32,000 bases of DNA from Promethearchaeota archaeon. GTDB lineage: Archaea; Asgardarchaeota; Lokiarchaeia; Sigyniarchaeales; SOKP01. Below, one piece after another: positions 1 through 32,000 of this stretch. Position numbers and translations under genes: made by a program. The notes below the pieces were generated by a model. The model made no database searches and was not told the origin of the DNA. It worked only from the letters and a program-made list of their open reading frames with translations. The DNA is taken from NCBI GenBank assembly GCA_030606485.1, contig JAUWGH010000004.1:270001-302000 (forward strand), written 5' to 3'. Numbering within the stretch: the stretch's first letter is position 1; each line of letters starts with the position of its first letter.

Positions 1-2
1 TA

Positions 3-356
3 GATTATTCTAAAGAAAACGGAAAATATATAATTAAGACCGCGGAAATAATTACTGGTATTTTAAAATTATTACAAGATTCAAATAATAGAAGAGAAGA
101 TATCGCTGCAGCATTTCAAATTGAGATCGGTAAAGCTTTTGCAAATGTTGCCATTAAAGTGGCCAAACTAAATGAAATTAATAAAATTGGGCTAACAGGA
201 GGGGTTGCATATAATTATTCATTTAGTAATACAATCAAAAATCTAATTCTTGAGGAAGATCTGATATTTTTAGAACATGATTTAGTTGCTCCTGGTGATG
301 CAGGTATCAGCACTGGGCAATTAATTGGTGGAATTTTTAAATATAACAATTTATAA
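3..356 (+). CDS. hypF: Hydrogenase maturation carbamoyltransferase HypF, C-terminal part (5' end outside window)
   Basis: Frame is open from base 3 (DYSKENGKYIIKTAEII...). It carries the HypF/Kae1-like C-terminal motifs IGLTGGVAYN and APGDAGISTGQ. Confidence 0.85.
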   Translation, partial: DYSKENGKYIIKTAEIITGILKLLQDSNNRREDIAAAFQIEIGKAFANVAIKVAKLNEINKIGLTGGVAYNYSFSNTIKNLILEEDLIFLEHDLVAPGDAGISTGQLIGGIFKYNNL

Positions 357-396
357 TTTCAATTTTCCTTTTTTTTTCCATTATTTTTAATTAAAT

Positions 397-408
397 AAAG
401 TTTATTAA
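397..408 (+). promoter_or_regulatory. Putative archaeal BRE/TATA box for the LbH operon
   Basis: AAAG-TTTATTAA about 40 bp upstream of the ATG at 449. Confidence 0.4.
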
Positions 409-448
409 ACAAACTTCAATGCTCATATTAAGAAATTAAGGGAAAAAA

Positions 449-1270
449 ATGAGTGAAGAAAAAAGAAAAATTCACAGTGAAGGTTATTACATTTTTAGTT
501 TTATTTCAATGCACATTTTTTCTTTCGGGGTAGCTGGAATAATATTTATATTTTTTATTAAGAATTTCTTTATCCCTAATGTATTAAATGTTTCAAACTT
601 TTTTGATCTTATTTTAATACCAGAATCATTGATTACAATATTTCTTACTCCTGGAATTATAATTTTAAGCTATTTAATCCATCTCTTTTTAGTAGCAATT
701 GTCTTAAAATTGATATATAATCATACAGAGAAGTTGGAACCAATGAAAGCGGGAATTATACCGAGAGAAAAAAATAGTAGAGCTTTAAAATATTACCATA
801 TACGATCATATATTTTAAGATATCCTAAATGGGCATTCACAAAAAGTCCGTTTCCTTGGCTCGCTATTAAACTATTTAATTTCGTTGGAACAACTAATTA
901 TGGCAAAGGAACAACTCTAGAAGAACAAGTCTGTGGTGAAAAATATATCACGACTGGAAAAAATTGTTATTTTGGAGTAAATGGTGTATTAACTAGCCAT
1001 TTAGTAGAAGGAAGTTTTGGAAATGTACAATTATTTCCCATTAAAATAGGAAATAACGTTAGTCTCTCAACATTTGCTTGTATTCCGCCAGGAACAGAGA
1101 TAGAGGATAATGTAGTGATGTTTCCAGTATCTGGTAGCGCAAAAAATGAGATTTTGAAAAGCAATAACTATTATATAGGAATGCCTGTAAGAAAACTATT
1201 TACTAAAAAAATAAAAGAATTAACGAAACTTAGCGAAGAACAAATAGGTCTAAAGAAAAAACTAAAATAA
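449..1270 (+). CDS. Membrane-anchored left-handed beta-helix (hexapeptide repeat) acyltransferase-like protein, paralog 1
   Basis: Two N-terminal hydrophobic helices, then hexapeptide repeats (TTGKNCYFG, IKIGNNVSL, IPPGTEIEDNV) and a terminal YIGMP motif. Confidence 0.75.
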   Translation: MSEEKRKIHSEGYYIFSFISMHIFSFGVAGIIFIFFIKNFFIPNVLNVSNFFDLILIPESLITIFLTPGIIILSYLIHLFLVAIVLKLIYNHTEKLEPMKAGIIPREKNSRALKYYHIRSYILRYPKWAFTKSPFPWLAIKLFNFVGTTNYGKGTTLEEQVCGEKYITTGKNCYFGVNGVLTSHLVEGSFGNVQLFPIKIGNNVSLSTFACIPPGTEIEDNVVMFPVSGSAKNEILKSNNYYIGMPVRKLFTKKIKELTKLSEEQIGLKKKLK

Positions 1271-1288
1271 TTGGAAGTTCTTAAAGCC

Positions 1289-2107
1289 ATGAATGAATTA
1301 TCCGATATAAATGACATAGAGATTGATATTTTAACAAACAATCCCATTGAAAAAAATTCTTTAAAATATATTTGGTTATATGTTCCGATTATATGGTTTA
1401 GTGGAACCTTAGTGATAATTCAATTTACTGCTTTTTGGAGGGACTATGCCTGGATACCTCCACTATTTTATTTGTTATTACCATGGGTGATTTTTATAGA
1501 TTTTTTCATTTTTATTTTCACTTCATTGTTTATTACAAAACTCATATTAATTTTCGTTGAGCTTCTTCACAAACCTAGAGAAGGTGTTTTTAACATTAAA
1601 GAAGAGAAGCGAGAATACAATTTCTGGTGCATTAGAAGAGTTTTAAAAAAATATATTATATGGATTATGCGAAACAGCCCAATGCCATACATTGACATAA
1701 TTGGTTTTAAGTTGATCGGAATCAAAGCAGATTTTTCAAGTTCAATTTTAGATTGCTGGATTGACTTAGAATTTGTTGAAACTGGAAAGAGAGTTTTTCT
1801 TGGGCAGGGTTCATCGATTTTAAGTAGTATGGTAATAGGAAATTATTTAATTATAAAAAAGGTTATTCTTGAAGATAATGTAGTATTGGGAGGCGTAGCA
1901 CAAATATCTCCAGGGACAATTGTAAGAGAAAATACAATAATTGGCGCAGGAACGATGACTAGTTTTAATCAAGAACTAGATCCAAATTGGGTCTATATCG
2001 GAAGACCTGCCAAAAAGTTTAAACCAAATAAATATGCGGAAAGTAATAGGGATATTAGAATAATGAAAGATGTTGCTAAAGGAATAAAGTTTACAGAAAA
2101 AATCTAA
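1289..2107 (+). CDS. Membrane-anchored LbH acyltransferase-like protein, paralog 2
   Basis: Two TM helices, HKPREGVF...YNFW, hexapeptide repeats (VILEDNVVLGG, ISPGTIVRENTIIG) and WVYIGRP. ATG at 1289 is preferred over TTG at 1271. Confidence 0.75.
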   Translation: MNELSDINDIEIDILTNNPIEKNSLKYIWLYVPIIWFSGTLVIIQFTAFWRDYAWIPPLFYLLLPWVIFIDFFIFIFTSLFITKLILIFVELLHKPREGVFNIKEEKREYNFWCIRRVLKKYIIWIMRNSPMPYIDIIGFKLIGIKADFSSSILDCWIDLEFVETGKRVFLGQGSSILSSMVIGNYLIIKKVILEDNVVLGGVAQISPGTIVRENTIIGAGTMTSFNQELDPNWVYIGRPAKKFKPNKYAESNRDIRIMKDVAKGIKFTEKI

Positions 2108-2127
2108 GAAGAGGTAATTAACTAAAG

Positions 2128-2979
2128 ATGGCTCAACCTGTCAGTTTAAAAATTCCACCATTTACTACAAATGTCTTATCTAAGAAACGATATCTTATTA
2201 TATATTTTATTTTAATGTGGGTGAGTTTCTTTCCTCCTATTATAGAATTTTGGTTTTATTGGAGAATGTTTTACATCAATAGTCCAATGTTATTCTATTT
2301 CTTATTACCATTAGAATTACTTCTTGTATATCTCACATTAGTTTTTAGCTCAATAATATTTGCTAGATTAGCTTTAATTTTTGTAAATTTGTTTCATAAA
2401 CCTCGTGAAGGAGTTTTTCCAAGAGATCCTAAGAATAAAGACTATAATTATTGGAGCCTTCGATCAGTTATTCAAAAATGGGCAGCGTGGATAAGTCATA
2501 CTTTCCCAATTCCTTGGCATGATGTAATTTTGTTTAAAATAATGGGTGTAAAAACTCATTTCTCTAATTCTACTTACGGTGGATATATCTCTTTAGAATT
2601 TGTTGAATTAGGAAAAAATGTGTCATTAGGGGATGGGTCCTCAATTTTTGGTAGTATCATTATCGGAAATTATCTGATCATTAAAAAAATTAAAATTGGG
2701 GATAACGTAATAATCAGCACTCATTCAGTTGTTATGCCTGGAACAATTATTGGAGATAATTGTATTTTATCCGCATATTCATTAACAGCAGTTGATCAAG
2801 AATTAGAAGAGGGCTGGATTTATATGGGAACACCTGTAAAAAAATATAAAGAAAATAAGTTTTTTGATATGGACTTAAAGATTTTATTTGATGAAAAAAA
2901 AGATGTTTCTGAAAAATGGACAAAATTTGTAGAAAAAAGAGACGCCTTGATTTCAAAAGAAAAAAAAAAAGAACTTTAG
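2128..2979 (+). CDS. Membrane-anchored LbH acyltransferase-like protein, paralog 3
   Basis: Two TM helices, HKPREGVF...YNYW, hexapeptide repeats (IKIGDNVII, VMPGTIIGDNCIL) and WIYMGTP. Clearly homologous to the two upstream ORFs. Confidence 0.75.
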   Translation: MAQPVSLKIPPFTTNVLSKKRYLIIYFILMWVSFFPPIIEFWFYWRMFYINSPMLFYFLLPLELLLVYLTLVFSSIIFARLALIFVNLFHKPREGVFPRDPKNKDYNYWSLRSVIQKWAAWISHTFPIPWHDVILFKIMGVKTHFSNSTYGGYISLEFVELGKNVSLGDGSSIFGSIIIGNYLIIKKIKIGDNVIISTHSVVMPGTIIGDNCILSAYSLTAVDQELEEGWIYMGTPVKKYKENKFFDMDLKILFDEKKDVSEKWTKFVEKRDALISKEKKKEL

Positions 2980-3017
2980 AATTCCATATCAAAACCCAAT
3001 ATTTTATAAAAAATAAA

Positions 3018-3044
3018 TTAGTCTTTTATTTTTTTGAATTGTAA
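3018..3044 (+). promoter_or_regulatory. 27-bp upstream element, copy 1 (before the QueG-like gene)
   Basis: TTAGTCTTTTATTTTTTTGAATTGTAA, 26/27 identical to 3846-3872. Confidence 0.5.
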
Positions 3045-3087
3045 TAAATAATAAAAATTAAAAGATTTTATGGGATGCTAACTCAGA

Positions 3088-3768
3088 ATGGAGCGAAATA
3101 AGAGATTAACAGAAAAAGTTAAAAAATATTGCAGAAAAGTTGGTATAGATATAGTTGGATTTGCAGATACCAAACATTATAATCGATTTCCAGAGGATAA
3201 CCAACCTCAAAACTATTTAAAAGGGTCTCAGACCGTCATAATTCTTGGATTCCATTTACACGACATAATTCTTGATGCATGGAACCAAAATCAAAAAACT
3301 GGCAAAAGTTATCATTTTGCTGATGCAATATTAGAGAATTTTTGCAATTTGGTAAAAAAATTTATTAAAAAACAAGGATACGATTCCAAAATAATCTCAT
3401 ATTCCCCAGGTTTATTTTTAAAAGATTCAGCGGCATTAGCAGGAATAGGTCCCATTGGGAAAAATAATTTGCTAATTACTGAACATTTTGGCTCACAAGT
3501 GCGATTAAGAGCATTAACTACAACAGCTCCATTGGTATGTGGAACGCCTATTTCTGAAAGTAAATATTGCAAAGAATGTAATATATGTATTGAATCATGC
3601 CCTGCTAGCGCATTTCCTGATGGAAAATATAATAAGGATATATGTCGACCTTACGCAATATCACATTTGAAGAATTTATCCGAAAATACCGCGATATGGT
3701 GTAATATTTGTATTGAATCTTGTCCTTTTACCAAGATCGAATATAAAAAAATTTTTGAAAAGAAATAA
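3088..3768 (+). CDS. Epoxyqueuosine reductase (QueG)-like 4Fe-4S protein
   Basis: DIVGFAD, AALAGIGPIGKNNLLITEHFGSQVRLRAL, and the Fe-S motifs CKECNICIESCP and CNICIESCP. Confidence 0.75.
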   Translation: MERNKRLTEKVKKYCRKVGIDIVGFADTKHYNRFPEDNQPQNYLKGSQTVIILGFHLHDIILDAWNQNQKTGKSYHFADAILENFCNLVKKFIKKQGYDSKIISYSPGLFLKDSAALAGIGPIGKNNLLITEHFGSQVRLRALTTTAPLVCGTPISESKYCKECNICIESCPASAFPDGKYNKDICRPYAISHLKNLSENTAIWCNICIESCPFTKIEYKKIFEKK

Positions 3769-3845
3769 ATCAAATTATTTGGGTTTTAATTTTCATTAAT
3801 AATCCTTTTAAAGGAATTTAGAAAAAATGTTAAGATTAAATAGAG

Positions 3846-3872
3846 TTAGTCTTTTATTTTTTGGAATTGTAA
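3846..3872 (+). promoter_or_regulatory. 27-bp upstream element, copy 2 (before hdrC)
   Basis: TTAGTCTTTTATTTTTTGGAATTGTAA, one mismatch to copy 1. Confidence 0.5.
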
Positions 3873-3905
3873 CAAAATTAAATTATAAAAAAATAGTGAC
3901 TCGAT

Positions 3906-4436
3906 TTGGCAGTTATTGATTTTGAATTTCGTAATAGTATTATCCAAAAAGATTTGGGAAATACACTTGCTTACTGTTATCAATGTGGAACATGCTCTGG
4001 AGCTTGTCCAGTGGCTCAAGTAACCAAGGGTAGATATAACCCGAGAAAATTAATTTTAAATTCACTTTTAGGGCTTAAAGAGAATTTATTATTAGGTGCC
4101 GAAAATAACTTTAATATCTGGGGTTGCACTGTTTGTGATACTTGCGATGAAATGTGCCCTCAGAATGTTGAGTTAACCGAGATTTTTATCTTATTAAAAA
4201 ATATGAGTGTTGAAAAAGGAGAAGCTCCTGAGTATTATACCACTCAAGCAAAATTTATTTTAGAACATGGTAAGGCTATTCCATTAGCACCTGCAATAGA
4301 GAGAAGACGCGACCAGATGGGATTACCTAAAGCACCAAAAGTTGATAAAAAAGAGATTAGAGCATTACTGAAGGAAACCGGGCTTGTAAAAATAATTGGT
4401 CCATTAGAAGAAGAAAAGAAGGAGGGAGTAAAATAA
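3906..4436 (+). CDS. hdrC: Heterodisulfide reductase subunit C
   Basis: CYQCGTCSGACP and CTVCDTCDEMCP ferredoxin motifs. Stop overlaps the start of the downstream CCG-domain gene (TAATG). Confidence 0.85.
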   Translation: MAVIDFEFRNSIIQKDLGNTLAYCYQCGTCSGACPVAQVTKGRYNPRKLILNSLLGLKENLLLGAENNFNIWGCTVCDTCDEMCPQNVELTEIFILLKNMSVEKGEAPEYYTTQAKFILEHGKAIPLAPAIERRRDQMGLPKAPKVDKKEIRALLKETGLVKIIGPLEEEKKEGVK

Positions 4437-5317
4437 TGGAAGAATATGATTTATTCCCTGGATGTGTCATTCAAAATCGAATTCCTTACATAGAAGATTC
4501 GGCAAGAAAAGTTTTTGACAAACTGGGAATAAAAACATCCGATGCACCTTTCGGTTGCTGCCCAGATCCAGTAGGATTTAATGCAGTTCATCATAAGAGC
4601 TGGATGGCTATGAGTGCCCGAAATTTAACGATTGCGGAAATTGACGGCAGATCTATTGCCTCATTATGTAATGGATGCACTCAGACTCTAAAAGCAGTTA
4701 ATGTCGAATTAAAACAGAGTGAAGAAGAAAAGGATTCAATAAATGCAGTTCTGGCAAAGATTGGTCGAGAATTTAAAGGTACTATTAGTGTAAAACACTT
4801 TGTGCAAATTTTAATCGAAGATGTGAGTATAGAAAAGATTAAAGAAGCTATAACGACACCATTCACTGGCCTTAAAGTTGCTTGCCATACGGGATGCCAT
4901 TACGCTAGACCATCTCATATTATGCAATGGGACGATCCTATGGAACCCAAGTGTCTGCGTGAATTAGTTGAGGCAACTGGTGCAACTGCAGTTGATTACG
5001 ATGAAGAAGTTTTATGTTGCGGAGCAGGTGTAGGAAATACTGAAGAAGAGCCAGCAATGCAAATATTAAAGCAAAAATTTAATAGCGCTATTCAGGCTGG
5101 TGCTGAGTGCTTCGTAGTAATATGCCCTGCATGTTTCCAACAGATGGATGGGAACCAACGAATCTTAAAAAAAATGTTTGAAAAAGATTATAATATTCCA
5201 ATATTGTATTTAACTGAATTATTTGCACTTGCAATGGGGTATAAATATGATGACCTTAACTTAAAACTTCATAGAGCGCGTCCGCAAGCATTGTTAGAAA
5301 AATATAATGCTGTTTAA
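4436..5317 (+). CDS. hdrB: Heterodisulfide reductase subunit B
   Basis: Two CCG domains: FPGC, GCCPDP, CNGC, CHTGCH, LCCGAG, CPAC. Confidence 0.9.
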   Translation: MEEYDLFPGCVIQNRIPYIEDSARKVFDKLGIKTSDAPFGCCPDPVGFNAVHHKSWMAMSARNLTIAEIDGRSIASLCNGCTQTLKAVNVELKQSEEEKDSINAVLAKIGREFKGTISVKHFVQILIEDVSIEKIKEAITTPFTGLKVACHTGCHYARPSHIMQWDDPMEPKCLRELVEATGATAVDYDEEVLCCGAGVGNTEEEPAMQILKQKFNSAIQAGAECFVVICPACFQQMDGNQRILKKMFEKDYNIPILYLTELFALAMGYKYDDLNLKLHRARPQALLEKYNAV

Positions 5318-5369
5318 TTTTTTCATATTTTTTATTTTAAATTTTAACTTCTTTTAATTATTAGGTAAA

Positions 5370-5873
5370 ATGAGTAGTAGAGAGAAGCAATTTCCTTACA
5401 AGTCTATATTGGTCGTTTGTAGCGTTAATACCGCGAGGAGTCCAATGGCAGTAGAGTTTTTAAAGAAAATGCTTGCAGATAATGGCATATATAATGTCGA
5501 TGTCTATTCAGGTGGGATATCATCTCATGCGAGAGACGGAATGTTGATAAGTCTAGATTCTAAATTAGTTATGAGCGAAGTGGGGATAAATTTACCTGAT
5601 GATTATTTATCTATTGATTTAAAGAAACACCGAGATTTAATTAAAAAAGCAGATTTGATTTTAACTTTAACTGAGCAGCATAAAAAAGAAATTAAAAATT
5701 TTGATGAATCAAAAGGTAAGGAGATTCTAACATTAAAAGAAATTGCTGAGGAGACGGGAGATATTGGAGACCCATCGATGAAGGAATTGGGCGGTTTTAG
5801 GCAGGCAAGAGATGAAATTAAAATATGTTTAGAAAAAGGGTTAAAAAAAATTTTAATTTTATTCAATATTTAA
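5370..5873 (+). CDS. Low-molecular-weight protein tyrosine phosphatase / arsenate reductase family
   Basis: P-loop VVCSVNTARSPMA (Cx5R) and the downstream IGDP acid motif. Confidence 0.85.
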   Translation: MSSREKQFPYKSILVVCSVNTARSPMAVEFLKKMLADNGIYNVDVYSGGISSHARDGMLISLDSKLVMSEVGINLPDDYLSIDLKKHRDLIKKADLILTLTEQHKKEIKNFDESKGKEILTLKEIAEETGDIGDPSMKELGGFRQARDEIKICLEKGLKKILILFNI

Positions 5874-6011
5874 TTGTGCATTTCCACCATTGTCGCTAAT
5901 ATCAATAACATCATATATTGTAGATGTCTCATCTAAAAAAACAATTATATATTTTTCTGGATCAAACCTTTCCAATATTTTAATTAATTTTTTTATTTTT
6001 ATATTTACCAC
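5859..6011 (-). CDS. Possible small hypothetical protein (~50 aa), below the ORF-track cutoff
   Basis: Hand translation from GTG: VVNIKIKKLIKILERFDPEKYIIVFLDETSTIYDVIDISDNGGNAQLNIE*. The start is uncertain. Confidence 0.3.
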   Translation of the reverse strand: MVNIKIKKLIKILERFDPEKYIIVFLDETSTIYDVIDISDNGGNAQLNIE

Positions 6012-6089
6012 CTTTAATTTTAATTTTATTCATTCTTATATTATTTATTTCTTATAAATTATTCCCGGAACTTAATCTAATTACAATGT

Positions 6090-6166
6090 TATAAACACAT
6101 CTCTTTTAAAAATTTATTCCGAAAACGTTTACTATGAATATATATTAGAGAAATATAAAGGAAAAA
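6090..6166 (+). repeat. 77-bp dispersed repeat, copy 1
   Basis: 65/77 identical, ungapped, to 11207-11283 (hand alignment). Confidence 0.9.
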
Positions 6167-6272
6167 TCAAAAAAAAATTTCAAATTAAAGGATTAAAAAA
6201 TTATGCATTTATTAAAAAATAAAATCAATTTTTTTTTTAATTTAAAAGAAAATAGTTTGAATATTTGAAAAT

Positions 6273-8951
6273 TTATTTTAAAAATTTTTCTAAATTATTT
6301 TTCCGATGAAAAAAGTATCGGTGATTATATTTTGGTATATCAGTTAATAGAAGTCCAGTTTGTTTTTCATATTGTTTAACAATGTAATCTTGTATATTAT
6401 CGAATGAAACAATAAATGGAATTATTATTAATACAACATTGTTTTCTTCGCACAATTTTTTCTTAAGGAAATCACGTTCTTGTTGATCTATAAAATCTTG
6501 ATATTTTCTATGATAAAATGGATCAAAATGGTAGTGTTGCGGACCATTGTATTCAAATGCTAATTTTAATTGTTTATTAAGTCCATCGAGATGCATTTTT
6601 TTTTCCGTTTTATAATTTATCAACCATTTGGGTTTATTGGTGGGAAATTTAGCATTAAAAATTCGCTCAAAATAGCCACGACAATATCGTTCACTTTTAC
6701 CTTTTGAGCAATTGGGACACCAAGTTTTTCTTTTAATACTAGTAGGTTTAGCTTCCCATATATATCCACATTTCCCGCATTGCCATTTGAGACGTGTATG
6801 ATTATTGAAGTATTTTTTCGATAAACATTTACCAGGATACCCAGTTTCTTCAAGACCTCTTTTCTCTGCTAATTTTTGCATTTTTTCAATAGTTAATTTT
6901 AAGTTACCAGCGCATTTAAGACACCAACTTCCATAATTTTTTATGCTATCAGGTGTAGCTTCCCATATATGTCCACATTTCCCGCATTGCCATTTGAGAT
7001 TTGTTTTATTATTAATGTATTTTTTCGATAAACATTTGCCGGGATACCCAGTTTTTTCAAGTCCTCTTTTCTTTGCTAACTTTTGCATTTCTTCAATAGT
7101 TAATTTTTTTTTACAAGCGCATTTAGAACACCAACTTCCGTTATTTTTTATGCTATCAGGTCTAGCTTCCCAAATATGTCCACATTTCCCGCATTGCCAT
7201 TTGAGAGGTGTCTTATTATCGATGTATTTTTTCGATAAACATTTTCCGGGATTGCCAGTTTTTTCAAGTCCTCTTTTCTTTGCTAACTTTTGCATTTCTT
7301 CAATAGTTAATTTTTTTTTACCAGCGCATTTAGAACACCAGCTTCCTTTATTTTTAATGTCATTAGGCCTAGCTTCCCAAATATGTCCACATTTCCCGCA
7401 TTGCCATTTGAGATTTGTTCCACTATTTATGTATTTTTTCGATAAACATTTTCCGGATACTCCAGTTTTTTCTAGACCTCTTTTTTTTGCTAATTCTTGC
7501 ATATCTTTGATTGTATCTTTTTTCTTCATTAGTTCATCACATTTAGGATTTTTTTCAAAATATTCAAGTTGTGTCAGTTGTTGGAAATCAGTCAACTGAC
7601 TGAGCCGACTACATCTATATGGTATAGTCTTTAGATGGCGTTGCGAGCACCATTGCCATAGCAACTGCCTTAATTGACGGTCAATATTTCTAAAAATTTT
7701 TTTATCTTGACAAAATTGAAAGTAATTCCACCAACCACGAACGATTGCATTTAATCGTTTAGAAATTTCAGATGTTTCGGCGTGTTTGTTAAAATATAAA
7801 AATATCTTGATTCGATCGAGAAAATTTTTGATTGAATTTTTACTAGGAGTGCAATTGACGACGCAGTGATTTTTATATCTAATTTGTCGGATATTAAACC
7901 CTAAGAAATCGAAGCCCTTATCTGAGCGGATAATTTTTGTCTTACCTTTATGAAGATTTAAGCCTCTACTTTTTAAAAAATTTTTAATCTTAGGAAGTAC
8001 ATAGGATTCTAGAATTTCTCGTGAGGGTGTGATAACTATAAAGTCGTCTGCGTATCTAATTATTCGATATCCTTTTTTGTTTTCCGTTTGTTGGGAAGAA
8101 GAGATAAAGATTCCTTTAGATTCCTCCTTTTGGAATAATCTTTCTAAGCCATCAAGTGCAATATTTAAGAGTAAAGGACTAATAACAGCCCCTTGTGGAA
8201 GCCCGACATTTGTTTTTGAATTTCGACCTCGACTAAAAATCCCAGATTTTAGCCATTTTTCAATTAAAGGTTTAAATACCGAGATTTTATTAAGAACAAA
8301 CGCGTGATTAGTTTTTTCAAAGCACTTAGTAATATCAGCCTTTAATATCCAACAGAAATTTTCTGATTTGCTACTTGATTTGCCACTGGTTTGGATTTTT
8401 TCTTGAATCTCTTGAATGCTATCTTGGATTCGTTGGATTGCGTCATGTGCTCTACGATTTTTTCGATATCCGAACACATTTGGTTCAAATTTTGCCTCCC
8501 ATTCTGGTTCCAGAGCCATTTTTACGATTTTTTGCATAATTCTGTCTTTAACTGTAAAGATTACTATCGGACGTTTTCCACCATCTGGTCTCTGAATGTA
8601 AATGCGTCTGACAGATTGTGGTTGAAAATTTGTAAAATTTAACTCGTACAGTAATTGTTCAATTTTTTCAGGAGTGTTATACAATTTCCCGTCAATAACT
8701 GCTGGTTTTTTTCTTTTATAACTATACGAGAACCGAAAAGCCGAAAAGAACTCTCTACTCGCAAATAATTTTACAAAATGTGATCTTACAAGTAAATGTT
8801 GAAGTGACCTAACCTTTTTCCAGCGCTTTTCAGAACTCGCTCGGAATATACGTTTCTGGAGATGGTTAACTTGAGATTTAACCTTATGCCAGTTAACACT
8901 ATGCCAATCAAACTCAAGTCCGTTGGTCTGTTCAATGCCCAGCAGAGCCAT
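6273..8951 (-). CDS. Group II intron-type reverse transcriptase/maturase fused to four Zn-ribbon repeats and a Vsr/very-short-patch-like endonuclease
   Basis: RVT_N (WHSVNW...LQKRIFRA), RT motifs (VRRIYI...KRP, KADI, GLPQGAVISPLL, RYADDF, GFDFLGF) and domain X (LNAIVRGWWNYF). These are followed by 4x WQCGKCG.IWEA.P..I...WC..C and then HLDG...LAFEYNGPQHY...RDFLKKKLCEENNVVLIIIPF. Confidence 0.88.
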   Translation of the reverse strand: MALLGIEQTNGLEFDWHSVNWHKVKSQVNHLQKRIFRASSEKRWKKVRSLQHLLVRSHFVKLFASREFFSAFRFSYSYKRKKPAVIDGKLYNTPEKIEQLLYELNFTNFQPQSVRRIYIQRPDGGKRPIVIFTVKDRIMQKIVKMALEPEWEAKFEPNVFGYRKNRRAHDAIQRIQDSIQEIQEKIQTSGKSSSKSENFCWILKADITKCFEKTNHAFVLNKISVFKPLIEKWLKSGIFSRGRNSKTNVGLPQGAVISPLLLNIALDGLERLFQKEESKGIFISSSQQTENKKGYRIIRYADDFIVITPSREILESYVLPKIKNFLKSRGLNLHKGKTKIIRSDKGFDFLGFNIRQIRYKNHCVVNCTPSKNSIKNFLDRIKIFLYFNKHAETSEISKRLNAIVRGWWNYFQFCQDKKIFRNIDRQLRQLLWQWCSQRHLKTIPYRCSRLSQLTDFQQLTQLEYFEKNPKCDELMKKKDTIKDMQELAKKRGLEKTGVSGKCLSKKYINSGTNLKWQCGKCGHIWEARPNDIKNKGSWCSKCAGKKKLTIEEMQKLAKKRGLEKTGNPGKCLSKKYIDNKTPLKWQCGKCGHIWEARPDSIKNNGSWCSKCACKKKLTIEEMQKLAKKRGLEKTGYPGKCLSKKYINNKTNLKWQCGKCGHIWEATPDSIKNYGSWCLKCAGNLKLTIEKMQKLAEKRGLEETGYPGKCLSKKYFNNHTRLKWQCGKCGYIWEAKPTSIKRKTWCPNCSKGKSERYCRGYFERIFNAKFPTNKPKWLINYKTEKKMHLDGLNKQLKLAFEYNGPQHYHFDPFYHRKYQDFIDQQERDFLKKKLCEENNVVLIIIPFIVSFDNIQDYIVKQYEKQTGLLLTDIPKYNHRYFFHRKNNLEKFLK
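6708..7514 (-). repeat. Tandem array of four 207-bp (69-aa) Zn-ribbon coding repeats within the RT ORF
   Basis: The marker CCACATTTCCCGCATTGCCATTTGAGA occurs at 6766, 6973, 7180 and 7387, an exact 207-bp period. Confidence 0.95.
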
Positions 8952-9184
8952 TGTCTAACATCACAAACTGTTTATTTTCCAGAAAACTTTTTTTTCCGAG
9001 AGATTTTTATTTTTTATTTTATCCAAATTAAATTGAATTTAAAGATCAATTTTCTTTCATTATAATTATTTCAACTTGAAATTTGGAGGTTTAAATTATC
9101 AAGCAAAAAAAGCGTATTTAATTATTTGTAAGCTTTCGTTGACACTTGCTTCAAATTTGAAGATTTATTTTAAAGATGATAAAA

Positions 9185-9604
9185 TCACGATTTTATCTCA
9201 TTTGAGGTTTTAAAAAGTGATTTAATCAGAAATTCCCTCTCTGCCTCATTCTGCTCTATTAGAAAATCATTATATTTACCGAGATCCAAATTATTCATGC
9301 TCGGATATTTTTGGAAAAACTGAATTACAATGCTCATAAAAGGATATTTTTTTAAAAATTCAATAACTCGTTTTATACCTTTTTCTGTAATGAGATAATA
9401 TATCTCTCTTGAAGTTTTAAAAATTAAAATATAACCTTTCTTATTAAGGATTTTGCACCGGCTATAAAAATTTTGCCTAATTCCGCCAATTCTTTTCCGT
9501 ATTTCACGATAAGAAACTAATCTTTTCCTTTCCTTTATAAGAAATTCCATCAGACATAAAAGAATTTCAGTAGAATACGGCACTAAAAAGTTCAATCTTT
9601 TCAC
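9185..9604 (-). CDS. Winged-helix (MarR/ArsR-like) DNA-binding protein, upstream of and co-oriented with the RT fusion
   Basis: SYREIRKRIG...KILNKKGYI...YYLITEKGIKRV wing motif. Confidence 0.65.
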   Translation of the reverse strand: MKRLNFLVPYSTEILLCLMEFLIKERKRLVSYREIRKRIGGIRQNFYSRCKILNKKGYILIFKTSREIYYLITEKGIKRVIEFLKKYPFMSIVIQFFQKYPSMNNLDLGKYNDFLIEQNEAEREFLIKSLFKTSNEIKS

Positions 9605-10338
9605 AAATTTTTTTATTTAACTTTCTAAAACAAATTATAAAAATTCAGATAAAATAACTTCTTCATTTCATAGATAAATTTTGTACCTATTTTTTTTCAT
9701 AAGGATCAAATTATTCTTCCAACAGGTTTATAATGTTAAATTTCAATAGTTTATACAATTCTACTAATTATAAGAATCAAAAAACTTCGACTAAAATTAA
9801 AATTAAAGCTTTATAAATTAAATTGAATTAAGAAAATTTTCGAGTAATATCGATATCCAGTATTTTTTATTCTAAAATTTATAATAAAAAATTCCTCTGG
9901 AATAAGTTGTTTGAATTCCGAGGAATTTAGAATTAAAAAAATTATTGTTAGATTTAAATATTTTTTATAGGGATTTAAGTAAATTTCAAAAAGTTAAAAA
10001 TATTGCTCAAAGGTTAGATTTCTCTTATCTTTTCAAAGAATTCAGTAAATAGAAAGAAATATTTAAATATTTGATATTTAATGTTAATTATAGATAAAAA
10101 AATTAAAATTAATGTAATTCATGTCTGAATTATTAAACAATAAAAGAGTTATAACTATTTATGCAGGTATTCAAAGTCAAAGATTAATTCACGCTTAAAT
10201 CGGAAAATGGTAAAGTAATTACGAAATCGTATTGAAATGGAAATAATAGAAGAGAAATTAATGAAAAAAAAGATTATAAAATGTTATATATGTCATTAAA
10301 AGTATAAATTAATAACAAAAGAAAAAGAGATTGGAAAT

Positions 10339-11103
10339 TTGTTTAAAACTATTGTTATAACTTCACCTAACCTTGACAAAGTAGAAAAAACGAATGTCTT
10401 ATACATAAATCAGGGTTTCTCTAAAATTAGTATTTATTACTTAAAATTTGAAGCTTATATTGATGAAGCAAAGGATTTCGAATGTATAGTTAGAATTATA
10501 GATGAACTCGAACATCAAAAGGTGATTGAAAGAAAAAGATTTTTCAATAAAGCTAGTTTTATATTTAAATGTAAAGATGCCACTAGCCTCGATATAAAAG
10601 ATGCAGATGTTAAAGATGTATGTTTAATTTTCATTGAATATGAATTTCCTAATTTTAAAAAATCTGATCCACCGATTTATCTTGATATTGAAATCATTGA
10701 ATTTGATTCCAAAATAATTGATTCTATGAACACAAAACCCCAAATAAAGGAAGATATTTATGATTTAGTTGATAAATATTTATCTGATGATTTTAAAGGA
10801 GCAATAAGTGAGATTGGGACTATAGGAGAATATATAGCTAGGGAATTTGCTGAAAAAATTCATAATAAAAAGGTTGGTAATTTTCGAACTGCTTTAAATA
10901 TATTAACAAATGAAAAGAAATTAGCGCGGAAAAAAATAAATTATTTCTACTTAGGTTCTTTATTATGGCCAATATATTATATTAGAAATCAAAAATCTCA
11001 CCCATATCATAAGATTGAATTTGATAAATCTACAGCCAAAATTGCTATGGAAAATTTATCTAGTATTTTAAATTATTTAGCCAAAACGAAATTCAAATTT
11101 TAA
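10339..11103 (+). CDS. Protein with C-terminal HEPN domain (putative RNase effector)
   Basis: C-terminal helical region GAISEIGTIGEYI...YYIRNQKSHP contains the Rx4H motif. N-terminal region is unassigned. Confidence 0.6.
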   Translation: MFKTIVITSPNLDKVEKTNVLYINQGFSKISIYYLKFEAYIDEAKDFECIVRIIDELEHQKVIERKRFFNKASFIFKCKDATSLDIKDADVKDVCLIFIEYEFPNFKKSDPPIYLDIEIIEFDSKIIDSMNTKPQIKEDIYDLVDKYLSDDFKGAISEIGTIGEYIAREFAEKIHNKKVGNFRTALNILTNEKKLARKKINYFYLGSLLWPIYYIRNQKSHPYHKIEFDKSTAKIAMENLSSILNYLAKTKFKF

Positions 11104-11206
11104 ATTTTGGATTGTATTCATATATTTCCTCATTTGGAGTGTTCGCTATAAAACTCTCTCAAACAAATAAATTTTACAAAATTAAATATAATTCTAAAGG
11201 CAAAAT

Positions 11207-11283
11207 TATAAACTCATCTCTTTTAAAAGTTTATACCGAAAGCGTTTATTAGTTATATATCTTAGGTATATATAAAGGAAAAA
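11207..11283 (+). repeat. 77-bp dispersed repeat, copy 2
   Basis: Matches copy 1 (65/77) and copy 3 (57/77) without gaps. Confidence 0.9.
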
Positions 11284-11322
11284 GATTGGTATCTTTTAAT
11301 AAAGTTATATAATTGAGGGATT

Positions 11323-12960
11323 GTGACTAAAAAATCTCAAGAACTAATTGAGACCCTATTTAAGGGTTTAATGGAATCTCTAATACAAATAGCTAATGGA
11401 GAATATGTTTTTAAAAATAATCAAACAATTTATTCCACGAGTCTTTCTTACAACGGTCCAAACTCAGATCTCCCATTAGAAGAAGAAATATTTCAATATT
11501 TTGAGAAGGAAATTGTATCAAAAATTCCTCATGCATTACTTTTAATTAAAGGAAATCTCTCTATTGAAGTCTCAATTAACAAAGAAATAAATAATAAATT
11601 AAAAAAGACCCAAAGTGCAAAACGAGAGTTAGACATTTATAAATCTTTTAAAACCATATTCTTTCCTACAATGAATGAATATCTTGTTAAGTTGGGAAAT
11701 TCTGAGCCAGAATGGATATATTTAGCAGAAAAAGATTGGAAAGTAGATACTAAAGATCAAAATAAAAAAAAATTTGAAAATGGAAATTATATAAAATATA
11801 TTAGAGGAAAGTCTTGGATTAGTATGGAGATTGAAGGAACAGCGATTTCTTTTTTAAAAGATGATATTGATTTCTTTTTTAATAATTTTAAATTTAAAAA
11901 TCCTATTTCTGTTGGGACAATTATCTTACCCCAGACAGACATTTCATTAGATGAGTTTAGGTCAAAATCAAAAACTAATAAAAAAAGTTATTATACGACT
12001 GATTTATATTCGTCCGAGCAAAAGAAAAGGTTTATTCAAAAATTACTTGAAAATTTTATTGAGTGGTATCCAAAATTTATTAATGACAATTTTCCTAGAA
12101 TTCGTAAATCTTTTAAATTATATCAGAATTTACCAGTAAAAATTATATTAAGTTTTGATAAACCATTTAAAGATGCTTATGAGCATCAAGATCTCTGGTT
12201 TTTTTGGGGTGTTGAGAAATTACCGAATGATTCCAAAAATATTGTAGAAATGGTTGAAGGGTATGATGCTAACTATGATGAGAATAAACATTTCATCGCA
12301 AGGTCAACTTCAACAAATTATTTGATTATTGATAATCAATATAATGCATTTCCATTTACATACAAATTTATAAGAGAAGAGTTAGAGGATATTTTAGAAG
12401 GATTTGAAAACGATTCAATATTTGATGAGATAAAACCTTTTCAATCGTCTCTAGAAGGTTGGATTCAAATAATATTAGATGCTGAGAAAAGAGGGGGAGA
12501 AGATTATAATATCGAGCTAAAATCAATACCAACTGAATCTAAGGAAGGAGATGGTTCAGGAAATGACATTTATGGGCATATAAATGGATTTGAAAACGAA
12601 GAGGGTGGCTATATATTTATTGGTGTCGATGAGAACAAAATTGGCAGAGAAAAAATTGTTGGATTAGAGGGATATCTCAAGAGTAAAAAAAAGACATTAG
12701 ATCAATTAGTACGAGAAATTAGACAAAAATGCGTTAATTATCTTAAAAACGACAATTATCGTATCCAAACTAGAACAGATGGTGGAATTTCTTTAATAAG
12801 AATTACTATTCGTTCAAACAAAGGTGGACTTAATTGGTTTTACACCAAAAAAGGATTACGCATAACATATGTTCGAAGAAATAGAGAAAAAATACCAATG
12901 CCAGAGCATGAAATTGAAGAGAGATTGAGTAAGAAATATAATAAGGCACTAATTAAATAA
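11323..12960 (+). CDS. Protein with C-terminal AlbA_2/Schlafen-like domain
   Basis: NIELKS...INGFENEEGGYIFIGVDE...IVGL pattern in the last ~170 aa. The N-terminal ~370 aa are unassigned. Confidence 0.7.
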   Translation: MTKKSQELIETLFKGLMESLIQIANGEYVFKNNQTIYSTSLSYNGPNSDLPLEEEIFQYFEKEIVSKIPHALLLIKGNLSIEVSINKEINNKLKKTQSAKRELDIYKSFKTIFFPTMNEYLVKLGNSEPEWIYLAEKDWKVDTKDQNKKKFENGNYIKYIRGKSWISMEIEGTAISFLKDDIDFFFNNFKFKNPISVGTIILPQTDISLDEFRSKSKTNKKSYYTTDLYSSEQKKRFIQKLLENFIEWYPKFINDNFPRIRKSFKLYQNLPVKIILSFDKPFKDAYEHQDLWFFWGVEKLPNDSKNIVEMVEGYDANYDENKHFIARSTSTNYLIIDNQYNAFPFTYKFIREELEDILEGFENDSIFDEIKPFQSSLEGWIQIILDAEKRGGEDYNIELKSIPTESKEGDGSGNDIYGHINGFENEEGGYIFIGVDENKIGREKIVGLEGYLKSKKKTLDQLVREIRQKCVNYLKNDNYRIQTRTDGGISLIRITIRSNKGGLNWFYTKKGLRITYVRRNREKIPMPEHEIEERLSKKYNKALIK

Positions 12961-13320
12961 AGTTTTTTTTTAATTTATTTTATGTATCGTATCAATTTTA
13001 GAAATAAGAGACTCTGCATAATTGGATTCCTACGTAACATCAGTTGGCAACCGCTTTAATTAATTCAACTCTTTTTTTAGGTATTGCCTTAAATAATCGA
13101 TGCTCCCTTAAATTCGGAAAAAAAATTTTCCCTCCGTTTAAAATATCGAAATTGGTAAAAAATATTTTATTTGATTAATCTAAAAAGAGTTGTCCATCTT
13201 TTTCTAGCCTTTTATTAACATATCTTAGTGTATCAGAATTTTAATTTCTGGATTTTTTTATTTATGTATTTATTATTTTATTCAATTTAATTGAATTATA
13301 TAATCGTTATTGTATTAATT

Positions 13321-14412
13321 TTAATCTCGATAATATTGATTGCATCTATAACATCTTAGATAATTTTGATGAAGTTGCATTTCTTGTCTGCAATCCACAC
13401 AAAAATTCTTAAGTTTTGCCATAAATCCTACAAAACAAAAATAACACATTTTATATTTTGATGAAATTGGTATTCCACAATCAATACATTGTTTTGAGAA
13501 TTCTCGTTCTTCCCCTAAAATATTAATATTTTTAATAAGATATGTAAGTCCATTATCAAACGAATTTTCTAGAAATTGAATGATTTTACTATGGTTCATT
13601 TTTTTGTGAACCTTCCCTTTTTCAATAATATTGAGAGTGTAGAGAATAAATCTATTCCGAAGGTTCATATATTTATAAGGGTTGTTGACATACTCTTTTC
13701 GTCTTTTTGGAAAAACAGGTTTGAATTTTCTCTTTTGCCTGAAATGAAATACTTCATTGAGAAAATCCAAGAACTCTTTATCTATTTTATTTTGTTCGCA
13801 TAATTCTAAGATTTTTTCATAAATTTTAGTTAAGGTAGTCTTCTTATATTCTTTTTGAAATAGCACCACTAAATAATATGAAAATTTGAATATCGCTTTT
13901 GAAAATATCATTTCTGCACTTGGTATATCGTTTCCATTAATCTCTATTCTCAAACTCTTATTCAAATAATAGAAGGCTCTTCTCAACAGATCATCGTAGT
14001 CGTCGTCTTTATAAGTAACATCTAGTAATTTATTACGGAAATCTTTGCCAAAGATAATTTTAGAATTGTATTTAAGATCAATAATAGCCCATTTATAGTT
14101 TGAAAAGGAATATTTCTTAAACTCTTTCTCATTAGAAAGAGCCGAGAATAAATTGTAAATAATTGAAATTTTTTTGTCTTCGAATATTTTCTCTTCAAAA
14201 CGCGCATTACTGTATTCCAAGGATTTAAAATTTAGTGCTTCTTGATCAAATGTTTTCACGAACACAAGAACATCGATATCATTTGGTTTAAAGTTATTAG
14301 TATCTTCATGAAAATATGAGCCAATTCCAAATATACTTACTAAATTTTCCTTCAGTTTATCTTTCACATAAAGGAAGACATCATATAACAACGAATCCTC
14401 TGTTTTTATCAT
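13321..14412 (-). CDS. Pol-beta-type nucleotidyltransferase with helical (HEPN-like) domain and C-terminal double Zn ribbon
   Basis: GIGSYF...NDIDVLVF (GS...DxD), a helical bundle LLRRAFYYL...KAIFKFSYYL, then CIDC..CYFC and CVDC..CYRC. Confidence 0.7.
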   Translation of the reverse strand: MIKTEDSLLYDVFLYVKDKLKENLVSIFGIGSYFHEDTNNFKPNDIDVLVFVKTFDQEALNFKSLEYSNARFEEKIFEDKKISIIYNLFSALSNEKEFKKYSFSNYKWAIIDLKYNSKIIFGKDFRNKLLDVTYKDDDYDDLLRRAFYYLNKSLRIEINGNDIPSAEMIFSKAIFKFSYYLVVLFQKEYKKTTLTKIYEKILELCEQNKIDKEFLDFLNEVFHFRQKRKFKPVFPKRRKEYVNNPYKYMNLRNRFILYTLNIIEKGKVHKKMNHSKIIQFLENSFDNGLTYLIKNINILGEEREFSKQCIDCGIPISSKYKMCYFCFVGFMAKLKNFCVDCRQEMQLHQNYLRCYRCNQYYRD

Positions 14413-14566
14413 TGAATTTAGATTTTTTTGAGAAATTCTGATCAGCCTTTTATTTTCAATTCAGAAATATACGGACGCATAATATGAAAATTGCGTGGAG
14501 TTATTTTATTAAAGTAAAAAAAGCCAACTATTTAAAGCTTTGTATATAAATAGTTCATTAAATTTT

Positions 14567-14600
14567 AATAATAATAATTATAATTATAATTATTATTATT
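14567..14600. repeat. Perfect 34-bp AT-only palindrome
   Basis: AATAATAATAATTATAATTATAATTATTATTATT equals its own reverse complement (checked by hand). Confidence 0.85.
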
Positions 14601-14821
14601 TTATTATTAGTATAAATAAATGAAAGCTTAAACGTTATATCTTCTTGATTATAAAGTTCTCATGCAATTGAATTAAAATTCAAAATATGCTTTAGCCTAT
14701 ACATTTTTTTATCATCAGAATTTATATAATCAAAAAACTCACTATTCTTACTATCCATCTTCATCTTATAGAAATAAAATATTTTTTCTTGAAATCATAG
14801 AACTTTTTAAAATTGTAATTA

Positions 14822-14898
14822 TACAAACTCATCATATTTAAAAGTTAATTTTCAAAGCGAATGATAAGTATAGATTTTTAGTAAATATAAAGGAAAAA
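14822..14898 (+). repeat. 77-bp dispersed repeat, copy 3 (more diverged)
   Basis: 57/77 ungapped identity to copy 2. Conserves AAACTCATC, TTTAAAAGTT, AAAGCG and ATATAAAGGAAAAA. Confidence 0.8.
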
Positions 14899-14952
14899 TG
14901 ATATTGGTACTTGTATAGCATTAAATTGTAATTTTAAAATTTAGATAAGGCG

Positions 14953-16551
14953 ATAAAAATAAGGTCAAGAAAAAATTTTACAGGAGATCTTCTAGATTAC
15001 GACTGGTTAAAAAAAAAAAATACCAGGGTACGAGATTCAGATGGTCTTTTAATAGTTAAATGGTTTTTAAAAATTAAAAAACCCGATTTTAAAACTTTAA
15101 ACTTATGGATATTACAAGAGGCTGAAGAACTTAGAAAAAAGAGAGAAAAATCAAAAGATAAAATAAATAAAAATTTTGAAGAAAAAATTAAGATAAAAGA
15201 GTGGGAAAAGTTTTGTGAAAATTCTCAAATAAAAGAGGAAATTTGTAAACGTTTAAGATATGACTATAGCCCATCAGTAGAATTTGAATCAAATAAATTA
15301 AATCAATCTATAAAAATATCAAGATATGAATTAATAAAAAAAATACGAGACGAATTATCTTCGAAATATAATTATAATGATTATGACGATCTAGGATTAT
15401 ATGGGGGTTTATATTATCGAACACTTGGATTATCAAGGGCGTTAGGAGGTAATTATATTGCAGATGATGTAAAATCCCATCTTAATGTTAGAGTCATGTG
15501 GCTTTTAAAGCAATTTATTCTAAAGAATGCAATAGATACAAATACTCAAAAATATGCCTTAATTCGAGGTTTAATGCAAGATATTATACTCGCTCAATCA
15601 TGTTTAATTAGATTAAGGGCAGGATTAAATGTATTTCATGTAATATCTGTTCTTGGATGGGAAATTTTTAATTTCGATGGATTATGTCTTTACTTTGAAA
15701 CATTGACAAATACTATAATTGTAAGTATAAGATCATTTATAGATAAACTATGGAGGATGACACACAATTTTTTTTTAAATAAAGACAAAAAAATTACAGC
15801 TACAATTCAAAATGAAATACCCAACTGCAATAAATTTTCAATTACGAGTCTTGAGCGAGTTTATTCTATAATATCTACATTACATAACGTTCATAAAATT
15901 TCCCCTTATCAAAGAGATAGACATAATTTTGGATTAATGTTTGATTTTACTAATGCAGATACATTATTTCTAATTAATGAATTAAGAAACAATTATATTC
16001 ATGGTGAACCTAGTCCAAATATATCTGGCGTTATTAGACGAGATTATATTACTAGCGAGGAAACTCCTAAGAGAAGCAGTAGATATGATATATATATTTC
16101 CACAACTCCATTAATTAAAATTAAGAATTTGGATAATAGCGGATATAAAGATTTTAGAAAATTTTTAGAAAAACAAGGGTTGGATTTATCTAAGCTTGAT
16201 TATTGGGATGTTTTGGAAAAGCGTATATTATGGCGTGCTCCCCCTGAGATTCAAGATACAATCAAATTTGATCATTTTCCAGATCTTTATTCATCTTCCA
16301 TTCCTTTGGTTGTTAAAGAGATTACACATATAGAAAGAGAAGAAAAAGGAAATATGGAAGTCATACAATATTTTGAGCATGATAAAAAAATCCTAGAATG
16401 TATGATTACACAATTAAAAAGTGCAGAAATTTCTGGTTATTATAAAATTTCTCTTTATAATTTAAGTGATTGTATGTGGTCTTTGTTTGATACCTTAAAG
16501 ACATTGTTGAAAGTCTTTCTAATGAAAAAATTATATAATAAAGAATTTTGA
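14953..16551 (+). CDS. HEPN-domain protein (Cthe_2314-like); the real ORF probably extends ~180 codons upstream of the first ATG (15496)
   Basis: The frame is stop-free from 14938. It contains FETL...SIRSFIDKL and ELRNNYIH (Rx4H). The ATA at 14953 is a candidate non-canonical start. Confidence 0.6.
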   Translation: MKIRSRKNFTGDLLDYDWLKKKNTRVRDSDGLLIVKWFLKIKKPDFKTLNLWILQEAEELRKKREKSKDKINKNFEEKIKIKEWEKFCENSQIKEEICKRLRYDYSPSVEFESNKLNQSIKISRYELIKKIRDELSSKYNYNDYDDLGLYGGLYYRTLGLSRALGGNYIADDVKSHLNVRVMWLLKQFILKNAIDTNTQKYALIRGLMQDIILAQSCLIRLRAGLNVFHVISVLGWEIFNFDGLCLYFETLTNTIIVSIRSFIDKLWRMTHNFFLNKDKKITATIQNEIPNCNKFSITSLERVYSIISTLHNVHKISPYQRDRHNFGLMFDFTNADTLFLINELRNNYIHGEPSPNISGVIRRDYITSEETPKRSSRYDIYISTTPLIKIKNLDNSGYKDFRKFLEKQGLDLSKLDYWDVLEKRILWRAPPEIQDTIKFDHFPDLYSSSIPLVVKEITHIEREEKGNMEVIQYFEHDKKILECMITQLKSAEISGYYKISLYNLSDCMWSLFDTLKTLLKVFLMKKLYNKEF

Positions 16552-16695
16552 ATTTTCTCTATAAAAACCTCAATTTCTATTTTAAAAAATCATTTTTCAA
16601 ATTATAGAAAATTTCTTCAGGAAATTTTTTCAAATTATCATAAGAATTATTTAGTTTCTAGTTGTGATAGATACAAAATATTATTTGAAAAACAG

Positions 16696-16743
16696 GAAAT
16701 TCAAGGACTTTTTATAAATAAATTAAGTAAGGTGATAATGTAA
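16696..16743 (+). promoter_or_regulatory. Conserved upstream/TATA block of ATPase copy 1
   Basis: TTCAAGGACTT(TT)TATAAATAA.TTAAGTAA.G.GATAATGTAA is shared with 26615-26661. Confidence 0.55.
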
Positions 16744-16798
16744 TAAGAGGATATAATAAGGTTAAATAACAGTTAAATAAACGCAAAAAATAGGGCAT

Positions 16799-18415
16799 AT
16801 GACTAAATATAAAAAATACACTGAAATAAAAAAGAGCGAAGAATATGATATAATCGATTTACCAAGCCCTTCTAGGAGAGATTCACGAAGAGGAACGATT
16901 AAAATTGGTAAATCTTTAGTAGTAAAAAAATCATTATTATTAAAAAGGCCTCGGTATAAAAAGAAACATAAGTTTTATCTAAGTGTAGATGATCTTCACA
17001 GACATGTTTTCATTAGCGGTTTAACGGGAGTAGGAAAGACTAACTTCGTTAAGAATTTTTTGTTGGAATTTAAAAAAAAATTTGATGTAACGTTTCTTAT
17101 TGTTCAAATTAAGAATGATTTCGACTTTATTAGGGATTATTTTAAAGATCTTGAAATATTTTCTCCTGGCGAGAATTTTTCCATTGATATTTTTAATCCC
17201 GGTAAAATTGATCCCTTAATACATGCTGAAAGAATATTTGAGATGTTAAAAAATAGCAGATTAATTGATTCTTCAAGTGAGTTTTCCCCCCAAATGGAGA
17301 AAGTTCTTGTGGATGTTATAACAGAAGTCTGTAGAAGTAAAGGTCTAAAAAATTGGCAAAAATTTTACGAGATTTGTAATGAATATTTTAAGAACCATAG
17401 AAATGAGATTCCGAAATTGGACCAAACTTTTATTAGTGTAAAAAATAGAATTCGTAGGATGTCAGAAGGGCCATTAAAAAAAGCATTAAGCAATGAAAAT
17501 TTAATACCGATTGGCAAAATCTTAAATAGTAATAGTATTTTGAATTTAAGCTCAATTGTTCGCCTTGGGGGGGATAAAGAAGATGTTTATTTCTTTTTGA
17601 TGTTAGTTTTAAAGAATATTTGGGACTATAACATTTCTGCAGGCATTTCTAATAGGTTAAAGCATCTTACAATTGTCGATGATGCAACGTATTTTATGCC
17701 AAGAGAAAGTGCATCGAATGATAAGATTAGCACATATCTTGAAGATATTGCATTGCTACAGAGAGGTACGGGTGAAAGTTTGATCACTATTGCTACAAGA
17801 CCTGATATTAGCGAAAATATTTTAGCTAATTCAGGTGTAGTTATCGGTTTTGAAACACATTTTAAGAAACATAATTTTGCTGAACTATTAAATTTACCTG
17901 AAGAGAAGTATATGTATCTTTCCTTATTAGAGAAGGGACAATGTATTATTAGAACACCCTCTATTAAAATACCCTTTCTTTTAAATATTCCTTGGATTAA
18001 AGATTCTAACAAATTGAAAAAAAAAACGCCTGTGACTCCAAAATTGAGAAGAATCAATAAAAAAATTAAAATGAAACACCTTAATTTTCGACTCGATTTT
18101 ACTCGAAATTGCTTTCGTTCAGGGGACTATTCCAGTTGTTATTTTATTTGTTTAGAAATAATTGACTATATTGTTGATCAACTTGTATATCGATTAAATT
18201 ATGAATTTGGAGGTGTAGAAAAACTTGTTTTTGACATTGAACAAAACAATTTTTCGGATCGCATCAAAATTTATCCTGAGCTAAAAATAATTTCAAACAA
18301 TATTAATAATATTGAACAAAAAGAATTAATTTCTCGCAGTGACATTTTAGAATTATTTGAACAAATTTGCAGTATCTTCAGTAAATATAATTATGTTATA
18401 TTTAACACTCTTTAA
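16799..18415 (+). CDS. HerA/FtsK-superfamily (DUF87-like) ATPase, copy 1
   Basis: Walker A HVFISGLTGVGKT and Walker B LTIVDD (deviant DDAT). Ends in a ~110-aa helical C-terminal domain. Confidence 0.75.
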   Translation: MTKYKKYTEIKKSEEYDIIDLPSPSRRDSRRGTIKIGKSLVVKKSLLLKRPRYKKKHKFYLSVDDLHRHVFISGLTGVGKTNFVKNFLLEFKKKFDVTFLIVQIKNDFDFIRDYFKDLEIFSPGENFSIDIFNPGKIDPLIHAERIFEMLKNSRLIDSSSEFSPQMEKVLVDVITEVCRSKGLKNWQKFYEICNEYFKNHRNEIPKLDQTFISVKNRIRRMSEGPLKKALSNENLIPIGKILNSNSILNLSSIVRLGGDKEDVYFFLMLVLKNIWDYNISAGISNRLKHLTIVDDATYFMPRESASNDKISTYLEDIALLQRGTGESLITIATRPDISENILANSGVVIGFETHFKKHNFAELLNLPEEKYMYLSLLEKGQCIIRTPSIKIPFLLNIPWIKDSNKLKKKTPVTPKLRRINKKIKMKHLNFRLDFTRNCFRSGDYSSCYFICLEIIDYIVDQLVYRLNYEFGGVEKLVFDIEQNNFSDRIKIYPELKIISNNINNIEQKELISRSDILELFEQICSIFSKYNYVIFNTL

Positions 18416-18572
18416 AATCTAATTATTTTTATAAAGATTAGAATCATTCGGCGTCCTTCAAACTTGAGTTATTTTTTGAATTAAAAGATATAAAAATGTA
18501 AAAAATGTTAAAATACTATTTAATAAAAATTTCAAAATACAAATAAACAACAAGATTTAGGGTTATAGAAAT

Positions 18573-18632
18573 ATGAGAAAACAAGTAATTGGGGGATATT
18601 GGAAGATTTACTGGTTCAGTTCTATTATATAA
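18573..18632 (+). pseudogene. tpiA: 5' stub of a triosephosphate isomerase gene
   Basis: MRKQVIGGYWK versus MRKQVIGGNWK of tpiA at 25598; 29/35 nt identical. Homology is then lost and a stop follows at codon 20. Confidence 0.75.
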
Positions 18633-18724
18633 GGTTACTAGGGGTTCGAAAATTTATAAGCTTGTGTTGTTTCCCTAGTATTTATTAATTTTGAAAAGTA
18701 TAGTAAAAAAACTCTCAGACAATC

Positions 18725-19813
18725 TTAATTTATTTTTTTATTTGTTGATCTTAAACGTCGAATAGTTATATTATTTATTGTTAATGATAATGTTTTTTGC
18801 CTTTCTATCCGTTCTTTAATTCTGGAATCATTTGATTCAATTTCTTTTTTAATAAAATGGTTTTGAAATTCAAGAGTTTGAATTTTTATTGCCTTTAAAA
18901 ATTCCCATCCTACAAAATTCATTTGACTCTGTGGTATCCACAAATCTACTTTTTTGGAAGCGTATACTTTTAAATACCCATTATGGTAAAAAAAGATTTT
19001 CCCAATTCCAATCCCTAATGAATTTAGATGGAATATATTCCTAATATAAGGTTTATCAAACAAATCTGGTCTATAATTAAATAACGAATTTAAACCAAAA
19101 ATGATTGGTTGATAAATCTCAGTACAATTCCTATCGAAGTCTATATCAATTAATGGGTAGGAAATTGCTTCACTTCCCTTTTCAAATAAAAACCCTGATT
19201 GTTGATCTGGAAATAACAATGTTTTCGAAGGATAAGGTATTCCCATACCTCTAGATAACAAAAAATAACTTGAAATATTAATAAATGCAAAATTATTCAC
19301 ACTTAAGGCAAAGTAAGTCGGTAAAAATTGAAAAGCGGGCATTTCAGTTCCCATTATATGTAATCGATTCGACCGTTTTAAACTTCTAAAAATCAACAAT
19401 AATCGATCTTTTATGTTAATACCTTGATTTATATAAAAATTTGGATTTATACCAAAAAAGTTCTTATACATATAGATACTTGCAAGCCAAAGACCGATTC
19501 TAATTTTATCAAACCAACTCAATAATACATAAAAATCAGTCGAGCTTAATTTATTTTCTGACAGTAAATTTTCTATTATATTCTTTGCTATTGATTCTAA
19601 ACGTGAATATCTATTATTACATTCTTCACATGAAGGAAATACGAACTTATCAAAACTGAATGATTTATTTATTAACCTCCCATCTTCATAAAATGGTCCA
19701 AAAATTGCCTCACGATTCGGATCTCCAGTTAATTAAATTAACCATCTTGGAATAACGTGTTCATTCGTTTTTTTTATTGGTGTTTGGCCACAAAAGATAC
19801 AAAATCTTTCCAT
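18725..19813 (-). pseudogene. HNH-type nuclease gene (362 codons) broken by one in-frame TAA at codon 27
   Basis: Hand translation MERFCIFCGQTPIKKTNEHVIPRWLI*LTGDPNREAIFG...FPSCEECNNRYSRLESIAK continues in frame into track ORF 18725..19522. TAA is at 19735-19733. Confidence 0.75.
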
Positions 19814-19819
19814 TTAATA

Positions 19820-21808
19820 TCAACTTTTTACATTTTGTCTTATTGAGGAAAAAAGCCAAGGGTCTAAACATTCTTTTATTTTATCTTTTTGCTGAGGTAA
19901 CAGATGTTTGGTAAAGCTATTAATATTATAAATATAGTTCTTATTAATTTTATTTTGAAAATTTTTAAAAAAACCTTCATCACAACTTGTTACGATTATG
20001 GGAATCTGATATTCTTTGCAATACTCTATTAAGAAATCAACGAGATTTTTTTTTATTATAGAATCAAGATGTAATTCTCCGTTTTCAATAATTAATGATA
20101 AGTTGAATCCAAGATTTTTTAAATAGATAAATAGACATAATCTAAAACTTATGTCGTATATTCTTTTTTCCATTCCGCTTAAACCTTCAAAATCAATCGA
20201 CTCTAACCTTGGAACAAGTCCTCTGCTTCCAAAATCTAAAACGCTTTCTCTTCCCGATATTTTTTCAATAAACTTGGTAAATTTCTTATTAAACTCAATA
20301 AAAAACTTAACTCGTTTATCGAGGTTATATTTATAGAGTTTTTCTTGAATTTCTTTTAATTTATCAGTGTGTTTTTTTACATCTTCTCTCTCTTGGGTTT
20401 TTATATTTATTATATCTTCATTGAAATTCGATTTTTTAACAACTAAATTTCTAAATTTTTTAATTTCAGAATTAACATTTCTTTTTTTTTCCTCTAAAAG
20501 TTCAATTTTTTTTCTAATTCTTCTACGCATATTATTGAATAATTTTTTTTTAACGTGCTCTGCTTTTAAAAACGATTCAATTCTCTTATCAATCTCTTGT
20601 AATTCTTTTTGCTTAGATTTAATTACATCCTCAATTAATTCCAACTTTTTAATTAATTCTTTCTTGTAAGTTTGAAAATTAACTATAGATTTCTTTTGTT
20701 TATTAATCACTTTCTCGCATTTAATACACTTATTCGACTTAAATAATTCATGAGCTTTTTTAGCACATACAGAACAGAGGATATCTTTAATATATTTTAT
20801 TTGCCATTCGTTTCTCCTCAAATTTTCATTTACTTTTATTAAATCATCTTGTATTATAACCTTAGATTCCCTTTTTCTGTCTATTTCTGCTGAAAGATCT
20901 CTCATGTTAGAGGTCATTCTTGAATATATTTCAAAAGAAGTGTTGTCCTCAACTAATTTATCATAATAGATGTTTCTACGAGAATATAGATACTCTAAAA
21001 TTTCATTGATTTTATTTTTTTTATTTTTTAATCCATTAATTTTATCTTGTAATTTCTTTATATCTGGAATATTTTCAATTTTTTCTTTTTCTGCAATTAA
21101 ATAATGAATAGAATCTTCTAAATTTCTTTTAATTGTGTTATCCTTTGAAATCATATCATTTATCCTTTCAATTAAAAGGTTAATAATAGGTTGTGCTAAT
21201 AATTGATTGAACAATTTAATTCTAAATTGATCACCATCTTCTCCTGAAACTTTATTTGATAAGAGAAAATTCTCTGGAGTCTCGCATAATATCATAATTT
21301 CAAAAACATTAGTAAACGTTTTAGTAGATTCAATCCCAAAAAGTTTTTTCTTTATAAAATACTCATTTTCGAAATAACTAATTTTACCCTCTGGATTAAT
21401 TCTTAATTTTGATTTACGATATTTAGATACTTCCCTGAATATATTGTAATCAACACCATCTTTTTCAGCTGTCAAATTTAATATCAAATCTCTATTTTCC
21501 GCGATATCTAAACTTTTTAGCCCTCTATCGTGTTTTCCTTTTAAAGTGAATTTTAATAAATCTACTATAATCGATTTTCCAGATGTGTTAGAGCCAATTA
21601 AAAGAGTCAATCCATTTGGATTGAATTTCAACTTTAGTTTCTGATTAAAAAGCCCATAATTTTTTATTGAAAATTCGAGAAGCTTTGGACATGTAAATTT
21701 ATCAGGTGCTCTTTTTATCACTAAGTCTGAATTGATAATATCAAGGCTGTCGTTATCATCTTTAAGTTCATTATTTAACCATTGTATTATATCATTTATT
21801 TGAGTCAT
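19820..21808 (-). CDS. Rad50/SMC-like ABC ATPase with long coiled coil and central Cys pairs (Zn-hook-like)
   Basis: Walker A GSNTSGKS, coiled coil with CSVC and CIKC, signature LSGMEK, deviant Walker B/D-loop IIENGELHLD. Confidence 0.8.
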   Translation of the reverse strand: MTQINDIIQWLNNELKDDNDSLDIINSDLVIKRAPDKFTCPKLLEFSIKNYGLFNQKLKLKFNPNGLTLLIGSNTSGKSIIVDLLKFTLKGKHDRGLKSLDIAENRDLILNLTAEKDGVDYNIFREVSKYRKSKLRINPEGKISYFENEYFIKKKLFGIESTKTFTNVFEIMILCETPENFLLSNKVSGEDGDQFRIKLFNQLLAQPIINLLIERINDMISKDNTIKRNLEDSIHYLIAEKEKIENIPDIKKLQDKINGLKNKKNKINEILEYLYSRRNIYYDKLVEDNTSFEIYSRMTSNMRDLSAEIDRKRESKVIIQDDLIKVNENLRRNEWQIKYIKDILCSVCAKKAHELFKSNKCIKCEKVINKQKKSIVNFQTYKKELIKKLELIEDVIKSKQKELQEIDKRIESFLKAEHVKKKLFNNMRRRIRKKIELLEEKKRNVNSEIKKFRNLVVKKSNFNEDIINIKTQEREDVKKHTDKLKEIQEKLYKYNLDKRVKFFIEFNKKFTKFIEKISGRESVLDFGSRGLVPRLESIDFEGLSGMEKRIYDISFRLCLFIYLKNLGFNLSLIIENGELHLDSIIKKNLVDFLIEYCKEYQIPIIVTSCDEGFFKNFQNKINKNYIYNINSFTKHLLPQQKDKIKECLDPWLFSSIRQNVKS

Positions 21809-21822
21809 AAATCATTTACCTA

Positions 21823-22269
21823 TTAATATCTTGAGAGAAGTGTATATTCCGGATATTTAGAATAAACTATATTAATTAATTCCTTAAGAGATAACCCCTC
21901 AAGGTTAGAGATTATATTTTTTATTTTATCTTGAGTTTTATTATTTAATGAATCCTTAATTTTAATAAATCCTTTATCAGTAATTGCGTAAATAATTGTT
22001 TTTTCATCTCTATCATAAAAACTATGGATAAATCCATTTTCTTCTAAGAATTTTAAATCTTCCTCTATTTCTTTTGAATATGGACCATAATGTTTAGGAT
22101 GGAAATTAAAATAAACATCAATACTCACTTCTTTTTCTAATAGAAACAGATATTTCATCAAGCGAGTTTTGCCTTTAATCTGCTTAAAGTTAAATATTAA
22201 TTGTAGGATAATATCTAACTGTTTGTTTCTAATCTTTTCCATATTTAAATCTTCTCCCTTAATTTTCAT
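21823..22269 (-). CDS. YwgA/DUF4065-like winged-helix protein
   Basis: GKTRLMKYLFLL...HYGPYSKEIEEDLKFLEENGFI...YAITDKG...IVYSKYPE. Confidence 0.65.
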   Translation of the reverse strand: MKIKGEDLNMEKIRNKQLDIILQLIFNFKQIKGKTRLMKYLFLLEKEVSIDVYFNFHPKHYGPYSKEIEEDLKFLEENGFIHSFYDRDEKTIIYAITDKGFIKIKDSLNNKTQDKIKNIISNLEGLSLKELINIVYSKYPEYTLLSRY

Positions 22270-22970
22270 TTTGTTATATTTTGAAACATTTTGAATAAAT
22301 CAGGATTATTAATTCTCAACCCTACTTCGCTATTTACTTCCCACATATTTTCATTAAAAATTATATAGATGTGATTTTTTTCTTTTCGTACATCTTTTAA
22401 AAACACAATTGATAAATTTGTATCATTTTTTTTAATAAATTTAAGTTCGGTCTTATTAAGATAATACTCTGATATCCTAGTTTTTATTATATTATCATAG
22501 ACTTCATTTTTTCCAACAAAAATGATAGACCCAGGTAAACATTTTTCTATATCTCGGCTCAATTCACCAATATCCTTAAATGTGAGTATAAAGGATACTT
22601 TATTTTTATCTTTTGCTTTTTCCCATTCAGCAATCAAGTCTGCTTTGTTGTTATCCAATAGTTCTAAATTAAATTTTGATATATCGTGAATTTCTTCAAG
22701 GATTTTATCTAAGTTAATTATGTCTAAATAGTTATCTTCTTGTAGAATTAAATCATTATTTTTTAATTGTTCAATTGGGGTACTCAAATCGTAATGTTTC
22801 CACAATTTTTCTTTAGGATAAAAAGTATTTAATTGCGAAATGAGATCTTTTCGCTTAATTTGTCGAAATTTCATAAGAACAACTAAAATTTTTGAAGAAT
22901 CTTGTGAAATATTATAATGATTTTTTAAGATTTCTCGAATACTTTCTTGTTTAGTAATTATATCGGACAT
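22266..22970 (-). CDS. TrmB-like winged-helix transcription regulator
   Basis: N-terminal wHTH (ISQDSSKILVVLMK...LKNNDLI) and C-terminal GLRINNPDLFKMF. Overlaps the next gene by 4 bp. Confidence 0.5.
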   Translation of the reverse strand: MSDIITKQESIREILKNHYNISQDSSKILVVLMKFRQIKRKDLISQLNTFYPKEKLWKHYDLSTPIEQLKNNDLILQEDNYLDIINLDKILEEIHDISKFNLELLDNNKADLIAEWEKAKDKNKVSFILTFKDIGELSRDIEKCLPGSIIFVGKNEVYDNIIKTRISEYYLNKTELKFIKKNDTNLSIVFLKDVRKEKNHIYIIFNENMWEVNSEVGLRINNPDLFKMFQNITK

Positions 22971-23256
22971 ATTAATGATTTTATCTTTTTTTCTTTTCTA
23001 TAGAATATTATAGTTAAATTTGATAATAAATATTGTTTTAAATGATTTCCAAGAAATTGAGTTCTAGATTTTTGAAATAACTAATTTGTTGATTTTCTAT
23101 CAAATTAATTTGTTATTAAAAAATTAGTTATTTATTTTAAAATCAGAAAAATGCTTATTTTTTACATCCAACTAATTCTTTTGATGAAAAAACTAGGAGA
23201 TAAGACATTTTAAGTTTAATTGTTTTCATTATATCATAAATTGGAGGTTCATTATA

Positions 23257-24144
23257 ATGTTTAACGAATCAAATGATGTTACTATAAGGGTTAGTAAGGA
23301 TTTAGAGAGAGAAGGCTATGTAGTTGCATTAAATAAGAAAAATCCCTACAAATTACCAGTCTTCCACTCTTCAGGAACTCAGAATTCGGTGCCTGATTTA
23401 TTTTTTTATATGAAGGGCTATGAAGACTTGGTCTTTAGAAAGCACAACAATTTAGGTCTTTATACTAACTTTATAGTATCTGGTTTCGTGGAATTGAAAA
23501 AAGGGGATAAATTAATCAACATATTTAGAGGAGTATCCCAACTATGCCAATATTGGAGCTATTATACTACCGATCAATGTAGATTCTTCTATAATGGGAA
23601 AGAGATTAAATATATCCAAGCTTTTTTACTCGGGACTTATTACTCATTTCAGGGAATGTTATATAGAGGAGACGAGATGCTAGAACCCCAGTCATTAACT
23701 TATATATCTGATGTCCATGATGTAGAGATTTATCCTTATACGCACGCGATACATTCTTCTCTCAGGGAAAGAAGACGCGAGAAATTGACCGAAATTAAAA
23801 CTAAAGGGTTAAAAATCTCTAAAAAGCAAGTTGATTTGGGCGTGGTTTTCGCAAAAGTTTCAAAATTTGGAGACTATATATCTGATGAGTACTGGGCGTG
23901 GCTCGGGAATCGTATGAAACCACTAAAGAAAAATGCCGAAGCTCCTTGCATTCAAGTAAAACTGAGAATAGTTTTTATAACAGATAAAGCAATTAAAGTT
24001 AATAACACGACGGAGGAATCTATTTGGATACCCAAATCGATATTAATGTGTGTTATACGGGAGGATGATATAGGCACAATAAAGAAGTTTGTTATTCCAC
24101 TATGGTTTTATTCGAAAAACCAATGGTTTTTCGGTTTAATTTGA
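23257..24144 (+). CDS. PD-(D/E)XK restriction-endonuclease-like protein
   Basis: VPDLFF...FVELKKG...GVSQLCQY pattern, plus a small C-terminal beta domain (TDKAIKV...IWIPKS). Confidence 0.6.
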   Translation: MFNESNDVTIRVSKDLEREGYVVALNKKNPYKLPVFHSSGTQNSVPDLFFYMKGYEDLVFRKHNNLGLYTNFIVSGFVELKKGDKLINIFRGVSQLCQYWSYYTTDQCRFFYNGKEIKYIQAFLLGTYYSFQGMLYRGDEMLEPQSLTYISDVHDVEIYPYTHAIHSSLRERRREKLTEIKTKGLKISKKQVDLGVVFAKVSKFGDYISDEYWAWLGNRMKPLKKNAEAPCIQVKLRIVFITDKAIKVNNTTEESIWIPKSILMCVIREDDIGTIKKFVIPLWFYSKNQWFFGLI

Positions 24145-24623
24145 AATTTCACTTAAAACTTCATTTATAAGAATAATTTTTCGCACTTTTTATAATTCTT
24201 TCTTTAAAAATTTCGCACGATTAGTATTAATTTCTTAAAAATTTCATATTGAATAATTTTATCTATTAAATAGCCGCTCCAAAAATCAAGTAGATTATAA
24301 TATTCCAAATATTTTAGATATATTGATTTGGAAGAATTATTGAGACAAATTGAAATTTGTATGTAAGGAAAATTAAATAGTATTTATATTTTTAAACTTG
24401 ATAATATGTTAAAAGAGATTGATAAATGGTTGGAAATGACTTCTAATGTGAAGCCCAGAAAGTCTCCATTATTTACTTCTGAAAAAAGAGATTTCATATA
24501 TCGAGTTTATAAAAAATATTTGATACAACGGATTTAATTGTCTTATAAAAAACCAATTTCTTATTTATTATAGAAAATAAATTCATTAAAGTTATTTTTA
24601 TTGTAAGTAAATATTATAATATT

Positions 24624-25460
24624 ATGAGTTTTGCCGATATTAATGGAATAAAGCTTTGTTATGAGATTTACGGCAGCGATAATAATATTCCAATAATATT
24701 AATTCATGGGTTTGGTGCAAAAAAAGAGATTTGGAACTCACAAGTGGGGGCGTTAAGTAAAAAGTTTAAAGTAGTTACGTTTGATATTCGTGGTTCTGGT
24801 AAATCCGACCGCCCAAATAAACCTTATACTATGGAGATGTTTGCAGATGATATAAAAGGTTTAATGGATTATCTACATCTCAAAAAAGTTCATTTAATTG
24901 GAAGATCTTTGGGTGGGATGATTGCTCAGCATTTTACCTTAAATTATCCTGAATGTGTAGATAAATTAGTGCTAATTACTACTAATCCGGGAATACCAGA
25001 TGAGCAAGGAGCCGAAATGGTTAAAGAATCCTATATTGAAGGTTTAAAACGACTTAAAGAAGATCCAGTGAAAGAATTTTGGCAAAAAGCTCGAGTATTA
25101 TATTATAAAGAATTTAGAAAACAAATGGAAGCTAATCCTAAGAAAAAATTTCATGGAATTTGGTCAGTAGAGGATCTTATAAGAGAAAGTACGATAGATC
25201 CACCAACTCCTCAAGATATTGAAAATCGAGCACATGCCATTGCGAAACATAATACATTAGAAAGATTGAGTGAAATTAAAAACAAAACTTTATTACTTGC
25301 AGCTTCTCACGATAGATTAACTCCTAGATCATCTATGGTTGAGATGCATAAAAGAATTCCAAATAGTACCTTAAAGATTATTGAAAAAGCAGGACATTTT
25401 ATGACATTATCAAGAGCTCCCGAAATAAATAAGATTATCATAGATTTTTTAGAAGATTAA
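24624..25460 (+). CDS. Alpha/beta hydrolase
   Basis: LIHGFG, FDIRGSGKSD, nucleophile elbow GRSLGG, HD acid and AGH histidine. Confidence 0.92.
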   Translation: MSFADINGIKLCYEIYGSDNNIPIILIHGFGAKKEIWNSQVGALSKKFKVVTFDIRGSGKSDRPNKPYTMEMFADDIKGLMDYLHLKKVHLIGRSLGGMIAQHFTLNYPECVDKLVLITTNPGIPDEQGAEMVKESYIEGLKRLKEDPVKEFWQKARVLYYKEFRKQMEANPKKKFHGIWSVEDLIRESTIDPPTPQDIENRAHAIAKHNTLERLSEIKNKTLLLAASHDRLTPRSSMVEMHKRIPNSTLKIIEKAGHFMTLSRAPEINKIIIDFLED

Positions 25461-25597
25461 ATAAAATTATTATCAAATCTTTTTAGTTTCAATTAGATTT
25501 GATTTATTACACAGATATTTAATAATAAAAAGAAAAAAAATATTTTAGTATTAAATACTAAAGATAATTAACAGCAAAATTTAGAGCGTAATTAAAA

Positions 25598-26368
25598 ATG
25601 AGAAAACAGGTTATAGGTGGAAATTGGAAAATGCACTTGGGAATACCACAAGAAGCCCAGGTATTTGTTGAGAAATTAATTCATATAGTTAAGGATTTAA
25701 ATAATGTTGATATTGTAATTGCGCCGCCTTTTACTGTTTTATATGAAGTCTCAAAAATAATTAAAAGCACAAATATTAATTTATCTGGGCAAAATATGTA
25801 TTTTGAAGATAAGGGTGCATTTACGGGAGATATCTCACCTATTTTTCTTAAAGATGTCGGTTGTAATTATGTTATATTGGGACATAGTGAAAGAAGGAAT
25901 ATTTTTGGAGAAACAGATGAATTGATAAATAAAAAGTTAAAAAAGGCGCTTTTTATTGGATTGAATCCAATTGTATGTATTGGGGAACAGCTTGAAAAAA
26001 GGGAACAAGGAAAGACGGAAGAGATAATCGATTATCAATTGAAAAATACATTTAAATATTTATCAAAGGAAGAAATTATAAAAACGATCATTGCGTATGA
26101 ACCTGTTTGGGCAATTGGAACTGGAAAGACAGCAACACCTGAACAGGCAGAAGAAGTTCATAAATTTATCCGGGAATATATAAATAAGACTTATGGTTTA
26201 TATACAGCAGAAAAAGTTAGGATCCAATATGGCGGCTCTATAAAACCAAATAATGCTGGGGATATATTTAATCAGCCTAATATTGATGGTGGATTAGTTG
26301 GCGGCGCATCACTCAATATTGATTCGTTTTATGAGATTTTAAAAGCCGCAAATGAAGTTAGTAAATAA
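25598..26368 (+). CDS. tpiA: Triosephosphate isomerase (bacterial/eukaryotic type)
   Basis: GNWKM, ILGHSERR, AYEPVWAIGTG, YGGSIKP, LVGGASL. Confidence 0.98.
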   Translation: MRKQVIGGNWKMHLGIPQEAQVFVEKLIHIVKDLNNVDIVIAPPFTVLYEVSKIIKSTNINLSGQNMYFEDKGAFTGDISPIFLKDVGCNYVILGHSERRNIFGETDELINKKLKKALFIGLNPIVCIGEQLEKREQGKTEEIIDYQLKNTFKYLSKEEIIKTIIAYEPVWAIGTGKTATPEQAEEVHKFIREYINKTYGLYTAEKVRIQYGGSIKPNNAGDIFNQPNIDGGLVGGASLNIDSFYEILKAANEVSK

Positions 26369-26614
26369 ATATTATATCTTAATCTTTGAATAGATTTAAT
26401 TAAAGCTGGATTATTCTCCTTGCATTTATAAAGATAGAAACAAGTAGAATAATGTTAGAAATCAAAGCAAAAAATTAATTTAAGTATAAAAATAGAGATT
26501 CTTGTTTCTAATAGAAAAAAAGAAATAGCAATTTCAAAACATATTTGAGAGTTTTTAATTAAGTTCTTCATTTCAATCGTAGTGATGATTTATTTTGTAT
26601 TAAATAATCAAAAA

Positions 26615-26661
26615 GAAAATTCAAGGACTTTATAAATAATTTAAGTAAAGGGATAATGTAA
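26615..26661 (+). promoter_or_regulatory. Conserved upstream/TATA block of ATPase copy 2
   Basis: Homologous to 16696-16743 and contains TTTATAAATA. Confidence 0.55.
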
Positions 26662-26716
26662 AAGAAAGATAAATTAAGGCTAATTAGCGATTATAAAAAT
26701 ATGAAAAATAGAGCAT

Positions 26717-28432
26717 ATGACTAAATATAAAGAATGGGGGAAAATCCAAAGAGATTATAATGTCAAAAGAAATAAGCTATATGAAACTATAAGTATTGAA
26801 AAAAAGAGAGAATTAATCGATTTAGACGCACCTTCTAGGAAAGATTCCAAAAGTGGAATGATTAAAATTGGTAAATCCCTAGTTGTAAAAAAATCTTTTT
26901 TGTTAAAAAGACCTAAATATAAAAAAAAGCATAATATTTTTCTAAGCGAAGAGGATCTGCATAGACATGTTTTCATTAGCGGCTTAACGGGAGCAGGAAA
27001 GACAAATTTTGTTAAAAACTTTTTATTTAATTTTATTAGAAAATTTAATGTTAATTTTTTAATCATTCAAATAAAGAATGATTTCGACTTTTTTAAGAAT
27101 TATTTTAAAGATCTTGAAATATATTCTCCTGGTGAGAATTTTTCTATTGATATTTTTAATCCTGGAACAGTTGGTCCCTTAATTCATGCTGAAAGAATAT
27201 TTGGAATGTTTAAAAATACCAGATTAATTGATTCTTCAAGTGAATTTTCCCCTCAAATGGAGAAAGTTCTTGTAGATGTTTTAACAGAAGTATGTAGAAG
27301 TAAAGATTCAAAAAATTGGCAAAACTTTTATGAAATTTGTAATGTATATTTTAAGAATCATAAACATGAAATTCCACAATTAGCGCAAACTTTAATTAGT
27401 ATAAAAAACAGAATTCGGAGATTTTCGGAAGGGCCTTTAAAAAAAGTGTTTAATAATAAAAATTCAATACCAATCAGTAAAATTTTAAATAATAATTGTA
27501 TTTTGAATTTGAACTCAATCATTAGACTTGGAGGAGATAAAGAGGATATTTATTTCTTTTTAATGTTAGTTTTAAAGAATATCTGGGATTATAATGTTTC
27601 TGCCGGTATATTTAATAGGTTAAAGCATCTAACAATTGTTGACGATGCAACATATTTTATGCCTAAGGAAAGTTCTCAGAATGATAAAATTAGCACATAT
27701 CTTGAAGACATTGCATTGCTCCAGAGAGGTACGGGTGAGAGTTTAATGGCTATTGCCACAAGACCCGATATCAGTGAAAATATTTTGGCTAATTCGGGTT
27801 TGGTTATAGGTTTTGAAACACATTTTAAGAAAAAAAATTTCGCTGAATTATTAAATTTACCCGAAGAGAAGTATATGTATCTCTCTTTATTAAAAAAGGG
27901 GCAATGTATAATTAGAACGCCCTCTATTAAAAATCCCTTTCTTTTACAAGTTCCTTGGGTAAAAGAAACTCATATCTCAAGAAAATCATCAAAAGTAAAA
28001 AAGAAGGAAAAGAATATCGATATGATTTTATTGAAGGATAAGAGACAAAATAAAATCAATTTTAAAAAAACCAATAAAGCAATCAAAATTAAAAACCTCA
28101 ATTTTCGACTCAATTTTACTCGAAATTGTTTTCATTCTGGGGATTATTCCAGCTGTTATTTCATTTGTTTAGAGATTATTGACTATATTGTTGATCAACT
28201 TGTATATCGATTAAATTATAAATTTGGAGGTGTTGAAAAACTTTTACTTGATATTGAGCAAAATAATCTTTCGGATCGCATTAAAATTTATCCCGAGTTA
28301 AAATTAATTTCAGACAATATTAAAAATACTAAACAAAAAAAAATGATCTCACGTAACGATGTTTTAGAACTATTTGAACAAATTCGTAAGATTTTCAATA
28401 AATATAAATATGCTGAAATTAACGCTCTTTAA
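26717..28432 (+). CDS. HerA/FtsK-superfamily (DUF87-like) ATPase, copy 2
   Basis: HVFISGLTGAGKT and LTIVDD. Long identical stretches with 16799..18415, e.g. LIDSSSEFSPQMEKVLVDV and NDKISTYLEDIALLQRGTGESL. Confidence 0.75.
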   Translation: MTKYKEWGKIQRDYNVKRNKLYETISIEKKRELIDLDAPSRKDSKSGMIKIGKSLVVKKSFLLKRPKYKKKHNIFLSEEDLHRHVFISGLTGAGKTNFVKNFLFNFIRKFNVNFLIIQIKNDFDFFKNYFKDLEIYSPGENFSIDIFNPGTVGPLIHAERIFGMFKNTRLIDSSSEFSPQMEKVLVDVLTEVCRSKDSKNWQNFYEICNVYFKNHKHEIPQLAQTLISIKNRIRRFSEGPLKKVFNNKNSIPISKILNNNCILNLNSIIRLGGDKEDIYFFLMLVLKNIWDYNVSAGIFNRLKHLTIVDDATYFMPKESSQNDKISTYLEDIALLQRGTGESLMAIATRPDISENILANSGLVIGFETHFKKKNFAELLNLPEEKYMYLSLLKKGQCIIRTPSIKNPFLLQVPWVKETHISRKSSKVKKKEKNIDMILLKDKRQNKINFKKTNKAIKIKNLNFRLNFTRNCFHSGDYSSCYFICLEIIDYIVDQLVYRLNYKFGGVEKLLLDIEQNNLSDRIKIYPELKLISDNIKNTKQKKMISRNDVLELFEQIRKIFNKYKYAEINAL

Positions 28433-28567
28433 GATTTAAATGATTTTCTACATTTTGAAATCAGTTGGAGCAAACAATACTTGCTTCCCGTATTTCACAT
28501 CCTTTTATTTTATGAAAAAGGTTGTATATTTTCTATATCTTCTCCAGTATAATGGATCTCAATTTGT

Positions 28568-29107
28568 TTAAACACGATAAATTTTTTTCTGATTAAAAGT
28601 AAAATTCCTACCAGTCAAATGATAAGGGATTTCTACTTTTTTAACATCTATTCTATTATTTTTTAAAAAATCCTCATTTCCTAGACATGTTACAACCTTA
28701 CCAATAAATAAAGTGTGATCTCCGTAAACCTTACTATCGATCAGCTTACATTCTATGTGGCAAATGCACTCTTTTATTCGAGGACACTTCACATTTATTC
28801 CATCTAATGATGTTAAGCCTGTTTCTTTGAATTTATTTACTTTTTTCCCAGAGATTTGACCACAATACATTAGTTTTTTTAATATTTCGCTTGTAGGAAT
28901 ATTAATTGTGAATTCTCCTTGATCTTTAATTAAATTATGCGAAAATCTTAAGGGCGACACAGAAATTCCTACAATAGGAGGATTTCTACTTATAATTAAA
29001 TTCCAAGCAAGTGGAATAATATTAATCGGAAAAGTCGTGACTAAAATTGTTTGTCTTGGATGCATTAATCCAATATGATTTGTATTTGCTAATTTTTTAA
29101 AACCCAT
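28568..29107 (-). CDS. Flavin reductase-like (DIM6/NTAB family) protein
   Basis: P...ILVTT, GISVSPLRFSHNLIK..GEFTINIP, GDHTLFIGKV. Confidence 0.88.
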   Translation of the reverse strand: MGFKKLANTNHIGLMHPRQTILVTTFPINIIPLAWNLIISRNPPIVGISVSPLRFSHNLIKDQGEFTINIPTSEILKKLMYCGQISGKKVNKFKETGLTSLDGINVKCPRIKECICHIECKLIDSKVYGDHTLFIGKVVTCLGNEDFLKNNRIDVKKVEIPYHLTGRNFTFNQKKIYRV

Positions 29108-29177
29108 GAATTTTTAAATTCTTTTATTTTATTTATTATTTTACTATTAATAATCTAATTAAATTGAAATATAAATA

Positions 29178-31019
29178 ATGTGCGGAATTTTTGGAGTTAT
29201 ATCAAATCAAGATACCCCTATAGGGAGTATTGTACTTGAAGGAATTAAACGATTGGAATATCGAGGATATGATTCTGTAGGCATTGCCTCACAATTTAAC
29301 GGAAAAATATTTGTGAAAAAAGATTCTGGAAAAATCAATGATGTTCATAAAAAAATAAAATTAGATGATTTTCCAGGAACTATTGCGATTGCGCACACTA
29401 GATGGGCCACCCATGGTGCTCCAATTAAAGAGAATAGTCATCCACATTTAGATTGTTCAAATAAAATAGCAGTAGTACATAATGGAATTATTGAAAATTT
29501 TATGACTCTAAAAGAAGAACTCATTCAAAGGGGGCATAATTTTAAATCTGACACAGATACAGAGATTATTCCACATTTAATTGAAGAGAAAATGAAGGAA
29601 GGGTTAGACTTTAAGGATTCAATAATTGAAGCTTTAAAAATCTGTAAAGGGTCATATGGATTAGCCATTCTAAGCTTATATATCCCAGATACTATTATTG
29701 CTGTAAGAAAAGAATCTCCGATTATAATTGGGATTGAACCCGGAGTAGCAACCTATTGTGCATCAGATTTTCCAGCTTTTCTGCCATTAACAAAAACATA
29801 TTACATTTTGGAGGATTGTGAGATGGCGATTTTAAAAGCAGGAGAGGTAGAATTTTATGATATGAATACTTCAGAGATAATTGAGAAGAAATCTCAACAA
29901 ATTGAGTGGAGTATTGATGCAGCAGAAAAGGGAGGATATAAACATTTTATGTTAAAAGAAATATATGAACAGCCTGAAGCTTTGAAACGGACATTGAAGA
30001 TTTCGAATGAAGATATTAAAATTTTTGCCCAAATACTTTTGGCTGCCAATGATATTTATATTACTGGTGCTGGAACCTCACTATTTGCTTCCTTAGCTGG
30101 AAAATTTATTATTTCCAAATTTTTAGGTAAATATATTCAGGCAATTGAATGTTCTGAGTTAAAAGGTCAGTTAACAAATTGTTTAAGGGATAATTCAGTA
30201 ATAATTGCAGTTTCACAATCAGGTGAGACAATAGATACAATTGAGGCTATTCGCTGGGCCAAAAAAGCACAAAATTTAAAAATTTTATCGATAACTAATG
30301 CTGTAGGATCATCAATTACAAGATATTCAGATCACTTTATAATTACACAAGCTGGTCCTGAAATTGGAGTCGCTGCTACAAAAACTTACTCTTGCCAAGT
30401 ACTTACACTTGCATTAATCGCGTTGGAGATTGCAAAATTGAGAAAAATAGAACCAGAAAGTGAAATACAAAACTATTACAAGGCTTTAAAATCAACACCT
30501 CAAATAATTGAGAATTTTTTGAGTAATAATATTAATTTAATTAGAAAAATTGTAAAAGATTTAGAGAAACATTCGAGTTATTTCTTTTTAGCTCGTGGGA
30601 TATCAATTGGTACAGCTAAAGAAGGTGGATTAAAGTTAAAAGAAGTAGCTTGTAGATTCATTGAAGGATATTCTGCAGCTGCAGCAAAACATGGTCCCAT
30701 TGCATTGGTACGAAAAGGATACCCCATTGTTTTTATCGCACCGCCAGATGAGACTTATGTTAGATTAATCGGAAATTTAATGGAATTTAAATCAAGAGGG
30801 GGCAAAATTATCTCCATTGTTGTAGAAAGTGATAAAAAAGTTAAAGTACATAGTGATATGACAATTGATATACCTCAACCAGCCGATATATACCATAATA
30901 TATTTAGTCCAATTACCTTTATTCCAGCATTACAGTTGCTTGCATATTATACAGCAATTTTCCATGGACTCGACCCAGATATGCCATTGAACTTAAGTAA
31001 GACTGTTACAGTTCATTAA
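29178..31019 (+). CDS. glmS: Glutamine--fructose-6-phosphate aminotransferase
   Basis: MCGIFG, LEYRGYDS, HTRWATHG, SQSGET, EIGVAATK, LKLKE, KHGP, NLSKTVT. Confidence 0.97.
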   Translation: MCGIFGVISNQDTPIGSIVLEGIKRLEYRGYDSVGIASQFNGKIFVKKDSGKINDVHKKIKLDDFPGTIAIAHTRWATHGAPIKENSHPHLDCSNKIAVVHNGIIENFMTLKEELIQRGHNFKSDTDTEIIPHLIEEKMKEGLDFKDSIIEALKICKGSYGLAILSLYIPDTIIAVRKESPIIIGIEPGVATYCASDFPAFLPLTKTYYILEDCEMAILKAGEVEFYDMNTSEIIEKKSQQIEWSIDAAEKGGYKHFMLKEIYEQPEALKRTLKISNEDIKIFAQILLAANDIYITGAGTSLFASLAGKFIISKFLGKYIQAIECSELKGQLTNCLRDNSVIIAVSQSGETIDTIEAIRWAKKAQNLKILSITNAVGSSITRYSDHFIITQAGPEIGVAATKTYSCQVLTLALIALEIAKLRKIEPESEIQNYYKALKSTPQIIENFLSNNINLIRKIVKDLEKHSSYFFLARGISIGTAKEGGLKLKEVACRFIEGYSAAAAKHGPIALVRKGYPIVFIAPPDETYVRLIGNLMEFKSRGGKIISIVVESDKKVKVHSDMTIDIPQPADIYHNIFSPITFIPALQLLAYYTAIFHGLDPDMPLNLSKTVTVH

Positions 31020-31095
31020 ATAAATTAGTAGCTTTAACGCTGTAAAAAATAATTTTATATTTCGTAGTAAAATAATATATATAAAAACGAGATAA

Positions 31096-31998
31096 TTAAT
31101 TACTGTTTTTTTGCAAAATATTAATTTCTATACCTTTTTGTTCAAGTATCATTTTATTAGCGAGTAACTCTCGACCAGCAATTTTATCCACTATATAAAT
31201 TAGATTACCACCCTTTTCAGAGTATTTCTGACCATAGGAAATGGGAATATTTGGTGTAGGATCAACTAATAGCGATTCGGCAACTGCCTTTTCTTTTCGT
31301 TTGCCAGTAGCTAGCAGGACTACTGTTTTCGCTTTATAAACTAATTCTGCACCCATGCTAATAGCATAATGTGGGCTATCTTTTTCTGAGGGAAAATGTC
31401 CATCGATAACGGCATTTTTTATCGTGTTATCGTCAAGTTTAACTAACATGATATTACTACCATCAAAAGGAATTCCCGATTCATGGAAAGCTACATGGCC
31501 ACGTCCACCAACTCCTATAATTTGCAAATCAATACCTCCAATATCCTTAATTTTTTGGGCATATCCATCCAAGATTGTTTTACGGATCCAAGCTAGATAT
31601 TCTGAAACTGGATTATCTATGATATCAATTGATTTACCAGCATCTGTGCCCAATTCACGCCAATCATCTGGATGACCTTTTAATTCTTGTATGAGAATTT
31701 CTTGATCGATTAAGCACCCATAAGGAACAGTTGTTTCTATGAATTTATTGACAAGATGTCCAAAAAATTCTTGAATCATAAAATAACAGTAGCTCTCCGG
31801 ATGTATCGTGCGTTGTTGAACATTTTCACCTGGAAGGCCAATATATTCATCAAGGTTGAAACTGCGGATCCGACTACTATCAAATTCACCAGCGTTAGCC
31901 ATTCTCGCTAAATGTTTATAAAGACCAGTAGGCGAATTTCCTGTTGCTAATCCAATAACGAATTCTTTTTTCTTCTGTAACGTTTGGTTGATATTATC
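31096..31998 (-). CDS. nagB: Glucosamine-6-phosphate deaminase (5' end outside window)
   Basis: The frame stays open to the window edge and adds IGLATGNSPTGLY upstream of the track start. Also FNLDEYIGL, GGIDLQIIGVGGRGHVAFHE and AISMG. Confidence 0.9.
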   Translation of the reverse strand, partial: DNINQTLQKKKEFVIGLATGNSPTGLYKHLARMANAGEFDSSRIRSFNLDEYIGLPGENVQQRTIHPESYCYFMIQEFFGHLVNKFIETTVPYGCLIDQEILIQELKGHPDDWRELGTDAGKSIDIIDNPVSEYLAWIRKTILDGYAQKIKDIGGIDLQIIGVGGRGHVAFHESGIPFDGSNIMLVKLDDNTIKNAVIDGHFPSEKDSPHYAISMGAELVYKAKTVVLLATGKRKEKAVAESLLVDPTPNIPISYGQKYSEKGGNLIYIVDKIAGRELLANKMILEQKGIEINILQKNSN

Positions 31999-32000
31999 TT

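Follow-up and report, generated by a model that had tools for sequence, protein, structure and literature searches.

Intergenic repeats that carry promoters have been described in the halovirus HF2 and other Haloferacalesviruses, in which two classes of repeat (class I of 58 bp and class II of 29 bp) were studied with reporter assays (Russ, Pfeiffer, Dyall-Smith 2021, PMC8707807). Like the repeat described here, they are short and AT-rich, belong to an archaeal system and recur within a single stretch of DNA, in the intergenic space before differing genes, and those of HF2 supply promoters. The halovirus repeats, however, outnumber the present ones, keep their positions throughout a virus genus and have been tested by experiment, whereas the present repeat, on a chromosome and not in a virus, consists of three copies of 91 nt restricted to a single species-level lineage. 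A second point of reference is the BRE/TATA model of the archaeal core promoter, in which the TATA box lies about 26-28 nt upstream of the transcription start (PMC8553660). Regulator sites in such promoters lie upstream of the core or overlap it. The copies resemble such promoters in their fixed spacing, their conserved G/C-containing upstream blocks and their AT-rich, TATA-like blocks, whose distance from the start codon is a plausible one, but their BRE-like CGAAAG is not typical of the upstream regions of this genome.

The modules bounded by attC or pdif sites offer another parallel, since they too involve non-coding sequences that recur among accessory genes where gene content varies from strain to strain. 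Here, however, an integrase gene beside the copies, an imperfect palindrome able to form a hairpin and an 11-6-11 dif-like core are all lacking. While attC sites are the 3' ends of cassettes, the present copies lie 5' of genes, and integron arrays hold mostly single, promoterless ORFs in one orientation and many sites, in contrast to the two to three genes on both strands and the three sites found here. Lastly, segmental duplicates of promoter regions in the same DNA (a HerA-like pair and a tpiA start stub) share with the copies an apparently local origin, a similar divergence and a location just upstream of gene starts. Unlike these duplicates, the present copies stay ungapped and the coding parts behind them are unrelated.

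Extent and distribution of the repeat

The repeat lies in a 32,000-nt stretch of the genome of a Promethearchaeota archaeon (the window) and comprises three ungapped copies on the + strand, each of 91 nt (copy 1, 6076-6166; copy 2, 11193-11283; copy 3, 14808-14898). An earlier note on this DNA had placed three ungapped same-strand copies of 77 bp at 6090-6166, 11207-11283 and 14822-14898, with 84% and 74% identity to copy 2. These positions and identities were confirmed (65/77 for copy 1 and 57/77 for copy 3, with 54/77 for copy 1 versus copy 3) and all 77 nt do align, but the similarity runs 14 nt farther 5' so that the unit is really 91 nt long. Over this length the pairwise identities are 74/91, 63/91 and 62/91 (68-81%) and 56/91 columns are invariant, while the best match to any copy among 20,000 random genomic 91-mers was at most 48/91. 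The repeat is real and far beyond chance. The conserved blocks named previously (AAAC.CATC, TTTAAAA, AAA.CG and ATATAAAGGAAAAA) are all present, and ATATAAAGGAAAAA, the longest invariant run, covers 14 positions, for which the probability by chance is roughly 0.03 when 56/91 columns are invariant.

No indel occurs within the 91 nt despite 19-32% substitution. Indels begin directly 3' of the unit, where a weak similarity runs on into the leader with small indels. Other pairs of intergenic repeats of similar length and identity in the same genome are gap-free in 12 of 53 cases, the remaining 77% being gapped. The ends of the unit are not sharp, as about 10 extra 5' nt are common to copies 1 and 3 and extra 3' nt are common to copies 2 and 3.

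A search with an nhmmer profile across the 3.75-Mb genome returned the three copies (E = 3e-20, 1e-17 and 1e-15) and, as next best, a match with E = 2. The additional copies that the earlier note had proposed to look for are therefore absent from the genome, and outside it the repeat was found only in near-identical strains. It was not found in 154 genomes of the same order, the sister strain excepted, or among 185,579 species genomes. A short non-coding repeat in a variable region could represent three insertions of a MITE-like miniature mobile element. This reading is largely refuted and we regard it as extremely unlikely, as the copies number just three and lie in one orientation in a 9-kb part of one island, the island contains no transposase gene, and the copies have unsharp ends and neither terminal inverted repeats nor target-site duplications.

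The genes beside each copy

Copy 2 ends about 39-40 nt before the GTG start (11323) of a gene encoding a 545-aa AlbA_2 (Schlafen-type) protein (11323-12960, + strand; Pfam PF04326, E 1e-9), which is the sole clearly intact gene directly behind a copy and has full-length homologues of 40-48% identity in Promethearchaeota and Odinarchaeota. Copy 2 is identical in the strain contig L194, and only its last ~25 nt are present in the sister strain G003, where the AlbA_2 gene has an ATG at the same start position. Copy 3 likewise ends about 39-40 nt before position 14938, at which a 537-codon HEPN-like open frame begins (14938-16551, + strand; RNNYIH motif, no Pfam match). The first canonical start codon (ATG, GTG or TTG) of this frame does not come before 15496, and the homologous place behind copy 3 lacks both a Shine-Dalgarno motif and a start codon. 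The gene may be start-less or decaying. Its homologues P0005 and P0006 cover 98% of the frame and begin with MEKIDFTKD, aligned to 14962, and the RNxxxH motif is invariant in homologues. Behind copy 1, the ATG at 6204, about 37-38 nt on, opens a 21-codon stub (6204-6269, + strand, read from the letters) whose stop lies 4 nt before the end of a reverse transcriptase (RT) gene. Copy 1, which has an identical ortholog in G003, faces the 3' end of this gene, as had been noted, and points into it from a distance of 107 nt.

The stub ATG stands where copies 2 and 3 have gene starts, and the distance from copy end to start position is 38-40 nt in all three (ATG 6204, GTG 11323, frame opening 14938). 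The earlier statement that copies 2 and 3 lie just upstream of + strand genes holds for copy 2 but not in full for copy 3, and the term 'effector regulon' was an overstatement since copy 2 alone precedes a clearly intact gene. The proteins behind copies 2 and 3 are mutually unrelated, and the repeat is wholly absent upstream of distant homologues of the HEPN-like gene, which occur in other organisms at 45-46% identity. Together these observations argue that the repeat was placed within this lineage and was not inherited with the gene.

The RT itself (6273-8951, - strand; Pfam RVT_N/RVT_1/GIIM, PADLOC) is of the group II intron-encoded kind and carries four 69-aa Zn-ribbon repeats. Adjoining it is the gene of a 139-aa winged-helix protein (9185-9604, - strand; Pfam HTH_34, with an E of 7e-4 that falls short of the curated cut-off), which from its sequence is a candidate DNA-binding regulator. 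A 254-aa protein with an HEPN-like RNQKSH motif and no Pfam match is encoded upstream of copy 2 (10339-11103, + strand) and its gene is absent from G003. In a 363-aa protein (13321-14412, - strand) that gives no significant family match, a GS...DxD motif of NTase-like form is seen by eye and Zn ribbons lie at the C-terminus; its gene is divergent from the one behind copy 3. The gene labels assigned previously hold up, then, for the RT and AlbA_2 genes by Pfam and weakly for the winged-helix gene, whereas the C-terminus of the RT gives no sequence support for a nuclease; the HEPN and NTase labels agree with motifs in the 254-, 537- and 363-aa proteins but with no Pfam or significant family match.

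The suggested analogy with group II introns that target attC sites is refuted, as the RT locus lacks ribozyme domains. Rfam gave no match in the window at the gathering score, none with E up to 5 over 5800-15600 and none in the G003 ortholog, while six related Promethearchaeota RT loci, serving as a positive control, gave RF00029/RF02012 scores of 40-64 bits under the same search. Several defence RTs use adjacent non-coding RNAs, and the repeat might encode or start a small RNA, either an antisense transcript that begins at copy 1 and enters the RT gene, toward whose 3' end that copy is directed, or a template or guide for the RT. We consider this highly unlikely. The copies have no common fold on either strand (Z-scores of -2.0 to +1.1, with differing structures), even the permissive Rfam search was negative, and copies 2 and 3 stand before protein genes with no RT adjoining.

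Strain variation and recombination in the island

All three copies are within an 18.7-kb strain-variable island (5889-24580) that is flanked by an LMW phosphatase gene and an alpha/beta-hydrolase gene. The sister genome G001 has an empty site with no island, and contigs in sequencing runs X1 (as a minor form) and X3 join 5888 directly to 24581. The contig data place this and other breakpoints outside the repeats (5888/24581, 9655, 9810-9834, 14680 and 15113). Some breaks do touch them: homology with G003 restarts inside copy 2 at about position 67/91 (~11259), a contig of run X2 diverges at 14811, at the 5' edge of copy 3, and G000 and L194 differ by 5-7% up to the 5' edge of copy 2 (11192) and by about 0-1% beyond it. 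An X2 contig also has about 1.6 kb of extra DNA at 6194-6203, directly at the stub ATG behind copy 1. Gene content between the copies, which the earlier note had suggested comparing, does differ between close strains, mostly with breaks outside the repeats.

Duplication is seen in the window more generally. A HerA-like gene and its upstream region occur twice (16690-18451 and 26629-28443, ~80% identity) and a stub of the start of tpiA lies at 18569-18612. Repeated intergenic segments of the genome fall into 68 families, many with members clustered locally.

Differing gene content among close strains, and breaks that touch the repeats, would be expected if the copies were recombination sites of an integron attC-like or Xer/dif-module-like kind, bounding exchangeable cassettes and served by a recombinase encoded elsewhere. 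We judge this to be very improbable. Copy 2 does contain the reported palindrome CTTTTAAAAG and inverted arms TTATATAT-N7-ATATATAA, but it alone does, both being broken in copies 1 and 3. No inverted repeat of the Xer/dif type (11-6-11 core, 28 bp with 11-bp inverted arms) is kept across the three copies, and there is no conserved hairpin. No scanned window ORF of at least 60 aa matches Phage_integrase, so a recombinase gene of the kind that the earlier note had proposed to seek next to other copies is absent from the window, and the only two tyrosine recombinase genes of the genome (PF00589) are both on another contig, C1. The restriction to three copies in a single island, and their absence from the genomes of the order bar the sister strain, also argue against such sites, as do the inter-copy blocks of two to three genes on both strands. 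Most strain breakpoints are away from the repeats, none of the joints listed links two copies, and the copies share at most 14 consecutive identical bases, too few for efficient homologous exchange. The proposal of an integron- or dif-module-like site is accordingly not supported.

A putative promoter and leader module

Of the two readings offered by the earlier note, the shared promoter/operator fits best with the 38-40 nt geometry, the lack of indels and the TATA-like blocks. With moderate confidence, and from sequence features, we read the three repeats as a duplicated archaeal promoter/leader module. In this module, upstream regulatory and core-promoter DNA would take up about 90 nt and a less well conserved leader of some 40 nt would come next; the whole would have been duplicated locally inside the fast-changing, defence-type island, the copies having since diverged. 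Copies 2 and 3 would now stand before unrelated + strand genes, the intact AlbA_2 gene and the HEPN-like gene minus its start codon, and the gene of copy 1 may have been lost or displaced beside the RT gene so that only the 21-codon stub is left. TBP and TFB would bind one TATA-like block, the likeliest being ATATAAAG, invariant in all copies and lying at -53 to -46 relative to the start codon; with this as the TATA box, the 5' UTR would measure about 20-25 nt. The G/C-containing upstream blocks AAAC.CATC and AAA.CG could be sites for a shared regulator and so place the genes under common control. Promoter activity, the position of the transcription start and the existence of a regulator are what we infer from these features.

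TATA-like blocks are present in the copies where a core promoter would lie, and TATAAA and ATATAA are enriched 1.7-1.8x at -40 to -24 of the genes of this genome, upstream of which a CGAAAG-type BRE shows no enrichment. The promoter signal of the genome is itself diffuse and three different TATA-like boxes in the repeat each fit, so the promoter assignment is not specific. The lack of indels in 91 nt, with indels directly downstream, fits a constraint on spacing, and the retention by G003 of the last ~25 nt of copy 2, from the TATA-like block onward, before its AlbA_2 gene fits a core promoter at that position.

Comparison between strains is mixed. Copy 2 and its leader before the intact gene, 130 nt in all, are unchanged in L194. 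In the same contig, copy 3 is followed by a truncated HEPN gene and itself carries four changes, one of them inside the otherwise invariant block. Its rate of change, 4.4%, compares with 2.3-9.7% in the flanks, and in a strain of run X2 the AAA.CG block of copy 1 is altered. Since copy 3 changes about as fast as its flanks and a conserved block of copy 1 differs in X2, purifying selection on the repeat is not demonstrated.

These same data bear on the possibility that the copies have no function and are decaying relics of duplications that took place locally long ago, of an ancestral gene and its upstream region for instance, with the genes now behind them having arrived later by illegitimate recombination. 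The island is full of relics such as the HerA-like duplicate and the tpiA stub, the genome has its many locally clustered repeat families, nothing stands behind copy 1 and a start-less gene behind copy 3, and copy 3 has no slower a rate than its surroundings. We nevertheless think that relics are unlikely, though less so than the other alternatives, because all three copies are ungapped at up to 32% divergence where 77% of comparable pairs are gapped, have a 14-nt invariant block and keep the same distance to a start position, and because strains that diverge by 5-7% immediately upstream of copy 2 show no change in it or in its leader.

An extension of the promoter/leader reading is that the 91-nt unit is a portable module that switches on new defence genes and is also a preferred exchange junction. 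New genes would be captured behind existing copies, or copies laid before new genes, and an island-encoded DNA-binding protein (the winged-helix protein or the Zn-ribbon array of the RT) would possibly recognise the unit. The breaks at copy 2 in G003 and copy 3 in X2, the divergence step at copy 2 and the 1.6-kb insert in X2 fit this extension but do not show it, and we hold it to be improbable.

The reach of the finding is limited, as it concerns three copies in one lineage, is based on sequence and is fairly ordinary. The negative result matters in its own right, because the locus is very probably not an archaeal integron or an array of dif modules and the RT beside it is no mobile intron. 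To our knowledge, almost nothing is known experimentally of the transcription signals of Asgard archaea. If the copies are active promoters, they would provide a concrete and testable promoter/operator sequence for an Asgard archaeon and would show unrelated accessory genes of the defence type, in a fast-changing island, coming under one control.

The repeat unit and the starts behind it

Three repeats on the + strand (copy 1, 6076-6166; copy 2, 11193-11283; copy 3, 14808-14898) align without gaps, as found with MAFFT and a repeat finder. They had been described in an earlier note as 77 nt long, and its identities to copy 2 over that stretch are exact [65/77 (84%) and 57/77 (74%)], but the similarity starts 14 nt earlier, giving a unit of 91 nt. 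Over this length the copies agree pairwise at 74/91, 63/91 and 62/91 positions and 56 columns are the same in all three, while the best match of 20,000 random genomic 91-mers to any copy does not exceed 48/91. The conserved blocks are AAAC.CATC, TTTAAAA, AAA.CG and ATATAAAGG, and no invariant run is longer than the 14-nt ATATAAAGGAAAAA at the 3′ end of the unit. The flanks outside the 91 nt are unrelated with two exceptions, ~10 further nt common to copies 1 and 3 on the 5′ side and a weak gapped similarity in all three copies across the next ~40 nt on the 3′ side. The palindrome and 8-nt inverted arms pointed out previously are present in copy 2 but absent from copies 1 and 3. No ORF is conserved across the copies and, by eye, stop positions vary from one to the next, hence they are not coding. 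Structured RNA was ruled out, since the 111 nt around each copy, on both strands, have no shared fold and ordinary energies (z-scores −2.0 to +1.1) and the copies have no Rfam match. A mobile element was likewise rejected, as there are no terminal inverted repeats, target duplications or sharp common ends.

The 3′ end of every copy lies 38-40 nt from a + strand start position. Copy 2 precedes the GTG (11323, + strand) of the AlbA_2 gene, a start that is backed by full-length homologues and is an ATG at the same place in the related genome G003. Behind copy 3, at 14938, opens a HEPN-like frame (14938-16551, + strand) that has no stop for 537 codons, and copy 1 lies before an ATG (6204, + strand) that begins a frame of only 21 codons, which runs into the end of the convergent reverse transcriptase (RT) gene. 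The AlbA_2 and HEPN-like proteins show no similarity to one another, and the upstream regions of full-length homologues of the HEPN-like protein (45-46% identity), which occur in other metagenomes, contain nothing resembling the repeat. The same upstream unit has therefore been placed before unrelated genes within the present lineage. The HEPN-like frame has no ATG, GTG or TTG before 15496, and the related proteins P0005 and P0006 (45-46% identity, 98% coverage) begin MEKIDFTKD, aligned to 14962; the ATG of the gene appears to have been lost in this genome by a small deletion right after the conserved AAATAAGG. The sole form in the protein collection, P0004, is the 351-aa version from 15496, without 186 conserved residues.

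The island, its RT gene and its strain versions

The assembly of this Asgard archaeon (29% G+C, 13 contigs) carries the window at C2:270001-302000, and window DNA is present in a cold-seep metagenome run. All three copies lie within the first 9 kb of an 18.7-kb island that is wholly present or absent between close relatives. At the empty site of the sister genome G001, window position 5872 is joined directly to 24606, while contigs of the DNA runs X1 (a minor form, depth 4 vs 66) and X3 link 5888 to 24581, with 3 nt in common, and the island is therefore 5889-24580. Housekeeping genes flank it, HdrB/C-like genes and an LMW phosphatase on the left and an alpha/beta-hydrolase, tpiA and glmS on the right. 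The phosphatase has an exact-protein match only in G003, and in another relative, G002, 3.9 kb of inserted DNA separate the hydrolase gene from tpiA. Three tandem paralogous genes at 449-2979 (~275 aa, with hexapeptide repeats in each) are missing in G001, where window 360 joins 3037. Besides the AlbA_2 gene and the HEPN-like frame, the island encodes a group II intron-type RT fused to Zn-ribbon repeats (6273-8951, − strand), a small wHTH protein (139 aa, − strand), a 254-aa RNxxxH protein (+ strand), a 363-aa NTase-like protein (− strand), a HerA-like ATPase (+ strand) and a Lamassu-LmuB-like SMC ATPase operon (− strand). Candidate DNA-binding proteins of the island are the wHTH protein, a 234-aa HTH-like protein and the RT with its Zn-ribbon array.

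The position of the RT beside copy 1 had invited an analogy with group II introns that target attC sites. Over its first 440 aa it is a group II intron maturase, with 45-47% identity to RTs from other Promethearchaeota. The ribozyme models RF00029/RF02012 score 40-64 bits at six related Promethearchaeota RT loci, whereas in the same search neither the RT locus here nor its G003 ortholog gave a score. The RT has, to judge from these models, lost its ribozyme; hence the analogy falls, and the missing ribozyme also rules out the copies as part of a group II intron. Four 69-aa Zn-ribbon (DUF4379/CapR-like) repeats in an array make up the C-terminal half of the protein, and the G003 ortholog (823 aa) is exactly one 207-bp unit shorter. 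A "nuclease" label for residues 745-892 finds no support in the sequence, there being no significant Pfam, NCBIfam or PDB-sequence match.

The copies were first read as possible recombination sites of an integron- or dif-like array. The own genome was searched by BLAST and nhmmer, and a profile of the three copies (nhmmer, 3.75-Mb genome) recovered only these three (E 3e-20 to 1e-15; next best E = 2). BLAST on 40 relatives and on 154 genomes of the order, a pattern allowing up to 2 mismatches on 135 genomes of the family, and an exact 24-base pattern run on 185,579 species genomes and viral contigs gave a sole match outside the own genome, the G003 ortholog of copy 1. Short partial matches (G009, G018, C13:21444, C2:302708, L104), mostly in coding DNA, were set aside as chance. 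As a family of sites served by a recombinase is expected to be far commoner and wider, this distribution counts against recombination sites. No integrase or transposase gene was found in the window, and the only two tyrosine recombinase genes of the whole genome are both on contig C1.

Three versions of the island besides the window were readable (G003, the Logan contig L194 and contigs of run X2), and their differences bear out the earlier suspicion that gene content varies between strains. In G003 (fragmented; the same form is found in X3) copy 1 and the RT are present and 304 unrelated nt replace 9656-11258 between the wHTH and AlbA_2 genes, so that the 254-aa gene is missing and copy 2, without its first 66 nt, is reduced to the last ~25 nt, ATCTTA.G through AAAGGAAAAAG. 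L194 (12.8 kb) has an unchanged copy 2, a copy 3 with four changes, a 1,620-nt insert (2658-4277) at window 9810-9834 that carries a 405-aa gene, and a HEPN-like gene that breaks off at 15113, with other genes behind it. The 405-aa gene belongs to no known family and its insert is bordered by a 25-nt direct duplication of 9810-9834; past the truncated HEPN gene, L194 9623-12824 holds a second wHTH-gene 5′ end (85% to window 9490-9662) and then three more genes of no known family. One X2 contig has ~1.6 kb (about 1,633 nt) of extra DNA at 6194-6203, right where the ATG that follows copy 1 lies; this DNA is bordered by the 10-nt duplication TAAAAAATTA and may represent an IS element or else a whole gene with copy 1 at its head. 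In a second X2 contig divergence sets in at 14811, which is the 5′ edge of copy 3. The low-depth joints 15187 to 6161 and 13534 to 6227 (X7, X2), with a depth of 3-4 and 26-29 unexplained letters between their ends, do not allow an interpretation.

The variable gene content speaks for recombination sites, as do three observations that touch repeat edges, namely the breaks at ~11259 and 14811 and a drop in divergence between the own genome and L194 from 5-7% to about 0-1% at 11192. However, most strain junctions lie outside the repeats (5888/24581, 9655, 9810-9834, 14680, 15113), none of the joints listed from contigs of four DNA runs links two copies, and the edge-touching breaks fit "promoter plus gene" moving together at least as well as site-specific recombination. 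With so few copies and no recombinase in the window, we regard recombination sites as highly improbable.

Geometry of a probable promoter, constraint and local duplication

The other earlier proposal, a shared promoter/operator, holds in its geometry, as the spacing from copy to start is what an archaeal promoter followed by a short leader would give; promoter activity, the transcription start site and any regulator are inferred. The TATA box may be ATATAAAG, at −53 to −46 from GTG 11323, a block that is also part of what G003 keeps before AlbA_2, and the transcript would then start ~20-25 nt before the start codon. With the alternative boxes, TTTAAAAG and TTTATTAG/TTTACTAT, transcription would begin within the unit or at GGAAAAA. 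A TATA/BRE consensus was sought from the upstream regions of 15 tRNAs (no intron search) and of 1,675 genes, but the genome's upstream signal is diffuse and AT-rich only, hence no choice among the candidate boxes is possible. TATAAA and ATATAA are 1.7-1.8 times enriched at −40 to −24 upstream of the genome's genes, Shine-Dalgarno motifs peak at −15 to −10 in about one fifth of genes, and CGAAAG is not enriched upstream of genes. Two metatranscriptomes of the source study contain next to no words of window DNA, and no RNA run was listed as containing it. The closest documented parallel comes from halovirus HF2, in whose intergenic repeats reporter assays have demonstrated promoters (PMC8707807).

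The evidence for constraint on the copies is modest. They are ungapped at up to 32% divergence, compared with only 12 of 53 comparable intergenic repeat pairs of the same genome that are gap-free, indels start immediately past the 91-nt unit, and the chance of a 14-nt invariant run is roughly 0.03. The own genome and L194 agree at all 130 nt of copy 2 and its leader, while adjoining DNA differs by 6.7%. Copy 3 differs between the same two at 4/91 positions, about the rate of its flanks, with one change inside the invariant block; relaxed constraint is expected there because the gene behind copy 3 is destroyed in L194. In one X2 strain the AAA.CG block of copy 1 is altered.

The chief competing explanation treats the copies as functionless relics of duplication, and the divergence of copy 3 and the frequency of such segments lend it weight. 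Repeated intergenic segments of at least 60 nt form 68 families genome-wide, many in local clusters. Such loci include C13:45005-45140, 45753-45854 and 49918-50049, C3:41-52 kb and C4:211-221 kb. In the C13 family ~100 nt of upstream DNA and the first ~12 codons (MS.TSKKFS.PV) are common to ORFs that BLASTP shows to be otherwise unrelated. Within the window the HerA-like gene and ~110 nt upstream are duplicated (16690-18451 vs 26629-28443, about 80% identity) and a stub of the tpiA start (18569-18612 vs 25594-25637) follows the island HerA-like copy, which suggests that the island grew partly through segmental duplication of the tpiA-HerA region. The ungapped alignment and the 14-nt run stand against relics, which we consider unlikely. 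This genome seems to duplicate promoter-proximal DNA locally as a matter of habit, and the three-copy module is thus less exceptional; with slightly better than even confidence, we see in it a small new instance of a familiar type, the duplicated promoter/leader module.

Follow-up and report, generated by a model that had tools for sequence, protein, structure and literature searches.

A group II intron-type reverse transcriptase joined in frame to a CapR-like array and a Vsr-like nuclease domain in a Promethearchaeota archaeon

Closest described systems

Group II intron reverse transcriptases (RTs) that carry a nuclease use an HNH domain, and it has long been asked how R2-type LINEs and the Prp8 core arose from group II introns. 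The group II intron-encoded proteins (IEPs) of Promethearchaeota are ~499 aa long, En-minus and housed in introns of the Rfam D1D4-7 type; they combine RVT_N, RT1-7 with YADD and PQG, and an RGWxNYF domain X, and their genes follow a ~55-nt leader. G2L RTs, such as G2L4 of Pseudomonas, are chromosomal and group II-derived, have no intron RNA and have lost D/En; G2L4 shows ~21.5% identity to a group II intron RT, carries YIDD, AQG and an RT3a plug, and acts in double-strand-break repair (PMC12337344). In RLE LINEs and the Prp8 large fragment, RT and thumb are followed by a linker with Zn/knuckle motifs and a PD-(D/E)XK nuclease (PMC5678591). A large family of CapR-like/EDxHD-Vsr-like homing endonucleases (HEGs) from phage group I and II introns was described in 2025; its members have 3-5 repeats of ~60 aa related to CapR/DUF4379/DUF723 and then a Vsr-fold domain of ~100 aa, and the family invades phage group II introns (PMC12350094). 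The structure solved for the EDxHD type is that of I-Bth0305I. The members described so far either stand alone or are the sole ORF of a group I or II intron, and in phage group II introns the HEG replaces the RT. Defence RTs (DRT/UG, Abi, retron and CRISPR-associated RTs) have a variable C-terminal effector and lie in accessory islands with defence-like genes.

We analysed a window of 32,000 nt from a Promethearchaeota archaeon (assembly GCA_030606485.1, contig JAUWGH010000004.1, forward-strand positions 270,001 to 302,000), in which one minus-strand gene encodes both an RT/maturase and an endonuclease-like tail. The RT/maturase part has the domains, motifs and leader listed above for the IEPs of Promethearchaeota, but the gene lies outside any detected intron, its D region is replaced and it is single-copy. 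The tail is built like the CapR/EDxHD-Vsr HEGs, except that an RT/maturase precedes the module in the same reading frame, so that the HEG is joined to the RT and does not replace it as in phage introns. Like a G2L RT, the window RT is chromosomal, lacks intron RNA and D/En, and groups with group II RTs in a tree against intron-borne IEPs; unlike G2L4, it has YADD/PQG instead of YIDD/AQG, resembles mobile IEPs far more closely and has a nuclease attached. The order of parts, RT and then PD-(D/E)XK nuclease in one protein, is that of R2/RLE-type proteins and the Prp8 large fragment, a resemblance of architecture only: the RT is of the prokaryotic group II type and not of a non-LTR clade, the nuclease matches Vsr/EDxHD and not RLE, and in place of multiple or 5'-truncated copies there is a single gene with one stray internal piece of 95 nt. 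Any relation to R2/RLE/Prp8 is best treated as analogy until shown otherwise. The locus resembles those of defence RTs in its C-terminal module and in its accessory island with defence-like genes. In PADLOC the best match was a generic RT/group II-like model (1.8e-51), the best UG model (UG17) reached 1e-21, and no known defence family was recognised at the gene beyond generic RT models; no ncRNA, known partner gene or CRISPR array was found at the locus. An earlier note, made from the DNA letters alone, knew of no named system with this architecture. We likewise found no precedent in the literature for a fusion of RT and Zn-ribbon/Vsr-like nuclease, but the Zn-ribbon/Vsr module by itself now belongs to a named family (PMC12350094).

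An RT/maturase without detectable intron RNA

The ORF and the features of its RT half are as follows.

6273..8951, minus strand: whole RT-maturase-Zn-ribbon-nuclease ORF, 892 aa, stop codon at 6273-6275
8655..8906, minus strand: RVT_N (N-terminal extension/RT0 region), residues 16-99, Pfam E 1.8e-17
7890..8594, minus strand: RVT_1 (RT fingers/palm), residues 120-354, Pfam E 8.8e-37
7629..7832, minus strand: GIIM (maturase/thumb domain X) with RGWxNYF, residues 374-441, Pfam E 2.3e-13
8952..9006, minus strand: ~55-nt leader 5' of the ATG, aligning with the leader that intron-borne IEP genes have inside the intron (domain IV side)

The single ORF has zero internal stops and carries RT0-7 with YADD (residues 300-303, nt 8043-8054) and domain X; RVT_N, the YADD RT and domain X had been read in the earlier note. 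PQG is kept, and the catalytic motifs and X motifs are all intact. Over residues 1-440 the protein shares 46-49% identity with intron-borne Asgard IEPs, in agreement with the group II type first assigned to it; its score with the NCBIfam equivalog TIGR04416 is 281.2 bits, under the cut-off of 300. The stretch ahead of RT0 (REFFSAFRFSYSY) is specific to the window's lineage in comparison with IEPs. Where an IEP has a C-terminal D domain, with or without an HNH En, this protein has a Zn-ribbon array and a Vsr-like domain, and Pfam found no HNH domain in its 892 aa. A feature search of the ESM Atlas with the whole protein returned no usable match. The window RT is the sole RT in its 3.75-Mb genome.

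IEP genes lie within domain IV of a group II ribozyme. Around the window ORF there was no Intron_gpII or D1-D4 match: Rfam gave no match at gathering score in the whole window, a search for group II-like RNA in 5300-10400 gave nothing at E<=10, and Intron_gpII (RF00029) had no match in the whole 3.75-Mb genome. As a positive control, Intron_gpII/domain V matches were obtained beside the ORF in 10/10 intron-borne relatives tested. The lack of detected intron RNA, noticed earlier for the flanks, holds for the window and for the genome. The leader, common to the window, L007, L005 and 9 intron-borne relatives, contains the conserved block GTGAnGTTAGACrATG, and its alignment with the intron-internal leader shows an intron to be the source of the RT. 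RNA of the 233-nt intergenic region upstream folded no better than shuffles (z -0.91), so an upstream ncRNA is unsupported.

Zn-ribbon array, nuclease domain and linker

The remainder of the protein consists of three segments.

7515..7616, minus strand: linker, residues 446-479, defined by alignment with IEPs and G021
6696..7514, minus strand: four CapR/DUF4379-like repeats of 68-69 aa, helix plus CxxC...CxxC treble-clef/Zn-ribbon
6342..6695, minus strand: predicted Vsr/EDxHD-like PD-(D/E)XK nuclease core, residues 753-870, from alignment and a structure model

IEP homology stops just past QRH and gives way to the four Zn-ribbon repeats, at the switch point that had been proposed after SQRH. 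Pfam matched CapR (7e-18) and DUF4379 (9e-18) in the array, in four stretches apiece, and eight CxxC pairs lie across the four repeats, a repeat number within the range of the 2025 family (PMC12350094). The repeats are encoded by a 207-nt tandem array (3.7 copies, 89% matches). We presume that the array is the DNA-recognition part; it is also the segment that diverges most between alleles, with 63-72% nt identity to the allele at L007 vs 97% in the RT. The linker is common only to the window's lineage and to a split locus in another genus (G021), and a free-standing HEG from G060 aligns with the window protein only from residue 473.

In the nuclease, the family-invariant D789, E800, G803, H806, D827 and K830 are all kept in the alignment. 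Pfam gave nothing above cut-off for the C-terminal 148 aa, a sequence profile of the domain gave nothing meaningful against PDB sequences, and Foldseek against the PDB gave no match at E<=0.001 for the AF2 model (pLDDT 92). The Vsr-like fold was identified solely through a VIA-align wide search with this model, where the best matches were Vsr (1cw0, Z 9.4), I-Bth0305I (3r3p, Z 9.3) and NGO0050 (3hrl, Z 8.2); the model thus suggests a C-terminal Vsr/EDxHD fold with conserved acidic and His residues as in the published family (PMC12350094). The nuclease family comprises 8550 representative clusters and occurs in phages, giant viruses, bacteria and archaea, and the closest relatives of the window domain, P0125 and P0126, are free-standing. 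Both the structural matches and this range agree with the view in the earlier note that the tail is a Zn-ribbon plus Vsr-like nuclease of the kind seen in phages and giant viruses. Among the profiles named there, RVT_N, RVT_1, GIIM and DUF4379/CapR were found, but DUF559 had no match and was dropped as a Pfam assignment for the nuclease; 15/36 relatives match just DUF2726, weakly.

Distribution, selection and possible histories

The gene lies at one end of a variable island.

5892..24580, no strand: strain-variable island of 18.7 kb with the RT-nuclease as left-most gene, precisely absent from same-genus G001 and G002
9185..9604, minus strand: weak winged-helix gene of 139 aa, directly upstream of the RT-nuclease

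Intron domains I-III would be expected where the 139-aa gene lies, and this gene is co-conserved in L007 (88% aa, dN/dS 0.18) and in G003. Other island genes are AlbA_2/Schlafen, HerA-like and LmuB-like. Empty-site contigs came from two metagenome studies, and empty-site alleles occur in the same metagenomes as the RT-nuclease locus. No target-site duplication, direct repeat or integrase was detected for the island.

The same RT-nuclease ORF is present at L004, with 3 repeats, and at L007, where one TAG replaces W233 in the RT. Each genome has the full fusion once, and three assemblies share its location. The search for the same architecture in related genomes, proposed earlier, found the RT-linker-HEG arrangement in only 3/161 genomes of the class. 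RT and HEG form one polypeptide in genus g1 and two adjacent ORFs in genus g7. In G021 the order of parts is the same, with 48% (RT) and 58-60% (HEG) identity, and the ORFs of 442 aa and 261 aa are 10 nt apart, separated by one stop and one frameshift in an A-run, both within the ~30-codon linker. The HEG half is the better conserved one; the RT has SGW in place of RGW in domain X, and its homologous N-terminus is without a standard start codon. Among the best 120 of 1070 long Zn-ribbon/nuclease proteins, RT domains occurred in the window's lineage only. The nuclease-domain tree was a basal polytomy in which the window and G021 HEGs were not placed as sisters, and the shared linker is the sole argument for a putative common origin of the two endonucleases. 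Just upstream of the G021 RT, Rfam also reported a 135-nt tRNA-like match, at which ARAGORN called no tRNA.

In the RT tree, a branch with 100/99 support split the window RT (P0001), the G021 RT and P0067, all intron-less, from all sampled intron-borne IEPs. P0067 has a different 660-aa tail behind its RT, so the clade has variable C-terminal modules; a search with P0067 found no close relatives among other long RT fusions. Between the window and L007, dN/dS was 0.22 in the RT (19 synonymous and 17 non-synonymous changes, binomial p 2e-5), 0.30 in the Zn-ribbon array and 0.29 in the nuclease, an estimate of purifying selection that is based on two close alleles because every full fusion sits at a single locus in a single genus. 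The RT segment was unusually uniform, with a dS between these alleles of 0.07 vs 0.30 in the neighbouring gene.

We give roughly even odds (probability about 0.5) to a conserved ex-intron RT that is kept in a two-part module of RT and site-specific nuclease. A Promethearchaeota group II intron RT/maturase would have shed its ribozyme while ~55 nt of intron-internal leader remained, and would have swapped its C-terminal DNA-binding/endonuclease tail for a whole free-standing CapR-like/Vsr-EDxHD homing endonuclease. The four Zn-ribbon repeats would then read a long DNA site, the Vsr-like domain would cleave it, and the catalytically intact RT may work at or near the break on RNA still bound, possibly its own leader. 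Since the gene sits on strain-variable islands with defence-like genes, genetic conflict would be its most likely cellular setting, whether it defends the cell or helps the island to spread selfishly. A maintained function is favoured by purifying selection, by conservation in two genera and by the intron-less RT clade. The earlier note had proposed either a domesticated RT-nuclease or a new retroelement; an active retroelement is opposed by the nonsense allele, the split version, the single copy and the fixed locus, and a decaying relic is possible. Several features count against a two-part module, namely the weaker conservation of the G021 RT with its SGW and lost start, the tree that does not join the two HEGs as sisters, the generic character of the defence-family matches, and the L007 nonsense codon, which indicates that a locus does not vanish at once when its RT is inactivated.

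A relic is the alternative that survives best, and we hold it to be possible and on balance unlikely. A free-standing CapR/Vsr-type HEG would have inserted in the 3' end of an IEP gene and destroyed D/En, after which the ribozyme decayed, the HEG alone stayed active, spreading itself and perhaps the island through DNA-level homing, and the RT became a slowly decaying passenger. The entry of this HEG family into phage group II introns (PMC12350094) is consistent with such a history, as are the abundant free-standing copies in related genomes (many matches to residues 470-892 in G002, G003, G019 and G040), the free-standing P0125 and P0126, the interrupted RT of L007 and the split and degraded G021 pair. 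The position of the gene, 380 nt from a precise island boundary that has no target-site duplication or integrase and whose empty-site alleles co-occur, also fits. Decay of the RT is harder to reconcile with its dN/dS, its intact catalytic and X motifs, and an RT-HEG linkage that outlasted RT divergence to 48% identity; the two G021 lesions fall within the linker and are not random over 2.1 kb. Besides, P0067 retains an intron-less RT with another tail, and a scan for adjacent Vsr-like domains found neither such a domain nor a HEG beside the IEP at ~90 other IEP loci.

We regard an autonomous intron-less retroelement as improbable. Its Vsr-like domain would nick a target chosen by the array, and the RT would copy its own leader-recognised mRNA from the 3' OH, as in R2/RLE target-primed reverse transcription. 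The order of parts parallels that of RLE LINEs and the Prp8 large fragment (PMC5678591), R2 structures are present among the weak Foldseek rows, the intron-type leader is kept and the RT has a low dS; in addition, a 95-nt fragment of the lineage-specific 5' RT part (80% identity) lies elsewhere in the genome, at L003. That fragment is, however, an internal 5' piece and not a 5'-truncated copy, searches at the gene gave neither terminal repeats nor a 3' tail or a structured flank, and the best structural matches were Vsr and I-Bth0305I, not the R2 or Prp8 nucleases. One full copy per genome at a shared locus and the occurrence in just 3/161 genomes likewise speak against it.

The junction is not an assembly artefact. 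Two separate genes united in assembly or gene calling, through contig chimerism or repeat collapse, are hardly credible: short-read contigs do break inside the 207-nt array and repeat number differs by assembly (3 in L004, 4 in the window and L007), but the RT/Zn-ribbon junction is located outside the array, contigs from four studies span 7511-7616 within the region that the earlier note wanted checked (7500-7700), the identical in-frame junction recurs in G003/GCA_019058135.1 and a Logan contig and is present in three assemblies, and another genus has a homologous linker.

Both halves of the protein are known, and the combination of an RT/maturase with a Zn-ribbon/Vsr-like HEG is new. R2-type LINEs and the Prp8 core have the layout of a group II-type RT joined to a restriction-like nuclease, which is met here in an Asgard archaeon. 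If the gene is a relic, it would document the invasion of an archaeal group II intron by a homing endonuclease, matching the phage cases. We consider it very doubtful that the protein is the enzyme of an Asgard ribozyme-free retroelement, in which a Vsr-like nick at the array-read site would prime the RT on an RNA recognised via the leader; were that so, prokaryotes would have an equivalent of the R2/RLE-LINE and Prp8 plan, derived directly from a protein of group II introns in the lineage nearest to eukaryotes, and a natural swap of HNH for a restriction-like nuclease would be shown to be possible. If, as in the two-part module we favour, both activities cooperate, nature would offer in this protein a compact enzyme able to cut at a long DNA site and to reverse-transcribe on the spot; its presumed DNA-reading array is modular and changes quickly, and the protein may be of interest for genome writing.

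The fused reading frame and its nuclease module

The source organism is a Promethearchaeota (Asgard) MAG, congeneric with isolate 2R3_4. The gene for which the earlier note had claimed an RT-nuclease fusion showed the following features (residue numbers refer to the window protein):

Window 6273-8951, minus strand: single open frame of 892 codons (ORF translation)
Residues 16-99: RVT_N (Pfam match)
Residues 120-354: RVT_1 (Pfam match)
Residues 374-441: GIIM, group II maturase domain (Pfam match)

The YADD motif occupies residues 300-303, and the NCBIfam group II RT/maturase equivalog scored 281 bits, slightly below its 300-bit cut-off. CapR and DUF4379 zinc-ribbon models matched four stretches apiece (Pfam). 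Each of these Zn-ribbon repeats spans 68-69 aa and has two CxxC pairs; at the DNA level they correspond to a 207-nt tandem array. None of the catalytic motifs is disrupted, and the gene is an RT/maturase derived from a group II intron.

The C-terminal 148 residues matched no Pfam family at cut-off, and Foldseek returned no match for the AlphaFold model of this domain (pLDDT 92). Exhaustive structural comparison of the model ranked Vsr endonuclease first (1cw0, Z 9.4), followed by the catalytic domain of homing endonuclease I-Bth0305I (3r3p, Z 9.3) and the DUF559-type protein NGO0050 (3hrl, Z 8.2). The family to which the domain belongs is very large (8550 representative clusters, E<=0.001), and the window protein has all six residues that are invariant in a 36-member alignment (D789, E800, G803, H806, D827 and K830). 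In the ESM Atlas, the neighbours came from giant viruses and phages, together with bacterial proteins that have DUF4379/CapR/DUF723 repeats. A 2025 study of phage group II introns described a module of 3-5 CapR/DUF4379/DUF723-like domains (~60 aa) followed by an EDxHD/Vsr-like domain (~100 aa), termed a large unrecognised outgroup of homing endonucleases, which occurs in phage group I introns and stands in for the RT in four group II introns of phages (PMC12350094). The tail of the window protein is exactly this module. The earlier assignment of a Zn-ribbon array plus Vsr-like nuclease was therefore right, and the module can now be named. The partner of the RT is a complete CapR/Vsr-type homing endonuclease, here fused to the RT, whereas in the phage group II introns it replaces it. 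The sole paralogue of the module in the source genome (L002 1504-3438; contig C2, about 105143-107077) has 644 aa, with a long charged region at the N-terminus, and is very divergent, forming the longest branch of the nuclease tree.

The RT/Zn-ribbon junction was spanned by contigs of four separate studies, and short-read contig breaks fell only within the repeat array. The same locus carries the same in-frame fusion in isolate 2R3_4 (three repeats, 96-98% nt identity) and in L007, a Logan contig from another sample (four repeats, 83% aa identity overall). These results confirmed the fused ORF. Among 185,579 genomes the fusion was found in one other species, of the same genus, and it was present in 3 of the 161 genomes of the class. 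Of 1070 long Zn-ribbon/nuclease proteins, the best 120 included a single RT fusion, protein P0002, and no adjacent nuclease of this type was seen at about 90 other IEP (group II intron-encoded protein) loci. The window fusion is a new combination of two building blocks of known kinds.

Departure from the intron and divergent relatives

The lack of intron RNA reported in the earlier note held in every search. Rfam gave no match at gathering score in the whole window, no group II-like RNA appeared at E<=10 in window 5300-10400, and Intron_gpII had no match across the 3.75-Mb, 100%-complete genome, whose only RT is the window RT. Such introns can be detected by this search, since all ten intron-borne relatives tested (L009, L010, L016-L023; proteins 39-48% identical to the window protein) gave a domain V match adjoining the ORF, several with a D1-D4 match upstream as well. 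Where domains I-III would be expected stands a 139-aa gene with a weak winged-helix assignment, itself subject to purifying selection (dN/dS 0.18). Approximately 55 nt 5' of the window ATG align with the intron-internal leader of relatives, indicating that the RT gene took its own translation-start region with it when it left an intron; a GTGAnGTTAGACrATG block is common to the window, L007, L005 (the locus of RT P0067) and nine intron-borne genes. The window gene now lies outside any intron.

Genome G021 represents another genus of the family. It has an RT that shares 48% identity with the window RT and is followed by a two-repeat Zn-ribbon/Vsr-like gene 58-60% identical to its window counterpart; the window gene has been conserved long enough for 48% identity between genera. 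The two ORFs (442-aa RT and 261-aa endonuclease) are 10 nt apart, and the linker that joins the RT and endonuclease halves is homologous to the fusion linker, which free-standing endonucleases lack. Compared with the window, the G021 locus carries a single stop codon and a single A-run frameshift, both within the linker. Because both lesions fall within about 4% of the length, each half appears to have been kept open. P0067 (L005 6001-9315), an intron-less RT of 1104 aa, ends in a C-terminal tail of 660 aa unlike that of the window protein. This extension matched no Pfam family, and P0067 had no close relatives among 5.8 billion proteins; by eye, Cys pairs can be made out in the extension, as can a possible HNH-like stretch towards its end. 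No intron RNA was detected at either the G021 or the P0067 locus. A 100/99 branch of the RT tree, flagged with a long-branch caveat, sets P0067 and the RTs of the window and G021 apart from all intron-borne IEPs. The three appear to form a small Asgard clade of RTs that have left their introns and whose C-terminal modules can be exchanged.

Immediately 5' of the RT, both the P0067 and the G021 locus have a same-strand gene for a HerA-like (DUF87) ATPase (L005 3808-5463 and L118 11161-12903, respectively), a pairing that may be conserved. The two ATPases share 53% identity with one another and ~42% with the products of window HerA-like genes 16799-18415 and 26717-28432. Between the G021 ATPase and RT genes, a 135-nt stretch (L118, about 10877-11011) gave a tRNA-like Rfam match (37 bits) and no tRNA with ARAGORN; 79 nt of it recur at 90% identity in a sister genome. 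The stretch may be an archaeal tRNA gene with an intron, used as an insertion site. Partial copies of the 426-aa ORF adjoining the G021 endonuclease (L118 7169-8449) are numerous in sister genome G010, on at least 7 contigs and at 73-85% nt identity; the ORF is probably a transposable element.

Residence on variable islands

Two genomes of the same genus have window ~5891 joined straight to ~24581, precisely without the intervening DNA, which identifies the 18.7 kb at window 5892-24580 as an accessory island. Its boundaries are clean, the empty allele having CCACCATT joined to CATTAAAG, and empty-site contigs were also present in two metagenomes holding the gene. The island showed no target-site duplication and no detectable integrase. 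The RT-nuclease gene comes first at its left end, 380 nt in from the boundary, and the remaining genes encode an AlbA_2/Schlafen protein, a HerA-like ATPase, an LmuB-like SMC ATPase operon and several unassigned proteins. The G021 pair likewise sits within a 7.9-kb insert missing from a sister genome. The RT-nuclease gene rides on variable islands, and a homing endonuclease at the island edge could in principle drive island spread.

The source genome holds one full copy of the gene. A stray 95-nt fragment just upstream of a 176-aa ORF (L003 1504-1598; contig C4, about 214303-214401) is 80% identical to RT codons 48-78 and, as it covers the lineage-specific 5' REFFSAFRF region, is the trace of another copy belonging to this RT lineage.

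A 91-nt AT-rich repeat occurs in three direct copies (window 6076-6166, 11193-11283 and 14808-14898), of which the later two match the first at 81% and 68% identity; all three terminate in ATATAAAGGAAAAA. The first runs antisense into the RT-nuclease gene at its 3' end; the second lies just 5' of the AlbA_2 gene, so it may serve as a promoter or leader. In one marine-sediment run, a contig carried ~1.6 kb extra between the island edge and the RT-nuclease stop codon (window 6194-6203), showing that this short flank varies between populations.

Selection, mosaicism and readings of function

Substitutions between the window gene and L007
RT: dS 0.07; dN/dS 0.22; 19 synonymous and 17 non-synonymous changes; binomial p 2e-5
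Zn-ribbon array: dS 0.85-1.0; dN/dS 0.25-0.30
Nuclease: dS 0.39; dN/dS 0.29

The neighbouring 139-aa gene had a dS of 0.30. Nucleotide identity was 95-99% in the RT and 63-72% in the array, and in the nuclease domain was 78% at the start and 95% near the end. The central DNA-reading segment seems, from these alignments, to have been exchanged, probably with a paralogue, which would fit a changed target specificity.

We prefer to read the gene as a maintained two-part module, an RT plus a site-specific nuclease with a role in genetic conflict (probability about 0.5). The main rival is that a homing endonuclease invaded the IEP gene of an intron, as in phage introns, leaving the RT as a slowly decaying passenger. 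A nonsense allele in the L007 RT (TAG for W233) and the better conservation of the endonuclease half than of the RT half favour this, but the RT dN/dS of 0.22, the intact RT motifs and the confinement of the G021 lesions to the linker all count against it, and we consider it rather unlikely. The same TAG argues against a strictly required RT, and so does the G021 RT, which has SGW instead of RGW in domain X and a homologous N-terminus without a standard start codon. An autonomous R2-like retroelement would suit the domain architecture, which also parallels that of Prp8 (PMC5678591), but the single copy, the fixed locus and the absent terminal features make it improbable. The earlier interpretation, a domesticated RT-nuclease or a new retroelement, is partly supported. 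A G2L4-type repair RT was rejected, as the window RT retains YADD/PQG and is much nearer to mobile IEPs.

In the maintained module that we favour, the Zn-ribbon array would pick a DNA site, the Vsr-like domain would cut it, and the RT would work at the break on RNA that it still binds; the cellular role of such a module would lie in genetic conflict.

Follow-up and report, generated by a model that had tools for sequence, protein, structure and literature searches.

A three-gene cassette, A-B-C, is the conserved unit in the 32,000-nucleotide stretch of archaeal DNA analyzed here (the window), and we give about an even chance to its being a very rare module of Lamassu-like kind that centers on a Rad50/LmuB-type sensor and sits in a variable archaeal defense island. 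The original prediction had proposed a four-gene unit and a candidate new SMC-sensing defense system. Its domain calls all hold, namely a TrmB-like winged helix-turn-helix (wHTH) protein (A), a YwgA-like wHTH protein (B), a Rad50/SMC-type ATPase (C) and an HNH nuclease (D). The tight packing of the four genes was likewise confirmed from the ORF coordinates: every gene is read from the minus strand, A shares 4 bp with B (22266-22269), and B is separated by 14 nt from C, which in turn is separated by 6 nt from D (Table 1). These are facts of gene structure rather than a statistical pattern, so no chance model was necessary. The unit itself, by contrast, does not extend to D, a gene that the other ATPase-family loci lack, just as A, B and C are absent from all 80 D loci examined. 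The cassette fits no described system exactly, as had been stated. Nevertheless, a divergent Lamassu-like variant is a better reading of it than an SMC system that is wholly new, because HMM comparisons place the ATPase family nearest LmuB and the gene order, sizes, CxxC motifs and non-acidic second Walker B residue are traits of short Lamassu.

Table 1. Positions of genes and motifs in the window
Feature	Position	Strand	Description
Gene A	22266..22970	-	234 aa; TrmBL2/TrmB-like; opens the conserved cassette
Gene B	21823..22269	-	148 aa; PadR-like wHTH with helical extension of DarG C-terminal / YwgA / SocA-Panacea type; middle of the cassette
Gene C	19820..21808	-	662 aa; short coiled-coil ABC ATPase, Rad50/LmuB type
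Gene D	18725..19813	-	362 codons; HNH_5-like nuclease gene; pseudogene by nonsense codon
Gene E	23257..24144	+	295 aa; putative PD-(D/E)xK nuclease; candidate effector
Accessory island	5874..24623	.	~18.7 kb; contains the cassette; from comparison with sister genome G001
Walker A of C	21572..21595	-	GSNTSGKS, aa 72-79; G77 and K78 invariant in the family alignment
Coiled-coil apex of C	20717..20776	-	CxxC-x12-CxxC (C345, C348, C361, C364); all four Cys invariant in 3/3 full-length members
Degenerate Walker B of C	20081..20095	-	LIIEN, aa 572-576; HMM alignment to Rad50 LILDE
H-loop position of C	19979..19990	-	TSCD, aa 607-610; aligns to Rad50 VSHD; no His
In-frame TAA in D	19733..19735	-	codon 27; in frame with the remainder of the gene; truncates the protein within the HNH motif

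Conservation and genomic setting of the cassette

The A-B-C order is kept in both metagenome loci that show all three genes, L003 and L004. Identities between the window and L003 are 40% for A, 53% for B and 29% for C, and B is 32% identical to its L004 counterpart; the 4-bp coupling of A to B is present in the window and in L003. Fragments of B also stand upstream of the ATPase gene in two shorter loci (L006 and L007), so that of the proposed co-occurrence of ATPase, YwgA-like and HNH genes, the pairing of B with C is seen in all four of these loci and that with D in none. An exhaustive HMMER search of 1.84 billion representatives returned just four other members of the C family, and one further member was found in G140 among 400 genomes of the phylum, which makes five others in all. 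The G140 member has neither A nor B upstream and is surrounded by housekeeping genes. The cassette was absent from 60 relatives. In the sister genome G001, the island is lacking and the flanking genes for an LMW phosphatase and an alpha/beta hydrolase are adjacent, while G002 and G003 hold different content at the same site.

The defense setting that had been proposed is borne out, with restriction, Abi, RT and HerA-type genes around the loci. The window carries RT-CapR, Schlafen/AlbA_2 and HerA genes, L003 an MmeI-type R-M gene and DUF4062, and L004 BglII and HEPN_AbiV; a defense context thus holds in three of the three loci that keep the A-B-C order.

The ATPase and its two small partners

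C carries a family-specific N-terminal extension of ~40 aa and matches Pfam AAA_23 (1.8e-10). Against the PDB, the family profile aligned both lobes with archaeal Rad50 (5e-12). In PADLOC, the LmuB model PDLC03859 matched the window copy at 1e-9, and the relatives P0003 and P0006 scored 79-87 bits on it over nearly their full length, with the best other model at no more than 53 bits; the window's own C reached just 36-39 bits on LmuB models, and PDLC03859 also matches in 14 of 14 control genomes. The family profile aligned by hhalign with the genome's own LmuB-like ATPase (96%, 262 columns) and with its Rad50 (78%, 62 columns), a comparison of sequence profiles that places the C family nearer the former. 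An HMM assignment to Lamassu/ABC-3C, against which the original prediction had set its claim of novelty, was therefore found for the ATPase family, which is nearest LmuB, but not for A and B, which matched no LmuA, LmuC, MComp or CTD model in PADLOC and Pfam.

Motif positions and the alignment to Rad50 confirmed the earlier description of C as a compact 662-residue protein that has central CxxC pairs where a hinge would be, together with a deviant Walker B. The apex motifs, CSVC (aa 345-348) and CIKC (aa 361-364), have their cysteines also in the G140 member, and their profile weakly resembles that of the eL37 zinc ribbon (E about 0.04). The CxxC-x12-CxxC segment is probably an intramolecular C4 zinc knuckle or ribbon that replaces the hinge, and the arms of C would meet at this four-cysteine apex. 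The signature motif reads LSGME (aa 543-547). In the HMM alignment with P. furiosus Rad50, E575-N576 stands opposite the Walker B D-E pair, with Asp changed to Glu and the catalytic Glu to Asn, and C609 stands opposite the H-loop His. Walker B reads LIIEN, LIIEN, LLLET and LIIET across the four full-length members; the H-loop residue is Cys, Cys and Ser in the three that were aligned, and the G140 member, read by eye, likewise has no H-loop His. Because this degenerate site is kept across members only 21-30% identical, it is a selected state rather than decay. With Walker A and a signature-like motif retained, and with the catalytic Glu replaced by Asn or Thr and the H-loop His by Cys or Ser, C is expected to bind ATP and bring its heads together while hydrolyzing slowly or never, and may work as a switch, not a motor. 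A protein without these two residues could also have a purely structural, non-sensor role.

The AlphaFold2 (AF2) model of B (pLDDT 89.6) has as its best solved match the DarG chain of the DarTG complex 7yk3 (Foldseek 8e-5, TMq 0.66; VIA Z 12.0 over 132 aa). PADLOC matches were PDC-M19A (2e-17) and DarG (7.5e-9), and Pfam SocA_Panacea matched weakly in all three B proteins. B thus shares its fold and sequence signature with the DarG C-terminal domain and with SocA/Panacea antitoxin domains. This kinship suits a toxin-antitoxin-like or abortive module, in which B would be an antitoxin-type adaptor that keeps a toxic partner, either a nearby nuclease (E or D) or C itself, from acting before infection, and A only an operon repressor. 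The full TrmB-family regulator architecture of A fits such a module, and nonsense changes in D of the window strain and possibly in A of strain X2 (depth 3.9) fit costly components. However, the B-type domain is promiscuous, occurring in 100 of 400 genomes of the phylum and mostly within ~320-aa proteins in other contexts, so the fold of B does not fix its role. Moreover, unlike DarTG, the cassette has neither macrodomain nor DarT, the conserved partner of B is an SMC-like ATPase rather than a nuclease, and to our knowledge SMC-like ATPases are not known as toxins. We regard this explanation as unlikely. In the Lamassu-like module, B would occupy the LmuC position and bridge C to DNA, to a partner protein or to both, with an extension of the type found in the DarT-binding C-terminal domain of DarG. 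No pairing of a B-type protein with an SMC-like ATPase was found in the literature or model libraries searched.

The AF2 model of A (pLDDT 68) starts with a wHTH, continues as a long helix and ends in an alpha/beta (PLD-like) domain, an architecture shared with the TrmBL2/TrmB family. Its top Foldseek match in the PDB was TrmBL2 (5bpd, E 3e-7, prob 1.0), and it also matched TrmB (3qph, 2.7e-4). In L004, the counterpart of A scores 37.3 bits on Pfam TrmB, above the cut-off of 25.6, while the window copy passed no Pfam model and its sequence similarity to the family is marginal. As a rule, genes of the TrmB family encode stand-alone regulators or chromatin proteins, whereas A is translationally coupled to the cassette. 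Given that TrmBL2 is an archaeal chromatin protein, A and a small SMC-like clamp might instead serve DNA maintenance outside defense, compacting, pairing or segregating a mobile element or chromosome region; an ATP site seemingly made for binding rather than turnover and the housekeeping surroundings of the G140 member are in keeping with this. Such a role is at odds with the extremely sporadic C family, the absence of the cassette from sister genomes, and the restriction, Abi, RT and HerA genes that surround the cassette or C family in three of four loci. The host genome, furthermore, already encodes other SMC-sized ATPases and, elsewhere, a canonical Mre11-Rad50-HerA-NurA operon. We judge this role a little less likely again than the antitoxin-type one. 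Within a Lamassu-like module, A may serve either as a third subunit, loading the complex onto DNA, or as the regulator of the operon.

Nuclease genes beside the cassette

D is HNH_5-like, with a C-terminal domain of ~260 aa whose fold found no assignment. Its 61 full-length homologs are 33-46% identical, its family is carried by at least 173 genomes, and C5/C8, E18-H19 and C62/C65-N66 are invariant. One relative passes Pfam HNH_5 (28.2 bits vs 27.5), D itself matches no PADLOC model, and homologs in the 80 loci examined are unlinked to ATPases. The stop that had been noticed in the gene was confirmed at codon 27 and also occurs in the probable source run X1, where the contig has 61x depth. Since the aligned column is mostly Glu in 19 homologs, the nonsense change is GAA>TAA, and TAA is a genuine stop in this genome, as B and D themselves terminate with it. 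D is therefore a broken member of a widespread, free-standing HNH family, locally appended and outside the cassette core.

This stop, together with the degenerate ATP site of C, the possible stop in A of strain X2 and the fact that no RNA dataset on record contains the locus, raises the possibility that the locus is decaying and no longer functional, its ATPase dead and its nuclease broken, in a fast-turnover island. We consider this improbable in view of the recurrence of the same ATP-site substitutions in such divergent members, the intact frames of A, B, C and E, and the excess of synonymous over non-synonymous changes (16 vs 11 among the changes listed) in a 98-99% identical strain from an independent sample.

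Gene E, which is divergent PD-(D/E)xK-like and was overlooked originally, adjoins the cassette in the nearest relative (L003) too. It diverges from A across a 286-bp spacer, shares 41% identity with its L003 counterpart, which likewise diverges from A, and carries a P46-D47, E79-x-K81 motif, invariant in three sequences, followed by a long C-terminal part. Protein-atlas leads pointed to PD-(D/E)xK, Hjc and HSDR_N, all below 0.9. E is also found at loci without A-B-C, and residence in a common island may be all that connects it with the cassette. The neighbors in L004 are genes for a DEDDh exonuclease and a small HNH protein. No enzymatic effector demonstrably belongs to the A-B-C core in the window and related loci. 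In the Lamassu-like module, the effector, rather than being fused to A as in LmuA, would be supplied by separate, swappable nuclease genes, with E in the window and L003, the exonuclease and small HNH in L004, and the appended D in the window as candidates. The analysis establishes the gene structure, the state of the motifs, the conserved order, how A and B fold, the status of the island and the independence of D, and from there we infer that the cassette forms a complex, senses DNA, licenses a nuclease and acts against viruses.

Comparison with known systems

The original prediction had seen an echo of Wadjet, and the order small, small, SMC-like, nuclease, the rough sizes, the tight spacing (14 and 6 bp) and the wHTH folds of the small proteins do recall jetA-jetB-jetC-jetD and MksBEFG. 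Such a four-part machine, with a kleisin-like A, a KITE-like B, an SMC protein C and a nuclease D cutting DNA recognized by loop extrusion, is nonetheless largely refuted and very improbable. C has no hinge and half the length of JetC, whose models match it at the P-loop only (E 0.0016), and its missing catalytic residues speak against a motor driven by ATP. The fold of A is that of TrmBL2 and not of a kleisin, B has just one PadR-like wHTH, extended as in DarG, and not the tandem WH of KITE proteins, and D is an HNH rather than a Toprim nuclease and is not conserved with the ATPase. A Toprim domain is absent. Septu (PtuA ATPase with PtuB HNH) similarly sets an ABC-type ATPase beside an HNH gene, but PtuA models match C at the P-loop only (E 0.0048) and D lacks both a PADLOC match and a link to ATPases elsewhere. 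With Rad50-Mre11 and SbcCD, C shares a head closest to archaeal Rad50 among solved structures and apex cysteine motifs on a coiled coil; unlike them, its arms are far shorter, its cysteine pairs lie within one chain rather than forming a single inter-chain hook, its catalytic residues are degenerate, and it has no Mre11 partner.

Short Lamassu is also known as DdmABC or ABC-3C. It has the order LmuA-LmuC-LmuB, an LmuB of ~600 aa with 0-2 CxxC motifs, a Walker B of the form hhhhD[Q/S/T/E] and an LmuC with HTH-like folds, and certain Lamassu clades lack an effector domain (10.1101/2025.04.02.646746; 10.1101/2025.03.14.643221). The cassette differs in that A is a TrmBL2-like DNA binder without an enzymatic N-terminal effector or a recognized LmuA CTD, B is of DarG-C-terminal/YwgA type and matches no MC1-8/LmuC model, the Walker B of C starts with Glu instead of Asp and its H-loop His is lost, and the candidate nucleases are separate genes. 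The host, probably an Asgard archaeon, also belongs to a phylum outside the listed archaeal hosts, Euryarchaeota and Thaumarchaeota (10.1101/2025.04.02.646746). The layout is shared with short Lamassu: the three genes run in one direction, the middle one encodes a small HTH-type protein, and the last encodes a coiled-coil ABC ATPase of ~600-660 aa. Further common features are the Rad50-like head, the pair of CxxC motifs at the apex, a second Walker B residue that is not acidic, a place in a defense island, and LmuB as the best PADLOC family for relatives of C.

Gene layout and the conserved core

The locus comprises four minus-strand genes and one divergent neighbor. Gene A encodes a TrmBL2-like winged-helix protein, gene B a winged-helix protein resembling YwgA and the C-terminal domain of DarG, gene C a Rad50/LmuB-like ATPase, and gene D an HNH protein; gene E, which is PD-(D/E)xK-like, runs divergently beside A. 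A and B overlap by 4 bp, and gaps of 14 nt and 6 nt separate B from C and C from D, respectively. The original sequence description of the four-gene region was accurate in every element, including the open reading frames, the overlap, the gaps, the CxxC pairs, the LIIEN motif, and the stop in D.

Coordinates of genes and other features in the window and, where a locus is named, of related loci (G000, the window's own genome; G140, a genome of the same phylum)
Feature	Position	Strand	Description
LMW phosphatase gene	5370-5873		
RT-CapR protein	6273-8951	-	892 aa
Schlafen/AlbA_2 protein	11323-12960	+	545 aa, domain C-terminal
351-aa protein, then HerA/DUF87 ATPase	15496-18415	+	ATPase of 538 aa
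Copy of tpiA start region	18573-18614		42 nt
Gene D	19813..18725	-	one frame of 362 codons, TAA at codon 27
Gene C	21808..19820	-	662 aa
Gene B	22269..21823	-	148 aa
Gene A	22970..22266	-	234 aa
Gene E	23257-24144	+	divergent from A
Alpha/beta hydrolase	24624-25460		
tpiA	25598		
Second HerA-type gene	26717-28432		outside the island
Protein with N-terminal gene-B-type domain	L093 1480-2427		~320 aa
Second three-gene operon	L111 6242-9686 (G000:C10:94241-97685)		274 aa, 245 aa, 629 aa
Third short LmuB-like ATPase	L113 3708-7698 (G000:C2:341707-345697)		623 aa
G140 member of the C family	L116 1567-3879 (G140:C19)		651 aa

An exhaustive HMMER search of 1.84 billion representatives recovered four other members of the C family, namely P0003 (full length, 30% identical to C), P0006 (21–23% identical), and two N-terminal fragments, P0005 and P0007. 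Searching 400 genomes of the phylum with a profile brought a further member, in G140, so that six loci are known with the window included. Sixty relatives, among them four genomes of the same genus, yielded no member, and a word-indexed protein search and a genome-contig scan with C returned only C itself, as the family is too divergent for both methods. P0008, P0009–P0012, and P0004 were rejected as members and left uncounted owing to similarity confined to the head domain or the coiled coil. P0008 (loci L008–L011) is a 599-aa SMC-like ATPase translationally coupled to a 785-aa RecQ-type helicase–phosphoribosyltransferase fusion, after which a DprA/LDcluster4 protein follows; this looks like a separate candidate defense operon.

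The gene neighborhoods of the C-family members define the unit. In the metagenome loci L003, the nearest relative of the cassette, and L004, a protein of 238–243 aa and then one of 143–147 aa precede the ATPase, with the same order and tight spacing. The L003 proteins are 40% (A) and 53% (B) identical to those of the window, while L004 carries a B that is 32% identical and, as its A, a Pfam-significant TrmB protein. L006 and L007, both short contigs, show the C-terminus of a B-like protein immediately before the ATPase. Given that these neighbors are shared across loci, A-B-C constitutes a conserved core. The exception is G140, in which an unrelated 109-aa zinc-finger protein stands upstream of the ATPase amid housekeeping neighbors; this gene was considered as a relative of B, and no relation was found. 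The G140 ATPase is itself distant, with LIIET, a double CxxC, and a Walker A motif in which Ala replaces the first Gly, and the 109-aa protein bears the pattern CxxC..HxxxH. Additionally, in an independent sediment sequencing run (X2), C, B, A, and E recur at 98–99% identity, with 16 synonymous and 11 non-synonymous changes among the differences listed. Its gene A shows a possible stop, TTA>TAA at codon 191 (window 22399), and a 3-nt deletion (22484), either of which may be an error, as both come from one contig at a depth of 3.9.

The window corresponds to C2:270001-302000 of a genome of 3.75 Mb in 13 contigs, with a G+C content of about 27%, which probably originates from a cold-seep metagenome. 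Its Mre11-Rad50-HerA-NurA operon, the Promethearchaeia relative of D, and the likeness of A to clusters from Thorarchaeota and other archaea together suggest an Asgard-type host. In the sister genome G001, nothing separates the LMW phosphatase gene from the alpha/beta hydrolase, after which tpiA follows, and this adjacency of the flanks delimits an 18.7-kb accessory island at about 5874-24623. The same site has other content in the related genomes G002 and G003 and is thus a recombination hotspot for defense genes. Just outside D, 7 kb upstream of the real tpiA, the start codon region and leader of tpiA recur at about 80% identity; this copy marks past recombination and is probably the scar of a cassette exchange at the hotspot. 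The alpha/beta hydrolase was rejected as a Lamassu-type effector, since it belongs to the core genome and lies beside tpiA in sister genomes without the island. The island further encodes a Schlafen/AlbA_2 protein, a HerA-type ATPase, and the RT-CapR protein, in which a group-II-intron-type reverse transcriptase (RVT_N, RVT_1, GIIM) is joined to zinc ribbons, four CapR-homology repeats, and zinc fingers of the treble-clef type (DUF4379). Neither an Rfam family, intron RNAs included, nor a tRNA was found in the window. A bacterial promoter and terminator scan yielded fewer promoter-like sites than shuffled sequences, the method not being applicable to an archaeon.

The HNH gene D and the divergent gene E

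The original prediction treated the region as a four-gene operon that fits no described system exactly. The absence of an exact fit stands, but the four-gene unit does not, as D lies outside the conserved core. Downstream of the ATPase, L004 encodes a DEDDh-type exonuclease, an 80-aa protein, and a small classical HNH, and the L003 contig ends 168 nt past the ATPase with a convergent ORF between. The family of D consists of 350–375-aa proteins that are 33–46% identical from end to end. It is carried by at least 173 genomes from many bacterial and archaeal phyla, and the nearest relative of D comes from a Promethearchaeia MAG. No A-, B-, or C-like ORF was present in 80 D-family loci (L012–L091), and their immediate neighbors, which include glmS, a TPR protein, and a CAAX protease, showed no clustering and no P-loops. 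D-family genes often lie within a few bases of, or overlap, a preceding unrelated gene (glmS by 8 nt in L027). The 6-nt gap between C and D thus fits the usual spacing of D-family genes and gives no support to recruitment.

Members of the D family are usually solitary and combine an HNH_5-like core with an unassigned domain of about 260 aa. Across 20 sequences, the core positions C5/C8, E18-H19, and C62/C65-N66 show little or no variation, and D carries the beta-beta-alpha-metal pattern of HNH_5 (PF14279), that is, a CxxC, the catalytic His, an Asn, and a second CxxC. Against the Pfam HNH_5 gathering score of 27.5, one relative reaches 28.2 and the D of the window 14.2. Where D has the TAA (19735..19733), most aligned homologs have Glu, so the change is a single GAA>TAA, and the frame is intact downstream of it. 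Sequence coverage of position 19735 is thin outside the probable source run, and the runs compared are contigs, in which minor alleles would not show. A sense reading of TAA was discarded, given that B and D themselves end in TAA. D is single-copy in the genome, and any product restarted past the stop would lack the catalytic core. The D family could represent a free-standing mobile HNH or a one-gene defense. Apart from the cassette, D brings to light a widespread unannotated family of HNH proteins of about 360 aa whose genes sit tightly behind unrelated genes.

The original prediction did not list E, which shares 41% identity with its counterpart in L003, likewise divergent from A. The residues P46-D47 and E79-x-K81 of E are invariant in three sequences, and the leads from the protein atlas, none of which reaches 0.9, point to PD-(D/E)xK families. 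The best homolog of E (46% identity) occurs without the A-B-C cassette, and E is a candidate rather than a proven partner. Profile comparison shows no relation between E and D. A 343-aa gene divergent from the solitary E homolog (L105) was likewise unrelated to D, A, or C by hhalign.

The ATPase, its winged-helix partners, and a possible sensor

C carries the Walker A motif GSNTSGKS, the signature LSGME, and the Walker B motif LIIEN, and in mid-protein, CSVC and CIKC are separated by twelve residues. Searched against the PDB, the C-family profile matches Pyrococcus furiosus Rad50 at 5e-12 with both the N and C lobes aligned, so that the ATPase is, judged by its sequence, of Rad50 type. In this alignment, the family has Glu-Asn/Thr where Rad50 has the Walker B Asp-Glu, and Cys/Ser in the place of the H-loop His; in C itself, the catalytic Glu is replaced by Asn and the H-loop His by Cys. 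These substitutions and the four apex cysteines are kept among members sharing only 21–30% identity and so represent a selected state.

The predicted model of A (pLDDT 68) matches TrmBL2 over its whole length (Foldseek 3e-7, approximately 260 columns) and also TrmB, and at this modest model confidence shows the architecture of that group: an N-terminal winged helix, a coiled-coil helix, and a C-terminal PLD-like domain. The PLD likeness is weak, and the HxK motif is not conserved. The L004 ortholog passes Pfam TrmB, and A resembles clusters from Thorarchaeota and other archaea. B was modeled at a pLDDT of 89.6 and most closely matches the DarG C-terminal domain as seen in the DarTG complex 7yk3 (Foldseek 8e-5, prob 1.0, TMq 0.66; VIA Z 12.0 over 132 of 148 aa), followed by PadR and MarR regulators (Z 9–10). 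The fold is a single PadR-like winged helix with a helical extension as in the DarT-binding domain of DarG. By sequence, B matches PADLOC PDC-M19A (2e-17), DarG (7.5e-9), and a type I S-subunit extension. The B-type domain is found in 100 of 400 genomes of the phylum, mostly within longer proteins and in other contexts. Proteins of about 320 aa with this domain at the N-terminus (PDC-M19A 4e-19; L093 and similar loci) are present in 29 of the 31 genomes of one family.

The analysis establishes the anatomy, conservation, and genomic context of the cassette; assembly, sensing, and killing are inferences. The best reading, to which we give roughly even chances, is that it acts as a Lamassu-like sensor. 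A dimer of C would close on ATP with hardly any hydrolysis, B would occupy the middle-component position and bridge C to DNA or to a partner, and A would load or regulate the complex. The effector would be a neighboring stand-alone nuclease, E in the window and L003 and other nucleases in L004. A complex prediction for C and B scored 0.00 without controls, and counts neither for nor against their association.

Comparison with known systems

Wadjet, Septu, and Rad50–Mre11 each fail on defining features. The original prediction saw an echo of Wadjet in the gene order; this reading falls, as the hinge, kleisin, tandem winged-helix KITE, and Toprim are all missing. Whereas JetC is a long SMC protein with a hinge, C is far more compact and has a cysteine apex in that place, and JetC models match it only at aa 42–85 (E 0.0016). 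In the positions of the JetA kleisin and the JetB tandem winged-helix KITE, the cassette has a TrmBL2 fold and a single winged helix, and in place of the JetD Toprim, D is HNH_5-like, with no Toprim match in Pfam or PADLOC. For Septu, PtuA matches C at the P-loop only (E 0.0048), and D has no PADLOC match. C shares the Rad50-type ABC head with Rad50–Mre11/SbcCD; however, no phosphoesterase is encoded at the locus, and the catalytic Glu and H-loop His are replaced. The genome has a canonical Mre11-Rad50-HerA-NurA operon on contig 10.

Lamassu is among the commonest SMC-based immune systems, but how far it extends into archaea and where its part list ends are poorly charted. The Lamassu operon is ordered LmuA-LmuC-LmuB, with short LmuB proteins of about 600 aa containing 0–2 CxxC motifs and a Walker B of the form hhhhD[Q/S/T/E], and LmuC proteins with HTH-like folds that bind DNA (10.1101/2025.04.02.646746; 10.1101/2025.03.14.643221). 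The cassette fits these architectural traits in order, ATPase size, CxxC, Walker B, and HTH middle component. In length, canonical Walker A, two CxxC motifs, and variable second Walker B residue, C resembles LmuB; it differs in that its first Walker B acidic residue is Glu instead of Asp. PADLOC LmuB models match C weakly (1e-9 to 1e-10). With model PDLC03859, C scores 36 bits (1e-9), and its relatives score 79 and 87 bits over nearly the full length of the model, far above other families. The original prediction named assignment to a described subtype by HMMs as an outcome that would count against it, and the relatives do rank nearest LmuB; nevertheless, PDLC03859 has no curated cut-off and matches in all 14 control genomes, so that the result is a ranking rather than an assignment. 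In hhalign comparisons, the C family is nearer to the genome's own canonical LmuB-like ATPase than to its Rad50.

B agrees with LmuC, whose forms are typed MC1–MC8, in its position between genes, size, and HTH-type fold; it matched no PADLOC LmuC or Pfam MComp model at E up to 1 (the Pfam copy used includes MComp), and an LmuC chain was absent from the rows shown in its fold searches, which does not thereby exclude an unlisted family. A lacks the enzymatic domain of LmuA, which combines an N-terminal effector with a C-terminal domain (one of CTD1–12), and matched no LmuA or CTD model in PADLOC or Pfam. Effector-less LmuA clades have been reported, yet these keep the LmuA CTD (10.1101/2025.04.02.646746). 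The same genome encodes a second three-gene operon (L111), whose ATPase, with a canonical Walker B (IMDE) and one CxxC, is the best LmuB-like protein of the genome at 97 bits on PDLC03859; neither of the two partners in that operon matches a PADLOC model, which indicates that the models may simply not reach archaeal forms. This operon is a probable unrecognized archaeal Lamassu. A third short LmuB-like ATPase, with one CxxC, lies 52 kb from the cassette (L113), behind genes for an IetA/TRIP13-like AAA protein (239 aa) and a 119-aa protein.

Alternatively, A-B-C may not be a drifted Lamassu at all but a separate, undescribed class of SMC-like immune sensor, in which an antitoxin-type, DarG-C-terminal-like adaptor and a chromatin-type TrmBL2 protein read out a hydrolysis-dead Rad50-like clamp whose zinc apex is intramolecular, and the complex licenses whatever free-standing nuclease is adjacent. 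We regard a separate class as unlikely; if true, it would give Asgard-type archaea a native modular design of the form "sensor plus plug-in effector." As a Lamassu variant, the cassette would extend this kind of system to an archaeal lineage, with TrmBL2-like and DarG-C-terminal/YwgA-like partners from families never before linked to SMC-like ATPases, and would show effectors as separate genes and not as LmuA fusions. Furthermore, the catalytic Glu and H-loop His are lost and this state is nonetheless conserved, making the cassette a natural experiment on the need for ATP hydrolysis in sensing. Its rarity, at six loci, limits its general importance. Set against the known systems, the cassette is best read as a rare and divergent Lamassu-like variant whose partner families are new and whose ATPase site is disabled.
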